From: Candidatus Nomurabacteria bacterium
GTDB taxonomy: Bacteria; Patescibacteriota; Minisyncoccia; Phycocordibacterales; UBA918
DNA: 64,000 nt
Assembly: GCA_020632155.1 (NCBI GenBank)
Contig: JACKGE010000001.1
Location: 381,302 to 445,301 of the forward strand
Direction of reading: 5' to 3'
Numbering within the stretch: the first letter of the stretch is position 1; each line of letters begins with the position of its first letter. This document shows positions 1 to 64,000 of this stretch, one piece after another. The notes beneath the pieces were generated by a model. That model was given only the letters and a program-made list of their open reading frames with translations. It did not search any database and had not been told where the DNA came from. The position numbers were made by a program, and so were the translations under genes.

Positions 1-746
1 AACATCCTCCTGAGAATGATTACGGGGGTATTATCAAGCGCAAGGCTGCAGAGCTTGGCGTTGACGTTGGTTCTACAATGGAAGATATGGACGAATACAT
101 GGCGTCTATTGGGTGGCGCCCTAAACGTGATACCCTTGCCAAGATTGCTGAAAAAAACATGTGGGTTCGCGATCGGTTTTTTTCAGAGACTAATGCTGGC
201 AGCAGTGGGTTGGCGGTATTTGTCGTTAAAGAATTAGCCCTAGAAAGAGGACTACTACCAGACATAGTCCACCATTTAAAAGAGAATGGATTGACCGTGA
301 TAGAAAGTACAGTTTTGTCCGAAGAGCAAAAAAGGCGCGCGACGGATGATATTCGTGGTGGCAATTGGGCTGGTCCCGATGGAAGCACGGCTGGATTGCT
401 GCCAGCGGCCATCATTGTTGCTGTTGATCCACAATGTGCTCAGTTGCCAGCGGCGTATGCTAATGAATATGAACGCGTTCGGGTTAAAAAGCGAAAAGAG
501 AAAGTTAGAAAGGCTTTTGATCAAGCAGGGGAGGCAAGCCTCGTCCATTCAGCGGATAATACTGTTGAAGCATGGGACTATATAGAAGTTTGTTTCCCTG
601 AAAAACGCTCTGCTCTTGAAGCTAAAGCAGAAACAGCCGCTCGGCGAACCCTCTGGTTGCGAGTCAAGCGTTTATGTTCTCCAACATACCTTTCCAATAC
701 TACTCGCTTTGCCCTTCGTGACCTTGTCACTAAACGACTTCTATGA
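1..746 (+). CDS. hypothetical protein, 3' portion (5' end lies off-window); tandem paralog of the C-terminal half of the next gene
   Basis: Reading frame of ORF 78..746 is open back to the window edge. Translation from nt 3 (HPPENDYGGIIKRKAAELGVDVGSTMEDMD...GWRPKRDTLAKIAEKNMWVRDRFF...WDYIEVCFPEK) aligns along its length with aa ~300-520 of ORF 743..2398 (YPENDYFGVIKQKAAALGTEVGATMEEMD...GWRPKLDTLAKIADTNDWVHQRFF...WEYIEICFPDK). Confidence 0.6.
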   Translation, partial: HPPENDYGGIIKRKAAELGVDVGSTMEDMDEYMASIGWRPKRDTLAKIAEKNMWVRDRFFSETNAGSSGLAVFVVKELALERGLLPDIVHHLKENGLTVIESTVLSEEQKRRATDDIRGGNWAGPDGSTAGLLPAAIIVAVDPQCAQLPAAYANEYERVRVKKRKEKVRKAFDQAGEASLVHSADNTVEAWDYIEVCFPEKRSALEAKAETAARRTLWLRVKRLCSPTYLSNTTRFALRDLVTKRLL

Positions 747-2398
747 CAAATAAAGAGACCATCAATAGTAACGACGTAGTGTCGTTTGTGAAGGGCCGTA
801 CAGTTGAGGTATATGGTTCAACCTACGCACTTTCAACCAGCATCAAGCGTGCGGGAGCAACCAGTGTGACCTTGTATACCAAAGATGATGTCGGCGAAAA
901 AGGTGACGGTTCAGTTGCTGTACGCCAGTATCGTCTATTGCGTGAAGCAGCCGACTGTGTGGCGCCAGTCTGTGTGCTCGATGGTCGATCAGTAAAGCTT
1001 TTAGTTGCTATGTATCCTAGCGCACCAAAGTATGTGCTGGTGCGAGTAAGTTTGAGTAGTGCATGGCTGCTTGGTTTCTTTGGTCTCATTAGGCGTGCCC
1101 TCTTTGGTTTGGTGCGAATAAAGAAATTGATACAGATCATTGATGAGACTGGACGCAAAACCTACTGGCTTGTATTAGAGCAGACTGGTAAATCTACTCA
1201 AGCAGTTCCGGTTCTTCCTAGTGCTATCGGCATTGCCGGTTTTTTGCGCTGGCTCGCACAAGAAAATATCGAGTACGTGGTCTTACGTTTTTATGAAAAG
1301 TTGCCAGAACTTTATCGTGAAGGAGGTGATCTCGACCTACTACTTTCTGATGCTGGTAAACAAAAGGTAGAAACCTATTTGAAAGAGAATCAACATCTGT
1401 TAACTGAAACGGGTGAGGATATTAGGCTCGGCTTGCTCCGAGTTTCAGGTGAACCGGGAGATATTCCTGCCTACCCACCACCGTTGGCACGCCAAATACT
1501 CGAGCGCTCAGTTTCTGGTCCTGCTGGTTCTCGTATTCCAGCACCACAGGACGCCCTTTATGCTCTGATATATCACTGCTTATATCACTCCCGCAAGGGC
1601 CATGCCTGTGGTATCCCGAGTACCCTAAAGGAAGAGACTGAAAAATATCCAGAAAATGACTACTTTGGAGTAATAAAACAGAAGGCAGCCGCTCTTGGTA
1701 CAGAGGTCGGTGCCACCATGGAGGAGATGGATAATCATTTGGCCCAAGCAGGATGGCGACCCAAGTTAGATACACTCGCTAAGATAGCTGACACCAACGA
1801 CTGGGTCCATCAGCGTTTCTTTGCTGATGCTGCTGAGCACAAAGATGCATTGGTCGGGTTATCAGTGTTCATTTTTCGTGAGTGGGTTCTTGAGGCCGGT
1901 TTAACCGAAGCGTTAGATGATCTTATACGCTCACAGGGATACCGTATCTTACACTCCAAAATCTTTACTGATGAAGAGAAGCAAACAGCTTTCGAGAATC
2001 TTCGAGGAGGGACGTGGGGCTCAGACGAGTCGGGCAATACTGATGGATGGCGTCCTGCCGGAGCTCTTGTTGTGGTCGATCTCAAATGTGCCAAACTACC
2101 ACCTGTGTACGCTGCTGGCTTTGAACAATATCGAGTGCGTAAGCTAAAAGAGTTGCTACGCCAAAGCTTAGACGGAGGTGACAAAAGCTCTGTCCACTCT
2201 ACTGATAATACACGCGAATCGTGGGAGTATATCGAGATATGTTTCCCAGACAAGCTCGAAGTTATAAAAGACGAGGTACAAGCATACCTAAAACCTTCAC
2301 GTCTAGCCACGATAACACATGTGCTTACTCCACGATACTTGAAGCATTCTTTAAAACACAGTGTGCGTAACTTTTTGATTAAGCACTTTTTGGAGTAG
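743..2398 (+). CDS. hypothetical 551-aa protein; C-terminal ~220 aa is a paralogous copy of the upstream gene's domain; function unknown (weak GGDLDLLLSD nucleotidyltransferase-like motif)
   Basis: Long ORF; start overlaps the upstream stop (ATGA). Its C-terminal domain is shared with CDS 1..746. No confident family assignment from sequence alone. Confidence 0.65.
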   Translation: MTNKETINSNDVVSFVKGRTVEVYGSTYALSTSIKRAGATSVTLYTKDDVGEKGDGSVAVRQYRLLREAADCVAPVCVLDGRSVKLLVAMYPSAPKYVLVRVSLSSAWLLGFFGLIRRALFGLVRIKKLIQIIDETGRKTYWLVLEQTGKSTQAVPVLPSAIGIAGFLRWLAQENIEYVVLRFYEKLPELYREGGDLDLLLSDAGKQKVETYLKENQHLLTETGEDIRLGLLRVSGEPGDIPAYPPPLARQILERSVSGPAGSRIPAPQDALYALIYHCLYHSRKGHACGIPSTLKEETEKYPENDYFGVIKQKAAALGTEVGATMEEMDNHLAQAGWRPKLDTLAKIADTNDWVHQRFFADAAEHKDALVGLSVFIFREWVLEAGLTEALDDLIRSQGYRILHSKIFTDEEKQTAFENLRGGTWGSDESGNTDGWRPAGALVVVDLKCAKLPPVYAAGFEQYRVRKLKELLRQSLDGGDKSSVHSTDNTRESWEYIEICFPDKLEVIKDEVQAYLKPSRLATITHVLTPRYLKHSLKHSVRNFLIKHFLE

Positions 2399-2404
2399 GT
2401 TGCT

Positions 2405-3106
2405 ATGAGAACATCACACTATATTGAACTAGTGGGTTTGCCAGGTTCTGGAAAAACAGAAGCGGCAAAAATTCTCTTGGCTGAATTACAGACGAAGCGA
2501 ATTGGAGTTCAAATGAGAAATCCTCTTAATGCTAATTTGTACGTGAAGACGTATATTGTACTAAAAATGTTATGGCTGCTTTGCAAACACCCGTCACTTA
2601 TAAGATTGTGGCTTTCTCCTATCGCTGATGAGTATACAAAAACTCCCCATATACGGTCAGTTGTGAGAAATATGCGATACCGTTTAATCGCTGAGTCTGT
2701 AATAGTCAGCTATAAAATGAGAAAAAAAGACACGATTTTTATTAATGATGAGGGCATTTTTGGTCGAGTTGTAGCACTATTGACCTTGCTACAAATAAAC
2801 TATGAATACGCAGAGCGCCTACTCAGTATCTTGTTGCCACAAGAGACACAGATTATTCAAATAGTTACGTCTCCAGAAAATGCATTGAAACGTGAGCGTG
2901 CTCGTCACATCGAACTGCCATTTTTTAATGATATGGAAGATTCTGTCAAGAGTATGTTTTTCGTAGGTGGTGCGCAGCAATATCAACAACTTTTAGCAAG
3001 ACTATCTGACTGCCCAGTGCCAAATATCAGCTATGTTAACAACAATGGGGGCCGAAGGATTTTAGTCGAGAATGTTAGACAGTTTGTAAAGACATTAAAT
3101 TTTTAA
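2405..3106 (+). CDS. P-loop NTPase / small kinase-like protein (Walker A at residues 11-18)
   Basis: N-terminal GLPGSGKT Walker A motif and later DEG (Walker B-like). Length 233 aa. Same architecture as CDS 5000..5683 and the N-domain of 5686..7521. Confidence 0.6.
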   Translation: MRTSHYIELVGLPGSGKTEAAKILLAELQTKRIGVQMRNPLNANLYVKTYIVLKMLWLLCKHPSLIRLWLSPIADEYTKTPHIRSVVRNMRYRLIAESVIVSYKMRKKDTIFINDEGIFGRVVALLTLLQINYEYAERLLSILLPQETQIIQIVTSPENALKRERARHIELPFFNDMEDSVKSMFFVGGAQQYQQLLARLSDCPVPNISYVNNNGGRRILVENVRQFVKTLNF

Positions 3107-3134
3107 TTTACTGTTAGGGTATAATCGATTTGTC

Positions 3135-3839
3135 ATGAAAAATGCCACACAAGTAATAATTGATCGCAGCATACCTAGAAATTTTCTATGCTACGTACCT
3201 AAGCGCGACGAGTATATTTTAGACTTATGCAAAGGCAAGAAAGTGCTCCATATTGGCGCCTCTGATTGGCCCTATACAGAGCAACAGTTAGAAAGGGGAA
3301 ATCTCTTGTATGCTCGTATTGGTGAGGTGGCTTCTCGGCAGCTGGGTCTAGACTTTGACCGAGAAGCAAGTGAATTCTTGAATAGCAAGAAAATTCCAAA
3401 CTCGGAAATTATTGTAGCTGATATGAACGAACTGCAGGACCTAGATTTTCAGCCAGACGTAATTGTGTTTGGTGAGACCATGGAGCATTTGATGAATCTG
3501 GAGGTTGCGCTCAGTAATATGAAGCGGGTGATGGGAGATAGTACGAAGTTGATAATTAGTGTCCCGAATGCGTTCCATTTCATTAACTTTGTGTACGCAT
3601 TCTTTCGTCGCGAACATCAGCATCCAGACCATAGTGTTGCGTTCACCTATAAGACCCTGACCCAACTGCTTGGCAAAAACAAACTTACGGTCGTAGATTT
3701 TAGGTTCACGTTCCTCAATTCCTCCTCTCGTCTACAGCATTTGAATTGGAAAGGAAAGATCATGTATTTCGTTGAGCGGGTAATAGTACGAATAAGTCCT
3801 TTGTTTGCAGAAACACTGCTAGTTGTGGCTGAGAAGTAG
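3135..3839 (+). CDS. class I SAM-dependent methyltransferase (putative)
   Basis: Motif I-like VLHIGASDW, acidic loop, and motif II-like DVIVFGETMEHL. Size 234 aa. Confidence 0.55.
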   Translation: MKNATQVIIDRSIPRNFLCYVPKRDEYILDLCKGKKVLHIGASDWPYTEQQLERGNLLYARIGEVASRQLGLDFDREASEFLNSKKIPNSEIIVADMNELQDLDFQPDVIVFGETMEHLMNLEVALSNMKRVMGDSTKLIISVPNAFHFINFVYAFFRREHQHPDHSVAFTYKTLTQLLGKNKLTVVDFRFTFLNSSSRLQHLNWKGKIMYFVERVIVRISPLFAETLLVVAEK

Positions 3840-3848
3840 CGCCAGCGT

Positions 3849-4961
3849 CTAACTCTTAAGTATCTTAAGATATTCATCAGTAGCCATTTCGGCCTTGTAA
3901 GCGGACAAGGCGGACGTAGGTACTATTGGCCTAGGGCTAATCAGTGTTCTGATAATAGCGTTGGCCAAGGACTCTGGGTCATTCATAGCTACCAAAGTCC
4001 CATATTGACCGTTTTTCAGTATCTCCCTAGGGCCAGTAGGGGCATCCGTGCTTACAACCTTGGTTCCAAGTGCTAATGCCTCAATCAGGACGGTCGGCAA
4101 ACCTTCACGCGTGGAGGAAAGTACCAATACATCAGCCTTTTTATACCAAGGGTAGGGATTGTCTGTGTAACCGAGTAGTGACACTTGGTCTTCAATATTG
4201 AGTTCTCGAGCCAAGGCTTCCAAAGCTGACTTCTCCGGACCATCTCCCGCCAGAACCAAACGAGCTGGTGTTTTTTTAGTCACTAAGGCGAAGGCTTGCA
4301 GCAGTGTGGGATAGTCCTTTTCCTTTGATAGACGGCCGATAGCCAGTAGAAGCGGTTCACCTAAAGACAAGAAAAGATGCTCAACTGGTTCTTGGCTTTT
4401 TTTGAAGATGTCATCGGTGATTACTGGATTATAGATAGTGACTACTTTTTCCGCAGGCAGTCCGGCGAGAGCGGCCATTTGTTTGGCAGCTCCTTTTGAC
4501 ACTGCAACCCATCCGTCAGCGAAGCGGTAGAGTACTTTGATACTCATTTTTGCTATGAGCCTTTTGAGCAAAGAAATAGTTGCTAAGCCATTAGTGAGTG
4601 AGGTGTGCTCAACTAAGACGAGGCGCGTGCGGCGCGCGCCAAAGGCGCGCGCCAAGACCGCCACGCAATTGGTATGATATGAAGCTGATAGTAGAGATTG
4701 TGGTCGGAGGTCTTTAAGCAGCCGCCGCAGACCAAAAAAAGAGCTCATTGCCCGAGAAGCATTGAGATATCGTACTGTGACTCTTGACTCCAATTCAGCG
4801 GAATAGTGACCGGAGTGGAGAGACCAGACCTCAACCGTAAGTCCACGCTTCATAAACCCCAAAGCCAGCTCAGCGGTCACTTTTCCTATGCCACCATCCA
4901 AAGATGGAACAAACATCGCAATATCGATCAAATCTGGCTTATTACTTACTTTCCCTGACAT
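3849..4961 (-). CDS. glycosyltransferase family 4 (GT-B, GT1 clan)
   Basis: C-terminal EX7E signature region VLVLSSTREGLPTVLIEALALGTKVVSTDAPTGPREIL. Typical GT4 N-terminal beta-alpha start FVPSLDGGIGKV. Confidence 0.85.
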   Translation of the reverse strand: MSGKVSNKPDLIDIAMFVPSLDGGIGKVTAELALGFMKRGLTVEVWSLHSGHYSAELESRVTVRYLNASRAMSSFFGLRRLLKDLRPQSLLSASYHTNCVAVLARAFGARRTRLVLVEHTSLTNGLATISLLKRLIAKMSIKVLYRFADGWVAVSKGAAKQMAALAGLPAEKVVTIYNPVITDDIFKKSQEPVEHLFLSLGEPLLLAIGRLSKEKDYPTLLQAFALVTKKTPARLVLAGDGPEKSALEALARELNIEDQVSLLGYTDNPYPWYKKADVLVLSSTREGLPTVLIEALALGTKVVSTDAPTGPREILKNGQYGTLVAMNDPESLANAIIRTLISPRPIVPTSALSAYKAEMATDEYLKILKS

Positions 4962-4999
4962 TAGCCCATTATAGGCTAATTACGCTATACTGTCTTTGC

Positions 5000-5683
5000 A
5001 TGAAAGGAAGACCTTATTACATTGAGTTTGTCGGCCAACACACTGCCGGAAAGACCACTATCATCCACGCTATTGTTGACGGTGGTCTACTTGAGCCTAG
5101 GATTGCGGTCTATCCGCAACAATTACGACGCGCTCGTTGGCATTTTGTTTTATCACTACCACTTTTGATACTTACCAACGCACACCACCTGCTATTTGTG
5201 GCGGCTTTTTTTGTAGGTAAGGCAAAATGGCAGTGGACCAATTATCAAGATGTGGCACGACATATCTTTAAAATGGTCCTCTTGCATCCGTACTATCACC
5301 GTTACCAATTCGACATCTGGATGAAAGACGACATGCTACACTTCCTGCCGCGCATTCTCTTTCGAGAGGGTATTGGTATAGAGAAAGCCTTTTTGCAGTT
5401 TTTTGACCACTTTGCATTTTTATACGACGGTCTGGTTTTTGTCGAGATACCTCATGCTGTCATGCAAGAACGTTTCGCAGCCCGTTTTAAGACTCAAAGT
5501 CAGCAAAGAAAAACAACGCGAGAGCCAATCTACGAACACGCATTTGCACAAAATGTCGCCTTGCTACAAGTTTTGAAGCAGCAATCAAAAGTGCCACTTT
5601 TGATTCTTGATGGTTGTAGAGAAACCAAAGAAAACACGATGCGCGTAGTCTCTTTTATAAATTCTGAAGTCATAAAGAATTAA
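5000..5683 (+). CDS. P-loop NTPase / kinase-like protein, paralog of 2405..3106
   Basis: Walker A GQHTAGKTT near the N-terminus. The internal ATG at 5000 is chosen because the longer ORF from 4904 would overlap the convergent GT4 gene. Stop lies 2 nt before the start of the next gene. Confidence 0.6.
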   Translation: MKGRPYYIEFVGQHTAGKTTIIHAIVDGGLLEPRIAVYPQQLRRARWHFVLSLPLLILTNAHHLLFVAAFFVGKAKWQWTNYQDVARHIFKMVLLHPYYHRYQFDIWMKDDMLHFLPRILFREGIGIEKAFLQFFDHFAFLYDGLVFVEIPHAVMQERFAARFKTQSQQRKTTREPIYEHAFAQNVALLQVLKQQSKVPLLILDGCRETKENTMRVVSFINSEVIKN

Positions 5684-5685
5684 CC

Positions 5686-7521
5686 ATGTTAATCGTATTT
5701 ACTGGGGAACGCGGAGCGGGGAAGTCCACGATTGCTAAAGCGTTATATACCAAATTCGAGAAAAGAGGCCTTCCGTATACTCACCAGTCTGCGTGGCTTC
5801 AAGACGCATCAAGTCCGCTGCAAAGGTTTTTTTGGGCACTACGGTTTCCTTTTTACCTACAACTCCGCATCTTCACTGCGTACGTTGGTAATGTGTGGCA
5901 AGCACGACGCAAAACCAACCTTAAAAACCGTTTATATTTAATGTATTTCCCGTTTATTTTTGCGTATTACTTGAGGGTAGCTGCAGGTCACAAAAAAACT
6001 TTGGTCTGTATTGATACTGATATATTCAATTGGTTCGTCACAAGTGCTGTACGGGGTACATCAAACATTGATTACGTCCGAACCCTCGTTTCTGATGTAG
6101 TCATACCGCAAGCGGGAAAGGTTTTAATCGTTGATATTTCGCTTGATTCAAATGAAGCAATCAGCCGCTGGATGCAGCGTGACACAGTTGTAATTGATCA
6201 AAACAGTGTCGCTGCCGAACTCCAACAACGTACACAGCGTCAGCTTGTACGGACGGAATTATTACAACACATTGAGTCGTTGCCTAATGTGGACAGGTTG
6301 ATTCTTGACGGGACAGAAACTGCTGAAGAAAATGCTTCCAAAATACTGACTGAAGTAGAAACACTACAGCGGGATATAAACGATAAAAAAGTAATCGGTT
6401 TAGTGCCCTATAAACGCCATTTACGTTCTTTGTACGCAGCGTTAAGCAAGAAAATAGCAATACTCGGATTTGCCTCTCTACAGAAGACACGGCGTATTGA
6501 GCTTGGTGATGGAGTTGAGATACTGCCGTACAAAAAAAGCACGTTTGGCGTGCTCCCGTTCCTGTCTTTGTTTGGTTGGCAGCCGCATGCTCCGCATTTC
6601 ATACGAAACTTCGCTGGTTTATTGTCAGGGAAGCATGTCGATGTGCTTGTTGTGTTTGATATCTATCATTGGTTTTTGATGCAGGCTCTTAGATATACAC
6701 GTCGCCATCCCGAGACAAAACTGTTTGTTTGGAGTGAGACAAAGCGCTGGCCGGTAAGTAGACTTTCGCGGGTAGTGCTCTCACTCTGGATACGGTATGT
6801 AAGACGACATCGCGCACAGATTCACAAGGTATTTGTATACACACAAGAAGGACAACGTTTTTGGGCCGAAAATCTACCAGAATTTAAAACTGAACTCCTA
6901 CAAGCACCTGTCGACAACCAACTCTTTGTACCTACTGAGCGTCGCGAGTGGCTTCCGAATGGAACGTTACGAATTTTAATGAATGCTCAGTATATACCGT
7001 ACAAAAGGCATATTAATTTGTTAGAAGCGGTGGCACAATTGCGCTCGCAGGATAGAGCCATCAGTGTCACGCTCGTAGCTCGTCGCAGTACAGGACAAGA
7101 AGAGGTGCAAAAAAAGGTCTTTGCGCTGGGACTGGGCGACATCGTTCGATTTCAAGGGCCACTATCAAAAGATGAGCTACGACAGCTTAATAATCAGCAT
7201 GATGTCTTAGTGCTTCCAAGTTATAACGAAGCCATTGGCATGGTCGTCCCTGAGGCCATGGCGTGTGGACTGCCAACCATCACGAGTGACACGGTTGGAG
7301 CAAATGCTTATATATCAGAAAATGAAACTGGTTTTATTTTCAAAACCGGTGATGTTCAAGCCTTGGCGAGTATATTAAATAACTGTTTTAATCCCACGTT
7401 ACTTGCATCAATGGGGCAGGCAGCACGCGTGCGTGTGGCAACTGAGTTTACTCCTGAAGCAATCGCTGAAAAACTTTATCGAGCAATATCAGACAGCGCG
7501 GTCTCTGACGAAAAAGAATAA
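5686..7521 (+). CDS. bifunctional protein: N-terminal P-loop kinase-like domain fused to C-terminal GT4 glycosyltransferase
   Basis: N-terminus MLIVFTGERGAGKSTIAKALY (Walker A). C-terminus VLVLPSYNEAIGMVVPEAMACGLPTITSDTVGANAYISENETGFIF is the GT4 EX7E region. Length 611 aa. Confidence 0.8.
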   Translation: MLIVFTGERGAGKSTIAKALYTKFEKRGLPYTHQSAWLQDASSPLQRFFWALRFPFYLQLRIFTAYVGNVWQARRKTNLKNRLYLMYFPFIFAYYLRVAAGHKKTLVCIDTDIFNWFVTSAVRGTSNIDYVRTLVSDVVIPQAGKVLIVDISLDSNEAISRWMQRDTVVIDQNSVAAELQQRTQRQLVRTELLQHIESLPNVDRLILDGTETAEENASKILTEVETLQRDINDKKVIGLVPYKRHLRSLYAALSKKIAILGFASLQKTRRIELGDGVEILPYKKSTFGVLPFLSLFGWQPHAPHFIRNFAGLLSGKHVDVLVVFDIYHWFLMQALRYTRRHPETKLFVWSETKRWPVSRLSRVVLSLWIRYVRRHRAQIHKVFVYTQEGQRFWAENLPEFKTELLQAPVDNQLFVPTERREWLPNGTLRILMNAQYIPYKRHINLLEAVAQLRSQDRAISVTLVARRSTGQEEVQKKVFALGLGDIVRFQGPLSKDELRQLNNQHDVLVLPSYNEAIGMVVPEAMACGLPTITSDTVGANAYISENETGFIFKTGDVQALASILNNCFNPTLLASMGQAARVRVATEFTPEAIAEKLYRAISDSAVSDEKE

Positions 7522-8748
7522 CAACATAATAAGACTGGCAAACTGTTTTCCAACAAAAGCTAATACTGCACCCAGTACCCCATAGGCTGGGATGAGGGTA
7601 CAATATAGTGTTATAGATACTGTCGGCTGAATGAACTCCATGATATAGAGAGCCCGTACGTGCATAGTTGCATTAAAGTATTGTGTGAAAAGTACCAAGG
7701 GAGAAAAAAGTATCAGTAGCGCTGCTAGTTGTGAAAAATGTAGCGTATTTAAATACTGTGGTAAAAAGAGTTTGAATAACAATGGTGCCATTACAATATA
7801 CGCAATATATATTGGAATCGTAGCGATAAAGAATACGAAAAATTTACGTAGCAGTGATTCACGCAGTGCATGTTTATCTCGACTGGCCATTTTAGGAAGA
7901 GCGAGTTTGCCTACATTATTAAGAGCGCTTGTTATTTCTTTAGGAAGTGACATGGAAATCGTGTACATAGCAACTTGAACTGGTCCAGCAAAATACCACA
8001 ACATCACCTTATCGAGGTGGGCGGATATGGCACTCAGCACTGATGTGCCAGTAAGTTTTTTTCCATACGGTATGGTCTCTGTGTCATTTGATGTCTCCCA
8101 ATGAGAGGTTCTAACCAAATAAATATAGATAAGGAAGTTTATCAATGAAGTGCTTCCAATGTACGCTGCGACGATAACGAAAAGCTGCCCGTGTAGCAGT
8201 ACAGCCGCAGTAGTGGCAGTTATTATGGTGGCATAGCGAATCACAGATACTATGGTGTAGCTGCGATAGTTCTTTCTGCCATTGTAGTAGTTTTGGGCAA
8301 CAGTAAATGATTCATAAAAGGGAACAAACAAAGCGATTAGCAGAAAGAGCGAGCCCAGTGTAGTGTCGCCTGCAAAGAAGTAGTAACCGGCGACAACGAG
8401 TGAACAGAGAGAGCCTAGAATTCCCCAGCGCAATCGTGTTCGTGTCGCTTCAGGAATAATGCCAGCATTACCACGCGCTACAGCACGTACAATCGCAGTA
8501 CCCATACCAGGCAGTGATGCGAGTGTGAACAAACTCATCATAGTGATGAGAAAGCGATATTGACCATAGACAGCCTGACTTAGAAGGTTGGCAAATACCC
8601 AAACCAGAAGTAGTGAAAACACAAAATTTACTATTTGGTTCGATAGCAACCAAGAGCCGCCATGAAATAAATAGGTCATGTCTGTACCTGTATATCGCTC
8701 ACTCCAACGTAGTACTTGATGGAGTCGTTTTTTTGATCTACCAATCAT
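7489..8748 (-). CDS. polysaccharide biosynthesis protein / Wzx-like oligosaccharide flippase (MOP superfamily)
   Basis: 419 aa and about 12 hydrophobic segments. The N-terminal region LLSNQIVNFVFSLLLVWVFANLLSQAVYGQYRFLITMMSL...GMGTAIVRAVARG is typical of the PF01943 family. Convergent 33-nt overlap with the previous gene. Confidence 0.75.
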   Translation of the reverse strand: MIGRSKKRLHQVLRWSERYTGTDMTYLFHGGSWLLSNQIVNFVFSLLLVWVFANLLSQAVYGQYRFLITMMSLFTLASLPGMGTAIVRAVARGNAGIIPEATRTRLRWGILGSLCSLVVAGYYFFAGDTTLGSLFLLIALFVPFYESFTVAQNYYNGRKNYRSYTIVSVIRYATIITATTAAVLLHGQLFVIVAAYIGSTSLINFLIYIYLVRTSHWETSNDTETIPYGKKLTGTSVLSAISAHLDKVMLWYFAGPVQVAMYTISMSLPKEITSALNNVGKLALPKMASRDKHALRESLLRKFFVFFIATIPIYIAYIVMAPLLFKLFLPQYLNTLHFSQLAALLILFSPLVLFTQYFNATMHVRALYIMEFIQPTVSITLYCTLIPAYGVLGAVLAFVGKQFASLIMLLFFFVRDRAV

Positions 8749-8856
8749 GCTCTGTAGTATATACCTTTAACAAACTGGAGTAGTAATAAGTTTCCCGTGT
8801 ATTGTTTTAATTGCCGTTAGTTTCTGTGCAGGCTAAAATGAGCGACACAAAACAGT

Positions 8857-9699
8857 ATGGACATGTACCGCACCGTCAAAGGACTTATTCCAAAGCGTCT
8901 TCGTAAAACGTTTCGGCCAGTGTACGCGCGCTTGGCGCTGCGTGGTTTTGATAGGCCACAAAGTGTCGAGATTAAAACGTACGGTTTTTCTATTCAACTA
9001 GACCCGAATAATGGGGCGGTTGATGAGTACATTTACATGCACCGTAATTGGGAGACCACAATTGCAGCTATTTTGGAGCAGAAATTAGAAAGAGGCGGTA
9101 CGTTTATCGATATCGGCGCTAATATCGGCTACTTCAGTTTGGAGGCGGCAACGTTGGTAGGGGAAGGTGGGCGAGTCATTGCATTTGAACCACTCCCGTT
9201 TTTGGCCGAGCAACTTAGGACAAGTATTCAGCTAAATGGCTTTTCAAATATCGACGTGCGACAGTTGGCGCTCGGGGATTCTGTTGGTGAACAAAAGATA
9301 GAATTGCAGCGCGGTAACATCGGCGGTTCTTCGTTAGTAAAAGAACTTGATTCTGGTCACTTCGAAACGGTGAAGGTGGCTCGGCTCGATGATGAATTGG
9401 CTGGTATTGATCGGGTTGACCTTATAAAAATAGACGTTGAGGGCTACGAGTACGAAGTATTGAAGGGAGCGCAGGCGGTCTTACAAAAGCACCAACCAAC
9501 CTTAGTGATGGAGTTCAGCCCCAATGTATACCGCCGTCGTGACCCGAATATGGCGAGAGATATACTGCTGCTTCTTGTTAACGCCGGCTACTCACTCACC
9601 GATATCGACCGGAATATTGCAGTGACAGACGTCGATGAGTTTCTTGCCGGACTGGGTACAGAACAGACGAATTTACTTGCTGTCAGCAAATCTGGATAA
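8857..9699 (+). CDS. FkbM-family SAM-dependent methyltransferase
   Basis: FIDIGANIGYFSLEAA ... IKIDVEGYEYEVLKGA are the hallmark motifs of the Methyltransf_21/FkbM family. Confidence 0.85.
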   Translation: MDMYRTVKGLIPKRLRKTFRPVYARLALRGFDRPQSVEIKTYGFSIQLDPNNGAVDEYIYMHRNWETTIAAILEQKLERGGTFIDIGANIGYFSLEAATLVGEGGRVIAFEPLPFLAEQLRTSIQLNGFSNIDVRQLALGDSVGEQKIELQRGNIGGSSLVKELDSGHFETVKVARLDDELAGIDRVDLIKIDVEGYEYEVLKGAQAVLQKHQPTLVMEFSPNVYRRRDPNMARDILLLLVNAGYSLTDIDRNIAVTDVDEFLAGLGTEQTNLLAVSKSG

Positions 9700-9740
9700 G
9701 GTGGTCAGTGTTTAGATTTTGGGGCGCTATAATGTAAGGA

Positions 9741-11189
9741 ATGTCTGACACCAGTGTGGAAAAGAAGATCGTTTTTGAGGACGATCTCACCATGTTTGAT
9801 CCGGCCCGCCGAGCGGGAGCGGTTTTGGACCATGTACTCGATACCCGGCCAAAATCAGTCGAACGGATACATAAACGAGTCAGTATCAAAGAAGCGCGCC
9901 GTGATCGGCCTATCATTGATCGTGATACCGGACGCACGATGTCACGAGTACTTTTTGTAACGAGCGACACCCGCGCTCTGGAGAAAGGCAGTAGTGTGCA
10001 AAACCACTATATGTCACTTTCGAGTGTATTTGATGAAGTTCATGTGTTGGTGCTCGGCGGTAGTACTCACGCCAGACAAGAACACCGTATAAGTCAAGCG
10101 GCTTGGGTCTATTCAGCACCGTCTGCCCAGTGGTGGCTCGCACCATGGCGAGCTCGTCAGGCAGCTCTTGATATGCTGGTCTTTAGCGATACTGTCCGTC
10201 CTGATGTGGTGGTCGGTACCGATCCGTACACTGCCGGCCTGTCCGCATATCTCATTGCCTCGGCATTTTCGCGCCCACTCCAAATACAGGTGCATGAAGA
10301 TTTTTTAGCGCCAACATTCAAACAAGCGGATGCACACTATAAGCGCAAGCAACGATTAGCTCGCTATGTCTTACGTCGAACCAATAGTGTTCGCACTGCA
10401 ACGGAGGTACTGGCTCAGACCATCAACGGCAAGTTTAAGCGTATTGTTGATGTGGCCACTTTGCCACAGTATTTCGACCTACAGGGCCTAAGAGAAGCAG
10501 TGCCAACCTTTGATGTTCATGAACGATACAAAGACTTTAAGTTTGTTATTCTCACCTACGCACCGCTTACGGCAGACAGTCATCTCCATGCGGTCATTAC
10601 CGCCTTACGTGGATTACTCATGAGTCCCCGGATCGGTCTCATTGTGATTGGCACCGGTCCAGCCAAACACTTGTTTCAGGAAAAAGTGAAGCTCATCGGT
10701 ATTGCTAAGAGTGTGGTGTTCTTAGAACGTGTCGAAGATACGGTCTCGCTTCTTAAAACTGCCGACCTGCTCATCGAAGCCGGAGCCACTGAGGAAGCTG
10801 AGGAACACGTACTAAAGGCTGCTGCTGCTGGTCTGCCAATAGTTACTGCAGCCGTTGGACGTGTCGAGACGCTTTTTACCGATGGTAGCAGCGCGTTCAT
10901 TTGTCCAGTAGGAGATATCGATTGTTTAAGCAAAAAAACCAATCAATTTCTAAACCAAAGCAGTTACCGTTCTTTGTTTGCGCACACAGCCTCTGAGATA
11001 GTAGCGGCTCGCATAGATGAGGACCCGGTCAATTACTATCGTTCATATCGAGATACCATTGAAAGCATCATCGTCCCAACAGATCAGGCTGAAACCAGTA
11101 CTTCTCCTCAGGCCGCGTTAGTCAATGATAAGCCACCATCGGCACCAGCTGATGCCCCAATCGCTCCTACCGCTCCACGTGCCGCCTAG
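9741..11189 (+). CDS. GT4-like glycosyltransferase with ~65-aa N-terminal extension and Pro/Ala-rich C-terminal tail
   Basis: C-terminal domain LLIEAGATEEAEEHVLKAAAAGLPIVTAAVGRVETLFTDGSSAFICPVGD (EX7E-like). Tail ...PPSAPADAPIAPTAPRAA. Alternative start at M67 (nt 9939). Confidence 0.7.
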   Translation: MSDTSVEKKIVFEDDLTMFDPARRAGAVLDHVLDTRPKSVERIHKRVSIKEARRDRPIIDRDTGRTMSRVLFVTSDTRALEKGSSVQNHYMSLSSVFDEVHVLVLGGSTHARQEHRISQAAWVYSAPSAQWWLAPWRARQAALDMLVFSDTVRPDVVVGTDPYTAGLSAYLIASAFSRPLQIQVHEDFLAPTFKQADAHYKRKQRLARYVLRRTNSVRTATEVLAQTINGKFKRIVDVATLPQYFDLQGLREAVPTFDVHERYKDFKFVILTYAPLTADSHLHAVITALRGLLMSPRIGLIVIGTGPAKHLFQEKVKLIGIAKSVVFLERVEDTVSLLKTADLLIEAGATEEAEEHVLKAAAAGLPIVTAAVGRVETLFTDGSSAFICPVGDIDCLSKKTNQFLNQSSYRSLFAHTASEIVAARIDEDPVNYYRSYRDTIESIIVPTDQAETSTSPQAALVNDKPPSAPADAPIAPTAPRAA

Positions 11190-11279
11190 GCTCGGGGGAG
11201 CTTTTTGCACAGGGTGGCGAAATAAGATGTCTCTGGTATGCTGTACCCTAATCTTATTGGTAGCAAACATCATTAACGT

Positions 11280-13475
11280 ATGAGAGATTTTTTGCAAGCG
11301 GTGGTCTTTATTGGCGTTTTTCTCACCTTGTTCATCCCCCTTATGGTGAGTGACACCATGTTTTTTCCGTTCATTACAGGAAAAAACTTTGCCTTCCGTA
11401 TCGTTGTTGACATCATTTTTGCTGCTTGGTTCATTCTGGCGCTTCTGGACACCAAGTACCGGCTGCGTTTCTCGTGGCTACTGCCAACCACACTGGGATT
11501 TTTGATCATTATCTTTTTTGCCGATCTCTTTGGTGAATACCCACTAAAGAGCCTGTGGAGTAACTTTGAGCGCATGGATGGGTTTGTGATGCTTGTACAC
11601 TTCTTCTTGTATTTTGTGGTGTTGGCACACACACTTCGCGAAAGCAAATACTGGACCTACTTCTTCAACACCACGCTCGGTGTTGCTACCTACGTTGCCC
11701 TGTACGGACTGGCGCGATCGTCGGGCTTGCTTGAAGGTGGTGGTGGCCGTATTGATAGTACGCTTGGTAACGCTTCGTACATGGCCATCTACATGCTCTT
11801 CCATATCTTTATCTTGGCGTATCTATTTCTCCACACTAAGAATCGTCTGCTGCAAGCGGTCTATGCCATTGGCTCAGTGCTCTTTGTATATATCCTCCTT
11901 GAGACCGGAACGCGCGGCACGTTCATTGGCCTTGCGGTCGGTACCTTTGTAGCGGTCTCTTACATGGCTCTCTTTGGCCGCGGGTATCCGCAGGTGCGTA
12001 AGATAGCTATCGGTAGTGCCATCATCGGTATTGTGGCCGCTGCAGCATTCTTTGTTTTTAGGGATAGCGCAGTGGTACAACAAAATCCAAGTATCGCTCG
12101 TATCGCTAATATCTCTACAGAAGATCTCACTGTGCGCGCCACTATTTGGGGGATGGCTTTTGAAGGCGTCAAAGAACGACCACTTTTGGGCTGGGGGCAA
12201 GGAAATTTCAACTACGTCTTTAACAAGAACTATGACCCGTCACTGTACGACCAAGAGGCATGGTTCGATAGGGTACACAATATTTTCTTCGACTGGCTCA
12301 TTGCCGGTGGTGTGTTGGGCTTCGTAGCGTACTTTAGCATTCTCTTTGCCTGTCTCTACTATCTATTCTGGCGTCCGCTATTTCATCATGATGCCCTCAA
12401 TGACGATGTCTCGTTCTCGGTCATTGAGCGTGCGCTACTGCTTGGCATCTTAGCTGGTTACTTTACGCACAACCTCGTGGTCTTTGATAACCTCGTGAGC
12501 TACATGTTCTACGCTGTTGTACTGGCGTACATCCATTCACGAGTCTCGACCGAGATACCGCGGGTTGCTGCCTACCGACCGGATCCAGTCATAGTGAAGC
12601 ATATTGTGGCACCGACCGTAGTGGTACTGACAGTAATGGTGATCTACCTCGTACACGTTCCGGGGATTTTGGCCGCCAAAGATATCATTGATGCCTTTCA
12701 GTCTGGTGAGCCGGCTGAGCGTTTTGGTGCCTTCGAACGCGCTCTTAGTCGCCACAGCTTTGCAGACCAAGAGATAACTGAGCAAATGGCGCAGCAGGCG
12801 ATGAACCTTGCTGCCTCTCCAGATGTTTCAGCTGAGACCAAGAGTAAGTATCTTGCTCAAGTAGAAGGGCATATTAAGAACTTGATCGAACAAAAACCAA
12901 ACGATGCCCGCCTCCACGTATTTCTAGCTGGTTTTTATCGTAATGCCAATCGTCTTGATGATGCGCAGCAGCAGATCGACCGCGCACATGAACTCTCGCC
13001 ACGCAAGCAAGCTATTATTCTCGAGCAGGGAACTGTTGCTGGTTTGCGAGGGGAGTATGATGAAATGAATTCTCAATATCAAGAGGCTTTTGAACTTGAT
13101 ACTGACAACACGTTAGCTCGATCGCTGTATGCTATTTCTTTCATCCCGCTTGGGGATATTGCTATGGTCCATGAGGTTGCTACTGGAACCTACTTTACTG
13201 ATCTGGCCACCAACAACATGGCGCTGTCTATGGCAGATCGTGAGAATGAAAATGAGTTACTGGCAGAGCTATTGACGGAGCGTATTCGAGTAACTCCTGA
13301 CGATTTGCAGAGTAGAGTTAGTTTGGCGTTTGTGTATTACCGAACCGACAATATTCCGATGGCAATAGAGACCCTAAATGAAGCTCGCCGTGACGTACCG
13401 AGTTTTGAAGCACAAGGAGCTTGTATCGTTTCAAATCTCGAAGCCGGACGACAGCCAGATCTAAACTGTCAATAA
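11280..13475 (+). CDS. O-antigen ligase/polymerase-like (Wzy_C family) polytopic membrane protein with C-terminal TPR-repeat domain
   Basis: N-terminal ~430 aa carry many TM segments with the WGMAFEGVKERPLLGWGQGNF loop typical of the O-antigen ligase family. The C-terminal ~280 aa are helical repeats (…AGFYRNANRLDDAQQQIDRAHELSP…). Confidence 0.7.
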   Translation: MRDFLQAVVFIGVFLTLFIPLMVSDTMFFPFITGKNFAFRIVVDIIFAAWFILALLDTKYRLRFSWLLPTTLGFLIIIFFADLFGEYPLKSLWSNFERMDGFVMLVHFFLYFVVLAHTLRESKYWTYFFNTTLGVATYVALYGLARSSGLLEGGGGRIDSTLGNASYMAIYMLFHIFILAYLFLHTKNRLLQAVYAIGSVLFVYILLETGTRGTFIGLAVGTFVAVSYMALFGRGYPQVRKIAIGSAIIGIVAAAAFFVFRDSAVVQQNPSIARIANISTEDLTVRATIWGMAFEGVKERPLLGWGQGNFNYVFNKNYDPSLYDQEAWFDRVHNIFFDWLIAGGVLGFVAYFSILFACLYYLFWRPLFHHDALNDDVSFSVIERALLLGILAGYFTHNLVVFDNLVSYMFYAVVLAYIHSRVSTEIPRVAAYRPDPVIVKHIVAPTVVVLTVMVIYLVHVPGILAAKDIIDAFQSGEPAERFGAFERALSRHSFADQEITEQMAQQAMNLAASPDVSAETKSKYLAQVEGHIKNLIEQKPNDARLHVFLAGFYRNANRLDDAQQQIDRAHELSPRKQAIILEQGTVAGLRGEYDEMNSQYQEAFELDTDNTLARSLYAISFIPLGDIAMVHEVATGTYFTDLATNNMALSMADRENENELLAELLTERIRVTPDDLQSRVSLAFVYYRTDNIPMAIETLNEARRDVPSFEAQGACIVSNLEAGRQPDLNCQ

Positions 13476-14491
13476 TGATAACCATCTTACCAGCAGAGCC
13501 ACTCCACAGACATACCACTCTTAACGTGGGCGGGGAAGCGGAGTACTTTGTTGCTGTCAAAGACAAAACAGAGGCAGTGAGCGCAGTAACTACTGCACTA
13601 GAGAAGAATTTACCTATTACAATTCTCGGCGGCGGCTCAAATGTATTAGTGTCTGATTCTGGTATCAAGGGCTTGGTCATTAAAAATAAGATAACTGGCA
13701 TCACATCAGAACAGAGTGGCGACAATATACTTGTGACCGCTGGTGCAGGTGAAGTGTTTGACGACCTAATCGCACACACGGTAGCAAAGGGTTGGTGGGG
13801 ACTGGAAAATCTCTCTCATATACCGGGTACGGTTGGCGCCACGCCCGTGCAAAATGTTGGTGCGTACGGGGTCGAGATTGCTGATGTACTTGTCTCTCTT
13901 ACTGCTATTGATACACGAACCGGTGAGGAGCGTGTTTTTAGTGCACCGGAATGTGAGTTTTGGTACCGCCGATCATTTTTTAAATCGGCGTTAGGCCGTC
14001 ACTATTTTATTACGAGTGTGACCTTTAAAGTACAAAGTGAAGCAAATCCACAAATTGCCTACCGTGACCTCGAACGATATTTCAAAGATCAAACCGATTA
14101 CGACCTTGAACACATTCGCGCTGCAGTCATTGATATTCGAAGCACCAAGTTTCCTGATTGGTCTGTGCTTGGCACTGCTGGTTCATTCTTTCAAAACCCA
14201 ATCGTTTCACCAACAGTGTATACAGAGCTAAAGAGTAGGTATCCAGAATTACCAGGTTACGAACAGACGGACGGAGTAGTTAAATTACCGCTGGGATGGA
14301 TACTCGACAAGATCGTAGGACTAAAGGGGCTGCGAGTCGGTAATGTTGGTATGTATGAAAATCAAGCGTTGGTACTGGTTAATTACGGCGGCGCTACCGC
14401 AGCTGAGATAACTGCGTTTGCAGAATCAATACAAGAGAAAGTGGCCGCGGCCACAGGCATCGAAATCGAGTGGGAGGTGACGAAGTTGTAA
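13475..14491 (+). CDS. murB: UDP-N-acetylenolpyruvoylglucosamine reductase (peptidoglycan synthesis)
   Basis: LNVGGEAEYFVAVKDKTEAVSAVTTALEKNLPITILGGGSNVLVSD FAD-binding PCMH domain. ATG overlaps the upstream stop (TAATG at 13473-13477). The ORF-track start at 13421 would overlap the upstream gene. Confidence 0.85.
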   Translation: MITILPAEPLHRHTTLNVGGEAEYFVAVKDKTEAVSAVTTALEKNLPITILGGGSNVLVSDSGIKGLVIKNKITGITSEQSGDNILVTAGAGEVFDDLIAHTVAKGWWGLENLSHIPGTVGATPVQNVGAYGVEIADVLVSLTAIDTRTGEERVFSAPECEFWYRRSFFKSALGRHYFITSVTFKVQSEANPQIAYRDLERYFKDQTDYDLEHIRAAVIDIRSTKFPDWSVLGTAGSFFQNPIVSPTVYTELKSRYPELPGYEQTDGVVKLPLGWILDKIVGLKGLRVGNVGMYENQALVLVNYGGATAAEITAFAESIQEKVAAATGIEIEWEVTKL

Positions 14492-14973
14492 ATCGTCTTG
14501 CACCAGATTAATTTTTTTAACAGTGTTAAGTGGTTGTTCGCTACTTCGTTGCCCACCTGTCACTGATTCGCTGCACTCATATCGCAGTTGCAAACGTGCA
14601 GTTTGCAGCGAATTAACTTTCTGCAGAGGTATATGGTAATTTTGTACTGCGTTGCCCACCTACACACTTGTTGCAAGCAACATCGTGTGTTCATTCACTA
14701 CGTTCATGATTAGATAAAAGAAAAAATTAATTTTCTTGTCCACCTATGAACTATCTCACTTCGTTCGACAAAGTTCATTCATTCGCTCTGCTCATGACCG
14801 GATAAAAAATTACACTAGTAATTTTTTATCCACAAATTTTTTTTACAAAAGACATTGTATAAATTTTTTTCCGCGCGATAATATACATACAAGCTGACAT
14901 TCTCTCAATGGGTTGTTCTTTGACAAGAGAACGTCGCGGTCGATTCTTTATACACTAAACTCACACCACACTT
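14492..14973. promoter_or_regulatory. 480-bp non-coding leader with three degenerate ~90-bp direct repeats (TTGyCCACCT ... TTCATTC ... CTCATGA), a small hairpin (TGCAAACgtgcaGTTTGCA) and an AT-rich promoter-like tract (TGTATAAAT, TTGACA) upstream of the histone-like gene
   Basis: No ORF >60 aa. Repeats seen at about 14555-14600, 14647-14700 and 14733-14800. AT-rich tract 14800-14900. Confidence 0.4.
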
Positions 14974-15186
14974 ATGCCAGCAAAAAAGAAAGCTGCCAAG
15001 AAGACAGCGCGCAAGTCTACTAAGAAGACAGTTCGCAAGGCTGCTAAGAAGACCGCAAAGCGCGCACCTAAGAAGGCTGCGAAGAAGACAACCAAGCGTA
15101 AGGCTGCGAAGAAGACTGCTAAAAAAGCAGCAAAGCGCAAGCCAGCTAAGAAAGCTGCCAAGAAGGCTGTACGTCGCAAGAAGTAA
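14974..15186 (+). CDS. histone H1-like lysine/alanine-rich DNA-binding protein (Hc1/AlgP-repeat-like)
   Basis: 70 aa, MPAKKKAAKKTARKSTKKTVRKAAKK... composed almost entirely of AAKK/TAKK repeats. Followed by a rho-independent terminator. The antisense ORFs are artefacts of the repeat. Confidence 0.75.
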   Translation: MPAKKKAAKKTARKSTKKTVRKAAKKTAKRAPKKAAKKTTKRKAAKKTAKKAAKRKPAKKAAKKAVRRKK

Positions 15187-15208
15187 ATTCCTTACTTCAT
15201 TCGACACA

Positions 15209-15240
15209 CAAAACCCGCTCTCCACAGCGGTGTTTTGTTT
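15209..15240 (+). terminator. rho-independent terminator after histone-like gene
   Basis: AAAACCCGCTCtccacAGCGGTGTTTTGTTT: GC stem plus U-run. Confidence 0.6.
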
Positions 15241-15278
15241 GTCTGAGCAGGCGCTTTAGCTCGGTTTCTTTCTGTGGT

Positions 15279-17804
15279 ATGCTAGCGGCTATGTCATTTC
15301 TGGACCGATTCTTTGGACCGACCTACGAGAAGGAACTCAAAAAGATACAACCCCTAGTAGCTCAAATAAACGACCTCAGTGAACGCTTTAGCGGCTACTC
15401 TGACGACGAGCTCAAGGGACTTTCTGCAGAGTTCAAGGGGCGGGTTAGTGCCGGTGAAACGCTTGATGAACTCCTACCGGAGGTGTTTGCTGCTGTGCGC
15501 GAGGCAGCGGGCCGTACCCTTGGTATTCGCCACTACGACGTGCAGCTTATCGGTGGTCTACTTTTGCATCGCGGACAAATAACCGAGATGCGTACCGGTG
15601 AAGGTAAGACGCTTGTTGGAACCTTGCCAGCATACCTCAACTCTCTTACTGGTAAAGGTGTACACGTAGTGACGGTAAACGATTACCTAGCACGCCGTGA
15701 TGCTGTATGGATGGGGCAGGTATATGCAGCCCTTGGTGCATCAGTTGGTGTTATTAATCACAGCTCCTCATTTCTTTACGATGAACATCATGGTGCAGAA
15801 GATGAAGAGCGCGACGCTGAAGGCTCATTCAAAGTTCATCACGAATTCCTTCGTCCCTGTGAACGTCAAGATTCATATCGAGCTGACATAACCTACGGTA
15901 CTAATAGTGAATTTGGTTTTGATTACTTGCGCGACAATATCGAGTTTGATGCGAAGCGCTTGCGGCAACTACATCATGCGTACGCCATTGTCGATGAGAT
16001 TGACTCTATTTTAATTGACGAAGCACGTACACCGCTTATCATCTCGGCCCCAGCCGCTGATTCAGAAGACCTCTATACGGTCTTTGCACGCGTTGCTATG
16101 CGCCTTAAGCCGGACGAGCACTATACGGTGGATGAAAAACTTAAAAGCATTGCGCTTACTGATGAGGGTATTGAAGCAGCTGAGAAGGCTCTCGGTATTG
16201 ATAATATTTATACTGACAAAGGCATTAAGTATGTACATCACCTAGAGACTGCGATTCGGGCCAAAGCACTCTATACTCGGGACAAGGAGTACGTGGTTCG
16301 TGATAATGAAGTGGTCATTGTTGATGAATTCACTGGTCGTCTGCAACCGGGGCGTCGCTGGTCCGATGGCCTCCATCAAGCGGTTGAGGCAAAAGAGGGT
16401 GTGGAGATACAGCGTGAGAGCAAAACGTACGCGTCGATAACGTATCAGAACTATTTCCGCATGTACGAGAAACTCTCGGGCATGACTGGTACCGCGCTTA
16501 CCTCACAAGAGGAGTTTTATACGGTCTATGGCCTTGAAGTAGTTCCCGTGCCTACCAACCGAGCAGTGCAACGTATTGACCGCAATGACCTGATTTTCCA
16601 GACCGAGAAAGGTAAATTTACCGCCGCTATCGCTAAAATCAAAGAAGTGAATGAGAAAGGACAGCCAATTCTCGTCGGCTCAGCGTCTATCGACAAAAAC
16701 GAACTTCTTTCTGCTGAGCTTACCAAAGCTGGTGTCAAACATGAGATGTTAAACGCCAAGAACCACGAACGAGAAGGAGAGATCATTGCTGAAGCAGGAC
16801 GCAAGGGGGCAGTGACCCTCGCTACCAACATGGCTGGTCGTGGTGTTGACATCAAACTTGGTGGTGCTAACGCCACTGATGCACAAGAGAAAGAGGTTCT
16901 TGAGCTCGGCGGATTATTTGTACTTGGTACCGAGCGACACGAAGCGCGACGTATCGACAATCAATTGCGTGGTCGTTCTGGACGCCAAGGCGACCCCGGA
17001 GAGACACAATTTTATGTTTCCATGGAAGACACGCTTATGCGAGTGTTCGGCGGCGACCGTATTAAAGGCCTTATGGGCACCTTTGGCATTCCTGAGGATC
17101 AACCGATCGAGAATAAGATGATCACGCGGCAGCTTGAATCAGCTCAAACACGTATTGAAGGTTTCCATTTTGATGCTCGTAAACAGGTACTTGCGTACGA
17201 TGACGTACTTAATCGTCAGCGGCAGGTCATCTATGCTCGGCGCCGTAAGCTTTTGACTGGCGCTACAGAAGAAGTTAGTGAGCTACTTGAGGAAGTTAAG
17301 GTAGCAGTGCCCGAGGCAGTACCAGCCATTGAAGCCAAGGCTAAAGAATTTGATGAGACTACGTGGTTTGACCTGTTGCGTCGCCTCATGCTCCAAATGG
17401 TAGATATTATCTGGGTGGAACACCTTGAAGTAATGGGGTACGCACGCAGCAGTGTTAATCTTCGTGCGTACGGGCAACGTGATCCCCTTATTGAATACCG
17501 CAAGGAAGGGAAGCGTTTATTTACTGAAATGCAGGGAAACACTCTCCACCGTATTGCAGAAGTGATACCAAACCTTCAGGTGAAGGCGATTGAAAAAGAG
17601 GAAGCAGAATTACGTAAACAGAAGGAACAAGCTCAACAAGTCGGAGCTGCTGCCAATGGAGGAGATAATAGTCCAGTTATCAAAGCGGCTGGTCATGGCC
17701 GTAATGAAATAGTGACCATCACTAACGGTACTGACACACAGGAACTCAAGTACAAAAGGGCACTGCCGCTTATCGAGTCTGGCGAGTGGAAACTCAAAGC
17801 CTAG
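15279..17804 (+). CDS. secA: preprotein translocase ATPase SecA
   Basis: 841 aa. N-terminal LDRFFG...LIGGLLLHRGQITEMRTGEGKTLVGTLPAYLNSLTGKGVHVVTVNDYLARRD and full-length colinearity with SecA. Confidence 0.95.
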   Translation: MLAAMSFLDRFFGPTYEKELKKIQPLVAQINDLSERFSGYSDDELKGLSAEFKGRVSAGETLDELLPEVFAAVREAAGRTLGIRHYDVQLIGGLLLHRGQITEMRTGEGKTLVGTLPAYLNSLTGKGVHVVTVNDYLARRDAVWMGQVYAALGASVGVINHSSSFLYDEHHGAEDEERDAEGSFKVHHEFLRPCERQDSYRADITYGTNSEFGFDYLRDNIEFDAKRLRQLHHAYAIVDEIDSILIDEARTPLIISAPAADSEDLYTVFARVAMRLKPDEHYTVDEKLKSIALTDEGIEAAEKALGIDNIYTDKGIKYVHHLETAIRAKALYTRDKEYVVRDNEVVIVDEFTGRLQPGRRWSDGLHQAVEAKEGVEIQRESKTYASITYQNYFRMYEKLSGMTGTALTSQEEFYTVYGLEVVPVPTNRAVQRIDRNDLIFQTEKGKFTAAIAKIKEVNEKGQPILVGSASIDKNELLSAELTKAGVKHEMLNAKNHEREGEIIAEAGRKGAVTLATNMAGRGVDIKLGGANATDAQEKEVLELGGLFVLGTERHEARRIDNQLRGRSGRQGDPGETQFYVSMEDTLMRVFGGDRIKGLMGTFGIPEDQPIENKMITRQLESAQTRIEGFHFDARKQVLAYDDVLNRQRQVIYARRRKLLTGATEEVSELLEEVKVAVPEAVPAIEAKAKEFDETTWFDLLRRLMLQMVDIIWVEHLEVMGYARSSVNLRAYGQRDPLIEYRKEGKRLFTEMQGNTLHRIAEVIPNLQVKAIEKEEAELRKQKEQAQQVGAAANGGDNSPVIKAAGHGRNEIVTITNGTDTQELKYKRALPLIESGEWKLKA

Positions 17805-17838
17805 TTACCATTGACGTTTAAATAAAAACGCGTACTCT

Positions 17839-18183
17839 TTGTACATGATAAAAATGATCTCACGAGTTCTCATCGGAGCTCTTGCGCTACTATTGGCAGC
17901 TAATTTTATCCCTGGTATTGAGGTTATGGGCCTCTACACAGCGATCATTGCTGCTCTTATTTTAGGACTCCTCAATATGATTGTGCGTCCCGTACTTATT
18001 GTCCTTACATTGCCAGTGACTATTTTGACGTTGGGTTTGTTTACCTTTGTTATTAATGCAGCCCTCTTTTGGTTCGCAGCTTCGTTCATTGAGGGTTTTG
18101 CTGTAGCGGGATTTGTGCCAGCACTCCTCGGTTCAATTTTTGTATCTATAGTCAGTGCCATTGGTAACGCACTCATATCATGA
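17839..18183 (+). CDS. small 4-TM membrane protein, phage-holin-4_2 / DUF360-like
   Basis: 114 aa and highly hydrophobic. Pattern ...NFIPGIEVMG...IIAALILGLLNMIVRPVLIVLTLPVTILTLGLFTFVINAALFW... resembles the DUF360 family. Confidence 0.5.
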   Translation: MYMIKMISRVLIGALALLLAANFIPGIEVMGLYTAIIAALILGLLNMIVRPVLIVLTLPVTILTLGLFTFVINAALFWFAASFIEGFAVAGFVPALLGSIFVSIVSAIGNALIS

Positions 18184-18815
18184 TGCAGACGATCGCCAAA
18201 CTCCTGCCGGCGATTGGTTTTGTTCTAGTGTGTACGCTACTCTTGCTCTTCACTGAGCCGGTTGCCTATATGAAGACACTTGTCTCAGGTATGAACGCGG
18301 TGAGCTACATTAGCTATGTACTCATGCTCACTTTGGCAATCGTACTCATGCCACTTACGGTAATGCCACTTATACCAGTGGCCTCTGCAGTAATGGGCCC
18401 GTTTGCAACAGCACTCCTTAGTATCGTTGGGTGGACCCTCGGTGGGGTATTGGCGTTTTTGATCGCCCGCTATGTTGGCCGTCCAGCCCTCGAACGTTTT
18501 GTAAACCTAGGTACACTCGACGAGCTCACTGCTCGTATACCACAAAATAGTCGCTTTATGGTTATTGTGTTGCTGCGCCTCACACTGCCAGTCGATATTG
18601 TTAGTTACGCCATTGGATTTACATCAAGCGTCAGTCTACTTGAATACACATTGGCTACGTTAGTCGGAGTCACTTGGTTTTCATTTGCGTTTGCGTACCT
18701 TGGTGACGCCCTTCTTACGGGGAACAAACCACTGCTCATAGAACTAACAGGCGCATCGCTGCTCATCTTTTTTGGTGCGTGGTTGTGGCTTAGGCGTACA
18801 CACCGTCGGAACTAG
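18180..18815 (+). CDS. TVP38/TMEM64 (DedA/SNARE-associated) family membrane protein
   Basis: LIARYVGRPALERFVN...RLTLPVDIVSYAIGFTSSVSLLEYTLATLVG matches the conserved DedA core. Length 211 aa. Confidence 0.6.
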   Translation: MMQTIAKLLPAIGFVLVCTLLLLFTEPVAYMKTLVSGMNAVSYISYVLMLTLAIVLMPLTVMPLIPVASAVMGPFATALLSIVGWTLGGVLAFLIARYVGRPALERFVNLGTLDELTARIPQNSRFMVIVLLRLTLPVDIVSYAIGFTSSVSLLEYTLATLVGVTWFSFAFAYLGDALLTGNKPLLIELTGASLLIFFGAWLWLRRTHRRN

Positions 18816-18856
18816 GTTGCTTAGTTTTATGGCCGTGGTAGGCTAGGAACTCACAT

Positions 18857-19825
18857 ATGTTTGTTGATGAAATACGTATAAAAGCCAAGGCTGGAGACGG
18901 TGGTATTGGCGTTGTTCGCTGGCGACATGAGAAATTTAAGCCTAAAGCCGGCCCTGCTGGTGGCAATGGCGGCAATGGAGGTAGTGTCTATTTGCGGGCT
19001 GTCAAAGACCTTGGGTTGTTGTCAAAGTATACCGGTGCCAAAGAGTTTCGTGCTGAAAGCGGTGAAGCTGGCCGTGCTCTTAGCCAGTACGGAAAAAACG
19101 GTGAAGACCTGTATATTGATATTCCGGTTGGATCAAAAGTGACCGACGAAGAGCGAGGTTTTAGCTATGAGCTGACCACCGAAGGAGAGACTGCACGCAT
19201 CCTTAAAGGTGGTCGCGGCGGACTTGGTAATGAATACTTCAAGTCATCAACCAATCGTTCACCGGAAGAATCCACAGAAGGAACCCTTGGGGAGGAAGGA
19301 AGCTTTTTTATTGAGCTCAGTTTGGTTGTCGATGTTGGACTTGTTGGAAAACCAAACGCTGGTAAATCCACACTCCTTAATACACTTACCAATGCTCGTT
19401 CGACAATTGGTTCGTATCCTTTCACAACGCTTGAGCCCCACCTTGGGGCACTCTACGAGTTTACTATCGCTGACATACCGGGGCTTATTGAAGGGGCTGC
19501 AGAAGGGAAGGGGCTTGGCCATAAGTTTTTGCGACATATATCACGCACCAAAATGCTCCTCCACCTCGTTTCACTTGAAGAAGATGATCCAAAAAATGTG
19601 TATTATACAATTTCTAAAGAGCTATCTAACTACTCAAAAAGTATATCTGATAAAGAAGAGTGGATTATTTTAACTAAAAAAGACCTTGTTTCAAAAGACA
19701 TTATAGAGGCAACTTGCAAATCTATTGACAAAATTAACAAACGTGTGTTTGTAGTGTCTGCAGAAAGCGGGGAAGGGATAAAAGAACTGCAAGATTCTCT
19801 TGTTTTGCACTTACGGGAAGGGTAG
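18857..19825 (+). CDS. obg: GTPase Obg/CgtA
   Basis: MFVDEIRIKAKAGDGGIGVVRWRHEKFKPKAGPAGGNGGNGGSVYL (Obg fold glycine-rich N-domain). G-domain motifs GKPNAGKST and DIPGLIEGA. Confidence 0.9.
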   Translation: MFVDEIRIKAKAGDGGIGVVRWRHEKFKPKAGPAGGNGGNGGSVYLRAVKDLGLLSKYTGAKEFRAESGEAGRALSQYGKNGEDLYIDIPVGSKVTDEERGFSYELTTEGETARILKGGRGGLGNEYFKSSTNRSPEESTEGTLGEEGSFFIELSLVVDVGLVGKPNAGKSTLLNTLTNARSTIGSYPFTTLEPHLGALYEFTIADIPGLIEGAAEGKGLGHKFLRHISRTKMLLHLVSLEEDDPKNVYYTISKELSNYSKSISDKEEWIILTKKDLVSKDIIEATCKSIDKINKRVFVVSAESGEGIKELQDSLVLHLREG

Positions 19826-19835
19826 TATAGGGGCC

Positions 19836-21248
19836 ATGAGTACGTATACACCCACCATTGGTATCGAAGTTCACGCTGAACTCAATACAAAAAGTAAGAT
19901 GTTTTGTTCATGTGTGAACGATCCGCATGCAGCTGAAGCCAACACACACATTTGTCCAGTCTGTTTAGCACACCCCGGAACCCTTCCAGCGGTAAATAAA
20001 GAAGCAGTCAAAAAGGTTCTGCTTGTTGGCAAGGCACTTGGCGGCACGCTTGCTGTCTATAGTGAGTTTGATCGTAAAAATTATTTCTATCCGGATATTC
20101 CAAAAGCGTATCAGCTCAGTCAGTATGCGTACCCATTTGTCTCAGGGGGTGAACTGGCCGGAGTGGCAATTACTCGTGTGCACCTCGAAGAGGATACCGC
20201 GCGCAGTCAACATGAGATGGAGGGAAGCATCGTTGATTTTAATCGAGCCGGAGTACCACTTATGGAACTGGTTACGGAGCCAGTCATACATGACGCCAAG
20301 ACAGCTGCTACTTTTGCTAAAGAGCTACAGCTGCTTTTACGAACACTTGGTATTTCAGGAGCAAATATGGAAAGAGGGGAGATGCGGGTAGAGGCCAATA
20401 TATCTATTAGTGATACAGATGAGCTTGGCACTAAAGTTGAAGTTAAGAATTTGAACTCCTTTAAGGCGGTGGAGCAAGCAATAGAATACGAGATCAAGCG
20501 ACAAACGGAACTATTAAATAGTAACGAACGTATTATTCAAGAAACCCGCGGGTGGGACGAGAACAAAAGTCGCACATTTTCGCAACGTTCCAAGGAAACA
20601 GCTGAAGATTACCGATATTTCCCAGATCCAGACATTCCCAAGTACGACCTCAAAAAAGTGCCAGAATTTGAAAATTCTCGTCTACAGGAGATAATGCCTA
20701 AATTACCCCTAGAAATAAGGGAGCAATATCTCGGCTACGGTGTAAAAGGTGAACAAATCGAGATACTACTAGCTGATAAGCAGCTGCTCAACTTTATGGA
20801 CGCTGTAACAGCTGAAATGGCCTCGAATGACAAGAAAGTGCGGCAAGCAGTAAATTACGTAACATCTGACGTTGTGGGATTGTTACAAGATTCGTCTGAA
20901 CTAACATTAGAGCTGAGCTCCGCCAGTTCATTTGCATCGCTTATCACCCTTCTTGATAGTGGTGAAATAAATTCACGCGTAGCAAAAGATCTTCTCGCTG
21001 AGGTATTGCGTCATGGAAGTGATCCAAAGCAATTAGCCGAAGAAAAGGGCTTATTGCAGGCAAGTTCTACTGATGAGCTACTGCCGATCGTGACCACTGT
21101 AATAGCAGAAAATCCAGAGGTAGTTAGCGAATACAAAGGAGGGAAGGAGGCCGTACTCCAGTTCTTGGTTGGACAGGGTATGAAGGCCACCCGAGGGAGC
21201 GCCAACCCAGCTGTTCTTACTGAACTCCTTAAGGAGCAAATGAAATAG
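19836..21248 (+). CDS. gatB: Asp-tRNA(Asn)/Glu-tRNA(Gln) amidotransferase subunit B
   Basis: TIGIEVHAELNTKSKMFCSCVNDPH...ICPVCLAHPGTLPAVNKEAV is the canonical GatB N-terminus. ATG at 19836 is preferred over the upstream in-frame M. Confidence 0.9.
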   Translation: MSTYTPTIGIEVHAELNTKSKMFCSCVNDPHAAEANTHICPVCLAHPGTLPAVNKEAVKKVLLVGKALGGTLAVYSEFDRKNYFYPDIPKAYQLSQYAYPFVSGGELAGVAITRVHLEEDTARSQHEMEGSIVDFNRAGVPLMELVTEPVIHDAKTAATFAKELQLLLRTLGISGANMERGEMRVEANISISDTDELGTKVEVKNLNSFKAVEQAIEYEIKRQTELLNSNERIIQETRGWDENKSRTFSQRSKETAEDYRYFPDPDIPKYDLKKVPEFENSRLQEIMPKLPLEIREQYLGYGVKGEQIEILLADKQLLNFMDAVTAEMASNDKKVRQAVNYVTSDVVGLLQDSSELTLELSSASSFASLITLLDSGEINSRVAKDLLAEVLRHGSDPKQLAEEKGLLQASSTDELLPIVTTVIAENPEVVSEYKGGKEAVLQFLVGQGMKATRGSANPAVLTELLKEQMK

Positions 21249-21263
21249 CGTTTGTGCTATACA

Positions 21264-21296
21264 AAAAACCGCGAGATATCCACTCGCGGTTTTTTG
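21264..21296 (+). terminator. rho-independent terminator after gatB
   Basis: AAAAAACCGCGAGatatccactCTCGCGGTTTTTTG. Confidence 0.8.
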
Positions 21297-21324
21297 TCAC
21301 CACCTGTATAATAGGGCACAGCAT

Positions 21325-22209
21325 ATGGAAACTATCTCGGTTAATGGAGAAACCTTTATAAAAGCCAACATTCTGGCCCGAGAACTCGGCTACACAGCAG
21401 ACTATGTTGGGCAGCTGTGTCGTGGTGGCAAAGTGAAAGCAGAGCTCGTGGGGCGAAGTTGGTTTGTAGAACCAGAATCCCTTCGGTCTCATCGTAAGGG
21501 TCGTTATCGAAGTGTAGCTAAGAAATCTAAGCTACAGATAGAAAAGCAAACTAAGACCACTGAGACAGTACCGGCCAAGGAAGGGTCAACTCACATACCG
21601 ATCAATAAGCATTTTTACAGTCGTGGTGTACAAAAGAATGTTCGGTATGAAATGGACGAAAGCGAATTGATGCCAGCAATCAAGCCCACTGACAAAGGAG
21701 AGTCTTCACGTTTGCAAGTACATTTGGCAGAAGCGCGGCAAATGAACATAAAAAGCACTGAAAAAGCCTATAAAATGGAAGCTACAGAGCTCCCAACATT
21801 TAAACGTGACGGCACCCTTACGATAGCGGAAGCTCCTGAACTTGCAGAGAATCCAGTATCAGAAGCAAAAAAAACGCCAAAAAAGGGTACGCACAAGAGC
21901 TCAGAAGCAAAATCGCGGCACGTAAACGTACATAGTAGTGATAGTGCGGAAGTGGTTCCTATTGCCACTGCAGTTAAAACACACAAAAAAAGGACCGTAA
22001 CAGCAAAGCGCAGGACAGCTCAAAAGGGCCATGGCCTTAGAGCGCTGTGGTGGGTGTTTGTGTGGGTGGCAGTCAGTGCTCTTGGGCTGATTATAGCTAC
22101 GCTTGAGTACCACACAAGCGTAGGCGGTAACGTTTCTGACAGTTATTCGTTTGAGCCAGAAAATATAAAAACAATTTTTGAAATAGCAAAAATGTACCTA
22201 AAAATATAG
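21325..22209 (+). CDS. membrane-tethered protein with N-terminal excisionase/MerR-like HTH (HTH_17-like), one TM segment and extracytoplasmic C-domain
   Basis: N-terminus ARELGYTADYVGQLCRGGKVKAELVGRSWFVEPESL. Single hydrophobic helix LRALWWVFVWVAVSALGLIIATL near the C-terminus. Paralog of 22575..23294. Confidence 0.55.
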   Translation: METISVNGETFIKANILARELGYTADYVGQLCRGGKVKAELVGRSWFVEPESLRSHRKGRYRSVAKKSKLQIEKQTKTTETVPAKEGSTHIPINKHFYSRGVQKNVRYEMDESELMPAIKPTDKGESSRLQVHLAEARQMNIKSTEKAYKMEATELPTFKRDGTLTIAEAPELAENPVSEAKKTPKKGTHKSSEAKSRHVNVHSSDSAEVVPIATAVKTHKKRTVTAKRRTAQKGHGLRALWWVFVWVAVSALGLIIATLEYHTSVGGNVSDSYSFEPENIKTIFEIAKMYLKI

Positions 22210-22574
22210 TTTTTTCGTGTAGCCGAGATTTATTTTGCCAAGCCTACATAGCTGGTTGTGTAAAAATACAGGCCTTGTTTGCCCTGATGGTGTGTAAGGG
22301 CTGATTGTTCCGGTTTGTAACTGTAAGGTCCTTATTTCTTGTCAGGGCTTTTTCTCTAAGTACAAGGGAGAGTAGGGTTGCTGGTTTCGGAGGCGGCGGC
22401 TCAGGCCTGTAGGCGGGTGCTGAACAGGTTGTACTTCACATAAAAAAGAAGTGGTCTTGATCGAGTAGAGGTCTCCCTGCTGCAGGACAAACAGGTGTTT
22501 TTTACTGTCCACATATGGAGCGTTTTTGAGCCAAAAAAAAGGCGAAATCACTATAAAATATATAGCAATATCGT

Positions 22575-23294
22575 ATGAGCTTCGATCCTTCACCACAGGC
22601 TAAATTCATACCCGTTAAAGAAGCCGCCAAACTGGTCGGCTACACGACCGACTACGTCGCTAAGTTGGCGCGGGAGGGAAAGGTCGATGCACGGCGCAAT
22701 GGTCGACAGTGGTTCGTTGGCCGCGACTCAGTGAAACTCTTTTCACTGCAGCAAGAGGAGCTCAAAAAAACTCGTCAACAAGAATTAAAAGAGCAGCGTC
22801 TTAGAGAGCGTCATGGTGAGGTGAGTACGGCATCGCCATCGGTAGCAAAAATCGAGAAACAAGAAAGTGGAGCGCATGAAGCGCTCGCGACTACGGCCGT
22901 GGTGTTTGCTTCAATCTGCATTATGACCGTCCTCTCACTTTCTGTAGTTGAAAATAAGATCTCGTTTTCAGACATAGGGGCGACGATTGCTGGACTTGCA
23001 GCACGCGTTGGTAGTGTCGCAAATGTTATAGACGGGACTGATTGGTGGCCGCCACAAGGACTCCATCAGGTTGCTCTTGATGGGGAGGCAGTTGGTGGCC
23101 TTAGAGACCTGCCACAGGTAGATAGCAATGAAGCCCGCATCTTGCTTCCGAACAATGAGAATGCTACGTCTGCCGCACGGTATTTTTCTGACGAGGTCAT
23201 GGTGAAGACCAGTGCGAATGGTGCGGTAATAACACCGGTCTTTCGCAGTGGTACTTCAGAACAGGCGTTTGTGATTGAGGATAGTACCGAGTGA
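22575..23294 (+). CDS. paralogous membrane-tethered HTH protein
   Basis: N-terminus AKLVGYTTDYVAKLAREGKVDARRNGRQWFVGRDSV (same motif as 21325 ORF). TM helix ALATTAVVFASICIMTVLSLSVV, then a ~110-aa C-terminal domain. Confidence 0.55.
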   Translation: MSFDPSPQAKFIPVKEAAKLVGYTTDYVAKLAREGKVDARRNGRQWFVGRDSVKLFSLQQEELKKTRQQELKEQRLRERHGEVSTASPSVAKIEKQESGAHEALATTAVVFASICIMTVLSLSVVENKISFSDIGATIAGLAARVGSVANVIDGTDWWPPQGLHQVALDGEAVGGLRDLPQVDSNEARILLPNNENATSAARYFSDEVMVKTSANGAVITPVFRSGTSEQAFVIEDSTE

Positions 23295-23304
23295 GTTTTT
23301 ACGT

Positions 23305-26010
23305 ATGAGCAAGCGTATCATTATCAACCGAATACTACACACAACTACACTTGGTCTTTTGCTCGTGCTTAGCCTTAGTCTCCTTAGCTCTCTTGCGGAG
23401 GCGGCGCCAAACTACCAGATCAACTATCAAGGTAAGCTCCTCGATAGTTCTGGCTCTCCGGTGGCAAATGGTTTATACGACATGGAGTTTAAGCTCTATA
23501 CCGTTCCTACCGGTGGCAGCGCCATTTGGACCGAAACACGCACTGGTGGTAATCAAGTGATGGCCACAAGCGGCCTGTTCTCAGTGATGCTCGGTGAAGT
23601 AGCCTCTCTCTCTGGAGTTGATTTTGATCAAACGCTCTACCTAGGAGTGAATATCGAGGGTGACGGTGAGATGTCACCGCGCAAAGTGCTTGGCTCCGTA
23701 CCGGCTGCATTTGAGGCGGCACACGCAGCTGATAGTGATACCGTGGGCGGTGTTGCTTCTTCCTCGTTCCTCAGAAGTGATGCAGCTGACACAGCTTCAG
23801 GCTTGCTGACATTCACTGGAGGACTTGTCAGTACAGCCTCTAGTACCATCACTGATCTTACGTTCACTACTGCTACTGCTACAACGCTCGTCATAAACGG
23901 CGAAGCCTTTACTGACTTTACGGGCACTGCACTTGTAAACACCGGTGGGGTACTCTCAGTTTCAACCTCGTCACTGGCAGTGTACTTTGCGTCGACGTCT
24001 GATTTTAATACCGAAGCAAAGTTGGAAAGTATTTTGACTGACGTCACCAACATATACACCAACAACGACGGTTCCCTCAGTGACGACGACCTCAGCAACA
24101 ACAGCACCACCGACCTCGCTGAAGGTACTAACCTCTATTTCACGACTGCTCGCGCTTCTACCACTGCAGCGCAAGTCCTCTTTGCTACCACAACCCTTCC
24201 AAACCTTACGACCTTAGCCAACCTTTCTACCGTTGGCACCATCACCTCCGGAACGTGGAACGGCACCGCCATCGGTGACGCCTACCTCACCAAGACTGGT
24301 GACTGGACCGGCACCTTCGACGGACAGGAGGGGAGTTACTATCTCAATGCCGACAATCTCACCAACCTCGATGCTAGTGATATTGCTCTTACCAACGGTT
24401 ACGTTCTGCGCGGTTCAGCAGGTGGCACCGCTGAGGCCACTAGCTCACTCTTTATTACTGACGCTGGAAATGTGGGGATTGGGACAACGACGCCAGATTA
24501 CCCACTTGAAGTGGTTGGCCGTACCGAACTCCACGGCATCACTGTTGTTGACGGCCGTTCTACCAGTGTTGATGGCCCTCACTTCACTGTTAGTGATGAT
24601 GCCAACCTGCCCCTGTTTGACATCTCGTCTTCCTTTGGCCAAACCTTTATCAACAGCAACAAGAATGCCCGCTTCTTTGACAGTGTCTACCTTGCTGACG
24701 AGCTCCAAGACGTCACTCAATCAGCTGGTTCCAATGGGTACATTCTACAGTCAACTGGTACCAGTACGCTGTGGACCGACCCTACTAGTCTTGGTTTCAT
24801 TGCTACTACCAGTGGCAACTGGACCGGCACCTTCGACGGACAGGAGGGGAGTTACTACCTAGACCTCGCCAATGCTACGGGTGATACTGACGACCTCACC
24901 GAAGGCAGCACCAACCTCTTCTCTCAGTGGGGCACCTCTGGCTCTAACGTCTACTACAACAGTGGAAATGTGGGGATTGGGACGACAAGTCCGCAGACCA
25001 CCTTGCATGTCTCAGACACCAGTGCAATTTTGCGACTTGACCCGACCGGAGCAAGTGGGGATGCTTCCATCCAATACTACGCTGACGCTGCTGCTCGCTG
25101 GTCAAGTGGTGTAGATAATGATGATAGCTACAAATACAAGATATCTACCGGATCTGCTCTTGGTAGTGGTGAGGCGCTGACTATTGATACCTCCGGCAAC
25201 ATTGGTATCGGAACCACAACACCAGATCAAATACTTACGGTTGCGGGTAACGCATATATAACGGGCGGAGCTACAACCAGCGACCTCTATGTTACCGATA
25301 CGTTCAGTGGGGCCGGTTTAACCGCTTGTAGTGGTTCTGCCTCTAAACTCCTGTGGAGCTCTACAACACAGCAATTTGTTTGTGGAGCTGACGCTGGCGC
25401 TGGCGGGGGTATCACCGCACTTGGTGTGGCTGGTTCGTACCAAAGCGGTTCTACGCAGACCCTTGCCACTTCCAGTGATACTAACCTAGAACTCACTATT
25501 GTCTCAAGCGGCGATACACATACATTTACACCGGTTTGGAACGGCACACTCGCTGTTGGACGTGGTGGTACCGGCGCAGGTTCTTTCAACGCTGGTGAAC
25601 TCCTCGTCGGCAACGGTACCGGCGCCCTTACCTCGACCACTACCGCTGGACTCAAAGCCACATTGGCGCTCGACAATGTAGAGAACACCGCGCTCTCGAC
25701 GTGGCTGGCTCAAGCAATATCACGACACTCGGCACGATTGGTACCGGCATCTGGAACGGCACTGCCATCGGTGACGCCTACCTCACCAAGACCGGCGACT
25801 GGACCGGCACCTTCGACGGACAGGAGGGGAGTTACTACCTCAACGCCGACAATCTCACCAACCTCGATGCTAGTGATATTGCTCTTACCAACGGCTACGT
25901 CCTTCGTGGTTCAGCTGCTAACACTGCCGAAGCTACCAGCTCGCTCTTTATTACTGACGCTGGAAATGTGGGGATTGGTACTACGACGCCAGATTACCCA
26001 CTTGAAGTAG
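23305..26010 (+). CDS. giant tail-fibre-like surface protein, 5' segment (signal peptide; reading frame is lost at ~25696 and the remaining ORF is out-of-frame translation)
   Basis: MSKRIIINRILHTTTLGLLLVLSLSLLSSLAEA signal peptide. Repeated GNVGIGTTTP and GTWNGTAIGDAYLTKTGDWTGTFDGQEGSYYL modules. After nt ~25696 the ORF translates the alternative frame of the repeat (…ISRHSARLVPASGTALPSVTPTSPRP…). Confidence 0.6.
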   Translation: MSKRIIINRILHTTTLGLLLVLSLSLLSSLAEAAPNYQINYQGKLLDSSGSPVANGLYDMEFKLYTVPTGGSAIWTETRTGGNQVMATSGLFSVMLGEVASLSGVDFDQTLYLGVNIEGDGEMSPRKVLGSVPAAFEAAHAADSDTVGGVASSSFLRSDAADTASGLLTFTGGLVSTASSTITDLTFTTATATTLVINGEAFTDFTGTALVNTGGVLSVSTSSLAVYFASTSDFNTEAKLESILTDVTNIYTNNDGSLSDDDLSNNSTTDLAEGTNLYFTTARASTTAAQVLFATTTLPNLTTLANLSTVGTITSGTWNGTAIGDAYLTKTGDWTGTFDGQEGSYYLNADNLTNLDASDIALTNGYVLRGSAGGTAEATSSLFITDAGNVGIGTTTPDYPLEVVGRTELHGITVVDGRSTSVDGPHFTVSDDANLPLFDISSSFGQTFINSNKNARFFDSVYLADELQDVTQSAGSNGYILQSTGTSTLWTDPTSLGFIATTSGNWTGTFDGQEGSYYLDLANATGDTDDLTEGSTNLFSQWGTSGSNVYYNSGNVGIGTTSPQTTLHVSDTSAILRLDPTGASGDASIQYYADAAARWSSGVDNDDSYKYKISTGSALGSGEALTIDTSGNIGIGTTTPDQILTVAGNAYITGGATTSDLYVTDTFSGAGLTACSGSASKLLWSSTTQQFVCGADAGAGGGITALGVAGSYQSGSTQTLATSSDTNLELTIVSSGDTHTFTPVWNGTLAVGRGGTGAGSFNAGELLVGNGTGALTSTTTAGLKATLALDNVENTALSTWLAQAISRHSARLVPASGTALPSVTPTSPRPATGPAPSTDRRGVTTSTPTISPTSMLVILLLPTATSFVVQLLTLPKLPARSLLLTLEMWGLVLRRQITHLK
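24241..24775 (+). repeat. ~530-bp near-identical intragenic direct repeat, copy 1
   Basis: Near-identical to 25746..26275 (encodes TWNGTAIGDAYLTKTGDWTGTFDGQEGSYYLNADNLTNLDASDIALTNGYVLRGSA...GNVGIGTTTPDYPLEVVGRTELHGITVVDGRSTSVDGPHFTVSDDANLPLFDISSSFGQTFINSNKNARFFDSVYLADELQDVTQSAGS). Confidence 0.8.
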
Positions 26011-28553
26011 TTGGCCGCACCGAACTCCACGGCATCACTGTTGTTGACGGTCGTTCTACCAGTGTTGATGGCCCTCACTTCACTGTTAGTGATGATGCCA
26101 ACCTGCCCCTGTTTGACATCTCGTCTTCCTTTGGCCAAACCTTTATCAACAGCAACAAGAATGCCCGCTTCTTTGACAGTGTCTACCTTGCTGACGAGCT
26201 CCAAGACGTCACTCAGTCGGCCGGTTCTGCTGGCTACGTGCTTCAATCTACCGGTACTAGTACGCTGTGGGTCGCAACAAGCAGTCTCGGAATCAGCGCT
26301 GGTGGCGGTGGTACGGTGAGTAGCGTTGCAGCGAGTGTCCCGACTGGTTGGACAGTGACTGGTAGTCCGATAACTGCTACAGGAACTCTTGCGTTTGACT
26401 ACGACACCGGCTACGGCGCCGTCCTTATAGCCAGTACCACTGACTGGCAAACCGCCTACAGTTGGGGCAACCATGCCGCTGCCGGCTATCTCGACGGTAC
26501 TGACATCGGTTCAACCGTCCAAGGCTACAATGCCAACACCACCATCCTCGGTTCTACCATTAATGCTAACGAACTAGCGAGCGAAGACTTCGGTGACTTC
26601 ACCTGCAATGGCACAACGTGCTCCCTTGATGCTGACACCGTGGCGGCCTCTGAAATGGCCGACAGTGATCACGGCTTCTTCTCATACAGCTCCGGAGTAG
26701 CATCTCTCGACACCGATGGCCTCACTAGTGCCAACCTGTCTGGTGCGCTCACTAATGAGACTGGTACTGGAAGTGTCGTGTTCTCAAGTTCACCGACTCT
26801 CACCACACCAGATCTTGGTACTCCAAGTGCAATTACTCTAACCAATGCTACCGGCCTCCCGCTCTCAACTGGCGTCACTGGCACGCTTGATATCGCCAAC
26901 GGTGGTCTTGGCATCTCATACACCGATCCAAATGCTGATCGCATTCTCTTCTGGGATGATAGTGCTGGTAGATTTTGCCAACCTGACAGCTTCAACCGGA
27001 CTCACCCTTACTGGCACTAACCTCACTGTCCGTAGTGCCTCAGAATCTCAGACTGGTATTGCCGAGTTTGCTACTCAAACCGAGGTCAATACCGGAACCG
27101 ATACTACGCGTGTGGTACGCGCCAATACCCTTGGTGCGTGGCCTGGCACCACCAACCTCACCACCCTCGGCACCATCACTACCGGAACGTGGAACGGCAC
27201 CGCCATCGGTGACGCCTACCTCACCAAGACTGGTGACTGGACCGGCACCTTCGACGGACAGGAGGGGAGTTACTACCTAGACCTCGCCAATGCTACGGGT
27301 GATACTGACGACCTCACCGAAGGCAGCACCAACCTCTTCTCTGATGGACCACCTCTGGCTCTGATATTTGCAGTGGAAGTGTTGGAATTGGTATTGACGA
27401 GTCCATTCAGCACAACCACTAAAACGCTCACCGTTGATGCTGGAGGGGTTCATCTGGCAATATGCCGGCCTTGAACTACGTGGTGGCAAATGGTAATTTG
27501 CTGGAAATAGTGAAATTGGTTTTTTGCTGGAGAGGACGCTTACGAGCACTCGCGTATGAGCTGATGTAACGGGTGGCGGGATCTTGGTTGGAAATCGGCC
27601 TTTATACCAACCAGAATTCTGCAGCGAATCTCACAGAACGAATGCGCGTTAACTATCTTGGTAACGTCGGCATCCGGGACGACAGGTCCGTGAAGCTTGA
27701 CGTGGTTGGGAATATCCGTGCATATACTACTACAAGTAATAACGGCCTTATTATTTCATCAGGAAGTACCAATACTGGTGCTCGAAACTGGTTCGTTGGC
27801 GCAAACACTCCTGTGGCTTATGGTGATTTTGCTCTGCAGCAGTCAAATGCACTGGGTGGTGATCCACGCACTGCTGGTACGGCACGGTTGTATACGCTCC
27901 TCCGGGTCGGCATCACCACCACTCCATCAGAACTCCTGCATGCGCCTGGCGATGCCCGTATAGAAGGACGCTTTATGACAGCACTTCACCAAGCGGTGCT
28001 CTCGGCTACGTCCTCCAAACTACCGGCACGGAGAGTACCATGGTGGCGATCAAGTCTTGGCCGTGAACACCAACACAATTAACTGTGAAAGCGGGTAGAG
28101 GTTATATATTTGATGGCAGCAACAGTGGCACGCTCTCTTCTGGAACTTGGCACTTTGATTCACTTACAGATGATACAGTTAGATGATACATATAACACCC
28201 TCGGCATATCTCGACAGTACTGTAGCAGATGGCGCTCTTTCAATGCCAACGTCTCACTCTACTCGGCAGCGCTATAGACCCACTGGATCTTGCAGACGAT
28301 GATTTCGGAGACTTTTCTTGCTCCAGTGGTATCTCTGTACCTTTGATAACGACACCATCGCTCCAGCCGAGATGGCTGATGCTGACACGGCTTCTTCTCA
28401 TACAGCTGGAGGGTAGCTTCGCTTGACAGGTGGCCTTACCAGTGCAAACCTCGCATCTGCCCTCACTAATGAAACTGGTGGCAGTGCGGTGTTTCAGCTT
28501 CGCCAACTCTCACTACCTAACCTCCAGTACACCAAGCGCTGTCACATTAACTA
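25697..28553 (+). pseudogene. frameshift-riddled, degenerate paralogous segments of the giant surface-protein gene (or assembly errors in a collapsed repeat)
   Basis: Homolog-guided comparison shows 1-nt indels at ~25696 (tggcctggc -> tggctggc), ~26962 (aacttt -> agatttt), and ~27345-27474 (premature stop). Fragments 27573..28082 and 28229..28768 still encode recognisable modules (GNVGI, DLADDDFGDFSCSSG, TNATGLPISTG) but in shifting frames. Confidence 0.5.
25746..26275 (+). repeat. ~530-bp intragenic direct repeat, copy 2
   Basis: See copy 1. Only scattered synonymous or conservative differences between the two copies. Confidence 0.8.
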
Positions 28554-31500
28554 ATGCAACTGGTCTCCCAATTAGCACTGGCCTTAGTGGTGCTGGAACC
28601 GGCGTCCTTACTGCTCTTGGTGTTAACATCAGGTTCCTTTGTGGTCAATGGTGGCGCTCTTGGCACCCCATCCTCAGGTACTCTCTGCAACGACTGGCTT
28701 ACCACTCTCTACCGGGTGACTGGCACACTTGGTATTGCCAATGGCGGTCTTGGTGTCTCATACACTGATCCAAATGCAGACCGTATCTTATTCTGGGACG
28801 ATAGTGCTGGCAACTTCGCTAACCTTGTCGCCTCAACTGGTCTTACTTTGTCGGGCACCAACCTAACGGTCCGAGCTGCTTCAGAATCACAAACTGGTAT
28901 TGCTCCGCAAAGGAGTTTGCTACTCAAACCGAGGTCAATACCGGAACCGATACTACGCGTGTGGTACGCGCCAATACCCCTCGGTGCGTGGCTGGTCACC
29001 AACCTCACCACCCTCGGCACCATCACTACCGGAACGTGGAACGGCACCGCCATCGGTGACGCCTACCTCACCAAGACTGGTGACTGGACCGGCACCTTCG
29101 ACGGACAGGAGGGGAGTTACTACCTAGACCTCGCCAATGCTACGGGTGATACTGACGACCTCACCGAAGGCACAACCAACCTCTTCTCCCAGTGGACCAC
29201 CTCCGGCTCTGATATCTACTACAACAGTGGAAATGTTGGTATTGGGACGACGACGCCGGACCAGCCCCTGGTCGTCCTTGGTGGTACTGCAAGTACAGCA
29301 CCAAACCTACTCACTATCCAGTCAAATGAAGGTGGTAGCACCAGTCCGGGCGATGTGTACGCCGGTATTCAGTTTGGTGTATATGGGGGAGAGAATGGCA
29401 GTGGTGCACAGCCAGTAACCGCCTTTATCAAAGCGGTTGATACGAGAGCTGGCGCTACTTCAAATGAAGACGGGGGACTTTCTTTTGGAACCCTGAATTC
29501 CACCGGCGGTCCGACAGAACGGATGATTATTACTCACGATGGTAAGGTCGGTATTGGCACCTCTGATCCGTCTGACACTCTCAATGTTGCTGGTAACACC
29601 GACATTACCGGTGAAGTGCAGATTGATGGAACATTGTCTATCGGTGGCGTCGCGCCGAACAGTTCACGCAGTCTCTATATAAATGACTCATTCACTGATG
29701 ATGCAGCTACGTACGGCATATATAACCTAACCAACTTCGGCTCCTCCATAAGTGGAAACCGTACACCATATAGTAGTTTCAATAAACTTACGGTCGACGG
29801 GTATACCTTAAATTCTAATACTCTTAACCCAGCGGGTGTGTATGGCGAAGTCGAGATATTAAATGGCAATGAAGATGTTGGTAGCGCCCGTGGATTATAC
29901 TCGGTTGTAGATAACCAAAATACCAGTGGTACATTGGACGCTAGTTACGCCATTGATGTACTTACCCAAACTTCGGCTAATTCTACTACTACCAACGCGT
30001 ATGCGTTTAGAAGCAATTTAACCAATAACGGCTACATCGGTAACTACTACGGTATTTATCTCACGGATGTAGTAGAGGGAGGGCAGGGCAATGCCTACGC
30101 GTTCTGGACCAATGAAGGAGACGTTGTTCTTGACGGCGACGGCGACGGTGTTGCAGGTGGTACCGATGTTGGCACCAACCTTTTCTTTGGCGAAAGTCAA
30201 GATGCAGCAATTTGGTATGACGGCGCCGATTTTAACATTGATCCGCAAATCGTTGGTTCAGGTGATCTGCTCATACCAAACGGCAACGTTGGTATTGGTG
30301 ACCCGACACCTTCATCTAAACTTGATGTGTACGAAAATAGTACCAATGCCGCTGGTGCGAGTGGACTTACACTAGAACAAGCTGGTACTGGTGATGTAAA
30401 CATTTCATTCCTACTGACGGGTACACGACGTTGGAATGTTGGTGTCGACAACAGTGATAGTGATAGGTTCAAAATCCTCTCCGACAATAGCAATGATTAC
30501 AGTGGTTCAGGACTGGTGATTAACACGAATGGTAATGTCGGCATCGGCGCAGCCGACCCCTCTGTGGCTAAACTGCAAACGTACGTGAATGATACAAGCT
30601 CGTACCAAAATCTCATTGAGCAGGACAGTACTGGTGACTCGGCACTCTCGTTCCTTTTAACAGGCACTAAACAATGGATCGTTGGTATTGATAATAGCGA
30701 CGGTGACAAGTTCAAGATCGGCGAAGGAGGTGCTGTTGATTCTGAAACCGCACTAACCATTGATACGTCTAGTAATGTTGGTATTGGTATCACTGACCCA
30801 AGCACCTACTTACAAATTACCCGAGCATCAAACGCGTGGCCAGCGACTTCGGGAACCACTCAAAGTACTGGCCAATATATGCGCCTCGGAAACAATACTG
30901 GTTCTGTTCTTGATATCGGTGGCAACAGTACCTCAGGCCAGTGGCTACAATCCACAAACGCCACCAATCTTGCCACCAATTATCCGCTACTCCTAAATCC
31001 AAATGGTGGCAACGTCGGTATCGGTGATTCCTCTCCAGCCAGTCTATTCACCGTCGGTAACGGCGACCTGTTCCAAGTAAACTCCTCTGGTGACATTATC
31101 ACGCAGTCTGTTGGTGTCGATGCACTGGAGAGCGAAGACTTCGGTGACTTCACTTGCAATGGCACGACGTGTACTCTCGACGCTACCTATCTGACGGGCA
31201 ACCAAACCATCACCCTTTCTGGAGACGTCTCTGGTTCTGGTGCTACCAGCATCAGCACCACTCTGGCGGCTGACACCGTTGATTATTCAAATATCGATTA
31301 CTCAGCAGTCATTGGTAGCGACCCATCATTTGGAGCTAGTGAGACCTTCTTTGGCACTACCGGTGTCATCTTTGAAGGATCGTCTGCTGATACATTTGAA
31401 GGGCTCCTTACCACCACCAATATTACCGGTTCAGATAAGACATGGACATTGCCAAATACCACCGGCACCATCGCGCTCCTAACGAGTGCTATGACCGGTA

Positions 31501-34500
31501 CTTTTGACGGCAACAACTTCGGCGGGGGAGCAATTGGTGCCGGTGACCTTCTCTACGGTTCAGCTGCCGGTACCATTTCAGAACTTTCTGGCGCCGCGAC
31601 GGGCAACGTGCTCCTTTCCGGTGGTGCAACTGGGGCCCCAAGCTGGGGCAAGGTTTCTGCCACAGCACTCAGCGCCGCTGACTTCGGTGACTTCACCTGC
31701 AACGGCACCACCTGTACACTCGACGATACCTACTTAGCAAACGGAGACCACTGGACCCTCACCGGTGACCCGTACCTCTATTACACAGGAGGGAATGTGG
31801 GTATTGGTACGTCGTCTCCAACCAATCTTCTCTATATAAACGGCGGTAACATCGGTACCTCGACGGCAACGGTTGTTATTGATGACGGCCTCGGTTCGCT
31901 TGGTTTGACGCCGCCAACTCCATATAACGCTTCCCTTAAACTCTATAACGGTATTGGTGATAACTCTGTAGTACTCCGCTCGATGTCTGATTCCAGTGGT
32001 TCTAATAATGGGGAGAATACCGCCGAATTGGCATTTACCAGCTTGAGTGAAGCGTCCGTTGGTACAACTGACTCCGCACCGTTCTACCTCAAGACCAACA
32101 ATACCTCACGTCTCTATATTGACTCCTCCGGCAACGTTGGTATCGGTACCACGAGTCCACAACGATTATTGCACTTGAGTACGATTGGTCAGGCAACGGG
32201 TGCGGTAGCACGTATGGAGGCACCAACTGGATATGACACTAAATTTGAATTTTGGGAAGATGGAGTTGAATTGTGGGAATTTGGTGCTGATACAAGCGCA
32301 GATCTGTTTGCGATTGGACCGACCGTTAATACAGCGGATTTTGTCATCGACTCCTCCGGCAACGTCGGTATTGGTACTACAAGCCCAAGTACGTTACTCC
32401 AGATTGGAGACGGTACGAATGATGCTATCCAAACATTCACCGATGGCCTCGGCTCACTACAAGCTACTATTGATTTTCAAACCTCCGGAACAGGAGCCCC
32501 ATCTAATCCAGATGGATGGAAGTTGCGTTTGTACGGGCAGAGTACTTATGATGCAGCTGATTATGGTATCGGCATCAACGGCAATACACTCTGGTTTAAT
32601 ACAGGCGGTACAAACATAGATTTCTATGACAGTGGTAGTCAGATTGCAACCTTCCAAAACGGTAATTTTGGAATTGGCGACACCTCACCTGCCGCACTTC
32701 TCACTGTCGGCAATGGAGATCTCTTCCAAGTGAACTCCTCCGGTGTTGTTACGGCCGGTACGTGGCAGGGAACAGCACTTACAGACGCCTATGTAAGTGA
32801 TACCCTAACAGCATCAACATGGCAGGGGTATACCATTAGCGGCGGTGATGACCTTGATACCGTCTCAGTACCAACCGGCCGTAAGGTAACAATTGGCGGT
32901 TATGCAGGTGTGTCACCAACCAATACTCCAAACTCAGAACAGTATGGTGCTCTTATTACTGCTCACGATGGTTCACAGCAAAATCAGCTTTGGTTTGGTG
33001 GTACAACCTCCGGCGATATTTATGTACGTCGGCGCGATAGTGGTACTTACTACGCGTGGACTCGCTTCTGGAATGATGCGAACGATGGCTCTGGCAGTGG
33101 CCTTGATGCCGATACCCTTGACGGCGTCGACTCCTCTGCTTTTAGTCAACTCGGTGCTTTCATTGATCCAGTTGATCTCGCTGACGATGACTTCGGTGAC
33201 TTCACTTGTACGACCGGTTTCTGTTTCCTTGATAACGATGTGGTAGCAGCGGCGGAAATGGCTAATGGTGACCACGGCTTCTTCTCATACAGTGGTGGTG
33301 TCGCTTCGCTTGATACCGGAGGTCTTACTTCTGCCAACCTTATTAGTGCACTCACTAACGAGACCGGTTCCGGCAGCGCAGTCTTCTCTGCGTCACCAAC
33401 TTTCACAGGTACGGTAAACGCCGCTGCCGCCACACTTTCAAGCACTCTCACTCTTTCCGGCACTGCCGCCAATATAGCGCTTGGCTCCAACTACCTCTCT
33501 GGTGATGGTGGTGACGAAGGCATTGCAATTGACTCAAGCGGTAATGTGACACTAACTGGCGATCTAACCGGAACTACCGACACCAAATTGGCCCTTACAC
33601 ATGCTGGTAACGAAACCGGATTCTCCTTCATACAGACCAATGTGCTCTCTGGCGAACAGGATGTCTTTGTGATCGAGGACCAAGATGGCGGCGGCGGCGG
33701 ACAAGACGAAAGCTCGGTTTTAAAAGTCATCAAGTCTGGTGCTTGGAACAGTGCGGATGATGGCTCATCGCTTATAGAGTTACTCTACAGCGGTGGTGGT
33801 AGCTTAAACCCTGACCAGCAGTTCTATATCACCGGTCGGACCACCGACGAAGGTGCTCTGACATGGGGTGTATCACAAACGGATGCTGACATCTGGAGCA
33901 CCGGTTCCTTGCGGCTTGGCGCAACAGGTGTTGATTGTTCTGGTACCAACGCACCATGTTTCAATTCACCAAGCATCGCCTTTGAAACCTCCGGAAATTC
34001 GTATATCAATACCGGTGGAAACTTTGGTATCGGCACAACGACGCCAAGCGCACTTCTCCATATTGACGCCAGTGCTGCTGCTGGTTCTGCCTTTAGGATC
34101 AGTACCACCTCAGCCACTTTCTTTGACGTCGATGCAGTGACGGGTGTTTCTACCTTTGGTGACTCAAGTGGTACTGGTGATGCGGTATTCCAGTTTGCTA
34201 ATGATGCTAATGCATGGGCCGTCGGGTATAAAGCGGCAGACCTATCATTTAACATCGCTTCGGGTACTGACCTTACCGGTACCATTGCATTATCTATAGC
34301 TAAAAGCGGTAATGTAACTATCGTTGGCTCGGCAGTGACTTGTGTACTCGGTAATGGTTCGAGCGCTACCAGCTGTTCATCATCTGATGAGCGACTCAAG
34401 GACGAGATCACTACCTTAAGTGGTACGAGCACTCTTGAACAACTGCGCAGACTTCGCCCAGTCTCATTCTTCTGGAACGATTGGATGCAGGAGAACGGTT

Positions 34501-35249
34501 CTACTGACGGTATCCAGTACGGACTCATCGCTCAAGAAGTAAAGGAGGTGTTCCCGTCGCTGGTGATGCGCGACCCAAACACAAACTACTACCGTCTTGA
34601 CTACCAAAACCTCATATCACCAACCATCAGTGCGGTACTTGAGCTCGACATGAATCTGGAGAGCTTGGCATCGAGCACAATGCCACTTCTTGATGAACGT
34701 GATGAGGAGACCTTTGCTGGCCGCTTCTTTGCTCGTTTGGTGACATGGCTCGGTGACACCGCCAATGGCATCGGCGACCTCTTTGCTGATCGAGTGCGTA
34801 CCAAGGAGATATGCGTTGAAAAAGCCAATGGTAGTGCCGTCTGTGTTAATGGAGATGAACTGGAGTCACTCCTTAATGGCCAAAGTACCGGCGGTAGTGG
34901 GGGAAGCGGAAATGTTGGCGGTGGTTCGACCGCTGGCGGCAACACACCACCTTCGGACGACCCTGTCGATGATACAACCGGCACCAGTACCGATGACGGC
35001 AGTACCTCGGGTGACACTACAGATGGAACCACAGGTACATCAACTGATTCGGGTACTGGTGATGGTGAAACTACAGACGGTGGTGATTCTATTCCTGATC
35101 AAACTGACACTATTGAGGGAGATAGTGGTAGCCAAGGTGATGGTACGGATGCTTCGAACGATCAATCAGGTGATAACAACACCACGGATGCTACTGATAC
35201 TGATTCGAATGGAGCGGAGGAGCCGGATAACACATCCACTGGCGGTTAA
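28554..35249 (+). CDS. giant tail-fibre-like surface protein, 3' segment (2231 codons), ending in an intramolecular-chaperone / peptidase S74-like autoprocessing domain and an acidic T/D/G-rich tail
   Basis: Dozens of GNVGIG(T/D)(T/S)SP beta-repeat units. Recurring DFGDFTCNGTTCTLD cysteine-pair modules. Near the C-terminus CSSS-DERLKDEITTL...YGLIAQEVKEVFPSLVMRDPNTNYYRLDYQNLISPTISAVLEL matches the S-D autocleavage and chaperone consensus of phage tail-spike/fibre C-terminal domains. The ATG at 28554 is not a credible start: the first ~60 codons are out-of-frame relative to homologous copies. The gene is most likely continuous with 23305. Confidence 0.7.
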   Translation: MQLVSQLALALVVLEPASLLLLVLTSGSFVVNGGALGTPSSGTLCNDWLTTLYRVTGTLGIANGGLGVSYTDPNADRILFWDDSAGNFANLVASTGLTLSGTNLTVRAASESQTGIAPQRSLLLKPRSIPEPILRVWYAPIPLGAWLVTNLTTLGTITTGTWNGTAIGDAYLTKTGDWTGTFDGQEGSYYLDLANATGDTDDLTEGTTNLFSQWTTSGSDIYYNSGNVGIGTTTPDQPLVVLGGTASTAPNLLTIQSNEGGSTSPGDVYAGIQFGVYGGENGSGAQPVTAFIKAVDTRAGATSNEDGGLSFGTLNSTGGPTERMIITHDGKVGIGTSDPSDTLNVAGNTDITGEVQIDGTLSIGGVAPNSSRSLYINDSFTDDAATYGIYNLTNFGSSISGNRTPYSSFNKLTVDGYTLNSNTLNPAGVYGEVEILNGNEDVGSARGLYSVVDNQNTSGTLDASYAIDVLTQTSANSTTTNAYAFRSNLTNNGYIGNYYGIYLTDVVEGGQGNAYAFWTNEGDVVLDGDGDGVAGGTDVGTNLFFGESQDAAIWYDGADFNIDPQIVGSGDLLIPNGNVGIGDPTPSSKLDVYENSTNAAGASGLTLEQAGTGDVNISFLLTGTRRWNVGVDNSDSDRFKILSDNSNDYSGSGLVINTNGNVGIGAADPSVAKLQTYVNDTSSYQNLIEQDSTGDSALSFLLTGTKQWIVGIDNSDGDKFKIGEGGAVDSETALTIDTSSNVGIGITDPSTYLQITRASNAWPATSGTTQSTGQYMRLGNNTGSVLDIGGNSTSGQWLQSTNATNLATNYPLLLNPNGGNVGIGDSSPASLFTVGNGDLFQVNSSGDIITQSVGVDALESEDFGDFTCNGTTCTLDATYLTGNQTITLSGDVSGSGATSISTTLAADTVDYSNIDYSAVIGSDPSFGASETFFGTTGVIFEGSSADTFEGLLTTTNITGSDKTWTLPNTTGTIALLTSAMTGTFDGNNFGGGAIGAGDLLYGSAAGTISELSGAATGNVLLSGGATGAPSWGKVSATALSAADFGDFTCNGTTCTLDDTYLANGDHWTLTGDPYLYYTGGNVGIGTSSPTNLLYINGGNIGTSTATVVIDDGLGSLGLTPPTPYNASLKLYNGIGDNSVVLRSMSDSSGSNNGENTAELAFTSLSEASVGTTDSAPFYLKTNNTSRLYIDSSGNVGIGTTSPQRLLHLSTIGQATGAVARMEAPTGYDTKFEFWEDGVELWEFGADTSADLFAIGPTVNTADFVIDSSGNVGIGTTSPSTLLQIGDGTNDAIQTFTDGLGSLQATIDFQTSGTGAPSNPDGWKLRLYGQSTYDAADYGIGINGNTLWFNTGGTNIDFYDSGSQIATFQNGNFGIGDTSPAALLTVGNGDLFQVNSSGVVTAGTWQGTALTDAYVSDTLTASTWQGYTISGGDDLDTVSVPTGRKVTIGGYAGVSPTNTPNSEQYGALITAHDGSQQNQLWFGGTTSGDIYVRRRDSGTYYAWTRFWNDANDGSGSGLDADTLDGVDSSAFSQLGAFIDPVDLADDDFGDFTCTTGFCFLDNDVVAAAEMANGDHGFFSYSGGVASLDTGGLTSANLISALTNETGSGSAVFSASPTFTGTVNAAAATLSSTLTLSGTAANIALGSNYLSGDGGDEGIAIDSSGNVTLTGDLTGTTDTKLALTHAGNETGFSFIQTNVLSGEQDVFVIEDQDGGGGGQDESSVLKVIKSGAWNSADDGSSLIELLYSGGGSLNPDQQFYITGRTTDEGALTWGVSQTDADIWSTGSLRLGATGVDCSGTNAPCFNSPSIAFETSGNSYINTGGNFGIGTTTPSALLHIDASAAAGSAFRISTTSATFFDVDAVTGVSTFGDSSGTGDAVFQFANDANAWAVGYKAADLSFNIASGTDLTGTIALSIAKSGNVTIVGSAVTCVLGNGSSATSCSSSDERLKDEITTLSGTSTLEQLRRLRPVSFFWNDWMQENGSTDGIQYGLIAQEVKEVFPSLVMRDPNTNYYRLDYQNLISPTISAVLELDMNLESLASSTMPLLDERDEETFAGRFFARLVTWLGDTANGIGDLFADRVRTKEICVEKANGSAVCVNGDELESLLNGQSTGGSGGSGNVGGGSTAGGNTPPSDDPVDDTTGTSTDDGSTSGDTTDGTTGTSTDSGTGDGETTDGGDSIPDQTDTIEGDSGSQGDGTDASNDQSGDNNTTDATDTDSNGAEEPDNTSTGG

Positions 35250-35257
35250 CATTGTGT

Positions 35258-38239
35258 ATGTACGTACTACGTTTTACAGTCAAGCAGTTGGCAAATAGAA
35301 AGCTGTTCCGCGGAGGTGTGGCAGTACTCCTGATATTGGCGCAGGTGTCGGTTGTTGGTTTGTCGTATCCGCGCACAGCTAGTGCGGTCAACTGGAATAG
35401 CACCGACTGGCCGTACCGAGTGGTGCTTACCATTAACCCAACGCGGGTAAATGCCGATAGTGCGTCTACTACTATTTATGCTGGTGCTGGCTCTGGAACC
35501 TTTGTGGTACCAACAGGAGTAACCAGTGTCACGGTACATGCATGGGGTGGCGGCGGTGGCGCCGGAGGAAGCTATGCGGGAACCGGCGGCGCTGGCGGCG
35601 GCGCTGGGTACATGGAGGCGACACTCAGTGTTACATCAGGGGAATCACTGGGATACATCGTTGGCGGTGGCGGCGGCGGCGGTGCCCGAGAAGCCGTCTC
35701 AGTCCTTGCCGGCTATGGCGGCGGTGGCGGCGGACATACAGAAGTAACCCGTAGCGGCGATGTTCTCGTTATTGCTGCTGGCGGCGGCGGTGGTGGCGGT
35801 AGTTATACCGAGAGCTATGCCGGCGGCGGTGGTGGCGGTAGTACTGGTGTCGCCGGTACTAATAATGGAGGTATTACTACTGGTGGTACGGGAGGTAGTC
35901 AGTCTGCAGGCGGTACTGGTGGTACCAACGGTGGTACCAACGGAGCGTCAGAAAGCGGCGGCGCCGGCGGCGCCAAAACGGCTGCTTCGTGTGCTACGAA
36001 CTCTTCCGGCGGCGGCGGTACAGGCGGGAGTAATGGTGGTGGTGCCGGCGGTTCAATCACTGGGAGTGCTTCGTATTGTGGCGCTGGTGGTGGTGGTGGA
36101 AGCGGCTATTATGGCGGCGGTGGTGGCGGCGCTGGCGCTTACTTTGGTGTCAGTGGTGCTGGCGGCGGCGGTGGTTCGAGTTACGCTACCTCAACTGCCT
36201 CAGCTACATCGACTGCAGCGGGTAGCGGCGTTACCGCCGGCGGTTCGGGTAATACCTACTACACCGGTGGTGCTGGACAGGGCGGCGCTGGTGTTAGTGC
36301 CGGTGCAGGCAATGCTGGTAATCCGGGGTTGCTAGTCTTTGAGTATGACCTGCCAAGTGCTGCGCAGACTGATTTTCCGGTCTACGTTGATCTCTCGGAC
36401 CTTCCAGCCAGTTTCTGGTCGTACGCACGCAGTGACTGCGGCGATATTCGTATTGTTGCCAGTGATGGTTCTACTGAACTCCCGCGGGAAGTGGTGGCTT
36501 GTGATAATGCCAGCCAAACCGGTGAGCTGTGGTTTAAGGCCCCGCAGGTTTACTCTTCGCAGCCGACTCGGTTCTATATTTATTACGGCTATGCTTCTGG
36601 TACCGATTATACCGAGTCAGAGACGTACGGTGCAGAAAATGTCTGGACTAATAATTACGTTGCGGTCTACCACCTTAATGAGACCGTCAATAACACGGCT
36701 GGTGGATATAAAGACTCAACTGCCAATGGTAACGATGGTACTGGTAGCTCTATGGCGCTTTCGCGAGTGTCAGGTGCACTTGGCGGCGGGTATGCCCAAG
36801 AGTTTGACGGTACTAATGATTACATCACTGCACCGGCTTCCATCACTGCTGAAAACTCAGTTACACTCTCTGCGTGGGCGCAGCCGCAGACTACTGCTGC
36901 CTTTGAAGCGATCATTTCGTCTCGAGACGCTGGTTTGTCCGGCATGCTCCTGTCGGGACTAAATAGTACCCGCCTAGCGTATGCTTGGGACGCTTCAACC
37001 GCCGAGTATTACTATAACGATGCCGCTCTTACTCTTGATATTGATGAGTGGAACTATACGGCGGTGGCGGTGGCTCCTACGGAAACCAATTTGTATGTCA
37101 ATAACAATCAATCAACCCACTCGGAAGCGGCATCAGCACGCAGTATTACCGACTGGGAAATAGCGTATGAGACCGGTGCTGCTAATCGTAAGTGGGACGG
37201 GTACCTTGATGAAGTCAGGGTGGCGTCTGTAACGCGTTCACCAGAATGGATACAGACGGAGTATAACAACCAATTTTCTCCCAGCACCTTTTATTTCATC
37301 TCAAGTGGTTCGGACACCTCACTGTCGCGACGCATGCGTTTGTTTGAAGGATATACCGTTAAACTGTATACCAGCTCAAGTAAAGTGTTAACTGACATAA
37401 CCCAGAGTTTTACATCGGTTGGAACTACCACGTGGACCGTACCAGACGGTGTTACTAGTGTGGACGTGCTTCTGGTTGGCGGCGGCGGCGGTGGTGGTGG
37501 TAGTGAAGCTAATGTCAATGGTGATTCCGGAGGAGGTGGCGGTGCGGGTGAGTATATATACCAGACCAGCTACAGTGTCACTCCAAGTGCTAACCTGACG
37601 GTGGTAGTAGGTGATGGGGGAGCCGGACAAGCTAGCGGACAGGGCGCTATTGGTACCGGAACTGGCGGTACGGGTGACCGTTCAGTCTTTGATTCGTTAG
37701 TAGCCGTTGGCGGCGGTGGCGGTGGTGCCAACGACGCTAATGGTGGTAATGGCGGCTCCGGCGGCGGGGCAGGTGGTGAATGTAGTTCAGGCGCTCTTTC
37801 AGGAGGTACGGCCACTGCCGCTACTGGTTCAGGTAATGATGGTGGGGACGACAGTTCCAATGACTGTGCCCAAAGAGGTGGTTCTGGCGGTGGAGGAGCA
37901 GGGTCAGTCGGATCTGATTCGACGAACTATTCTGGAGCAGGCGGAGGTACAGGTATCGCCAATTCAATTACTGGTTCCTCTGTCTATTACGCAGCTGGTG
38001 GTGGAGGTGGTGGAGGCGGAGTAAATGCTGGAGGATCTGGCGGTTCCGGCGTAGGTGGTAATGGTGGTGGTGTCAGCAATACGGTCAGTGCTACTGATGG
38101 ACAGGATGGTACCGGCTCTGGCGGCGGTGGCGCGGGCGCCGGTACTCTCCCTGCTGGCGATGGTGGTTCGGGCGTCGTCGTATTATCGTTTGAGCAGCCA
38201 GTGCCACGCCCGACAATTATTCTGTACCCAAATAATTAG
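35258..38239 (+). CDS. secreted glycine-rich protein with two poly-Gly domains flanking DUF2341 and concanavalin/LamG-like (Laminin_G_3) domains
   Basis: N-terminal signal peptide. Two segments TxxVPxGVTSVxVxxxGGGGGGGG (GGC/GGT codon runs). DUF2341-like DIRIVASDGSTELPREVVACDNASQTGELWFKAP. LamG_3-like ...YAQEFDGTNDYITAP...LSAWAQP...WDGYLDEVRVASVTRSPEWIQTEY. Confidence 0.75.
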   Translation: MYVLRFTVKQLANRKLFRGGVAVLLILAQVSVVGLSYPRTASAVNWNSTDWPYRVVLTINPTRVNADSASTTIYAGAGSGTFVVPTGVTSVTVHAWGGGGGAGGSYAGTGGAGGGAGYMEATLSVTSGESLGYIVGGGGGGGAREAVSVLAGYGGGGGGHTEVTRSGDVLVIAAGGGGGGGSYTESYAGGGGGGSTGVAGTNNGGITTGGTGGSQSAGGTGGTNGGTNGASESGGAGGAKTAASCATNSSGGGGTGGSNGGGAGGSITGSASYCGAGGGGGSGYYGGGGGGAGAYFGVSGAGGGGGSSYATSTASATSTAAGSGVTAGGSGNTYYTGGAGQGGAGVSAGAGNAGNPGLLVFEYDLPSAAQTDFPVYVDLSDLPASFWSYARSDCGDIRIVASDGSTELPREVVACDNASQTGELWFKAPQVYSSQPTRFYIYYGYASGTDYTESETYGAENVWTNNYVAVYHLNETVNNTAGGYKDSTANGNDGTGSSMALSRVSGALGGGYAQEFDGTNDYITAPASITAENSVTLSAWAQPQTTAAFEAIISSRDAGLSGMLLSGLNSTRLAYAWDASTAEYYYNDAALTLDIDEWNYTAVAVAPTETNLYVNNNQSTHSEAASARSITDWEIAYETGAANRKWDGYLDEVRVASVTRSPEWIQTEYNNQFSPSTFYFISSGSDTSLSRRMRLFEGYTVKLYTSSSKVLTDITQSFTSVGTTTWTVPDGVTSVDVLLVGGGGGGGGSEANVNGDSGGGGGAGEYIYQTSYSVTPSANLTVVVGDGGAGQASGQGAIGTGTGGTGDRSVFDSLVAVGGGGGGANDANGGNGGSGGGAGGECSSGALSGGTATAATGSGNDGGDDSSNDCAQRGGSGGGGAGSVGSDSTNYSGAGGGTGIANSITGSSVYYAAGGGGGGGGVNAGGSGGSGVGGNGGGVSNTVSATDGQDGTGSGGGGAGAGTLPAGDGGSGVVVLSFEQPVPRPTIILYPNN

Positions 38240-38244
38240 TTATT

Positions 38245-38805
38245 ATGCGATATCTTGTCGGCATCATACTCACCTGTGCATTGCTTGGTATCATCGGTGT
38301 ATATATGTACGTACATGGTCAAGGAGGTAGCCCAACGCTGTTTGGTGAGCCCCTTCTTACCACTAACAAACAGAGCATAGTTTCTAGTGGTCGTACGGTA
38401 CCAAATGACGCACTTGAGTATCGAAGTGATTTTTATGGTTTTTCGGTCTTATACCCGAACTATCTACAGGTACGAGAATATCCGGGTGGAGATAACACCA
38501 CCACGCTCGTATTCCAGAATGCCGAAAAACCAGCGGGTTTTCAAATATTCATTTTGCCGTATAGCGCTAGTACCATCAGCGCCGAGCGCTTTCGTAAAGA
38601 TATACCGTCAGGTGTGCAGAAGAACCTCCAGACCATACAGCTTTCCGGCGCCGATGGAGCAGCTTTTTACAGCCAAGATCTGGCACTCGGTGAGACCTAC
38701 GAGGTGTGGGTGCTTCACAATGGATGGTTGTATGAAATAAACTCGCTGGCACCGCTTGATGAATGGCTCCAATCGATTCTAGGGACGTGGCAATTTTTGA
38801 ACTGA
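38245..38805 (+). CDS. hypothetical N-terminally membrane-anchored protein
   Basis: 186 aa. TM helix LVGIILTCALLGIIGVYMYV followed by a soluble domain. Start 6 nt after the upstream stop. Confidence 0.5.
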   Translation: MRYLVGIILTCALLGIIGVYMYVHGQGGSPTLFGEPLLTTNKQSIVSSGRTVPNDALEYRSDFYGFSVLYPNYLQVREYPGGDNTTTLVFQNAEKPAGFQIFILPYSASTISAERFRKDIPSGVQKNLQTIQLSGADGAAFYSQDLALGETYEVWVLHNGWLYEINSLAPLDEWLQSILGTWQFLN

Positions 38806-38907
38806 TAGAGCATATCCACACAGGCGTATGGGTGGGAATAAAAATGGTAGTGGGTGGGGTATAATTAAGTGATATCCAATTAACAACCTAGCCGTTTTGT
38901 ATTTACT

Positions 38908-39612
38908 ATGTCGTTAAATCTTTCGTATCGGGCACTCTACCAAGCCCTCAGCAGCGCTGTCATACTTGCCGTATTGGCTGCTACTATATATGTGTTCTAC
39001 GAACCGGTGTCTACTCATGCTCAAGACTCGCAGACATTTACTGTCACGCAGGACATTACCGGTGAGATATCACTCACTCTGAGTACCACTACAGTCATTA
39101 TGGTTGGTCCGATTGCTGGTCTTACCGGAGGGGCTGCGACTGGTAGTATCAGTGCTATTGTGACCACTAACGACCCAGACGGCTACAATATGACCATCGA
39201 GTTCCCGTACGCAACTACAACCGGCATGGACGGTAATAACACAGCGGCGTATATCAACCATTACTCACCAGCAGTTGCTGGTACCCCAGACTATGCTTGG
39301 GTGGATAATTCAACTGGCGGCGCAGCTGAGTTTGGGTACACTGTGAGTGCTTCTACCAGTGCTGACCTAGGCCTTGTCTTTCAAGATGATGGCGGCGGTA
39401 ACTGTGGTGGCGGCGGTAATGACACTACCGCGTATAGCTGTTGGCTGAATGGTACCAACACCCCGATCACTATCACTAACCGCACCTCTGGCTCAGCCAC
39501 CAACGCCACTACCACTATCGTATTTCGGGTAAATGTACCAAACAACCCTTCACCAACCATTGATATCGATACGTACACAGCTACCGCCACATTGACCGCC
39601 ACTAACAATTAA
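38908..39612 (+). CDS. secreted beta-rich surface/fimbrial-like protein (paralog of 40718..41479)
   Basis: Signal anchor AVILAVLAATIYVFY. Thr/Ser/Gly-rich mature region shares ...LTxxxVxxGxxGGxAxGxxSxxVTTxxxxGYxxxI... and C-terminal ...CWxG...TTT(I/V)xF(R/Q)V...TYxAT(A/T)T(L/I)TA with the 40718 gene. Confidence 0.55.
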   Translation: MSLNLSYRALYQALSSAVILAVLAATIYVFYEPVSTHAQDSQTFTVTQDITGEISLTLSTTTVIMVGPIAGLTGGAATGSISAIVTTNDPDGYNMTIEFPYATTTGMDGNNTAAYINHYSPAVAGTPDYAWVDNSTGGAAEFGYTVSASTSADLGLVFQDDGGGNCGGGGNDTTAYSCWLNGTNTPITITNRTSGSATNATTTIVFRVNVPNNPSPTIDIDTYTATATLTATNN

Positions 39613-39630
39613 GTATAGACTGGGAGGGTT

Positions 39631-40704
39631 ATGACAGCACCAGCGCTCACAGATATTCGGACCTGGACACTCTTTTTAGTAGCGCTTATTTTGTGGCCAG
39701 TTGCAACTGGTGCGCAGACCACCGCTGGTAATGATACGGTCATTGTTGATGGCCTTCCGCTTTCGCTCGATACGTCACCAGTTACCACCAGCAGTGATAA
39801 CTGGTATGAAGTTACAACCATCGGTTCTGAAGACGATGCCACCGTTGGCGACTTTGTTGTTGGGCCGGGGAAGATTGAAATAGAAATAGAGCCGGGAGAG
39901 AGTAAAACGGTCTTCATCAACGTTTCAAACCGTACCGGTGAGGAGCGAGTCTTTAATTTTGGTATTGAGGACATGATCGGTAGTGATGATCCAAGTAAGA
40001 CCATCGAGCTCCTAGGTAGCACAGTGGGTCCATATTCGGTACAGAGTCTGTTATCGCTTGGCGGAACATCATTGATACTTAAAAACAACGAACGTGCCCG
40101 CGTGCCGGTCACTATTACTATTCCACCTGACGCTGACCCGGGGGGACACTACGGAAGTGTTCTAGTTGATACGGTAGCGGTAAAAAGTGGTGCTGGTCAG
40201 GCTGACGTCGTTACGCCACAGTCACCGGTGGTGGCTCGTATTGGGACACTATTCTTTGTAACGGTGCCGGGGGCAGTAGACCGCGAAGGATCGCTCCAAG
40301 AGATCGCTACCGTTCCCGATACGTGGTGGCATGAGTCTGGCCCAATCACTTTTTCTGTTCTCTTTAAAAATACCGGTTCGGTACACCTAGCACCGTATGG
40401 TGAGCTTCGTATTACAAACATAACGGGGCAGGAAGTTGGATACGTAGAACTAGATCCGTGGTTTGCTATGCCCGGCTCACTGCGCTCGCGGGACATTATT
40501 TGGGACCGAGCGGGTCTCTTTGGGCGCTATACGGCAACGGTGCGTGTGAATCGGAGCTACAATGACATTATCGATGAAGCTTCCGTTACATTCTGGGTGG
40601 TACCATGGAAATTCATTGTCATAGCAGTGATCGTTTTGATGATTATAGTACTCTTGCTACGGTATCTCTTCCGAAATTTTGAATTCAAACGCAAAGACGC
40701 GTAG
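39631..40704 (+). CDS. cell-surface protein with N-terminal signal peptide and C-terminal TM anchor (architecture like DUF916/CscA-type anchors)
   Basis: Signal peptide WTLFLVALILWPVATGA. ~300-aa beta-rich ectodomain. C-terminus WKFIVIAVIVLMIIVLLLRYLFRNFEFKRKDA (TM plus basic stop-transfer). Confidence 0.6.
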   Translation: MTAPALTDIRTWTLFLVALILWPVATGAQTTAGNDTVIVDGLPLSLDTSPVTTSSDNWYEVTTIGSEDDATVGDFVVGPGKIEIEIEPGESKTVFINVSNRTGEERVFNFGIEDMIGSDDPSKTIELLGSTVGPYSVQSLLSLGGTSLILKNNERARVPVTITIPPDADPGGHYGSVLVDTVAVKSGAGQADVVTPQSPVVARIGTLFFVTVPGAVDREGSLQEIATVPDTWWHESGPITFSVLFKNTGSVHLAPYGELRITNITGQEVGYVELDPWFAMPGSLRSRDIIWDRAGLFGRYTATVRVNRSYNDIIDEASVTFWVVPWKFIVIAVIVLMIIVLLLRYLFRNFEFKRKDA

Positions 40705-40717
40705 TACAATAAGGGGT

Positions 40718-41479
40718 ATGAAGGCCGTCGTACTCAGTGTTCTTTTCTGGACAACACTCTCATTACTTTGGTGTTACTCACCTGACGCCTTAGCGCAGGT
40801 GATGCAGAGTAATAATTTTCAGATCCAAAGTGATTCGGTTAATGTCGGTGGCGGTAATGCAACTTCGAGTAATTATCGACTTGAAAGTACCGTGGGTGAA
40901 GTTGCTACAGGAGATAGTGATAGCAGTAGCTTTTCTCTGCGCGCCGGTTATCAGCAAATGCAAGAAGTGTATCTTTCACTTAGTAACGTAGGAGACCTCA
41001 CACTTACCCCAACCATCCCTGGTGTAACTGGTGGTAGTGCCAGCGGCACGGTATCGGTGGTGGTCACGACTGACAGTCTGGCTGGCTATCAACTTTCTAT
41101 CGCGGCAGACAATGATCCAGCGATGCAGAGCGACCTTGACTCGATTGCAGACTACGTCCCTATCGGTGCTGTACCAGACTTTACCTTTAATTACGCCGCC
41201 AGCGACGCTCTCTTTGGCTACTCACCGGAAGGTGGTGATATCACTGTGCGGTACCGAGATAACGGAGCGGATACCTGTGGTATTGATACTACCGATACTT
41301 CTTCTCGATGTTGGGATGGTCTTTCAACAACATCAGCAACCATAGCGCGAGGTGCTGGTTCAAATCATCCAGACGGGGCTACTACTACCGTCCGTTTCCA
41401 AGTCAGTATCGGCGGTGCTGTTGCGCAAACTGTCGGTACATACGTGGCCACTACCACCATAACTGCGCTGCCACTATGA
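40718..41479 (+). CDS. secreted beta-rich surface/fimbrial-like protein (paralog of 38908..39612)
   Basis: ATG at 40718 is preceded by AAGGGG. Signal peptide MKAVVLSVLFWTTLSLLWCYSPDALA. See paralog evidence above. The ORF-track start at 40679 would overlap the upstream gene. Confidence 0.55.
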   Translation: MKAVVLSVLFWTTLSLLWCYSPDALAQVMQSNNFQIQSDSVNVGGGNATSSNYRLESTVGEVATGDSDSSSFSLRAGYQQMQEVYLSLSNVGDLTLTPTIPGVTGGSASGTVSVVVTTDSLAGYQLSIAADNDPAMQSDLDSIADYVPIGAVPDFTFNYAASDALFGYSPEGGDITVRYRDNGADTCGIDTTDTSSRCWDGLSTTSATIARGAGSNHPDGATTTVRFQVSIGGAVAQTVGTYVATTTITALPL

Positions 41480-42987
41480 CCTTGGTTACGCGTTTACTTA
41501 CCGCTCTATTGCTACTCTGTCCCGCTATGACATTTGCTGTTTCGGGGGATTTCAATATTCGCGTACAAGTTGGTGATGATACCGAAGCCCCGACCACTCC
41601 GGCAAATGTAACTGCTACGCCTATTAGTACCGATCAAATAGACCTTGATTGGGATGATAGTACTGACAACTTGGTACTTTCCGGCTATCAAGTATTTCGT
41701 GACGGCCTCCAAATTGCCACTACAACGGTTTCGAGCTACGCTGACTCAGGACTTACTGCCGATACACTCTACTCATACTATGTGACCGCGTTTGATAACA
41801 GTTACAACGTATCGAGTTCGTCGGTGACCGTGGCCACGTCAACTCTGCCCGTTGTAGTAGCAACCTCAACGGCAACGTCGAGTAGCCATAATTATGGTAG
41901 CTATATTCCGCGTGGTCCTGTAGAGGTAGAAAATTTTCAGATATCCTCTAGTGAAACAACAGCAGTTATAACATTTGACACAAACGTATACACAAAGTTA
42001 CTGCTTCGTTGGGGTCGAACACCGTCTTATGAACTTGGATACATTGGTAGTGATGCGTACAAGACATCCTACCGCACTCTCATCACTGATCTTGAGCCGG
42101 GGACTACATATGAACTAGAGCTACGGCTTACTGAGCGGTTTGGAGTTGAGGAATACGTAAAGCGGGTATCGTTTACTACAGACAACGGTCCGGATACGGT
42201 GCCTCCAGCCAACGTCTGGGGTCTTACTGCATCGCTCCAAAATGATGGCAGTATAACGCTTAACTGGCAGAACCCACATGAGCCTGACTTTAGCCATGTC
42301 CGTGTCGTTGGTAGCAACCTGTTTTATCCTGCCGGTCCGTATGATGGTTGGATTGTCTATGAGGGTGAGGGAACAAGCGTTCGTGATCCACGAACTGACC
42401 TCGGTCGGTACCGATATTACTCAGTTTTTTCGTACGATACATCGGGCAACATATCTTCTGGCGCGGTGGTTATGGTTGACACAGACCCCACTGCACCACC
42501 AGAGCTACCAAGCGAATCTCTTGATACCTCGTTTGATCTTTTTATGAGCGACCTGCAATTTTGGCAATCGGGTTCGTACGTTTCGCCTGACGCTGAGACG
42601 ATAGCTCTTAAGCGCGGAGTGCCGTTTACAGTATCGCTTCCGTATGGGGTGGTGCCTGAGCATCTCAAGACCATCGTGGTGACGTTCCATCATCCCGTCA
42701 ACACCAATCAGATATTCTCATTTATTCTACGTATCAATCATGACAAAACAGCGTATGAGGCTACCATTGGCGGTCTTGAGACACTCGGCTACTATCCAAG
42801 TACCTTGGAACTCTATGACTACGAAACGCGCACCATAAAGCGAGCGGAAGGACAAATTAACGTGATTAGTGAGATTATTCCGCAGATCAAACACGAAAAT
42901 AAGTTTCTTGTCTGGTGGTTTCTGTGGCCAGTTATACTCTTAGTACTTCTGCTTTTGATACTCCTACGTTCTCGGTCACGTGGTTGA
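41476..42987 (+). CDS. fibronectin type III domain cell-surface protein with C-terminal TM anchor
   Basis: ATGA start/stop overlap with the upstream gene. Signal peptide MTLVTRLLTALLLLCPAMTFA. FN3-like TPISTDQIDLDWDDSTDNLVLSGYQVFRDG...YSYYVTAFDNSYNVS. C-terminal FLVWWFLWPVILLVLLLLILLRSRSRG. Confidence 0.65.
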   Translation: MTLVTRLLTALLLLCPAMTFAVSGDFNIRVQVGDDTEAPTTPANVTATPISTDQIDLDWDDSTDNLVLSGYQVFRDGLQIATTTVSSYADSGLTADTLYSYYVTAFDNSYNVSSSSVTVATSTLPVVVATSTATSSSHNYGSYIPRGPVEVENFQISSSETTAVITFDTNVYTKLLLRWGRTPSYELGYIGSDAYKTSYRTLITDLEPGTTYELELRLTERFGVEEYVKRVSFTTDNGPDTVPPANVWGLTASLQNDGSITLNWQNPHEPDFSHVRVVGSNLFYPAGPYDGWIVYEGEGTSVRDPRTDLGRYRYYSVFSYDTSGNISSGAVVMVDTDPTAPPELPSESLDTSFDLFMSDLQFWQSGSYVSPDAETIALKRGVPFTVSLPYGVVPEHLKTIVVTFHHPVNTNQIFSFILRINHDKTAYEATIGGLETLGYYPSTLELYDYETRTIKRAEGQINVISEIIPQIKHENKFLVWWFLWPVILLVLLLLILLRSRSRG

Positions 42988-43045
42988 GGATAGATGCTCT
43001 TTTTACTTCGAGTGATGGAGTATAGTTAAGGTATAGATAAAATAT

Positions 43046-44086
43046 ATGAGTAATAAAGCAAAAATAGCTATCAATGGTTTTGGGCGTATTGGCCGCGCTT
43101 TCTTTCGGTTGGCGGTGCTTGATCCGAACCTAGAGATAGTGGCCATTAATGACCTTGGAGATATCAATAACCTTGCATATCTACTGCAGTACGACACCGT
43201 CTACGGAAGAAGTCCGCTGGAGATTTCGGTGGAAGGTACCATGTTGGTGGTAAATGGACAGAAAATAACGTTTATCAGTGAAAGGGATCAGACCAAACTG
43301 CCGTGGGGAGACCTCGGTATTGATATCGTCCTTGAAGCCACTGGTGTGTTTGCTGGATATGACAAGTCTAAGTTTCACCTTGAAGCTGGTGCTAAGCGAG
43401 TGGTCATCTCTGCTCCGGTCAAAGACGATCCGGCTGCTGCTGGAGTCGTGGGCGGTACGGTCCTCATGGGAGTCAATGAGGACACACTTGCTGGCCAGCA
43501 GATATCTTCTAATGCATCATGCACCACCAATGCTGCTAGTCCGCTTATTGGTATTCTCAAAGAAAGTATCGGTATCGAAAAGGCACTCCTTAATACGGTT
43601 CATGCCTATACGGCCACGCAGTCACTAGTTGATGGTCCAAGTAAGAAGGACCTTCGCTCGGGACGAGCAGCGGCGCAAAACATTATCCCTAGTTCGACTG
43701 GAGCGGCTATTGCCACTACCTTGGCTCACAGCGAGCTGGCCGGTAAGTTTGATGGCATTGCCATGCGCGTGCCGGTGCCAGTCGGGTCCATTGTGGACAT
43801 TACATTCGTGGCCAGTCGCGAGACCACTGTAGAAGAAGTGAACGCTGCGCTTACAGAGGCAGCAGCCAGTAGTCAGTGGCAGGATATCTTTGCCGTTACC
43901 ACCGAGCCGATTGTTTCCTCCGATATCATTGGCGCTCCGTACGCTTCGATTGCTGACCTTTCGTTTACACGCGTTGCAGGAGGCAACTTGGTCAAGGTTT
44001 TGGCGTGGTATGACAATGAGACCAGTTACACGCATACATTGGTCAAACATGTTATTGCCGCCGCTGCGCAGCTACCATCAGCCTAA
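43046..44086 (+). CDS. gap: glyceraldehyde-3-phosphate dehydrogenase (type I)
   Basis: KIAINGFGRIGRAFFR NAD-binding start. Catalytic SNASCTTNAASPL motif. 346 aa. Confidence 0.9.
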   Translation: MSNKAKIAINGFGRIGRAFFRLAVLDPNLEIVAINDLGDINNLAYLLQYDTVYGRSPLEISVEGTMLVVNGQKITFISERDQTKLPWGDLGIDIVLEATGVFAGYDKSKFHLEAGAKRVVISAPVKDDPAAAGVVGGTVLMGVNEDTLAGQQISSNASCTTNAASPLIGILKESIGIEKALLNTVHAYTATQSLVDGPSKKDLRSGRAAAQNIIPSSTGAAIATTLAHSELAGKFDGIAMRVPVPVGSIVDITFVASRETTVEEVNAALTEAAASSQWQDIFAVTTEPIVSSDIIGAPYASIADLSFTRVAGGNLVKVLAWYDNETSYTHTLVKHVIAAAAQLPSA

Positions 44087-44091
44087 TCACC

Positions 44092-44586
44092 ATGTCACTA
44101 CCAACCATCTACATTGCCACTGACCATTCCGGTTTTGAGCTGAAAGAGATTCTGCGTGAATTTCTCAGTAGCGAACTTGGTTACACGGTAGAGGATTGTG
44201 GTGCGGTTAGTCTCGATAGTACGGATGATTATCCGGACTTTGTCCACGCTGCAGCAGCCGCGGTAGCAGAAGACCCAGGAACACGTCGGGGCATCGTCAT
44301 TGGTGCATCAGGACAAGGGGAGGCAATGGTTGCCAATCGCTACGCGGGCGTTCGAGCAGCGGTCTACTACGGTGCACCAGCTAAAGAGCAGACTGACGCT
44401 ACTGGCGCTACGCTTGATATGATTGAGTCAACACGACAACATAATGACGCCAATGTACTGTCACTGGGAGCTCGGTTTCTTGAGATTACAGCAGCAAAAG
44501 AAGCAGTACGAAAATGGCTTGAGACATCCTTTACGGCAGAAGAACGACATGTCCGTCGCATACAAAAGATAGAGGAAACACAATAA
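44092..44586 (+). CDS. rpiB: ribose-5-phosphate isomerase B (RpiB/LacAB family)
   Basis: IYIATDHSGFELKEILREFL...GIVIGASGQGEAMVANRYAGVRAA core. 164 aa. Confidence 0.8.
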   Translation: MSLPTIYIATDHSGFELKEILREFLSSELGYTVEDCGAVSLDSTDDYPDFVHAAAAAVAEDPGTRRGIVIGASGQGEAMVANRYAGVRAAVYYGAPAKEQTDATGATLDMIESTRQHNDANVLSLGARFLEITAAKEAVRKWLETSFTAEERHVRRIQKIEETQ

Positions 44587-44589
44587 GTC

Positions 44590-45255
44590 ATGAACTATAC
44601 GGTCGTTCCATCATTGCCCGCTAAAGACTTCACTGAGATAACCACTCTCGCGACTGCGCTTCGCGGCGTGGTCAGCGAACTGCAGATAGATATTGTAGAT
44701 GGACAGTTTGTACCGCCACTCGCGTGGCCGTTTACAGAGCCTGCGCCACTTGATGCATTCAGTAAGCTGGCGCTTGTCGCTCGTGACTTTTCTATTGAAA
44801 TGGACTGCATGGTCGCGCGTCCGGAGCAGTATCTTGATGTGTTTGTAACGCTTGGTGTTAAGCGTGTAGTGATCCATATGGGTTCAACAGAGGCGTATGA
44901 AAATATCTTTGCTCACGCAAATGCCCACAACTACACTGTTGGCTTTGCGCTTATGAATGATCGGCCGCTTCAAGAACTGGAATTATACATGGACAAAATA
45001 TCATTTGTGCAATTAATGGGTATCAAAGAAATAGGACAGCAAGGTCAACCCTTTGATGAGCGCACGCTCAAGCGAGCACATGAACTCCACGTTCAGTATC
45101 CAACGCTGGAGATAGCCGTTGATGGCAGTGTGAACAAAGATACCATCGCTCGCCTTAAGCAGGCTGGGGTGAATCGCTTTTTGCCCGGCTCAGCAGTAGC
45201 TAAGCAAGCGGACCCTGCTACTGCGTACAGAGAATTGGTGGCGCTCATTAATTAA
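44590..45255 (+). CDS. rpe: ribulose-phosphate 3-epimerase
   Basis: ELQIDIVDGQFVPP (HxDxMDGxFVPN-like) ... IAVDGSVNKDTIARLKQAGVNRFLPGSAV (xVDGGV...AGA..VxGSA). 221 aa. Directly follows rpiB and precedes tkt. Confidence 0.8.
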   Translation: MNYTVVPSLPAKDFTEITTLATALRGVVSELQIDIVDGQFVPPLAWPFTEPAPLDAFSKLALVARDFSIEMDCMVARPEQYLDVFVTLGVKRVVIHMGSTEAYENIFAHANAHNYTVGFALMNDRPLQELELYMDKISFVQLMGIKEIGQQGQPFDERTLKRAHELHVQYPTLEIAVDGSVNKDTIARLKQAGVNRFLPGSAVAKQADPATAYRELVALIN

Positions 45256-45300
45256 CACCACGTATCAGTTTGGTACACCAAGGTGCTTTATACTAAGAGT

Positions 45301-46197
45301 ATGTTTTATCTCAGTGATAACGACGTTCATGAGTTGGAGCAAAAGGCGAATGATATTCGTGAGAGCACTATTGAGATGCTTATTGCTGCTGGCAGCGGTC
45401 ATACTGCTGGGCCGCTTGGTATGGCTGACATTTTTGCGCTCTTATACTTTCGTGTCCTTAAACATGATGCTAAAAATCCTGACTGGGAGGAACGTGACCG
45501 CTTCATTTTAAGTAACGGCCACATTTGTCCGGGCCTCTATGCAACCTTGGCGCACGCTGGCTACTTTCCTGAAGAGGAACTTTTGACGCTACGAAAATTT
45601 GGCTCACGTCTTCAAGGGCACCCACATAAGGGAACACTACCGGGTATTGAATCCAGCTCAGGTCCCTTAGGGAGCGGCCTCTCGCAGGCGGTTGGTATGG
45701 CGCTTGCTCTTAGGATGGATAATCCATACACATCACAGTACGTGTACTGTATGACTGGTGATGGAGAGATCAATGAGGGACAGATATGGGAAGCGGCCAT
45801 GTTGGCCGGCAAGGAGGAACTTCATAACCTTATCGTCATTATTGACCGTAATGCCATTCAGATTGATGGCTATACCAAAGACGTCATGCCACTGGAGCCA
45901 CTTCGCGAAAAGTGGGAGGCGTTTAACTTTGATGTGCAGGAGGTTGACGCTCACAATATTCGCATGATGCACGACGCAATCGGAAAAGCACAAGCGGTAT
46001 ATGGGCAGCCGTCGGTTATCATTGCGCACTCTATTGCCTCAAAAGGTATTGATGTGTTTGAACGTGATTTTAGGTGGCACGGCAATCCGCCCGGTAAAGG
46101 TCCTGAGGACCGTGTGCCTAAGGGTGAACAAGTTGAGACGGCACTCAGGAAACTCCGTACCCTTGGTGGTGCTATTGAAGCTAGTGATATCGACTGA
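45301..46197 (+). CDS. transketolase, N-terminal (TPP-binding PP-domain) subunit of a split enzyme
   Basis: GSGHTAGPLGMADIFALLY...RDRFILSNGHICPGLYATLAHAGYF...GSGLSQAVGMALA. Ends at ~300 aa with a stop. The C-terminal half is a separate gene at 46616. Confidence 0.85.
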   Translation: MFYLSDNDVHELEQKANDIRESTIEMLIAAGSGHTAGPLGMADIFALLYFRVLKHDAKNPDWEERDRFILSNGHICPGLYATLAHAGYFPEEELLTLRKFGSRLQGHPHKGTLPGIESSSGPLGSGLSQAVGMALALRMDNPYTSQYVYCMTGDGEINEGQIWEAAMLAGKEELHNLIVIIDRNAIQIDGYTKDVMPLEPLREKWEAFNFDVQEVDAHNIRMMHDAIGKAQAVYGQPSVIIAHSIASKGIDVFERDFRWHGNPPGKGPEDRVPKGEQVETALRKLRTLGGAIEASDID

Positions 46198-46236
46198 GTG
46201 TAGGTTACAGGTGTTAGGTTATAGTGTATTAGGAAG

Positions 46237-46596
46237 ATGAATACAATCAAATCATTTAAGGATCTAATTGTTTGGCAGAAATCTATCATTCTAGTTAAAG
46301 AAGTTTACACTTTATTGCAGAAGTTGCCGACAGATGAAAGGTTCGGACTTATTAGTCAGATGAGACGTTCTGCTGTGTCGATACCCTCGAATATTGCAGA
46401 AGGTTCCAAGCGTGGTACGAGTAAGGACTATCTTCAATTTTTACGCATAGCAAATGGATCATGTGCAGAATTAGAAACACAGTTAGTAATTACAAAGGAG
46501 CTTTATGGTGTTACAGTTGGTGAAGTAGACGAATTACTTATTGAAGTACAGAAAATGTTACAAAGTATTATTAAGACGCTCAGTACTGAAACCTAA
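46237..46596 (+). CDS. four-helix-bundle protein of the 23S rRNA intervening-sequence (IVS) / Avd-like family
   Basis: DLIVWQKSIILVKEVYTLLQKLPTDERFGLISQMRRSAVSIPSNIAEGSKRGTSKDYLQFLRIANGSCAELETQLVI matches the family consensus (VWQKA..L...IY.LT..FP..E.FGL.SQ.RRAAVSIPSNIAEG..R.S.KD...FL.IA.GS..EL.TQL.IA) almost position-for-position. Confidence 0.85.
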   Translation: MNTIKSFKDLIVWQKSIILVKEVYTLLQKLPTDERFGLISQMRRSAVSIPSNIAEGSKRGTSKDYLQFLRIANGSCAELETQLVITKELYGVTVGEVDELLIEVQKMLQSIIKTLSTET

Positions 46597-46615
46597 ATAC
46601 TTTAACCTATAACCT

Positions 46616-47605
46616 ATGCGTTTAGCAGATCATTTAGATAGAAATATATTCACTGATAACGTTGAACAAGTTCCGAATCGCAATGGCTATGGCGAGGGTC
46701 TTAAAGAGGCGGGAGAGAAAGATGTACGGGTAGTAGCACTTTCCGCTGATCTTACCGGCTCAACGAAGACCAACCTATTCGCCGATGCATTTCCGGAGCG
46801 GTTTGTGCAAGTGGGTATTGCTGAGCAAAATATGGCGTCGGTGGCATCGGGTATGGCAGCAGTGGGGAAGATACCCTTTATTGCTTCATACGCCATGTTT
46901 TCACCCGGACGAAGTTGGGAACAAGTGCGTACTACAATTGCGTACAACAACAGCAATGTAAAGGTTATCGGGGCCCACTCTGGTGTCTCGGTAGGACCTG
47001 ACGGCGCTACCCACCAAGCGGTGGAAGACATGGCCATTATGCGAGTGATTCCAAACATGGTGGTCATTGCACCGTGTGATGTGCATGAGGCACGTAAAGC
47101 CACACTGTGGGCTGCGGAGTATGAAGGTCCGGTATACATTCGTATCGCCCGTGAAAATTCTCCGGTAGTGACCACGGCAGACAGCCCGTTTGATTACGGT
47201 AAAGCGCAACTACTTGCTGAAGGTGTTGATAGTGCTGAGAATAAAGTCGGAATTATCACCACTGGCATATTGGCTCACAACGCCCTTATGGCGGCTAAAG
47301 AGCTAAACGAAGCTGGTATTAGCACTTCTGTTCTTCATGTACCCTTTATAAAACCACTTGATGAAGAAGCTGTGCTTGCCTTAGCAAAAAATAACGACTT
47401 TATTGTCACTCTTGAGGAACACCAAGTGGCCGGAGGTTTGGGTAGCGCAGTAGCCGAGTATCTTTCTGAGACTCATCCAACTAAGATCATTCGCCTTGGT
47501 GTACACGACCAGTTTGGTCAGTCTGGAACACCGGAAGAACTACTTGCCCACTATGGTATGGACACCAAAACGCTACTAGATACAGTAAGAAAAAATTTGA
47601 ATTAA
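46616..47605 (+). CDS. transketolase, C-terminal (pyrimidine-binding plus C-terminal domain) subunit
   Basis: FVQVGIAEQNMASVASGMAAVGKIPFIASYAMFS...GAHSGVSVGPDGATHQAVEDMAIMRVIPNMVVIAPCDVHEARKA. Confidence 0.9.
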   Translation: MRLADHLDRNIFTDNVEQVPNRNGYGEGLKEAGEKDVRVVALSADLTGSTKTNLFADAFPERFVQVGIAEQNMASVASGMAAVGKIPFIASYAMFSPGRSWEQVRTTIAYNNSNVKVIGAHSGVSVGPDGATHQAVEDMAIMRVIPNMVVIAPCDVHEARKATLWAAEYEGPVYIRIARENSPVVTTADSPFDYGKAQLLAEGVDSAENKVGIITTGILAHNALMAAKELNEAGISTSVLHVPFIKPLDEEAVLALAKNNDFIVTLEEHQVAGGLGSAVAEYLSETHPTKIIRLGVHDQFGQSGTPEELLAHYGMDTKTLLDTVRKNLN

Positions 47606-47618
47606 GGTACGTGCTACT

Positions 47619-48095
47619 ATGTTGAATATGCAAAGAGGCTTCACTCTCATTGAACTCCTTATTGTGATAACTATCATTGGCATTCTTTCTAGCGTGGTCT
47701 TAGTGAGTCTCAGTAGTGCGCGCGAGAAGAGTCGCGATGCGGCTCGGGTGTCCCAAATAAAAGAGGTTAAGACTGCTTTGGAGGTGTACCGTTCAGACAA
47801 TGGCGGGTACATCAATATCTGCAGTGGATCACCGGGCAACCTCCCGGCACGCGCGGCGGCGCTTGCGCCTAACTACATGAGCCGCTTGCCAACTGATCCT
47901 TTACATACCGGCAATGACGATTATTTGTACTGTGGTAGTGCCAACGTAAATGGTAGTGGTCCAGGGTATGGTATTCGAATTCGCTTTGAAGATACTGACC
48001 GGCCTGGGACCAATGCCAATGGGTACTGTAAAACGGGAGTAAATATCAGCACGGGATGGTGGGGAACTGGCGTGCCGGTCTGTGAAGGATTGTAA
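47619..48095 (+). CDS. type IV pilin-like protein (prepilin-type N-terminal cleavage/methylation domain)
   Basis: MLNMQRG-FTLIELLIVITIIGILSSVVLVSLSSAREKSRDAAR: class III signal peptide with G/F cleavage site and an E at +5. Confidence 0.8.
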   Translation: MLNMQRGFTLIELLIVITIIGILSSVVLVSLSSAREKSRDAARVSQIKEVKTALEVYRSDNGGYINICSGSPGNLPARAAALAPNYMSRLPTDPLHTGNDDYLYCGSANVNGSGPGYGIRIRFEDTDRPGTNANGYCKTGVNISTGWWGTGVPVCEGL

Positions 48096-48098
48096 AAT

Positions 48099-48632
48099 AT
48101 GCTTGAGGTACATAAAAAATCAAACGGCTTCACCCTCATTGAACTTCTCGTGGTGATTGCGATCATTGGTGTTTTGGCCAGTGTGGTCTTAGTGAGTCTC
48201 AGTAGTGCGCGCGAGAAGAGTCGCGATGCGGCTCGTAAGGCAGCTTTACAAGAGGTTGCAAAGGCCCTTGAGTTATATCATTTGGATAATGGGACGTATT
48301 CTATTTTAGGAGCAGGGGCCGGTGGAAATGGCAACGGTTGGTTTTCATACGTTGGTGGCGCATACCCAAAATCAGTTGCACAGCAGTTAAAGGATGATGG
48401 ATATCTCGGAGGAGTAGTTGTAGATCCATCAGGTGCAAAACTTGGGAATCAAAGTGGTCGCAGTGGATATATGATCATTGCTAATGACAGTAACTTCACT
48501 CTCTGGGCCAACTTGGAGAGCCCTTCTACAGAGGACACTGCTACATTGAACACCTGCACTTTTAATAATTATGATAACTATCACAGTAGTTACCCAGCAA
48601 CGGCTAGGATGAATTACTGTATCAGCAACTAA
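48099..48632 (+). CDS. type IV pilin-like protein, paralog 2
   Basis: KKSNG-FTLIELLVVIAIIGVLASVVLVSLSSAREKSRDAARKA. The N-terminal coding DNA is nearly identical to paralog 3. Confidence 0.8.
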   Translation: MLEVHKKSNGFTLIELLVVIAIIGVLASVVLVSLSSAREKSRDAARKAALQEVAKALELYHLDNGTYSILGAGAGGNGNGWFSYVGGAYPKSVAQQLKDDGYLGGVVVDPSGAKLGNQSGRSGYMIIANDSNFTLWANLESPSTEDTATLNTCTFNNYDNYHSSYPATARMNYCISN

Positions 48633-48653
48633 AAACTGCCTGAGGCAGTTTTT
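48632..48653. terminator. bidirectional rho-independent terminator between pilin 2 and convergent PfkB kinase gene
   Basis: AAAACTGCCtgaGGCAGTTTTT: perfect 9-bp stem, 3-nt loop, and T/A runs on both sides. Confidence 0.8.
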
Positions 48654-48670
48654 AGTTGGTACCCCTTCTC

Positions 48671-49681
48671 CTATACTCTCTTAGCTTTGTAATCCTCGGG
48701 GGCCTCAGCCAGATGTTTCTCAAGTACGTCGCGCGTAAGCAGGCCTTTTTGAGCACCAATGTGCTGTACAACAGACATAGAGTTGATTGGACCCCATGAT
48801 AGAGCTTCAGCCGGAGAGAGTCCAAGCGCAATAGCGGTTGTAAAAGTGCTTGAAAATGAGTCACCGGCGCCAGTGCGGTCGACGGGTGGTGCTGGATCTG
48901 GATACATTGGCATGTGCCACGCTTGGTCGTTTTCATCCACTACATAGGCACCATTAGGACCATCAGTGATAACCGGCATTTTTGGACCCAGTTTCTTAAA
49001 GTCTCGGATGAGTGTCGGCACATCTTGCTCTTTGCTGCCGAGTATCTCCTGCGCCTCTTCTTTGTTACAGAAGAATATTTCAGTTACTTCGTACACATCC
49101 TTGAGCGCCTCATGTCCAACACGAATTTGGAAGGTGCCGGGCTGAAAGACCAACTTGGTCTCAGGGTGAGCTTTTACATAGGCGGCAATTTCATGATGGA
49201 ATGGGAGACCATGCTCACCGATGGAAGAGAAGTAGATGTAACGCGGTGGCGTTTCAAAATCTGGCAGGAAGTATGGATAGTGTTCATGTTTGATGAGGAT
49301 AGTGCGCTCGGGGCCGTACCGGAGGACGTAGTGGTAGTTAGTTATCTTGCCCTCGTGTACTTTTACATAGTCGGTGTGGACACCTTCGGTGCGCAAAGCG
49401 TCAAGACAATCTTGACCCCAACGGTCATGGCCAACGTTGGTGACAAGAGCAGTGCGGAGGCCCAGGCGATGCGCCGCCACGGCAGCATTGGGTGAGTTAC
49501 CAACTGCATTTACTACTGTCACATCTTCGTACGGCAATTTACCACCAAACGGCATATGGAGGGTTTTTTTGCCCGTGTCCATATCAGTAGAAACATCAGC
49601 GTCGTCCTTGGAAAGCTGAATAAATGCGTCTATTACAATATCGCCCAAAGCGACAAAATCATATTGGTTTGACATATACAC
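48671..49681 (-). CDS. PfkB-family carbohydrate kinase (ribokinase/adenosine kinase-like)
   Basis: N-terminal DFVALGDIVIDAF and C-terminal anion-hole/catalytic motif VDRTGAGDSFSSTF (DTxGAGD). 336 aa. Confidence 0.8.
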   Translation of the reverse strand: MYMSNQYDFVALGDIVIDAFIQLSKDDADVSTDMDTGKKTLHMPFGGKLPYEDVTVVNAVGNSPNAAVAAHRLGLRTALVTNVGHDRWGQDCLDALRTEGVHTDYVKVHEGKITNYHYVLRYGPERTILIKHEHYPYFLPDFETPPRYIYFSSIGEHGLPFHHEIAAYVKAHPETKLVFQPGTFQIRVGHEALKDVYEVTEIFFCNKEEAQEILGSKEQDVPTLIRDFKKLGPKMPVITDGPNGAYVVDENDQAWHMPMYPDPAPPVDRTGAGDSFSSTFTTAIALGLSPAEALSWGPINSMSVVQHIGAQKGLLTRDVLEKHLAEAPEDYKAKRV

Positions 49682-49747
49682 AGATTATATCAGTGCCGGA
49701 GTGTGTAAAACGAGAAGTGTGAACACACGCACACAGTATAATGAAAA

Positions 49748-50275
49748 GTGATGTTTCAGTCGAAAGAGCTCAACCAAGGCTTCACTCTCATTGAACTTCT
49801 CGTGGTGATCGCGATCATTGGTGTTTTGGCCAGTGTGGTCTTAGTGAGTCTCAGTAGTGCGCGCGAGAAGAGTCGCGATGCGGCTCGTATGGCACAACTT
49901 AAAGAAATAGAGAAAGCCCTTAATTTATTTTATACTGAGAACGGCCGCTACCCCTCAGAAGGTGCACCAGATAATGCTAATACTGGTGGTACCGGCCGGA
50001 TTTGCCGATCTTGTACTGGTGGTATTAATACCATTCTTGGTCAATATATGGGTGCTGTTCCAGAAGATCCGTCGCACGATGGCTCAAACTATTACTACTA
50101 TTATGATGGCAGACAGACCTGCGGTGGTAATCCCGTACAAGCAGTAGTGGCTGCTCACAACATGGAAAATCCTAACAATAGTAATACTAATGACACCAAA
50201 TGCACCAGTTGGGGTGGTGAGGGAGGAATTGGACAGAATGACTCATACAATGTTGTTTTAGGTGATGCCTATTAA
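49748..50275 (+). CDS. type IV pilin-like protein, paralog 3
   Basis: SKELNQG-FTLIELLVVIAIIGVLASVVLVSLSSAREKSRDAARMA. Confidence 0.8.
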   Translation: MMFQSKELNQGFTLIELLVVIAIIGVLASVVLVSLSSAREKSRDAARMAQLKEIEKALNLFYTENGRYPSEGAPDNANTGGTGRICRSCTGGINTILGQYMGAVPEDPSHDGSNYYYYYDGRQTCGGNPVQAVVAAHNMENPNNSNTNDTKCTSWGGEGGIGQNDSYNVVLGDAY

Positions 50276-50315
50276 AGCCTTTTCTGTTACCACAGAGTGT
50301 GCTACATTACCTGCC

Positions 50316-50942
50316 ATGACAACAACACTTCAAGTAACAAAACGGGATGGGACAGCTTCGCCTGAATGCATTCCAGCCGTGGTTTACGGTCCAAAACAAG
50401 AATCACTGGCACTCAATATCGACCGCAAAACCTTTGAAAAGCTCTTCAAAGAAGCTGGTGAATCAACTATCATCAGTCTTGAAGGTCTTGATGGTGAAGT
50501 TGAGGTGCTCGTGCACGATGTTTCATTTAATCCGGTCAGGGGCGGCATTCAGCATGTCGACTTCTACGCTATTGAACGCGGTAAGGAGCTCACTACTCAT
50601 GTCGGTATCGAGTTCATTGGTGAAGCTCCAGCTGTGAAAGGCGGTGGTGTTCTCAATAAAGCTCTTCACGAACTTGAGGTAACCTGTCGCCCAAGCAAAC
50701 TACCACAACATATTACTGTTGACGTCAGTGTCCTCACTGACTTTGAAGAGGTCATTCGTGTCAAAGATATATCTCTGCCAGAGGGGGTAAAAGTTGAAAA
50801 CGATCCCAATGAAACGGTTGCCTTGGTGGTGCCGGTGGCTGAAGAGAAGGAGGAAGATGCTGCTCCAGTTGATATGGCTGCTATCGAAGTTGAGGGTGAG
50901 AAAACTACTTCAGAAGATGGAGAAGGGAAAGAAGCTGAGTAG
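50316..50942 (+). CDS. rplY: 50S ribosomal protein L25 (Ctc-type, with acidic C-terminal extension)
   Basis: LQVTKRDGTASPECIPAVVYGPKQESLALNIDRKTFEKLF...LVHDVSFNPVRGGIQHVDFYAI. ATG at 50316 is chosen because the upstream GTG/ATG extension would overlap the pilin stop. Confidence 0.85.
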   Translation: MTTTLQVTKRDGTASPECIPAVVYGPKQESLALNIDRKTFEKLFKEAGESTIISLEGLDGEVEVLVHDVSFNPVRGGIQHVDFYAIERGKELTTHVGIEFIGEAPAVKGGGVLNKALHELEVTCRPSKLPQHITVDVSVLTDFEEVIRVKDISLPEGVKVENDPNETVALVVPVAEEKEEDAAPVDMAAIEVEGEKTTSEDGEGKEAE

Positions 50943-51006
50943 ACCCAGAGAGAAAACCACTACCGATGCGGCAGTGGTTTTTTCTTTTGGTATACTTATT
51001 ACTAAT

Positions 51007-52371
51007 ATGAAACGCCTACTGGTGGTATGTGTTGTTGGTGTGTTGCTGTGGCCACAAGCTGCTGTTTTTGGTGAGACTGACGCTGAACGTCGGGCGCGGC
51101 TCGAGAAAGAACTGCAGGTGGTCGAAAAGCAGATCATTCAGCAGCAGTCACTCCTTGAAGGTAAACAAGTCGAACGACAGTCACTCGAGCGCGACCTCAA
51201 TATTCTCGACACACAGATCAATAAGGCAGCCCTCGGTATTGAAGCCCGCGAACTTGCCATTGAGCAGCTGACCGATCAAATCGGCGAGAAAGAAGAGGTC
51301 ATTGATATTTTGACTGAGCGACTCCAAAAGCAGCGTCAATCTATTGCAGAGCTAGTACGCAAGACACAAGTGGTGGATGACTACTCTTTGGTGGAACTGA
51401 TGCTGAGTAACCAGAATCTCTCTGAGTTCTTTGTGGACTTTGAGAATTACCGCGTCATCAATGACTCACTAAATGAATCATTGGAAGCCCTCAGTACTAT
51501 TAAGTCCGACACAGAATCCCAAAAGACCTCGCTTGAAGATAAAAAGCTCACCGAGGCAGAACTCAAGGAGCTGCAAGAGCAAGAGAAGCTCGCTATAGAA
51601 AGAAAGGAGAACGAAAAAGAACAGATTCTTGATGTCACTAAAGGTGAGGAAGCAGCGTATAAGCAGCTGTTGCAAGCCCAGCAAAAAACAGCTGCCGAGA
51701 TCCGCGCCCAGCTCTTTGAGCTCGCTGGAGGCGGCGGTAAGATACCATTCCCAGACGCGGTTCAATATGCTAAAGCAGCTTCAGCGCAAACAGGAGTGCC
51801 AGCGGCACTGGTGTTAGCAATCTTGGAGCAGGAGTCATCGTACGGAGCTAATATCGGTTCCTGTGCGTACGACGATATTGTCTACGGACGAGCGGTCATG
51901 CATCCAGATCGTGACCAGCCCGTCTTTGTTGCGATAGCTAACGCACTTGGTTTTAACCCTAGTACGCAACAGGTCTCTTGTCCGTGGATACGTAATGGTG
52001 AACGTATTGGGTGGGGTGGTGCTATGGGTCCGTCGCAGTTCATTCCGTCTACGTGGGCTATATACGGCGGTATCGTAAGTACTGGTAGTGGCTACGCGTA
52101 TAGTGCTTCAAGCGACGCCATTCGCCAGCTGACCGGCAAGAGCAGTCCATCTAATCCGTTCAATAACCAAGATGCCTTTATGGCCACGGCACTCCTCATG
52201 CGTGACAATGGAGCCGCTGGCGGCACGTATAATGCCCAGTGGACGGCCGCCATCCGCTATTTCGCCGGCTGGGGCGGTGCTAGCAACCCGATCAACCATC
52301 CGTATGGAGATAATGTTATGGCCCGCAAAGCGCGCTTGGAGCAAGAGATAAAGACCTTGGAGGGAAGCTAA
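51007..52371 (+). CDS. secreted coiled-coil protein with C-terminal lysozyme-like/SLT-type peptidoglycan hydrolase domain (PcsB/EnvC-like architecture)
   Basis: Signal peptide MKRLLVVCVVGVLLWPQAAVFG. ~250 aa of heptad-rich coiled coil (LEKELQVVEKQIIQQQSLLEGKQVERQSLERDLNILDTQINKA...). C-terminus AILEQESSYGANIG resembles the catalytic E-S motif of lytic transglycosylases. Confidence 0.55.
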   Translation: MKRLLVVCVVGVLLWPQAAVFGETDAERRARLEKELQVVEKQIIQQQSLLEGKQVERQSLERDLNILDTQINKAALGIEARELAIEQLTDQIGEKEEVIDILTERLQKQRQSIAELVRKTQVVDDYSLVELMLSNQNLSEFFVDFENYRVINDSLNESLEALSTIKSDTESQKTSLEDKKLTEAELKELQEQEKLAIERKENEKEQILDVTKGEEAAYKQLLQAQQKTAAEIRAQLFELAGGGGKIPFPDAVQYAKAASAQTGVPAALVLAILEQESSYGANIGSCAYDDIVYGRAVMHPDRDQPVFVAIANALGFNPSTQQVSCPWIRNGERIGWGGAMGPSQFIPSTWAIYGGIVSTGSGYAYSASSDAIRQLTGKSSPSNPFNNQDAFMATALLMRDNGAAGGTYNAQWTAAIRYFAGWGGASNPINHPYGDNVMARKARLEQEIKTLEGS

Positions 52372-52425
52372 ACCCGAAGGCATTTATTGATTTTTTTTAA
52401 CCATCTGTTATAGTTACCGCCACTT

Positions 52426-52695
52426 ATGAAAACAGACATTCATCCGGAAAACTACCGTCTTGTTATTTTCCACGATAACTCAAGTGGGGAGCGCTTTTTG
52501 GTTGGTTCTACTATTGAGACCAGCGAAACGGACAAGTGGGAAGACGGCAGTGAGTACCCACTGGCTCGTGTTGATGTCACTAGCGCATCACACCCGTTTT
52601 ACACCGGACAGGAAAAGGTCATGGACACTGCCGGTCGGGTAGAGCGTTTCAAAGCTCGCGCCGAAAAAGCAGCTACACGCAAAAAGAAGGCGTAA
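52426..52695 (+). CDS. rpmE: 50S ribosomal protein L31 (type B, non-zinc)
   Basis: [61 protein letters not shown]. Confidence 0.9.
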
Positions 52696-52698
52696 CGA

Positions 52699-52735
52699 AA
52701 AGACCGCTATCACACTTTGGTGGAGCGGTTTTTTC
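52699..52735 (+). terminator. rho-independent terminator after rpmE
   Basis: AAAAGACCGCTatcacactttggtggAGCGGTTTTTTC. Confidence 0.65.
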
Positions 52736-52755
52736 TATGGCATCATATAGACATC

Positions 52756-53736
52756 ATGGAGTTGGATCAAGATAGACTAAATATTTTCAAAGAAAATCAA
52801 AAAACGCAATTCTTGGCGTCACAGTTTGAACTTGGGCTCGAAAAATTAGCTGAGGCACGTGAACTAGCTGCCTCTGACCCAGAAATGGCCGAGCTTGCCA
52901 CTGCAGAAATCGCTGAGTTGGAAGCGCAGCTACAGGCTGAATTTGCTGAGATGGACCGAATCATTGAAGCTTCTAAGGAAGAGGAAGCTAAGCCCTACGG
53001 TGTGGCCCTTGAAGTGCGGGCGGGCGCCGGTGGGGATGAAGCGGCACTTTTTGCCGAGGAGTTAGCACTTATGTATCGTCGCTACGCCGAGGTACAGGGT
53101 TGGCCAGTTACGGTCACTAATGAATCACGGTCCGGTGTTGGTGGGTATAAGGAGGCTTCGTTTGAGATCATTAGTCCCAATGTCTACGATGCCTTTCGTT
53201 TTGAGACCGGAGTGCACCGCGTGCAGCGAGTGCCGGTAACGGAAAAAGCTGGCCGTATCCATACCTCAACTGCGTCAGTAGCAGTCTTGCCAATGCGTAA
53301 AAAACCAACCATCGAGATCAATCCAAGTGACATTGATATGGAATTCTCGCGTTCTGGCGGTGCTGGCGGACAGAACGTCAACAAAGTAGAAACCGCGGTG
53401 CGACTGGTCCATAAACCGACCGGAGTTGATGTGCGTTGTCAAAGTGAGCGGTCGCAGCTAAAGAACCGCGAGAAAGCCATGGCCCTTCTCACCGCTAAAC
53501 TTGAAGCGCTCCACGAAGAGGAAGAGAGCAAAAAACACGCCAATCTGCGCAGTAAACAGATCGGTACCGGTGATCGTAGTGAAAAGATACGCACCTATAA
53601 CTTTCCGCAAAATCGCATCACTGATCACCGCATCAAAGAAAGTTGGCACACTATTGAGGCCACCCTTGGTGGCGCACTCCAGCCGATCATTGATGCTATG
53701 CATGCTGCTGAGGACGCACTCATGGCTGAAGAATAA
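52756..53736 (+). CDS. prfA: peptide chain release factor 1
   Basis: [17 protein letters not shown]...[25 protein letters not shown]...[24 protein letters not shown] (GGQ motif). ATG at 52756 is chosen because the upstream in-frame M lies inside the rpmE terminator. Confidence 0.9.
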
Positions 53737-53745
53737 TGATTTACA

Positions 53746-53777
53746 AAGGGCCACCCTTCGCGAAGGGTGGCCCTTTG
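53746..53777 (+). terminator. rho-independent terminator after prfA
   Basis: AAAGGGCCACCCTTCGCGAAGGGTGGCCCTTTG: perfect 14-bp stem. Confidence 0.8.
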
Positions 53778-53985
53778 TAAGTTGCCAGTGATTGTGAGCT
53801 GTGGTAGTATTGCCGCGCTTGTGCTCTGGCGCTTTTTTATTATCAAAAACGTCTCGGTACAGTCTCCAGACTCCTGAAGCTGTCACATAAGGCTCGTGTG
53901 TTGCTTGTTACAGCAGCCCCTCGATGTACCCTTATACCAGTTTATTAATTAGCAAGGACAGTTTGGATAAACAATCAACACAATC

Positions 53986-54738
53986 ATGTCAACCAATGAC
54001 CAGAATCTCATTGAGCGCTTGTTCTCAGCTGGTGCTCACTTCGGCTTTTCAAAAAGTCGTCGTCACCCAACAGTAAAACCATATCTGTTTGGTAATAAGC
54101 AGGGAACCGACATTTTCGATCTTGAGAAAACCTCGGAGCTTCTTGCTGCTGCTAAAGCAGCGGTCGCAGAGGCCGGTGAACAAGGCAAGACCGTCTTATT
54201 TGTTGGTACTAAAGAAGAAGTAAAGAAGCTTGTTGAACACTTTGCCAAAGAGGTGGCTGCGCCGTATGTCATTAATCGCTGGATCGGAGGTACGGTGACC
54301 AACTGGTCAGAGATCAAGAAGCGTATCGCGCGCCTTCATGAGCTTATTGCAGAAGGAGAGTCTGGTGAACTCGAACGCAAATACACTAAGAAAGAACGTG
54401 TACTCATTGGTCGCGAGGCTGACAAACTCACATTTAATTTTGGTGGTATTAAAGATATCGAAAAGACCCCTGATATGTTGTTGGTTGTTGATCCACGTCA
54501 CGAATCCATTGCCGTAGCTGAAGCCAGTGAGCTTGGCATCCCAGTCGTTGGTATCATGAGTTCTGATAACGACCTCACCAAAGTGACGTATCCGGTCCTT
54601 GTAAACGATGCATTGCAGGCTAGTGTCACGTTGGCTCTTACCGAGCTTACGACAGCTTACAGCGAGGGAAAGGCTAAGTATGTTCCCAAGCCAACCCGCA
54701 CTGACAGCCGTCCGCGCCGCATGAACACCCGTTCATAA
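53986..54738 (+). CDS. rpsB: 30S ribosomal protein S2
   Basis: LFSAGAHFGFSKSRRHPTVKPYLFGNKQGTDIFDLEKT...VLFVGTKEE. Confidence 0.95.
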   Translation: MSTNDQNLIERLFSAGAHFGFSKSRRHPTVKPYLFGNKQGTDIFDLEKTSELLAAAKAAVAEAGEQGKTVLFVGTKEEVKKLVEHFAKEVAAPYVINRWIGGTVTNWSEIKKRIARLHELIAEGESGELERKYTKKERVLIGREADKLTFNFGGIKDIEKTPDMLLVVDPRHESIAVAEASELGIPVVGIMSSDNDLTKVTYPVLVNDALQASVTLALTELTTAYSEGKAKYVPKPTRTDSRPRRMNTRS

Positions 54739-54788
54739 GTGCTGAGAGCACTGATACGCTTACAAACGTTCTAACGATAAAACATTAT

Positions 54789-55376
54789 ATGGAGATCAGT
54801 TCTACACAAATAAAGGAGTTACGCGACCAGACCGGCATCTCAGTGATGCAGTGTAAGAAAGCACTTGAAGAAGCTGATGGTGATATGGCTAAGGCTTTGG
54901 TCATTCTTAAGAAAAAGCGCAGCGAAGCAGCCGAAAAGAAATCTGACCGTGAGCTTGGTGCCGGTACGATTGGCGTCTATGTACACAACACGAATGAAGT
55001 GGCTGCATTTGTAAAACTTGCGTCTGAGACTGATTTCGTATCAAAGAATGAAGAGTTTGTGAAATTGGCTAATGATATTGCCATGCACGTCGCCGCTATG
55101 AATCCAAAGTACATTGCTCGCGACGAAGTTGATGCTGAAGCTATGGAAGCCGCCAAGGCAGTGTTTGCTGAGGAGGTCAAAGACAAGCCGGCTGAAATGC
55201 AAGAAAAGATAATGGAAGGTAAGTTGGCAGCTTATTTCAAAGATCAGATACTCCTTGAGCAGCCATTTGTGAAGAATCCGGATATGACCATTGGTGAAAT
55301 GGTCTCTGGAGCGGTCCAGAAATTCGGTGAGAATGTCACTCTTGTAGAGGTGCAGCGCATGTCCATTAAGGGATGA
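54789..55376 (+). CDS. tsf: elongation factor Ts (short form)
   Basis: TQIKELRDQTGISVMQCKKALEEADGDMAKALVILKKK is the UBA-like N-domain of EF-Ts. Immediately downstream of rpsB, the conserved order. Confidence 0.9.
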   Translation: MEISSTQIKELRDQTGISVMQCKKALEEADGDMAKALVILKKKRSEAAEKKSDRELGAGTIGVYVHNTNEVAAFVKLASETDFVSKNEEFVKLANDIAMHVAAMNPKYIARDEVDAEAMEAAKAVFAEEVKDKPAEMQEKIMEGKLAAYFKDQILLEQPFVKNPDMTIGEMVSGAVQKFGENVTLVEVQRMSIKG

Positions 55377-55389
55377 TGAACACTAAGAC

Positions 55390-55424
55390 GCAAAAGTGCC
55401 GACCCTTTGGGTCGGCACTTTTGC
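55390..55424 (+). terminator. rho-independent terminator after tsf
   Basis: GCAAAAGTGCCGACCCtttgGGTCGGCACTTTTGC. Confidence 0.8.
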
Positions 55425-55468
55425 GTCCGCCGACTCTCTTGGTACAATGTCAGAAACATTAACGAATC

Positions 55469-55888
55469 ATGAGCACCAGTCTTATCGTATTGTTATCCTC
55501 AGGCGGCGTTATAGTGCTCTGTATGACGGTCTTTCGTCTTGAAGCACAGCGAGGCACTAGGTTAGTTGGTGCTGGTTGGCGTGGTCAGCTTGATCGGGGC
55601 CTTGAATTAGTAGTGCAACGTACGACTCATCTCGGTATTCATTTTGGTACAGGAGCAGTGCGACTGGCGCTTCATTTTGTCATTCATAAAGCACTAGCAA
55701 TTATGTTGGGTGGTTTACGTTGGTTTGAGAAAGGGGTTGCACTCATGCAGCAGAATAATCGCCGAGTAGCTAAGACCATTCGTGACGAGCAGCGTAAGAC
55801 ACACCTCCATGTTATTGCAGAACACAAAGAATCAAGCGCGCTTACAGAGAAGCAAAAACAAAAGTTAAAAGCGCAGGCAATCGAGTAG
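55469..55888 (+). CDS. hypothetical small membrane-anchored protein
   Basis: 139 aa. N-terminal hydrophobic helix LIVLLSSGGVIVLCMTVF. No recognisable family. Confidence 0.35.
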   Translation: MSTSLIVLLSSGGVIVLCMTVFRLEAQRGTRLVGAGWRGQLDRGLELVVQRTTHLGIHFGTGAVRLALHFVIHKALAIMLGGLRWFEKGVALMQQNNRRVAKTIRDEQRKTHLHVIAEHKESSALTEKQKQKLKAQAIE

Positions 55889-55924
55889 ACCCTAACCACC
55901 TTCACTAAGGTAGTGGACACCTTT

Positions 55925-55995
55925 AAAATCTGAGAGGTGAGTCAGTCTGGGTGACTGATGAACGAGAGGACTCGTGACGACCCACGGTTTACAAA
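55925..55995 (-). pseudogene. degenerate partial copy of the 3' half of tRNA-Thr plus its downstream flank
   Basis: 55902..55995 and 56027..56115 are tandem ~125-bp repeats sharing CTAACCACCTTCACTAA...CTGAGAG...GACGACCCACGGTTTACAAA(A)CC. Copy 1 lacks the tRNA 5' half and has a diverged T-arm. Confidence 0.45.
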
Positions 55996-56069
55996 CCTTG
56001 AGACAGTTTCCCAAACTGTTTCAACTCTAACCACCTTCACTAATGTGGCAGATACGTTTAAACCCTGAG

Positions 56070-56142
56070 AGCCACCTGTCAGACTCGAACTGACGACCCA
56101 CGGTTTACAAAACCGTTGCTCTACCAACTGAGCTAAGGTGGC
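56070..56142 (-). tRNA. tRNA-Thr (anticodon TGT)
   Basis: Reverse complement GCCACCTTAGCTCAGTTGGTAGAGCAACGGTTTTGTAAACCGTGGGTCGTCAGTTCGAGTCTGACAGGTGGCT folds as a 73-nt cloverleaf. 7-bp acceptor, D-arm GCTC/GAGC, anticodon stem ACGGT/ACCGT with loop TTTGTAA, T-arm GTCAG-TTCGAGT-CTGAC. No encoded CCA. Confidence 0.85.
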
Positions 56143-56265
56143 TCTCAGGGTTTAAAACCGGAAGCGATACTATGAAAGTCGGCACATTATGGCCAAAATG
56201 ACCAAAAAATGCAAGGAATAAGGTTTTAATTTGGCTATTTTTGGAGTATACTCGCCTTACTGTAT

Positions 56266-57828
56266 ATGGACAACAAGGAGCATTTATTACCGTATGCTAG
56301 GCGCGATGATTTTAAGGTTGCCCGCGCCAGCGAACTCACAAATCCGAAAGATCGCCGATTCTACCGTCTGCTTGAGATACTACCCGGTCTCACCTCTTGG
56401 ATCATCTTGATTGGTGTGGTCTTAGCGGCTATTTACGCCTCATTCATCGCCGCTTATTTCATCATTGCCTTTGCCGTGTATTGGGTCATGAAGACGTTCT
56501 TCCTCTCGTATCATGTTCGGTATAACTGGCGACGTTTGCGGCACCATATGGAGCTCGACTGGGCCCAGCTTGTGGCGCGATTTGAGTATAATCATATGTA
56601 CCACCTTGTGGTGTTGCCGTTTTATCATGAGCCGGTGGAGGTCATTGACGGTGCCCTTAAGGGACTCTCGGAATCAAAGTACGACAACAAAAAACTGCTC
56701 GTGGTCTTGGCTGCGGAAGAGCGGGCGGGCGAGCAGGCACGTATGGATGCTGCAGCCATGGAAGAGAAGTGGCACGGCACCTTTGGCGCGTTTTTAACGA
56801 CGGTGCATCCGGCAGATGTGGTCGGGGAGATCGCCGGTAAAGGATCAAACACCCATTACGCTCTTCATCAGGCCCGCGAACATATTCTTGACGCCCTACA
56901 TATTAACTATAAGGATGTCCTTGTCTCAATCTTTGATATTGATACGGTTGTCTATCCGGACTACTTCAATTGTCTTATTTGGCACTTTATGACCGCTGAG
57001 CGGCCGTACAAATCTGCCTACCAGCCAGTGCCGCTCTTTACCAACAATCTCTGGGAGGCCCCAGCCGTGTCGCGGGTGATGGCAATGTCGAGTACGTTTT
57101 GGCAGATGATCATGCAGGAGCGACCGGATCGAGCAGCTACCTTTTCCTCTCATTCGGTCAGTTTCCAAGCGCTCTATGAGATTGGGTACGGTCAGGCGAA
57201 CGTCGTCAGTGAAGACTCACGTATCTACTGGAATCTTTTGCTGGCAAACGACGGTAGTTTTGATGTGGTCTCTCTCTCGTACCCGATTGCTATGGACGCA
57301 ACAGTGGCTCACAGTAATTGGGGAACAATCAAGAACATCTACCGTCAGCACCGCCGTTGGACGTATGGCGTCGAGAACTGGGTCTATCTCATGTATCATT
57401 TTTCCAAACACACCAAGATGCCGTTTAAGAAACGCCTCTCCATTGCGTTTATTCAGGGTGAAGGGTACTCGTCACTCGTCACTAACCCACTCATCCTCTT
57501 TTGTCTTGGTTGGTTGCCGGTCTTCTTAGGTACACAGGAATTTCACCAGACCGTCCTCTCATACGAACTACCGATTGTGGTAAGGAATCTCCTTACGTTT
57601 GCGATGGCCGGGCTCATTCTTTCTGCCATTATCTCTTTATCACTCACACCACCGCGGCCTGATGGACATAGTCGTTTTCGGTATGTGGTTATGGCAGTGC
57701 AGTGGATCATGGTACCGATCACTATGATCGTCTTTAGCGCCATCCCCGGCCTTGATGCTCAAACTAGATTGATGTTTGGTAAGTACATGGGCTTTTGGGT
57801 AACGCCAAAACGTGTTAAAAAGGCCTAA
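56266..57828 (+). CDS. membrane-embedded processive family-2 glycosyltransferase (cellulose/chitin/hyaluronan synthase-like)
   Basis: N-terminal TM helices, cytoplasmic GT-A domain with DxD-type motifs (FDIDTV), and QHRRWTYG (Q(Q/R)xRW processivity motif), followed by C-terminal TM helices. 520 aa. Confidence 0.75.
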   Translation: MDNKEHLLPYARRDDFKVARASELTNPKDRRFYRLLEILPGLTSWIILIGVVLAAIYASFIAAYFIIAFAVYWVMKTFFLSYHVRYNWRRLRHHMELDWAQLVARFEYNHMYHLVVLPFYHEPVEVIDGALKGLSESKYDNKKLLVVLAAEERAGEQARMDAAAMEEKWHGTFGAFLTTVHPADVVGEIAGKGSNTHYALHQAREHILDALHINYKDVLVSIFDIDTVVYPDYFNCLIWHFMTAERPYKSAYQPVPLFTNNLWEAPAVSRVMAMSSTFWQMIMQERPDRAATFSSHSVSFQALYEIGYGQANVVSEDSRIYWNLLLANDGSFDVVSLSYPIAMDATVAHSNWGTIKNIYRQHRRWTYGVENWVYLMYHFSKHTKMPFKKRLSIAFIQGEGYSSLVTNPLILFCLGWLPVFLGTQEFHQTVLSYELPIVVRNLLTFAMAGLILSAIISLSLTPPRPDGHSRFRYVVMAVQWIMVPITMIVFSAIPGLDAQTRLMFGKYMGFWVTPKRVKKA

Positions 57829-57836
57829 CTAAACGT

Positions 57837-59006
57837 ATGCCAAACGAACCACAAGTCGGCCTTTTGCCTCTTCATCATCGAAAACTCATATTCTGGACTC
57901 TCGTCTGTCTTTTTTTGGGTGTCTTGCCATTGGCGATTCTCTACACCTCCGGTTACCGCTTTGTTGAGTCCGATGATGGGCAGCGAGTACTGGCCACAAC
58001 GGGTGGTGCCTATATTGCCGTTCAGAACCCCGCCGTCGAACTGTATGTGAACGGTGTCATTCCACAGGACCGCCGACCATTCAGTAGCGCCTTCTACGTG
58101 CAAGGGTATGATGAAGGAGTCTATAATTTCCATACCCAAGGAGAAGGGCTCGAAACGTGGGTTAAGAACATCGCTATCTACCCCCAGATCGTCACCCAAG
58201 CAGCCTCATTTAATCTACCGAAAGTGCCACAGGTACGAGTCATTACCCCGTGGCAGACTTCTGCCGGAGAGGCAGTGGTGATGGTGCGCTCAACCACTAC
58301 GAGGCCGTTTTCGTTTGCTTCTACTAGTAACGCGATTATCGCTACAACTTCACGGGCCACCACTACGCTGGCGGTAAGTGATGAATACACGCTTTTTGCT
58401 ACCCGTTTTGCGTCAACGTCAGCAGAGTGGGCAGCAGTCAAAGCTGGCAAGTTACAAATCGTGGAGCCAGAGGAACGGTTTCAATTTGTGCCGGTACCAC
58501 GTATTGCGACCACAACATTGGTGCTTGCGACCTCCACCAAAGAATGGAATAACACCAAGCTGTATGAAGACAACGGGGAAGTATATGCTCGTTGGATCGG
58601 AGGTGAGAAAGATATCCCGTATTACTACTGTCTGACCTTTGAATCGCCCGCAACCACGAGTTACAAATATGGTGAGCATGTGTATGCGGCGCTGGCAGCG
58701 CAGTATGCAAGCTCAAGTGATGCTCGTATGGCAGGATTTGCTGGGGAACGTCTCTGTCGCAGCGATATACGGATCGATCGTAAATGGCAAGAGGTGATTT
58801 GGTTTGACTTTCTGCCGAATCGAAGTGACCTTGTGCTCATGCTCTTAGAGGATGGTCTCTATGTCGTTGAGATCGACGATCGCTCGTGGCAGAACGTCCA
58901 GTTGCTCTACCCCGGCACTGACCTTGTGGTACTGCTTGATGCTGGTCGCGTCATGGTAAAAGACGGTGAGTACATTTTGGAGGTCTTTACCGACCTGATA
59001 CAGTAG
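57837..59006 (+). CDS. hypothetical N-terminally membrane-anchored extracytoplasmic protein, co-transcribed with the GT2 synthase
   Basis: 389 aa. TM helix IFWTLVCLFLGVLPLAILY. Start 9 nt after the synthase stop. Confidence 0.5.
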   Translation: MPNEPQVGLLPLHHRKLIFWTLVCLFLGVLPLAILYTSGYRFVESDDGQRVLATTGGAYIAVQNPAVELYVNGVIPQDRRPFSSAFYVQGYDEGVYNFHTQGEGLETWVKNIAIYPQIVTQAASFNLPKVPQVRVITPWQTSAGEAVVMVRSTTTRPFSFASTSNAIIATTSRATTTLAVSDEYTLFATRFASTSAEWAAVKAGKLQIVEPEERFQFVPVPRIATTTLVLATSTKEWNNTKLYEDNGEVYARWIGGEKDIPYYYCLTFESPATTSYKYGEHVYAALAAQYASSSDARMAGFAGERLCRSDIRIDRKWQEVIWFDFLPNRSDLVLMLLEDGLYVVEIDDRSWQNVQLLYPGTDLVVLLDAGRVMVKDGEYILEVFTDLIQ

Positions 59007-59028
59007 GGTATAACCAGCGCACCTAGTT

Positions 59029-59751
59029 ATGATCAAACAAATTGGCCACAAACACCCACTATCGCAGATGATTGCGGAGATCAACAGTATCTTCTCCGAG
59101 ATCGGTTTTGTGTTTGCGGAAGGCCCGGAGGCAGAGACTGAACACTATAACTTCGACCAATTGAACTTCCCGCCAGACCACCCAGCACGGGACATGCAGG
59201 ACACCTTCTTCTTTAAAGCTGCTGACACAAAAGAACCAATGGTCTTGCGTACCCATACTAGTCCAGTCCAAAGTCGGTATCTCGAAACACACGAGCCGCC
59301 GGTGCGCGTCATTGTGCCTGGAAAGGTATTTCGTAACGAAGCTACCGACGCCACTCACGAAGCCCAATTCTTTCAACTTGAGGGACTGTATGTCGATGAG
59401 AGCGTGCATCTGGGGCACCTCAAAGGCACCATTGAGTACTTCTTTTCAAAATTCTTCAGCGGCAATGTCGAGGTGCGTTTTCGCCCGAGTTTCTTTCCGT
59501 TCGTGGAGCCGGGGGTTGAGGTTGATATGATGCTGAAAGATAGTGACAGTAAGCTTGCCAATAAATGGATTGAGGTCATGGGTGCCGGTATGGTACACCC
59601 AAATGTGCTGTCTGCGGCTGGCGTTGATCCAACCAAGTACTCTGGCTTTGCCTTTGGGATGGGTATCGATCGCTTGGCGGTCATGAAGTATGGCATCAGT
59701 GATATTCGTGACATGTATTCTGGTGACCTGCGCTTCGTTAATCAATTTTAA
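59029..59751 (+). CDS. pheS: phenylalanine--tRNA ligase alpha subunit (short form lacking N-terminal extension)
   Basis: HPARDMQDTFF...VLRTHTSPVQSRYLE...FRPSFFPFVEPGVEVD...GFAFGMGIDRLAMM class II aaRS motifs 1-3. 240 aa. Confidence 0.9.
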   Translation: MIKQIGHKHPLSQMIAEINSIFSEIGFVFAEGPEAETEHYNFDQLNFPPDHPARDMQDTFFFKAADTKEPMVLRTHTSPVQSRYLETHEPPVRVIVPGKVFRNEATDATHEAQFFQLEGLYVDESVHLGHLKGTIEYFFSKFFSGNVEVRFRPSFFPFVEPGVEVDMMLKDSDSKLANKWIEVMGAGMVHPNVLSAAGVDPTKYSGFAFGMGIDRLAVMKYGISDIRDMYSGDLRFVNQF

Positions 59752-59756
59752 GTATT

Positions 59757-61691
59757 ATGATAGTTTCGTACGCATGGCTTAAAGATTTTCTTGGTGATAC
59801 CACCCCTTCGGCTGAGGAAGTAGCTCGTCTTTTAGGTGAGCACGCGTTTGAGATTGAGGGAGTGGAGGAGGTTGAGGGTGACACGGTCATTGATGTTGAT
59901 GTGCTACCAAATCGTTCTAGTGATTGTCTTTCACATCGTGGTATTGCGCGGGAAATCGCCACCCTCATCAACACTCCACTTGTGTATGACCCATTACATG
60001 AAGTGCTAGACCTACCCCAAACGGATGCCATTGTCGTTGATATCGCAGATACCACCGCCTGTCCGCGCTTCACTGCTGCACTTATGACCGGTATTGAGGT
60101 TAAAGAATCACCGGCATGGTTGCAAGCGCGACTTAAGGCATTGGGGCAGCGCTCCATCAATAATATTGTTGATGCTACCAACTACGTCATGTATGCACTG
60201 GGGCAGCCACTCCATGCGTACGATGCGGGTAAGTTTCCCCAAACAGGAGGGAAGTGGCAGTTCGAGGTTCGCTTTGCTCGTGAAGGGGAAGTAGTTAGTC
60301 TGCTCGCTGAAGGTGGTAAAGAAGAAGATAGGGACGTTACGCTGACTGGTAGCGAGCTTCTTATCGTTGATGGTAGCTCAGATACACCGATCGGCCTTGC
60401 TGGTGTCAAAGGTGGTCGCTTTGCCGGTGTTGATAGCACCACTACCGATATCATTGTGGAAGCAGCTCACTTTGACCCAATACTGACGCGCAAGACGGCG
60501 CGCGGGCTTGGTATTGTCATCGATGCTAGTAAACGCTTTGAAAACGAACCATCTCGCGAGCTGCCACTATATGCTCAGACAGAGATCATCAAACTCATTA
60601 CTGATATTGCTGGGGGTTCTTGCGAAGGAATAGTTGATATCTACCCCGAGCCATACGCACCTACCGTCGTGGCTGTCGAACCGACTCGGGTAAATCGCCT
60701 TCTTGGTCTGTCGCTAGAGAGTAGTGAGATGGTGTCGATTCTAGAACGAGCTGGCATCACAGTGGAAGAAAAAGACAGGCAACTACTCTGCACCGGACCA
60801 TGGGAACGTACTGACCTTACGATTGCTGAAGATTTTATCGAAGAGATTGGCCGTATCTATGGTTATGACCATGTGCAGTCCGTGGTGCCAGAGACGGTAC
60901 CGCTTACTGAGCTCAATGTACGCCATTACTACAGCGAGAAGGTGCGCGAGACACTCATTGACCTTGGTTTCTCGGAGGTCATTACCTCATCGTTTCGGAA
61001 AAAAGACGAGATACAGCTCCGTAATGCCCTCGCCAGTGACAAATCATACATGCGTTCAACACTTCGCAAGAATATCGCTGAGACGCTCGACAAGAACGCT
61101 GGTTTTGTTGATTTGCTTGGAGCGGCAGATACGCGCGTATTTGAAATAGGCACCGTCTTTACCAAAGAGGAAGGAACGGTTAGTGAGCACGTCTCGCTTT
61201 GTGTTGGTGTTCGTCAAAAGGTGAGCGGCTACACTCCTAAAGATGATGCCCTCATAGCAGATGTGGTACGGGCCCTAGAGACAGCACTTGGTGCAGCGTG
61301 CGATTTTACTATTGAAAAGGGCGTGGCTGAACTAAATCTATCTGCGTTGATGAGTGAACTACCAGCGCCTGCTGCGTACGAGCCGGTAACCGTTGCTCCT
61401 GAGATCGCGTACGCTCCGTTTTCGGTCTATCCAGCGGTGACTCGTGACATCGCGCTCTGGGTGCCGGCTGGTACCACCGCAGAAGAAGTAGAAGCTGTTT
61501 TAAATGATAACGCCGGCGAGCTTCGTGTCCGCACCACACTGTTTGATGAGTTTACCAAAGACGACCGTATCTCGTACGCCTTTCGTCTCGTTTTTCAGTC
61601 AAAAGAAAAAACGCTCACCGACAGCGAGGTAAACAGCATCATGGATGCCGTTTACGCCGCCGCCGTTGAGCGCCAGTTTGAGGTCCGGTAA
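59757..61691 (+). CDS. pheT: phenylalanine--tRNA ligase beta subunit (short form)
   Basis: MIVSYAWLKDFLGDTTPSAEEVARLLGEHAFEIEGVEEV...VLPNRSSDCLSHRGIAREIA B3/B4 region and a C-terminal FDX/anticodon-binding domain. 644 aa. Confidence 0.9.
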   Translation: MIVSYAWLKDFLGDTTPSAEEVARLLGEHAFEIEGVEEVEGDTVIDVDVLPNRSSDCLSHRGIAREIATLINTPLVYDPLHEVLDLPQTDAIVVDIADTTACPRFTAALMTGIEVKESPAWLQARLKALGQRSINNIVDATNYVMYALGQPLHAYDAGKFPQTGGKWQFEVRFAREGEVVSLLAEGGKEEDRDVTLTGSELLIVDGSSDTPIGLAGVKGGRFAGVDSTTTDIIVEAAHFDPILTRKTARGLGIVIDASKRFENEPSRELPLYAQTEIIKLITDIAGGSCEGIVDIYPEPYAPTVVAVEPTRVNRLLGLSLESSEMVSILERAGITVEEKDRQLLCTGPWERTDLTIAEDFIEEIGRIYGYDHVQSVVPETVPLTELNVRHYYSEKVRETLIDLGFSEVITSSFRKKDEIQLRNALASDKSYMRSTLRKNIAETLDKNAGFVDLLGAADTRVFEIGTVFTKEEGTVSEHVSLCVGVRQKVSGYTPKDDALIADVVRALETALGAACDFTIEKGVAELNLSALMSELPAPAAYEPVTVAPEIAYAPFSVYPAVTRDIALWVPAGTTAEEVEAVLNDNAGELRVRTTLFDEFTKDDRISYAFRLVFQSKEKTLTDSEVNSIMDAVYAAAVERQFEVR

Positions 61692-61795
61692 CAAACCTCA
61701 CTCCTTACTTGCCCGAACGGTTTTTCAGAGCGTTTGCTGCAAGCGCCATTGAACCAATAGGGGCATTATGTGATTCTTTTTGTGTCCGAATCAGT

Positions 61796-62218
61796 CTAAG
61801 TGCGGGCAGTGGTTTTGGCGAAGAGCTTTTGGAGGTATTCGCTCCATTTGGTGTCTTCTTCCCAGATAGTCGTTTCTCCTGCTTGTTCATATCCGCTCTC
61901 CACTATGGCCAGGGCTAGGTTCAGCCTCGGAGCTGTGTCTGTAAAAGTGATTGCAGCGATGGTTGGCAAAATAGTTTCCAACTGAAAACGATCAAAATTA
62001 ACCATCAGCTCATCAAGGTAGTGCGTAATGACTGTTGTGTTGTTCGGCAAGCGAGCCACATAGTTTGGCTCAAAGTTGGCCCCGAGAGGCACCCAATCCG
62101 CACGCAGTCCCATCAGGTTTGGTTTGCTTGATACCAATACTGATCTTACTCCAAGCAAATATGATCGGTCGCGGCACACCGCTACCGCTTTAATTCGATA
62201 ACGCATCATGGCCTCCAA
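61796..62218 (-). CDS. hypothetical protein
   Basis: 140-aa ORF on the minus strand in an otherwise gene-poor 950-bp gap between pheT and gyrB. No recognisable motif. Confidence 0.3.
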   Translation of the reverse strand: MEAMMRYRIKAVAVCRDRSYLLGVRSVLVSSKPNLMGLRADWVPLGANFEPNYVARLPNNTTVITHYLDELMVNFDRFQLETILPTIAAITFTDTAPRLNLALAIVESGYEQAGETTIWEEDTKWSEYLQKLFAKTTART

Positions 62219-62645
62219 AGTTTGTCCGCGTCAACAATGCCATATTGTGGGCTAATAGACAAGAAAAAAGAGCCGAGGGCAGGGGATGTCCTCGAGCTCT
62301 ACGTGGGGCGACCGCTCAGATTCCTAGTCGGTGCAGAGCATGCCACCAGCAAGACGTTCTGCGAGGTTCCGCAAACGTTCGCGTGCCGCTTTCTTGTCGG
62401 CGGCCTTTTTGCGGCATTGGCTTCCGACGAAATCGATGATACTCATGTTGAATCCTCTGTTTGTATGACCGATAATTTCACCATACTCCCGCGGCTTGTC
62501 TAGCGTCAAGCCGGTGCTGTGCACAACGATTTTAAGCCATATTTTAAGAAATACAGATTAGGCTGAAAAATAAGCAGTTTTCCCCTGCAAAAATGGCTAA
62601 TTTGTGCTAAAATATAGCTCTAATTAAAGATATTTATCCTCATTC

Positions 62646-64000
62646 ATGCCAGCAAAGAAAACCGCCAAGAAGAGTAACGGACACCACTACGATGCATCCT
62701 CTATTTCGGTCCTTGAAGGACTTGATCCGGTTCGTAAACGACCGGGTATGTACATCGGTACTACCGGCCCCGATGGCCTCCATCACCTTATCTGGGAGGT
62801 ATTTGATAACTCACGAGACGAAGCGATGGGCGGTTTTGCTGACCGCGTCGAAGTAGCGTTGTTGCCGGGTGGCTACGTACGTGTTGTCGACAATGGCCGC
62901 GGTATTCCGGTTGATGTTCATAAGCAGACCAAGGTTTCAGCGCTTGAGACCATCCTCACCACACTGCACGCTGGTGGTAAGTTCGGCGGTGACGATTCGG
63001 GTTACAAGGTCTCCGGTGGTCTTCATGGTGTGGGCGTGTCGGTGGTAAATGCGCTTTCGACGCACGTCATTGCCGAGGTACATCGTGATGGTGGGTACTA
63101 TATTCAGGAATACGCTATTGGTAAGCCAAAGGCGAAAGTGAAAAAGGTCGGCCCTTCAAAAATGAACGGCACCATTATCACATTCCAAGCTGACGAGTCT
63201 ATCTTTAAAGAGATTGTGTACGACTACAAGCGCATTGTTAGCCACTTGCGCCAGCAGGCCTACTTAGTAAAGGACATGCGCCTTACGGTCATCGACGCGA
63301 GGGAACTTGATGAAAAAGCGCAGAAGAAACTCGACCTTAAAGGCAAACAGTATCTCGCTGAAGAGCAGCTCGAGGTGCCGCATATGACCTTCTACTTTGA
63401 GGGGGGCCTTCGTTCACTGGTGGCGTTCAATAACCACTACCAAAAGCCGGTCCATAAGAATATTTTTTACGTTGAAAAACAGGATATCGACCCAGCCGTG
63501 TTGTCAGTCGAAGTGGCGCTTCAGTATGTTGATGATATCTCTGCCCGTATTTCAGCCTTTGCGAACAATATCTACAACCCTGAGCACGGTACTCACGTGA
63601 CTGGCTTTAAGACTGCTTTGACTCGGACACTTAACAACTACGCCAAAAAAAATAACTTCATCAAAGAAAAGGACGGTGCCTTTACCGGTGACGACGTACT
63701 TGAAGGTATCACCGCAGTGGTATCGGTAAAGATGCCAGAAATTCAGTTTGAGGGCCAGACCAAAGCCAAACTTGGTTCTGTCGAGGCTCGCGGTGCCGTC
63801 GAAGCGGTCTTTGGTGAGGCGTTTGCACTCTTTCTCGAAGAGAATCCAGACGACGCAAAAGGCATCATAAATAAAGTGGTCATCGCGGTAAAAGCCCGCA
63901 AGGCCGCAAAGGCTGCTAAGGACAGTGTCCTTCGCAAAGGCGCACTGGAAGGAATGTCACTCCCCGGAAAGCTGGCTGACTGTCAAACCAAAAAAGCCGA
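62646..64000 (+). CDS. gyrB: DNA gyrase subunit B, 5' portion (3' end off-window)
   Basis: YDASSISVLEGLDPVRKRPGMYIGTTGPDGLHHLIWEVFDNSRDEAMGG...GGKFGGDDSGYKVSGGLHGVGVSVVNALS (GHKL ATPase motifs). Open to the window edge, so not in the ORF track. Confidence 0.95.
   Translation, partial: MPAKKTAKKSNGHHYDASSISVLEGLDPVRKRPGMYIGTTGPDGLHHLIWEVFDNSRDEAMGGFADRVEVALLPGGYVRVVDNGRGIPVDVHKQTKVSALETILTTLHAGGKFGGDDSGYKVSGGLHGVGVSVVNALSTHVIAEVHRDGGYYIQEYAIGKPKAKVKKVGPSKMNGTIITFQADESIFKEIVYDYKRIVSHLRQQAYLVKDMRLTVIDARELDEKAQKKLDLKGKQYLAEEQLEVPHMTFYFEGGLRSLVAFNNHYQKPVHKNIFYVEKQDIDPAVLSVEVALQYVDDISARISAFANNIYNPEHGTHVTGFKTALTRTLNNYAKKNNFIKEKDGAFTGDDVLEGITAVVSVKMPEIQFEGQTKAKLGSVEARGAVEAVFGEAFALFLEENPDDAKGIINKVVIAVKARKAAKAAKDSVLRKGALEGMSLPGKLADCQTKKA

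Follow-up and report, generated by a model that had tools for sequence, protein, structure and literature searches.

A four-helix-bundle gene between inverted heptamer arrays at a split transketolase junction, with the build of an ORF-bearing 23S rRNA intervening sequence

Closest described systems

The function and the origin of the 23S rRNA intervening sequence (IVS) protein family have been open questions since the early 1990s. The IVS of Coxiella measures 428 to 444 nt and has a 28-bp stem of terminal repeats, with the S23p ORF lying in sense orientation in the loop (PMC4990558). Tandem heptamers (GACAGAT) are found upstream of this ORF, and excision by RNase III has been shown in vitro (PMC4990558). 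The selfish-looking 418-nt cassette described here, which lies exactly between tkt-N and tkt-C, the genes that together make up a split transketolase in a Candidatus Kaiserbacteria (CPR) genome, resembles the 23S rRNA IVSs (Coxiella burnetii S23p; Leptospira) in its protein family (PF05635/S23p), in its size, in the terminal inverted repeats predicted to form a stem of ∼25 to 30 bp around a sense ORF, in the heptamers immediately upstream of that ORF, and in a patchy occurrence across the phylogeny that suggests horizontal spread (PMC4990558). However, it is located at the mRNA intergenic junction of two protein genes and not in helix 45 or helix 25 of 23S rRNA. Furthermore, its ORF appears to be under purifying selection (dN/dS of ∼0.1), whereas that of Coxiella has been reported as decaying and probably untranslated, and processing by RNase III, demonstrated for IVSs, is presumed for the tkt cassette. 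Shared family and anatomy, rather than a caught intermediate, suggest the link between the tkt cassette and the rRNA IVSs.

A second relative is bAvd, from the diversity-generating retroelements (DGRs), which is pentameric (PMC10053308). It is a distantly related four-helix bundle of similar length, and the structures 2GSC and 2RLD, matched by the cassette protein, were deposited with five chains each, like pentameric bAvd. The tkt cassette differs from the bAvd systems in that no RT was found among the scanned ORFs of the window (the whole 64-kb stretch of DNA that was analyzed) and no TR/VR near the gene, in that its protein is near neutral and stays below the cut-offs of the Avd HMMs, and in the inverted heptamer arrays around the gene, which are not a DGR feature.

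For their part, the Correia elements of Neisseria have a repeat stem that, in RNA, is a known target of RNase III. The Correia/NEMIS elements are, like the cassette, small inserts between genes, bounded by inverted repeats and co-transcribed, as the cassette presumably is. Nevertheless, they are geneless, have conserved terminal repeats, duplicate a TA target and reach hundreds of copies per genome, whereas the tkt cassette carries a conserved gene, has arms that differ between copies, shows no visible duplication, and is present in one copy in 64 kb. Similarly, integron cassettes are small promoterless ORFs read from an upstream host promoter, hence their orientation bias, and they have foldable imperfect inverted repeats; but they carry only one attC, located at one end, depend on the IntI integrase and accumulate at attI, whereas the tkt-type cassettes have two arms flanking the ORF, lack an integrase, and are scattered over operon junctions.

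Tandem 7-nt units have also been described in the heptamer arrays of Beggiatoaceae, cyanobacteria and Bacteroidetes (TAACTGA) and of Geobacter, where they bear stops, read forward and lie directly before start codons, as in the cassette (PMC4679880, PMC2700814). According to their descriptions, however, these arrays are direct, with no complementary partner array or enclosed four-helix-bundle gene, and the papers on Beggiatoaceae and Geobacter make no mention of four-helix or S23 proteins (PMC4679880, PMC2700814). A full-text search of the literature returned no description of non-rRNA four-helix-bundle genes with inverted heptamer arrays, which is weak evidence given that most subscription journals lay outside the search.

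The cassette at the tkt junction

The cassette lies in a pentose-phosphate operon, and its immediate neighbors are genes for GAPDH, RpiB, Rpe, Tkt, and pilin-like proteins. The original prediction had put the end of tkt-N at 46197 and the start of tkt-C at 46616, with a gap of 418 bp between them (46198..46615), and these coordinates were borne out by the ORFs and their domain matches. The features, all of them on the + strand, are the following.

tkt-N, 45283..46197, + strand: upstream host gene, encoding the transketolase N-terminal, TPP-binding half (PF00456, Transketolase_N, 194.7 bits); TGA stop at 46195-46197.
Whole cassette, 46198..46615, + strand: 418 nt comprising both arms and the ORF; GC content of 35.4%; empty sites in ∼70 of 80 relatives.
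5' arm, 46201..46235, + strand: five units of ∼7 nt (TAGGTTA, CAGGTGT, TAGGTTA, TAGTGTA, TTAGGAA); lag-7 autocorrelation of 0.53 (p = 0.006).
Four-helix-bundle gene (PF05635 23S_rRNA_IVP / TIGR02436), 46237..46596, + strand: 119 aa, in the same direction as the operon; TAA stop at 46594-46596.
3' arm, 46590..46617, + strand: four units of ∼7 nt (AACCTAA, ATACTTT, AACCTAT, AACCTAT); lag-7 autocorrelation of 0.62 (p = 0.001).
tkt-C, 46616..47605, + strand: downstream host gene, encoding the pyrimidine-binding and C-terminal half (PF02779, Transket_pyr, 143.6 bits; PF02780, Transketolase_C, 96.1 bits).

The 5' arm, which starts 3 nt downstream of the tkt-N stop, is G/T-rich, with one C and four TAG triplets, and its inner end overlaps an AGGAAG purine run located directly before the ATG of the four-helix-bundle gene. 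The units of the 3' arm complement those of the 5' arm, overlap the TAA stop of the ORF and extend into the tkt-C ATG (46616-46618); the 20 nt preceding this ATG are made up entirely of the 3' arm, and no Shine-Dalgarno-like sequence was found in them. The inverted repeat formed by TAGGTTACAGGTGTTAGGTTATAGTGTATTAGG (46201-46233) and CCTAAATACTTTAACCTATAACCTA (46592-46616) exceeds what is expected by chance. The arm-arm duplex reached −34.6 kcal/mol (z = −3.8 versus shuffles), the ORF was enclosed by the stem in both the MFE and the centroid folds, and TAGGTTATAGG, at one mismatch or fewer, occurred three times in 64 kb, every time at the cassette locus (0.73 expected). The fold energy of the region as a whole was unexceptional (z = −0.28), the long-range arm stem alone being notable. 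Within the family this stem is mid-range: one unpaired heptamer interrupts it, and it falls below the threshold in a strict Watson-Crick-only alignment.

Imperfect inverted repeats flanking the gene had been predicted, and they are supported by the duplex z score, the lag-7 periodicity, the fold, and the homologous arms found elsewhere. Beyond that prediction, it was found that the arms are heptamer arrays and that the whole build equals that of an ORF-bearing 23S rRNA IVS. The terminal inverted repeats coincide exactly with the two ends of the insert, and among strain-level variants the arms were identical, with no variation in heptamer copy number. A promoter and terminator scan gave no promoter-like or terminator-like site within the cassette (46198..46615).

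Judged by the curated cut-offs, the 119-aa product clearly belongs to the PF05635/TIGR02436 family (23S rRNA IVS protein, S23p). It scored 121.9 bits against PF05635 (cut-off, 33.8), with residues 8 to 109 on model positions 1 to 102 of 106, and 119.1 bits against TIGR02436 (cut-off, 24). Its start codon is slightly uncertain, a near-identical NCBI copy (GCA_020428955.1) being annotated 9 nt further in, with 116 aa. The matches in the PDB, 2GSC (XCC0516; E = 1.4e-20) and 2RLD (E = 6e-5), indicate that it resembles solved four-helix-bundle structures of the pentamer type. The dN/dS values of 0.09 to 0.20 obtained against relatives point to purifying selection on the protein, and the GC content of the ORF was 35.6%, versus 48% in its surroundings. 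This helical protein is the sole product of the cassette, lacks histidine, and has a pI of 7.8. No nuclease, recombinase, or other catalytic motif was recognizable in it, so movement would probably need host or other factors. PADLOC returned no match, and membership of the gene in a defense system is thus unsupported.

Orthologues of tkt-N were found in 80 genomes (76 to 84% identity). In ∼70 of these the gap between tkt-N and tkt-C ranged from −2 to ∼20 nt (1 to 7 nt once the start codons were corrected), and the cassette is therefore an insertion relative to an ancestral arrangement in which both genes abut, as had been foreseen, and not an ancestral member of the operon. In agreement with this, its GC content (35%) is ∼13 to 15 points lower than that of the flanks (48 to 50%). 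The tkt junction is empty in L029, a neighbor of the studied genome, and filled in a closer relative (L167) and in a genome of a different clade (L041), whose nearest relatives (L043 and L055, 89% identical) are without the four-helix-bundle gene. A protein with 70% identity is encoded at the PrgI/TraC junction of L168, and further relatives were found at a YqeY/holin-like junction (67%) and at a GAPDH/RpiB junction (65%). The arms in L167, L168, and L041 are homologous to those of the tkt cassette (TAGGTGTTAGGTTGTAGGTTATAG in L168).

Comparison of filled junctions (the window, L167, and L041) with empty ones (L029, L008, L043, and others) gave no evident target-site duplication, although a duplication of 2 to 3 nt could hide at the ∼78% identity of the nearest empty site. 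The search for further copies of the gene or of the arm motif came out negative elsewhere in the 64-kb window, and ∼550 kb of related genomes contained one further cassette copy only, at the same junction. The cassette is present in each of the nine contigs on which exactly this tkt-N or this tkt-C is encoded, no empty allele of the same population being found among them; thus, nothing points to current movement, and the cassette looks fixed in the population. Given these negative results for a target-site duplication, for a second copy within 64 kb, and for an empty allele, recent mobility at the tkt locus is unproven, and the mobility of the cassette is something that we infer. Accordingly, from the predicted "small autonomous insertion cassette," the insertion stands, by virtue of the empty sites, the low GC content, and the relatives at other junctions, whereas the autonomy does not, given a sole product without nuclease or recombinase, a single copy, and no visible duplication.

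Arms and orientation across the family

The family survey comprised 73 related loci, from which 105 ordinary genes served as a control, and 18 distinct copies from viral contigs. The tkt cassette belongs to a large set whose members occupy numerous distinct gene junctions and also occur on viral contigs, and many of the 18 distinct viral copies tested share the inverted-array build. The arms pair with each other despite the differences in unit sequence between elements (GTGAAGC, TAGGCAT, TTTAGGG, CAGTGAA, and others), the 3' arm of each element complementing its own 5' arm. The mean arm duplex in the 73 loci was −33.1 kcal/mol, whereas the two controls, mismatched pairs and reversed flanks, averaged −18.9 and −21.7, respectively (p = 1e-11), and z values below −3 were obtained for 48 of the 73 loci and for 1% of the 105 ordinary genes. 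The lag-7 autocorrelation was 0.47 and 0.44 in the two arms, versus ∼0.27 at other lags.

A median of 6 nt separates the preceding stop from the 5' arm, a median of 10 nt lies between the 3' arm and the start that follows, and the arms measure ∼30 nt. The 5' arms contain an excess of stop triplets (z = 6), all three frames being closed in 49 of 73 loci, and the GC content was below that of the host in 68 of 73. An interpretation of the 5' heptamers as arrays of Shine-Dalgarno-like cores was rejected, SD-type 4-mers not being enriched (z = −1.4). An Rfam scan placed in rRNA none of 20 sampled relatives, which were those with the least clear coding neighbors.

The cassettes are almost always in sense orientation relative to the surrounding operon, with 39 sense and 1 antisense among those internal to directons (p = 7e-11). 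The polarity of the arms was also biased, G-rich at the 5' side and C-rich at the 3' side in 47 elements and opposite in 4. A comparison of G:U with A:C mismatches, as a sign of selection specific to the sense RNA, gave 17 isolated arm mismatches of the G:U type and 24 of the A:C type (p = 0.35; wobble-blind alignment). Since no asymmetry was observed, arm pairing could be as important in DNA (through a hairpin, a cruciform, or repeats at the termini) as in RNA.

Readings of the cassette

We consider it probable that the cassette is a promoterless insertion like an ORF-bearing 23S rRNA IVS, lodged in the 1- to 7-nt stop/start junction of the translationally coupled tkt-N and tkt-C genes. It would be transcribed only within the RNA of the host operon, in which the arms would form the ∼25- to 30-bp stem and leave the ORF looped out. 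Such a stem would restore a spacing of only a few nucleotides between the tkt-N stop and the tkt-C start, and the insertion might be tolerated for that reason. The stem would also be a likely substrate for RNase III, as in rRNA IVSs, and cutting would release an RNA containing the ORF; the scan of window ORFs did not reveal a gene for RNase III. For their part, the stop-rich heptamers, with their 7-nt period, would present a stop in every frame, and incoming translation would end before the ORF. The stem may thus act at the RNA level, either as a target of RNase III or by keeping translation of the two genes coupled.

The main alternative, which we regard as rather unlikely, is a non-autonomous, MITE-like DNA transposon, in which the arms would be terminal inverted repeats or DNA hairpins for a transposase encoded elsewhere (e.g., a hairpin-recognizing enzyme of the Y1/IS200 type), the gene would be cargo, and the RNA stem would be a by-product. 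An insert bounded exactly by terminal inverted repeats, related cassettes at different junctions in different genomes, and a GC content that is low relative to the host would all be in agreement with it, as would the lack of asymmetry between G:U and A:C mismatches, which a constraint at the DNA level predicts. A weak Y1_Tnp gene is also present ∼1 kb from a related cassette in L174/L175. However, it is the protein that is conserved across the family and not the arm sequences, whereas a transposase acting in trans normally keeps its binding sites constant. In addition, the preference for sense orientation (39:1) and the constant polarity of the arms, G-rich on one side and C-rich on the other, point to a constraint on the transcript and not on double-stranded DNA. 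Filled and empty sites show no visible target-site duplication, no transposase was found among the scanned window ORFs, and the one copy in 64 kb is at odds with the multiple near-identical copies by which such elements are recognized.

An ancestral gene of the operon, inherited vertically and serving the host (e.g., as a regulator of the pentose-phosphate operon), lost in most relatives and with the repeats as a local regulatory hairpin, is largely refuted and very improbable. Its presence at the same junction in L167 and L041, its fixation in the population, and the strong purifying selection on the ORF would suit such a gene, but many independent and base-precise losses would be needed, given the closest relatives of L041 without the gene and the empty junction of L029. 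The GC content 13 to 15 points under that of the flanks also stands against it, as do the same arm subfamily with a 70% identical ORF at the unrelated PrgI/TraC junction and the recurrence of this arm design around family members from viral contigs and from dozens of other, unrelated junctions.

Least probable of all is an orphan or remote DGR component, that is, an Avd serving an RT and a template repeat elsewhere in the genome: the distant similarity to Avd (PF22296, 22.8 bits; NF033474, 23.1 bits; PHROG 3206, "Avd protein of DGR," 26 bits) and the finding that, of all Pfam families, PF05635 occurs most often near DGR RTs (PMC10053308) are outweighed by Avd-specific scores far under their cut-offs (40 bits for PF22296 and 80 for NF033474) alongside PF05635 and TIGR02436 scores far over theirs, by the near-neutral protein, by the lack of any PDB match to bAvd at E ≤ 0.01, and by the lack of any RT family in the gene tables obtained for the related loci L167 to L175 and L201 to L206. 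In the window itself, a Pfam scan of 30 further ORFs (all those of at least 220 aa except the giant repetitive ORFs located at 23 to 38 kb) contained no RT, and a whole-window repeat search gave no TR/VR-like pair near the gene, the repeats found corresponding to large surface-protein and pilin-like genes; the predicted absence of an RT or template repeat nearby was thus upheld, and a DGR reading was rejected. Similarly, from the predicted "IVS/Avd-family protein," the IVS part was sustained by PF05635 and TIGR02436, and the Avd label proved too specific.

Returning to the IVS-like insertion, a wider generalization can be put forward, although we hold it to be speculative and somewhat doubtful. 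PF05635 genes in inverted heptamer arrays might constitute, in bacteria, a widespread mobile class of promoterless, "operon-riding" cassettes, abundant in CPR/Patescibacteria and on viral contigs, of which the rRNA IVSs would be the copies that landed in rRNA. The arms would hide the insertion from the host at the RNA level (by looping out, RNase III excision, or stop/start proximity), and the pentamer-type protein would serve spread or retention with no known transposase, perhaps rewriting both arms in concert. The non-rRNA copies keep the anatomy of an IVS (closing stem, heptamer arrays, and sense orientation) and lie base-precisely between coupled genes, which would make the IVSs just one of the places where a more general type of cassette has landed. 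A specific gene family would, in turn, become tied to the intergenic heptamer arrays that lack an explanation in several phyla. Natural pairs of filled and empty sites, such as those of the tkt junction, offer a test ground for the role of the stem in RNA processing, translational coupling, and mobility. The relatives of the protein number more than 7,999, and most of these many thousands bear no annotation beyond "four helix bundle protein"; among the named matches listed, the majority were Patescibacteria proteins with that name.

Insertion of the cassette at a coupled stop/start junction

The two halves of the transketolase gene are separated by 418 nt, a gap that had been predicted and that the ORF coordinates bear out. 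It holds an ORF for a four-helix-bundle (4HB) protein between two arms, as follows.

45283..46197, + strand: tkt-N (Transketolase_N, 194.7 bits)
46201-46233, + strand: 5' arm, TAGGTTACAGGTGTTAGGTTATAGTGTATTAGG
46237..46596, + strand: 4HB ORF, 119 aa (PF05635 and TIGR02436)
46592-46616, + strand: 3' arm, CCTAAATACTTTAACCTATAACCTA
46616..47605, + strand: tkt-C (Transket_pyr and Transketolase_C domains)

The match of the 119-aa ORF to PF05635 was unambiguous (121.9 bits; cut-off, 33.8), and TIGR02436 gave 119.1 bits (cut-off, 24). The GC content of the cassette was 35.4%, versus 48 to 50% in the flanks. The source organism is a Candidatus Kaiserbacteria: P0004, a relative 99% identical to the cassette protein, carries this name, and the exact window tkt proteins were also found in GCA_020428955.1.

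For comparison, 80 tkt-N loci (76 to 84% protein identity) were retrieved from reference genomes, one per species, of Kaiserbacteria, Paceibacteria, and allied groups. tkt-N and tkt-C were adjacent in about 70 of the 80, with gaps of −2 to ∼20 nt. Once start codons were corrected, the stop-to-ATG distance in these loci was 1 to 7 nt, as is typical of translationally coupled genes. The identical junction was filled in L167, a relative closer to the window (identities of 84% for tkt-N, 81% for tkt-C, and 74% for the cassette protein), with arms made of xAGGTTx units as in the window. It was also filled in L041, a locus from a Tara MAG, whose cassette protein is 65% identical and whose arms share AGGTGTTAG..TAGTGTA with those of the window. 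A neighbour-joining tree built from concatenated Tkt placed L041 and the window in different clades. The nearest relatives of L041, namely, L043 and L055 (each 89% identical), both lack the 4HB gene and have a 22-nt spacer and an unrelated 186-nt insert at the junction, respectively, while L029, the neighbour of the window in the tree, has an empty site. Thus, the placement of L041 and its relatives implies either repeated entry of related cassettes at the tkt junction or several clean losses.

Elsewhere, the closest relatives of the 4HB gene were wedged between genes, as at the tkt junction. A 70% identical relative sits at a PrgI/TraC-like junction, with arms (TAGGTGTTAGGTTGTAGGTTATAG) clearly homologous to those of the window, and relatives of 67% and 65% identity sit at YqeY/holin-like and GAPDH/RpiB junctions, respectively. 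Since relatives occur at other junctions, one of them with homologous arms, ORF and arms travel together and are inherited together. The empty tkt junctions, the low GC content, and the related cassettes at other junctions rule out an ancestral operon member and support the predicted insertion cassette: it is an insertion at a coupled stop/start junction.

The term "autonomous" in the original prediction was not supported. The window holds a single copy of the cassette, and a target duplication is not evident. Arms were identical among strain-level variants, and all nine contigs with the exact window tkt proteins carry the cassette (9/9). Together, these four observations count against current activity at this locus.

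Inverted heptamer arms in the window and across the family

The imperfect inverted repeat proposed for the flanks is real, as supported by motif counts, duplex energy, and folds. Its core, TAGGTTATAGG, occurred three times in 64 kb with at most one mismatch, always at the cassette locus (0.73 expected), and the flank duplex reached −34.6 kcal/mol (z = −3.8 versus shuffles). Both the MFE and the centroid folds of 46190-46625 contained an arm-arm stem enclosing the whole ORF; the total fold energy of this segment was ordinary (z = −0.28). In register, the 5' arm reads TAGGTTA CAGGTGT TAGGTTA TAGTGTA TTAGGAA and the 3' arm reads AACCTAA ATACTTT AACCTAT AACCTAT, with lag-7 autocorrelations of 0.53 (P = 0.006) and 0.62 (P = 0.001), respectively. 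The 20 nt 5' of the tkt-C ATG are entirely arm, without Shine-Dalgarno-like sequence, and a scan of the cassette gave no promoter-like or terminator-like site.

The family sample comprised 80 metagenomic loci encoding relatives at 46 to 61% identity, of which the 73 with both flanks present were analysed. Flank-flank duplexes averaged −33.1 kcal/mol, compared with −18.9 for mismatched upstream/downstream pairs and −21.7 for the reversed own flank (Wilcoxon P = 1e-11). Values of z below −3 against own shuffles were reached in 48 of the 73 loci, versus 1% of 105 ordinary genes taken from those loci (median z, −0.06). Lag-7 autocorrelation was 0.47 upstream and 0.44 downstream, compared with ∼0.27 at other lags, 0.25 in the ORF interior, and 0.28 in control genes, and lag 7 was the peak in 52 of the 73 5' arms. 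The unit varies between elements (GTGAAGC, TAGGCAT, GTGACGA, TTTAGGG, CAGTGAA, TAGGGTA, and others), and in each element the 3' arm nonetheless complements its own 5' arm, which amounts to covariation at the scale of the whole arm. The conserved property is arm pairing, not any binding sequence. The ORF was lower in GC than its surroundings in 68 of the 73 loci (mean difference, 8 points). The arm build recurs in many of 18 distinct copies examined on viral contigs, with pairs such as GAGTAGGGAGTAGG/CCTACTCCCTACTCC and (TCAACGT)n/(TGAACGT)n.

Relation to the host transcript and to known elements

Cassettes are tightly wedged between their neighbours, with median spacers of 50 nt upstream of the ATG and 38 nt past the stop. 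A Watson-Crick-only arm-alignment threshold was passed by 32 of 39 '++' loci. In these, the median distance was 6 nt between the upstream stop and the 5' arm and 10 nt between the 3' arm and the start that follows, with arms of ∼30 nt and whole inserts of ∼468 nt. The cassettes lie in sense orientation: where both neighbours are on one strand, 39 were sense and 1 was antisense (P = 7e-11). The 5' arm was G rich and the 3' arm C rich in 47 elements and the reverse in 4 (29 versus 1 among strong stems). Sense-strand stop triplets were enriched in 5' arms (4.6 versus 3.6 per 50 nt; z = 6), which close all three frames in 49 of 73 loci, a 7-nt period shifting any triplet through all three; Shine-Dalgarno-like 4-mers showed no enrichment there. 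These features depend on orientation and speak for a cassette that exploits host transcription, with arms moulded by the sense RNA and by its translation. One result pointed the opposite way: isolated arm mismatches showed no G:U bias (17 G:U versus 24 A:C; P = 0.35), and the pairing is therefore not assignable to selection in RNA over DNA.

The cassette would be transcribed solely within the operon RNA, where pairing of the arms may loop out the ORF and return the tkt-N stop (3 nt upstream of the arm) and the tkt-C ATG (on the final base of the arm) to close proximity. A ribosome that reaches the end of tkt-N would open the outer stem and free the start of tkt-C, so that coupling would be retained. 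By analogy with rRNA intervening sequences (IVSs), the stem of ∼25 to 30 bp would be a plausible RNase III substrate.

The IVS of Coxiella burnetii (428 to 444 nt, in helix 45 of 23S rRNA) has terminal inverted repeats forming a 28-bp stem and a sense S23p (PF05635) ORF with tandem heptamers (GACAGAT) just 5' of it, and is cut out by RNase III in vitro; Leptospira IVSs are described as similar (PMC4990558). All anatomical points agree with the window cassette, and the host site alone differs; the cassette is thus IVS-like, yet the rRNA location that defines 23S IVSs is missing, and it is therefore not classed as a 23S IVS. The 4HB gene is under purifying selection: dN/dS versus relatives was 0.09 to 0.20, with synonymous sites near saturation, and 20 columns were invariant in a 40-sequence alignment, indicating that the protein product matters, in contrast to the decaying Coxiella ORF. 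The protein is near neutral (pI 7.8), with zero histidine and no recognisable catalytic motif. Intergenic heptamer arrays are also known as TAACTGA repeats in Beggiatoaceae, cyanobacteria, and Bacteroidetes (PMC4679880) and in Geobacter elements (PMC2700814), but these are described as direct, with no link to the 4HB family, whereas the window arms are inverted around a 4HB gene. The tkt locus is one case of a general architecture, IVS-type 4HB cassettes with inverted heptamer arms at operon junctions; in the literature searched, of incomplete coverage, we found no description of it or of such arms around 4HB genes outside rRNA.

A component of a diversity-generating retroelement was rejected, and with it the label "Avd": no TR/VR-like repeat pair lies near the gene, in line with the prediction of no template repeat or reverse transcriptase nearby, and the Avd models PF22296 (22.8 bits) and NF033474 (23.1 bits) remained well under their cut-offs of 40 and 80, respectively. 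No reverse transcriptase was found by Pfam in 30 further window ORFs (all those of ≥220 aa apart from the giant, repeat-rich ORFs at 23-38 kb), and no such family is listed in the gene tables obtained for related loci L167-L175 and L201-L206. The PHROG "Avd" match was weak (26 bits), and PADLOC gave no match. The closest solved structures were 2GSC (E = 1.4e-20) and 2RLD, each deposited with five chains; the bAvd structure gave no match at E ≤ 0.01.

Other inserts and repeats

Between window positions 46150-46660 and L198, L199, and L200, all six SNPs (511 aligned bases) fell within the 4HB ORF, five being non-synonymous, with arms and tkt flanks invariant; these strain-level numbers are small and part may be metagenome assembly noise.

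The insert in L055 (3247-3432), from a different genome, has near-perfect inverted ends (GGGTTCATTCACAATAAAAC/GTTTTATTTTGAATTAACCC) and encloses an ORF of ∼50 aa that is not a 4HB gene; small inserts closed by a stem seem to be drawn to the tkt-N/tkt-C junction. The 45-nt tkt spacer of L052 (3901-3945) consists of the heptamers ACTACAG ACTACTA ACTACTA ACTAAAC and abuts the tkt-C ATG in the manner of a lone 3' arm, and that of L043 (3898-3919; GTGGAACTAATTTTCATATTTT) resembles the end of the L041 3' arm. Both may be footprints of lost cassettes. Low-GC tkt spacers of 133 to 201 nt without a 4HB gene occur in L021 (3916-4057), L042 (3898-4030), L059 (2423-2556), and L077 (3895-4095), the last with a strong hairpin; L021 and L042 have a possible short ORF in common (MANFFF/MTNFFV...). 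In L007 (3913-4400), the closest tkt-N relative (84%), an RpiB-like gene follows tkt-N, and tkt-C is at another place and on the other strand, the operon being rearranged. A weak Y1 transposase (IS200-like) match ∼1 kb upstream of the GAPDH/RpiB cassette in L174 (2111-2785) and L175 (292-966) could be a coincidence or a candidate trans-acting hairpin-recognising enzyme.

In the window, a direct repeat of ∼280 nt (27064-27341 and 28913-29188; 99 to 100% identity, 1849 nt apart) lies within very large ORFs rich in repeats (23-38 kb; one has 2231 aa). Further repeat families of 70 to 89% identity occur, as do Gly-rich stretches of GGCGGCGG; these probably represent domain repeats in surface proteins. 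Three pilin-like genes shortly downstream of tkt-C (47619-48095, 48099-48632, and 49748-50275) have in common a 167-nt N-terminal repeat (76 to 86% identity); in related loci, the first of the three is annotated with an N_methyl domain. Finally, a 48-nt direct repeat (55889-55936 and 56024-56071; 81% identity, 135 nt apart) lies shortly upstream of a glycosyltransferase-like ORF.

Follow-up and report, generated by a model that had tools for sequence, protein, structure and literature searches.

Organization of the pilin locus

The stretch of DNA analysed here (64,000 nucleotides, referred to below as the window) carries three genes for prepilin-type proteins, pil1, pil2 and pil3, which are anciently diverged paralogs lying within a cluster of pentose-phosphate and ribosomal-protein genes of an uncultured Candidatus Kaiserbacteria (CPR) genome (Table 1). 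All three genes are intact open reading frames and, in agreement with an earlier reading of the sequence alone, encode leaders ending in the prepilin motif G/FTLIELL(I/V)V; a six-frame scan of the 64-kb window for this motif yielded these three matches only. Each protein displays what a prepilin peptidase substrate is expected to have, i.e. a short basic leader, Gly at -1, Phe at +1 and Glu at +5, and family profiles point the same way. Pfam N_methyl is matched by all (E 3e-9 to 4.5e-8 across the three pilins; pil1 3e-9, pil2 5.4e-10), TIGR02532 scores 34.5-37 bits (cut-off 16.3), and pil3 also matches T2SSG with 24.6 bits (cut-off 21). An assignment to GspG, the major pseudopilin of the type II secretion system, was rejected, the three proteins reaching 59, 53.6 and 58.7 bits on the TIGR01710 equivalog, below its cut-off of 88.85, with a likeness mostly limited to the N-terminal part.

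The AlphaFold2 model of pil3, the one pilin modelled, has a mean pLDDT of 93.6 and shows the pilin fold, with an N-terminal alpha-helix of about 50 residues (14-65) and then a globular head that contains an antiparallel beta-sheet (strands 116-125, 128-137 and 167-173). Its best Foldseek matches in the PDB are C. difficile PilA1 and an ETEC type IVb pilin, at a probability of 0.98-0.99 and E values of just ~0.01-0.03. No PilD, PilB, PilC or PilM was found among the 36 non-pilin ORFs of the window scanned with Pfam, nor any other type IV pilus machinery, recombinase or reverse transcriptase in the scanned ORFs.

Table 1. Coordinates of the pilin genes, the shared tracts and neighbouring features in the window.
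Feature	Position	Strand	Remarks
pil1, prepilin-type gene	47619..48095	+	ORF; 158 aa
53-nt identical tract, pil1 copy	47694..47746	+	exact three-way match; encodes VVLVSLSSAREKSRDAA(R)
pil2, prepilin-type gene	48099..48632	+	ORF; 177 aa
112-nt tract, pil2 copy	48126..48237	+	2 mismatches vs pil3; includes 53-nt core 48183-48235
Hairpin AAAAACTGCC-TGA-GGCAGTTTTT	48631..48653	.	between convergent pil2 and pfkB; read by eye in the sequence
pfkB-family carbohydrate kinase gene	48671..49675	-	separates pil2 and pil3; 334 aa from ATG; Pfam PfkB E 6.6e-34
TATAAT hexamer	49737..49742	+	5 nt upstream of pil3 start; read by eye in the sequence
pil3, prepilin-type gene	49748..50275	+	ORF; 175 aa; start GTG 49748 or ATG 49751
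112-nt tract, pil3 copy	49778..49889	+	2 mismatches vs pil2; includes 53-nt core 49835-49887

The gene for the C-terminal subunit of transketolase (tkt) ends 13 nt before pil1, which may start at 47628 instead, as in the NCBI gene call (155 aa), and which is followed in tandem by pil2 after a gap of 3 nt. The opposite-strand kinase gene noticed earlier between pil2 and pil3 is of the pfkB family; its orthologues in syntenic loci are 71-84% identical, and four short contigs encode precisely this protein, with pilin sequence bounding it on either side. pil3 is placed between this divergent gene and rplY. The longest rplY ORF, from GTG 50262, overlaps pil3, and with this start the earlier remark that pil3 runs directly into rplY is correct; with ATG 50316, the NCBI start on an identical contig, a 40-nt spacer lies between the two genes and the remark does not hold.

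Judged from its sequence, the hairpin after pil2 is probably a bidirectional terminator, and the TATAAT hexamer may, more speculatively, be pil3's own promoter and lead to a leaderless or short-leader mRNA. A consensus scan for promoters and terminators gave counts not above those of shuffles, returned no -35 match for the hexamer and missed the hairpin.

Extent of the shared 5' tract

Nucleotide alignment of the three genes reveals a common tract with sharp edges and diverged flanks. The 53-nt core, previously read as identical in all three genes, is exact in each of them, has 0 matches in 100 shuffles and has no further copy anywhere in the window. Between pil2 and pil3 the tract extends to 112 nt, and the two differences seen before, at 48134/49786 and 48158/49810, are both synonymous. 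In pil1 the 57 nt upstream of the tract show 14-15 differences, mostly synonymous, the peptide being equally conserved there, and the downstream flank diverges by ~50%. In the proteins, helix residues 20-37 are identical in the three pilins and residues 1-37 in pil2 and pil3. The tract stops with the conserved ...SRDAAR segment, beyond which homology is lost. The C-terminal domains that follow had been taken as unrelated; they are indeed strongly diverged but not wholly unrelated, as a weak similarity (28-56% identity, E 2e-6 to 8e-4) is detected among the three heads over the first 18-71 residues after the tract.

Synonymous identity within the tract

Where a pair of genes encodes the same amino acid, both use the same codon in 17/18 and 35/37 instances within the tracts, and in 12/26, 13/23 and 5/12 instances in the flanks, a significant difference (Fisher tests, tract vs flanks, p 8e-4, 7e-3 and 3e-4). 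From the codon usage of the window ~28% same-codon identity is expected per pair, and the probability that all 17 codons are identical by codon usage is 1.2e-10 per pair (5e-20 for three genes), hence the tract identity is not due to codon usage. When the observed differences were permuted 200,000 times, no run of identical sequence as long as 53 or 79 nt arose (estimated P below about 5e-6). As an empirical null, 136 between-genome pilin pairs were used, whose same-codon fraction averages 0.35 (maximum 0.62) and whose longest exact match averages 10.6 nt (maximum 23); the window pairs show fractions of 0.76-0.95 and exact runs of 53-79 nt. The claim that synonymous divergence in the common segment is near zero, unlike in the rest of the genes, is borne out by both the flanks and these between-genome pairs.

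A natural control is provided by contig L024 of another Patescibacterium, which carries eight tandem pilins with an identical 29-residue N-terminus and diverged codons (same-codon fraction 0.25-0.70; exact runs there of 35 nt at most), i.e. identical N-terminal peptides normally carry diverged codons. Taken with the codon usage probabilities, this control shows that synonymous identity in the tract exceeds what codon bias plus protein constraint would give.

Comparison with relatives

The relatives used are 59-84% identical to the window in housekeeping proteins; closer ones, from the same genus or species group and with diverged tracts, were not found. The C-terminal domains belong to one separate orthologue family each, at 57-68% identity. 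pil1 has full-length homologues of up to 57% identity, and the family of pil2 reaches 67%, with an orthologue (61%) occupying the same tkt>pilin<pfkB slot in L022. In L002 and L003 the pfkB>pilin>rplY slot is occupied by pil3 orthologues (58-68%), the pil3 head being 58-66% identical to heads in L002, L003, L004 and L005. The 5' 111 nt of the syntenic orthologues (L002, L003, L022), in contrast, are just 67-77% identical to the window. Over these 111 nt pil2 and pil3 are 98% identical to each other, whereas pil3 and its orthologues are 63-77% identical, and pil2 and its L022 orthologue 67%. Over a bounded tract, paralogs in one genome are thus closer than orthologues between genomes, and the history of this tract is at odds with that of the flanks, whose heads belong to separate orthologue families. 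Since the orthologues of pil2 and pil3 lie in the same slots with diverged 5' DNA, the history of these genes is mosaic, a pattern observed directly, and constraint is rejected as its cause.

The 18-residue segment VVLVSLSSAREKSRDAAR is present in 0/57 orthologues from other organisms, hence even the protein state is lineage-specific. On average the orthologues have 29.5/37 residues in common with the window N-terminal sequence and they differ at the very positions common to the window pilins. A 42-residue N-terminal query returned short fragments alone, none identical and none more than 89% identical. The orthologue N-termini, similarly variable in both families, gave no indication of a donor or of the direction of transfer.

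The effect recurs in the related contig L004, which has four pilins with common exact tracts of 39-86 nt, located in another part of the helix region and of other sequence. L024 shows a reverse mosaic, in which two genes are ~99% identical from about codon 30 to the stop and have different 5' ends. These two contigs suggest similar recombination in other Patescibacteria. The content of the slots also varies: the pilin type in the rplY slot of L005 differs from that in L002 and L003, and the type in the tkt slot of L002 differs from that in L022, the slot being empty in L003.

Independent assemblies

In independent assemblies of this species the sequences of pil1 and of the pil2 tract recur, as do the first 63 nt of the pil3 tract; pil3 positions 49841-49944 lie outside the coverage of the retrieved contigs. 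NCBI contig L014 and ENA contig L015 carry pil1 without a single difference, and L014 reads through pil1 and the whole pil2 tract at 100% identity. Five contig ends of independent assemblies fall inside the repeats. L016 and L017 from Logan and L018 and L019 from ENA terminate within the pil3 tract, at 49822-49840, and L016 stops exactly 30 nt (k-1, with k=31) into the exact repeats at either end, which is what true repeats predict. Since public assemblies break inside pil2, look-up of its exact protein gave no record. A population SNP at 48134 converts pil2 to the pil3 state.

Origin of the shared tract

We consider it likely that the 5' ends of the three pilins have been homogenized by ectopic homologous recombination, i.e. 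interlocus gene conversion, in the helix-coding region. Owing to constraint on the protein, the 5' segment coding for the hydrophobic N-terminal assembly helix stays ~65-77% identical from one pilin gene to another, a similarity sufficient for one paralog to invade the other. Either the repair of heteroduplexes or short double crossovers would then copy 50-110 nt between genes; pil2 and pil3 would have been converted across the whole mature N-terminus (112 nt) and pil1 over the 3' 53 nt alone, the outcome being identical helix residues joined to three different globular heads. The dependence on RecA, the direction, the timing and a selective benefit, such as helices compatible for co-assembly, are parts of this scheme that we infer. 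In pil1 the 3' part may have been replaced rather than the 5' part converted, and relatives at 59-84% housekeeping identity do not tell ongoing conversion apart from one or two past events. The event is real but of a familiar kind, and reveals no new mechanism.

A programmed pilin-switching or cassette system appears improbable. The common block would here be a recombination site fusing the constant 5' end to alternative C-terminal cassettes, through deletion or duplication between direct repeats or through conversion from silent copies, with phase or antigenic (host-range) variation as a result. Such a system would fit a block that is sharply bounded exactly at the constant/variable junction, the different pilin types held by the rplY and tkt slots in relatives, the L024 reverse mosaic and the SNP at 48134. 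However, each of the three genes is complete and has a start codon and a leader peptide of its own, and searching the 64-kb window with them by tblastn and blastn returned these full-length genes alone, with no silent or 5'-truncated pilin fragment. The copies are all direct and on the + strand, no inverted repeats of at least 30 nt occur in the window, a scan of 36 non-pilin ORFs revealed no recombinase, and no G4 motif (G3+N1-7 x4, both strands) is present in 46001-51000. Moreover, a deletion between the pil2 and pil3 repeats would take out the conserved pfkB gene, and the tract position differs between the window and L004, which means that there is no fixed site. With no silent cassettes, inverted repeats, recombinase, G4 or unusual RNA structure, programmed switching is not supported, and what the data favour is that complete genes, each able to start on its own, have had their constant 5' part homogenized. 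Of the gene conversion or cassette exchange proposed in the sequence-only reading, homogenization therefore stands, whereas a Neisseria-like system, given direct repeats, no silent copies in the window and no recombinase in the scanned ORFs, is not shown.

It is very improbable that the 53-nt core is a functional nucleic-acid element (RNA structure, sRNA or protein binding site, uptake signal) under selection at the DNA or RNA level. Its GC content is 60%, against 48.5% for the window, it contains the short palindromes GCGCGC and TCGCGA, and 23 nt of it, CGCGAGAAGAGTCGCGATGCGGC, are also exact in the L002 pil3 orthologue. But the element is not conserved in the remaining orthologues and has no other copy in the window, its predicted folding is no better than that of shuffles (z -0.34 to +0.79), and the pil2/pil3 tract reaches well past the core. 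Scans with a degenerate back-translated SAREKSRDAAR pattern gave 4 matches each in genome and metagenome contig collections, 7/8 of them chance matches in unrelated reading frames and one a real pilin (L013) agreeing at 27/32 bases.

Constraint on the assembly helix was the alternative named by the earlier reading; that purifying selection, possibly joined by codon bias, kept the DNA identical without recombination is hardly credible. The segment does code for the most conserved part of type IV pilins, as the average of 29.5/37 reflects, but the synonymous sites are identical too (P ~1e-10 per pair), orthologues vary at positions common to the window genes, identical peptides in L024 have diverged codons, and in pil1 the stretch right before the tract, whose peptide is as conserved, has 14-15 differences that are mostly synonymous. 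Scarcely worth entertaining either are a recent whole-gene duplication with very fast head divergence, which the tandem pil1 and pil2 might recall but which is excluded by heads in three separate, widely distributed orthologue families, two in conserved slots, with synonymous sites also diverged after the tract, and an assembly artefact collapsing similar 5' ends, which De Bruijn assemblers, able to merge near-identical repeats, could produce but against which stand the independent L014 read-through of pil1 and the pil2 tract, the L016 ends predicted by true repeats and the two distinguishing pil2/pil3 mismatches that were kept.

Relation to known systems

Concerted evolution of paralogs is exemplified by tufA/tufB, Campylobacter flaA/flaB and Helicobacter babA/babB. 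Interlocus gene conversion in bacterial paralogs has been defined and surveyed (PMC6053082), and the window agrees with it in that paralogs within a genome are closer than between-genome orthologues over a bounded tract, synonymous sites are homogenized and general homologous recombination suffices, with no dedicated machinery. Unlike the classical conversion cases, which usually involve most of the gene, just a 53-112-nt constant module is concerned here and the rest of the genes represents old separate lineages.

Neisseria has a single expression locus, which receives its variable 3' sequence from silent cassettes that lack a promoter and the 5' end, a G4 element assisting the transfer. Antigenic variation at pilE/pilS is gene conversion (PMC4023411), and shares with the window type IV pilin genes, non-reciprocal recombination between copies and conserved blocks as homology anchors. 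In the window, in contrast, it is the constant 5' part that is common and every copy is a complete gene, silent cassettes and a G4 not being found in the regions searched.

Site-specific pilin switches, such as the Piv inversion of Moraxella (tfpQ/tfpI) and the shufflon of R64 (Rci/pilV), depend on inverted repeats and on a recombinase located close by. They resemble the window in joining a constant pilin N-terminus to alternative C-termini by a crossover within the coding region, but the window repeats are all direct and the scanned ORFs contain no recombinase. In the Staphylococcus aureus lpl cluster a conserved internal block is the recombination unit of tandem paralogs (PMC2568036). The likeness lies in tandem or nearby surface-protein paralogs with a conserved stretch that permits reshuffling of variable parts, and in the module junction inside the ORF seen in L024. 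The lpl case rests on multi-strain shuffling of units, whereas the window case is built on one species and distant relatives, and, unlike lpl, one window repeat pair has a housekeeping gene in between.

In uncultured CPR bacteria, type IV pili are the foremost candidates for the organelle that attaches to hosts and takes up DNA, and to our knowledge it has not been described how the many pilin genes of these organisms diversify. Nanosynbacter lyticus TM7x has 12 pilins in 4 loci (PMC11623550) and is comparable in being a CPR organism whose pilin genes are numerous and scattered, their products having conserved N-terminal features but heads that diverge strongly; a term search of that paper gave no report of nucleotide-identical 5' blocks or of recombination among the pilin genes. 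The literature yielded nothing specific on pilin 5' homogenization in CPR. The present locus points to ectopic recombination in the constant 5' region among Kaiserbacteria pilin paralogs. A doubtful extension of this reading is that the helix-coding 5' block is a portable homology module in CPR/Patescibacteria, a recombinase-free cassette system shaping host range. Naturally competent episymbionts would then reshuffle or replace host-binding heads among fixed slots, and between cells by transformation, and the identical tracts of the window, the slot turnover in relatives and the L024 reverse mosaic would be the footprints of this process. Finally, repeats of 50-110 nt break short-read MAGs at or near pilin genes, and CPR pilin repertoires are therefore probably under-counted and often annotated as partial.

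Pilin genes and their surroundings

A six-frame scan of the window (48.5% GC) yields exactly three prepilin motifs, belonging to pil1, pil2 and pil3, and in each of them G|FTLIELL closes a short leader. The three prepilin paralogs proposed by the sequence-only reading are thus confirmed: each has a hit to Pfam N_methyl, with E from 3e-9 to 4.5e-8, and exceeds the cut-off of the TIGR02532 prepilin domain, and none reaches the GspG equivalog model (54-59 bits, where 88.85 are required). The AlphaFold2 model of pil3, computed from 64 homologues (mean pLDDT 93.6), predicts an N-terminal helix of 52 residues plus a small head built on a beta-sheet. The PDB entries that match it best are type IV pilins and pseudopilins, with a probability of 0.98-0.99, yet E of about 0.01-0.03, for C. 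difficile PilA1 and an ETEC type IVb pilin.

The pilins are surrounded by housekeeping genes, and the 36 non-pilin ORFs of the window that were scanned include neither pilus machinery nor a recombinase. The source organism belongs to Candidatus Kaiserbacteria. Another case of pilins inside core translation operons of Patescibacteria is a JGI metagenome contig (L023, 6175-7276) with two pilin genes between rpsL-rpsG (plus one unannotated ORF) and fusA.

Features of the pilin region
Feature	Position	Strand	Remarks
Ribulose-phosphate epimerase and split transketolase genes			upstream of the pilins
23S-rRNA-IVP-family gene	46237-46596		between the transketolase N- and C-terminal subunit genes; 119 aa, E 1.7e-35
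pil1	47619-48095	+	prepilin gene, 158 aa
pil2	48099-48632	+	prepilin gene, 177 aa
pfkB-family kinase	48671-49675	opposite	separates pil2 from pil3
pil3	49748-50275	+	prepilin gene, 175 aa
rplY, SLT-domain protein, rpmE, prfA, rpsB and tsf genes			downstream of the pilins

A perfect TATAAT lies 5 nt ahead of the GTG/ATG start of pil3, and neither a -35 box nor a Shine-Dalgarno sequence can be recognized in this start region (49737-49753); the mRNA may be leaderless or carry a very short leader. The 23S-rRNA-IVP-family gene gives a weak bAvd-like match (E 1.4e-4), and no reverse transcriptase was seen near it; among relatives, the insertion in the transketolase pair is present in contig L005 and absent from L002, L003 and L022.

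A near-identical tract in the three genes

The 53-mer at 47694-47746 is found again, exact, at 48183-48235 and 49835-49887, as had been claimed for all three pilins, while chance predicts no recurrence. Counted from the G(-1) codon on, pil2 and pil3 agree at 110 of 112 nt, the two mismatches noted earlier both being synonymous. Ahead of the tract, 14-15 of 57 nt set pil1 apart from the other two, mostly at synonymous sites, compared with 0 differences over 53 nt inside it, and past ...GCGGCTCG the identity of the three genes falls to about 50%. Runs this long arose in 0 of 200,000 trials in which the observed differences were placed at random. Likewise, codons for the same amino acid are identical at 17/18, 17/18 and 35/37 positions inside the tracts versus 12/26, 13/23 and 5/12 in the flanks, which bears out the near-zero synonymous divergence read from the sequence; under the codon usage of the window, 17 codons coincide with a probability of 1.2e-10 per pair, or 5e-20 for three genes. 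The pattern is real and statistically secure.

Constraint and duplication

The sequence-only reading had offered constraint on the assembly helix as an alternative, which comparison with pilins from eight loci of relatives contradicts. In the five syntenic relatives, housekeeping proteins show 59-84% identity to those of the window. For 136 pilin pairs formed between genomes, the mean same-codon fraction in the first 37 codons is 0.35 (maximum 0.62) and the mean longest exact match 10.6 nt (maximum 23), against 0.76-0.95 and 53-79 nt for the window pairs. The common 18-residue peptide, VVLVSLSSAREKSRDAAR, occurs in 0 of 57 pil2 and pil3 orthologues in other organisms, so that lineage specificity extends to the protein state. 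Contig L024, from another Patescibacterium, carries eight tandem pilin genes with the same first 29 mature residues in all, and its codons have diverged (same-codon fraction 0.25-0.70, exact runs of at most 35 nt within that region); it serves as a natural control, showing that constraint alone gives the same peptide with diverged codons. Together, the 136 pairs, the lineage-specific peptide and L024 rule out constraint alone as the cause of the identity.

Whole-gene duplication fails because each globular head is a separate old lineage: pil3 orthologues reach 58-68% identity, pil2 has a family of its own (up to 67%), pil1 has full-length homologues of up to 57%, and the three heads share only 28-56% over 18-71 residues.

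Probable gene conversion among the pilin genes

Relatives keep a pil3-type gene between pfkB and rplY (L002, L003) and a pil2-type gene between transketolase and the convergent pfkB (L022), but over their 5' 111 nt these orthologues reach only 67-77% identity with the window genes. Therefore, the pilin 5' ends have a history different from that of the remaining gene, the pattern of a gene-conversion mosaic, and the earlier interpretation of the shared 5' DNA as gene conversion or cassette exchange proves correct. We consider it very likely that the identity stems from RecA-type ectopic recombination. Recombination would be seeded in the 5' region, whose similarity is maintained by its coding for the assembly helix, and conversion would copy 50-110 nt from paralog to paralog and halt at the end of homology. 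The data demonstrate the pattern together with its significance, lineage specificity and recurrence; the enzymology, direction, timing and any benefit are what we infer. A plausible consequence is three subunits with interchangeable helices and different heads.

The pattern recurs elsewhere. Four pilin genes of L004, a related contig, have common exact tracts of 86, 69 and 39-45 nt with a sequence of their own, starting either at the G/A(-1) codon or after 30 nt of mature sequence, versus nt 57 in the window; L005 holds one pair with a 30-nt tract, and the L002 pilins have no common exact tract. The L024 array (6766-11144, adjoining a Peptidase_S74 protein of >5,500 aa) presents a reverse mosaic: between the genes at 8355-8876 and 9379-9948 identity is about 99% from around codon 30 up to the stop (exact run of 323 nt), whereas their 5' ends have 14 synonymous differences and unlike leaders. 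Tract positions thus vary, and therefore breakpoints recur within the helix-coding region at different places, a scatter more in keeping with general homologous recombination than with a site-specific system.

The rplY slot holds a pilin type in L005 that differs from that in L002 and L003, and the transketolase slot one in L002 that differs from that in L022 and is empty in L003, hence head replacement also happens over evolutionary time. This keeps cassette exchange alive, with modest probability. That a programmed switching system lies behind the block is improbable: its copies are all direct repeats, which also excludes an inversion switch, no inverted repeats of at least 30 nt occur in the window, and the scanned ORFs include no recombinase. 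Silent cassettes and a G4 element define the Neisseria pilE/pilS system. The 64-kb window contains no silent or 5'-truncated pilin fragments and 46001-51000 no G4 motif, and the likeness to Neisseria (PMC4023411) is limited to pilin genes and conversion. That the 53-mer is a nucleic-acid element is very improbable, since neither it nor any of the three 5' regions folds better than shuffled sequences (z -0.34 to +0.79) and degenerate-pattern scans of genome and metagenome collections gave one real pilin (27/32 bases matched), the remaining matches being chance.

The nearest known kind of event is interlocus gene conversion among bacterial paralogs (defined in PMC6053082), and recombination at conserved blocks of tandem surface-protein paralogs (PMC2568036) is near it as well. 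Papers on CPR type IV pili describe many scattered, divergent pilins, and a term search of PMC11623550 gave no such DNA blocks.

Assembly support and population variation

Independent assemblies of the same species support the window sequence. Contigs of MAG GCA_020428955.1 match 49945-55453 at 100% and 41135-48396 at 99.93% identity, the latter (L014) crossing pil1 and the entire pil2 tract with only 5 SNPs over 7.3 kb, all at 47281-47611, 330 nt just upstream of pil1. An ENA contig (L015) spans 45397-48140, and four short kinase contigs, from four assemblies and three distinct sample sets, cover 48208-49840, 48231-49837, 48332-49822 and 48471-49822. The Logan contig L016 stops exactly 30 nt inside the exact repeat on both sides, the behaviour of a k=31 graph at a true repeat. 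Among the contigs retrieved 49841-49944 has no independent cover, and 48397-49944 is missing altogether from the public MAG; short-read assemblies are fragmented by the pilin repeats or by strain variation around them. The 120 best matches to the 42-residue pilin N-terminus (P0121-P0240) are all fragments of 39-74 aa, many labelled 'partial', which fits CPR assemblies often breaking just past pilin 5' regions, although the method may favour short proteins.

At 48134, one of the two sites separating the pil2 and pil3 tracts, the window has C and L015 (7 nt from its end) has T, as in pil3 (and pil1), a hint rather than proof of ongoing exchange. In L017, another Logan contig, all 6 SNPs lie in a 22-nt stretch of the kinase gene (49502-49523), at every third base; these and the clustered L014 SNPs look like short recombination imports.

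Other repeats of the window

A second set of near-identical DNA, shared by neighbouring genes, lies at 26813-27391 and 28658-29245; the two segments are 84% identical over 595 nt, with cores of 100% (27064-27130 and 28913-28979) and 99% (27150-27341 and 28997-29188). The pair opens large repetitive surface-protein ORFs, its reading frames differ over part of the segment, and it suggests that a further surface-protein family of this genome has undergone mosaic recombination or a recent duplication. Two very large ORFs at 28554-38239 (2231 aa and 995 aa, the latter with DUF2341, Laminin_G_3 and Gly_rich_2 domains) hold many internal GNVGIGTT-type and glycine-rich DNA repeats. A 48-nt direct repeat (55889-55936 and 56024-56071, 81% identity, 135 nt apart) occupies an apparently non-coding stretch 3' of a 139-aa ORF without a Pfam match. 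Finally, a perfect 40-nt palindrome just past the release-factor gene (53741-53780), which showed up where L001 matched its own reverse complement, probably forms a terminator hairpin.
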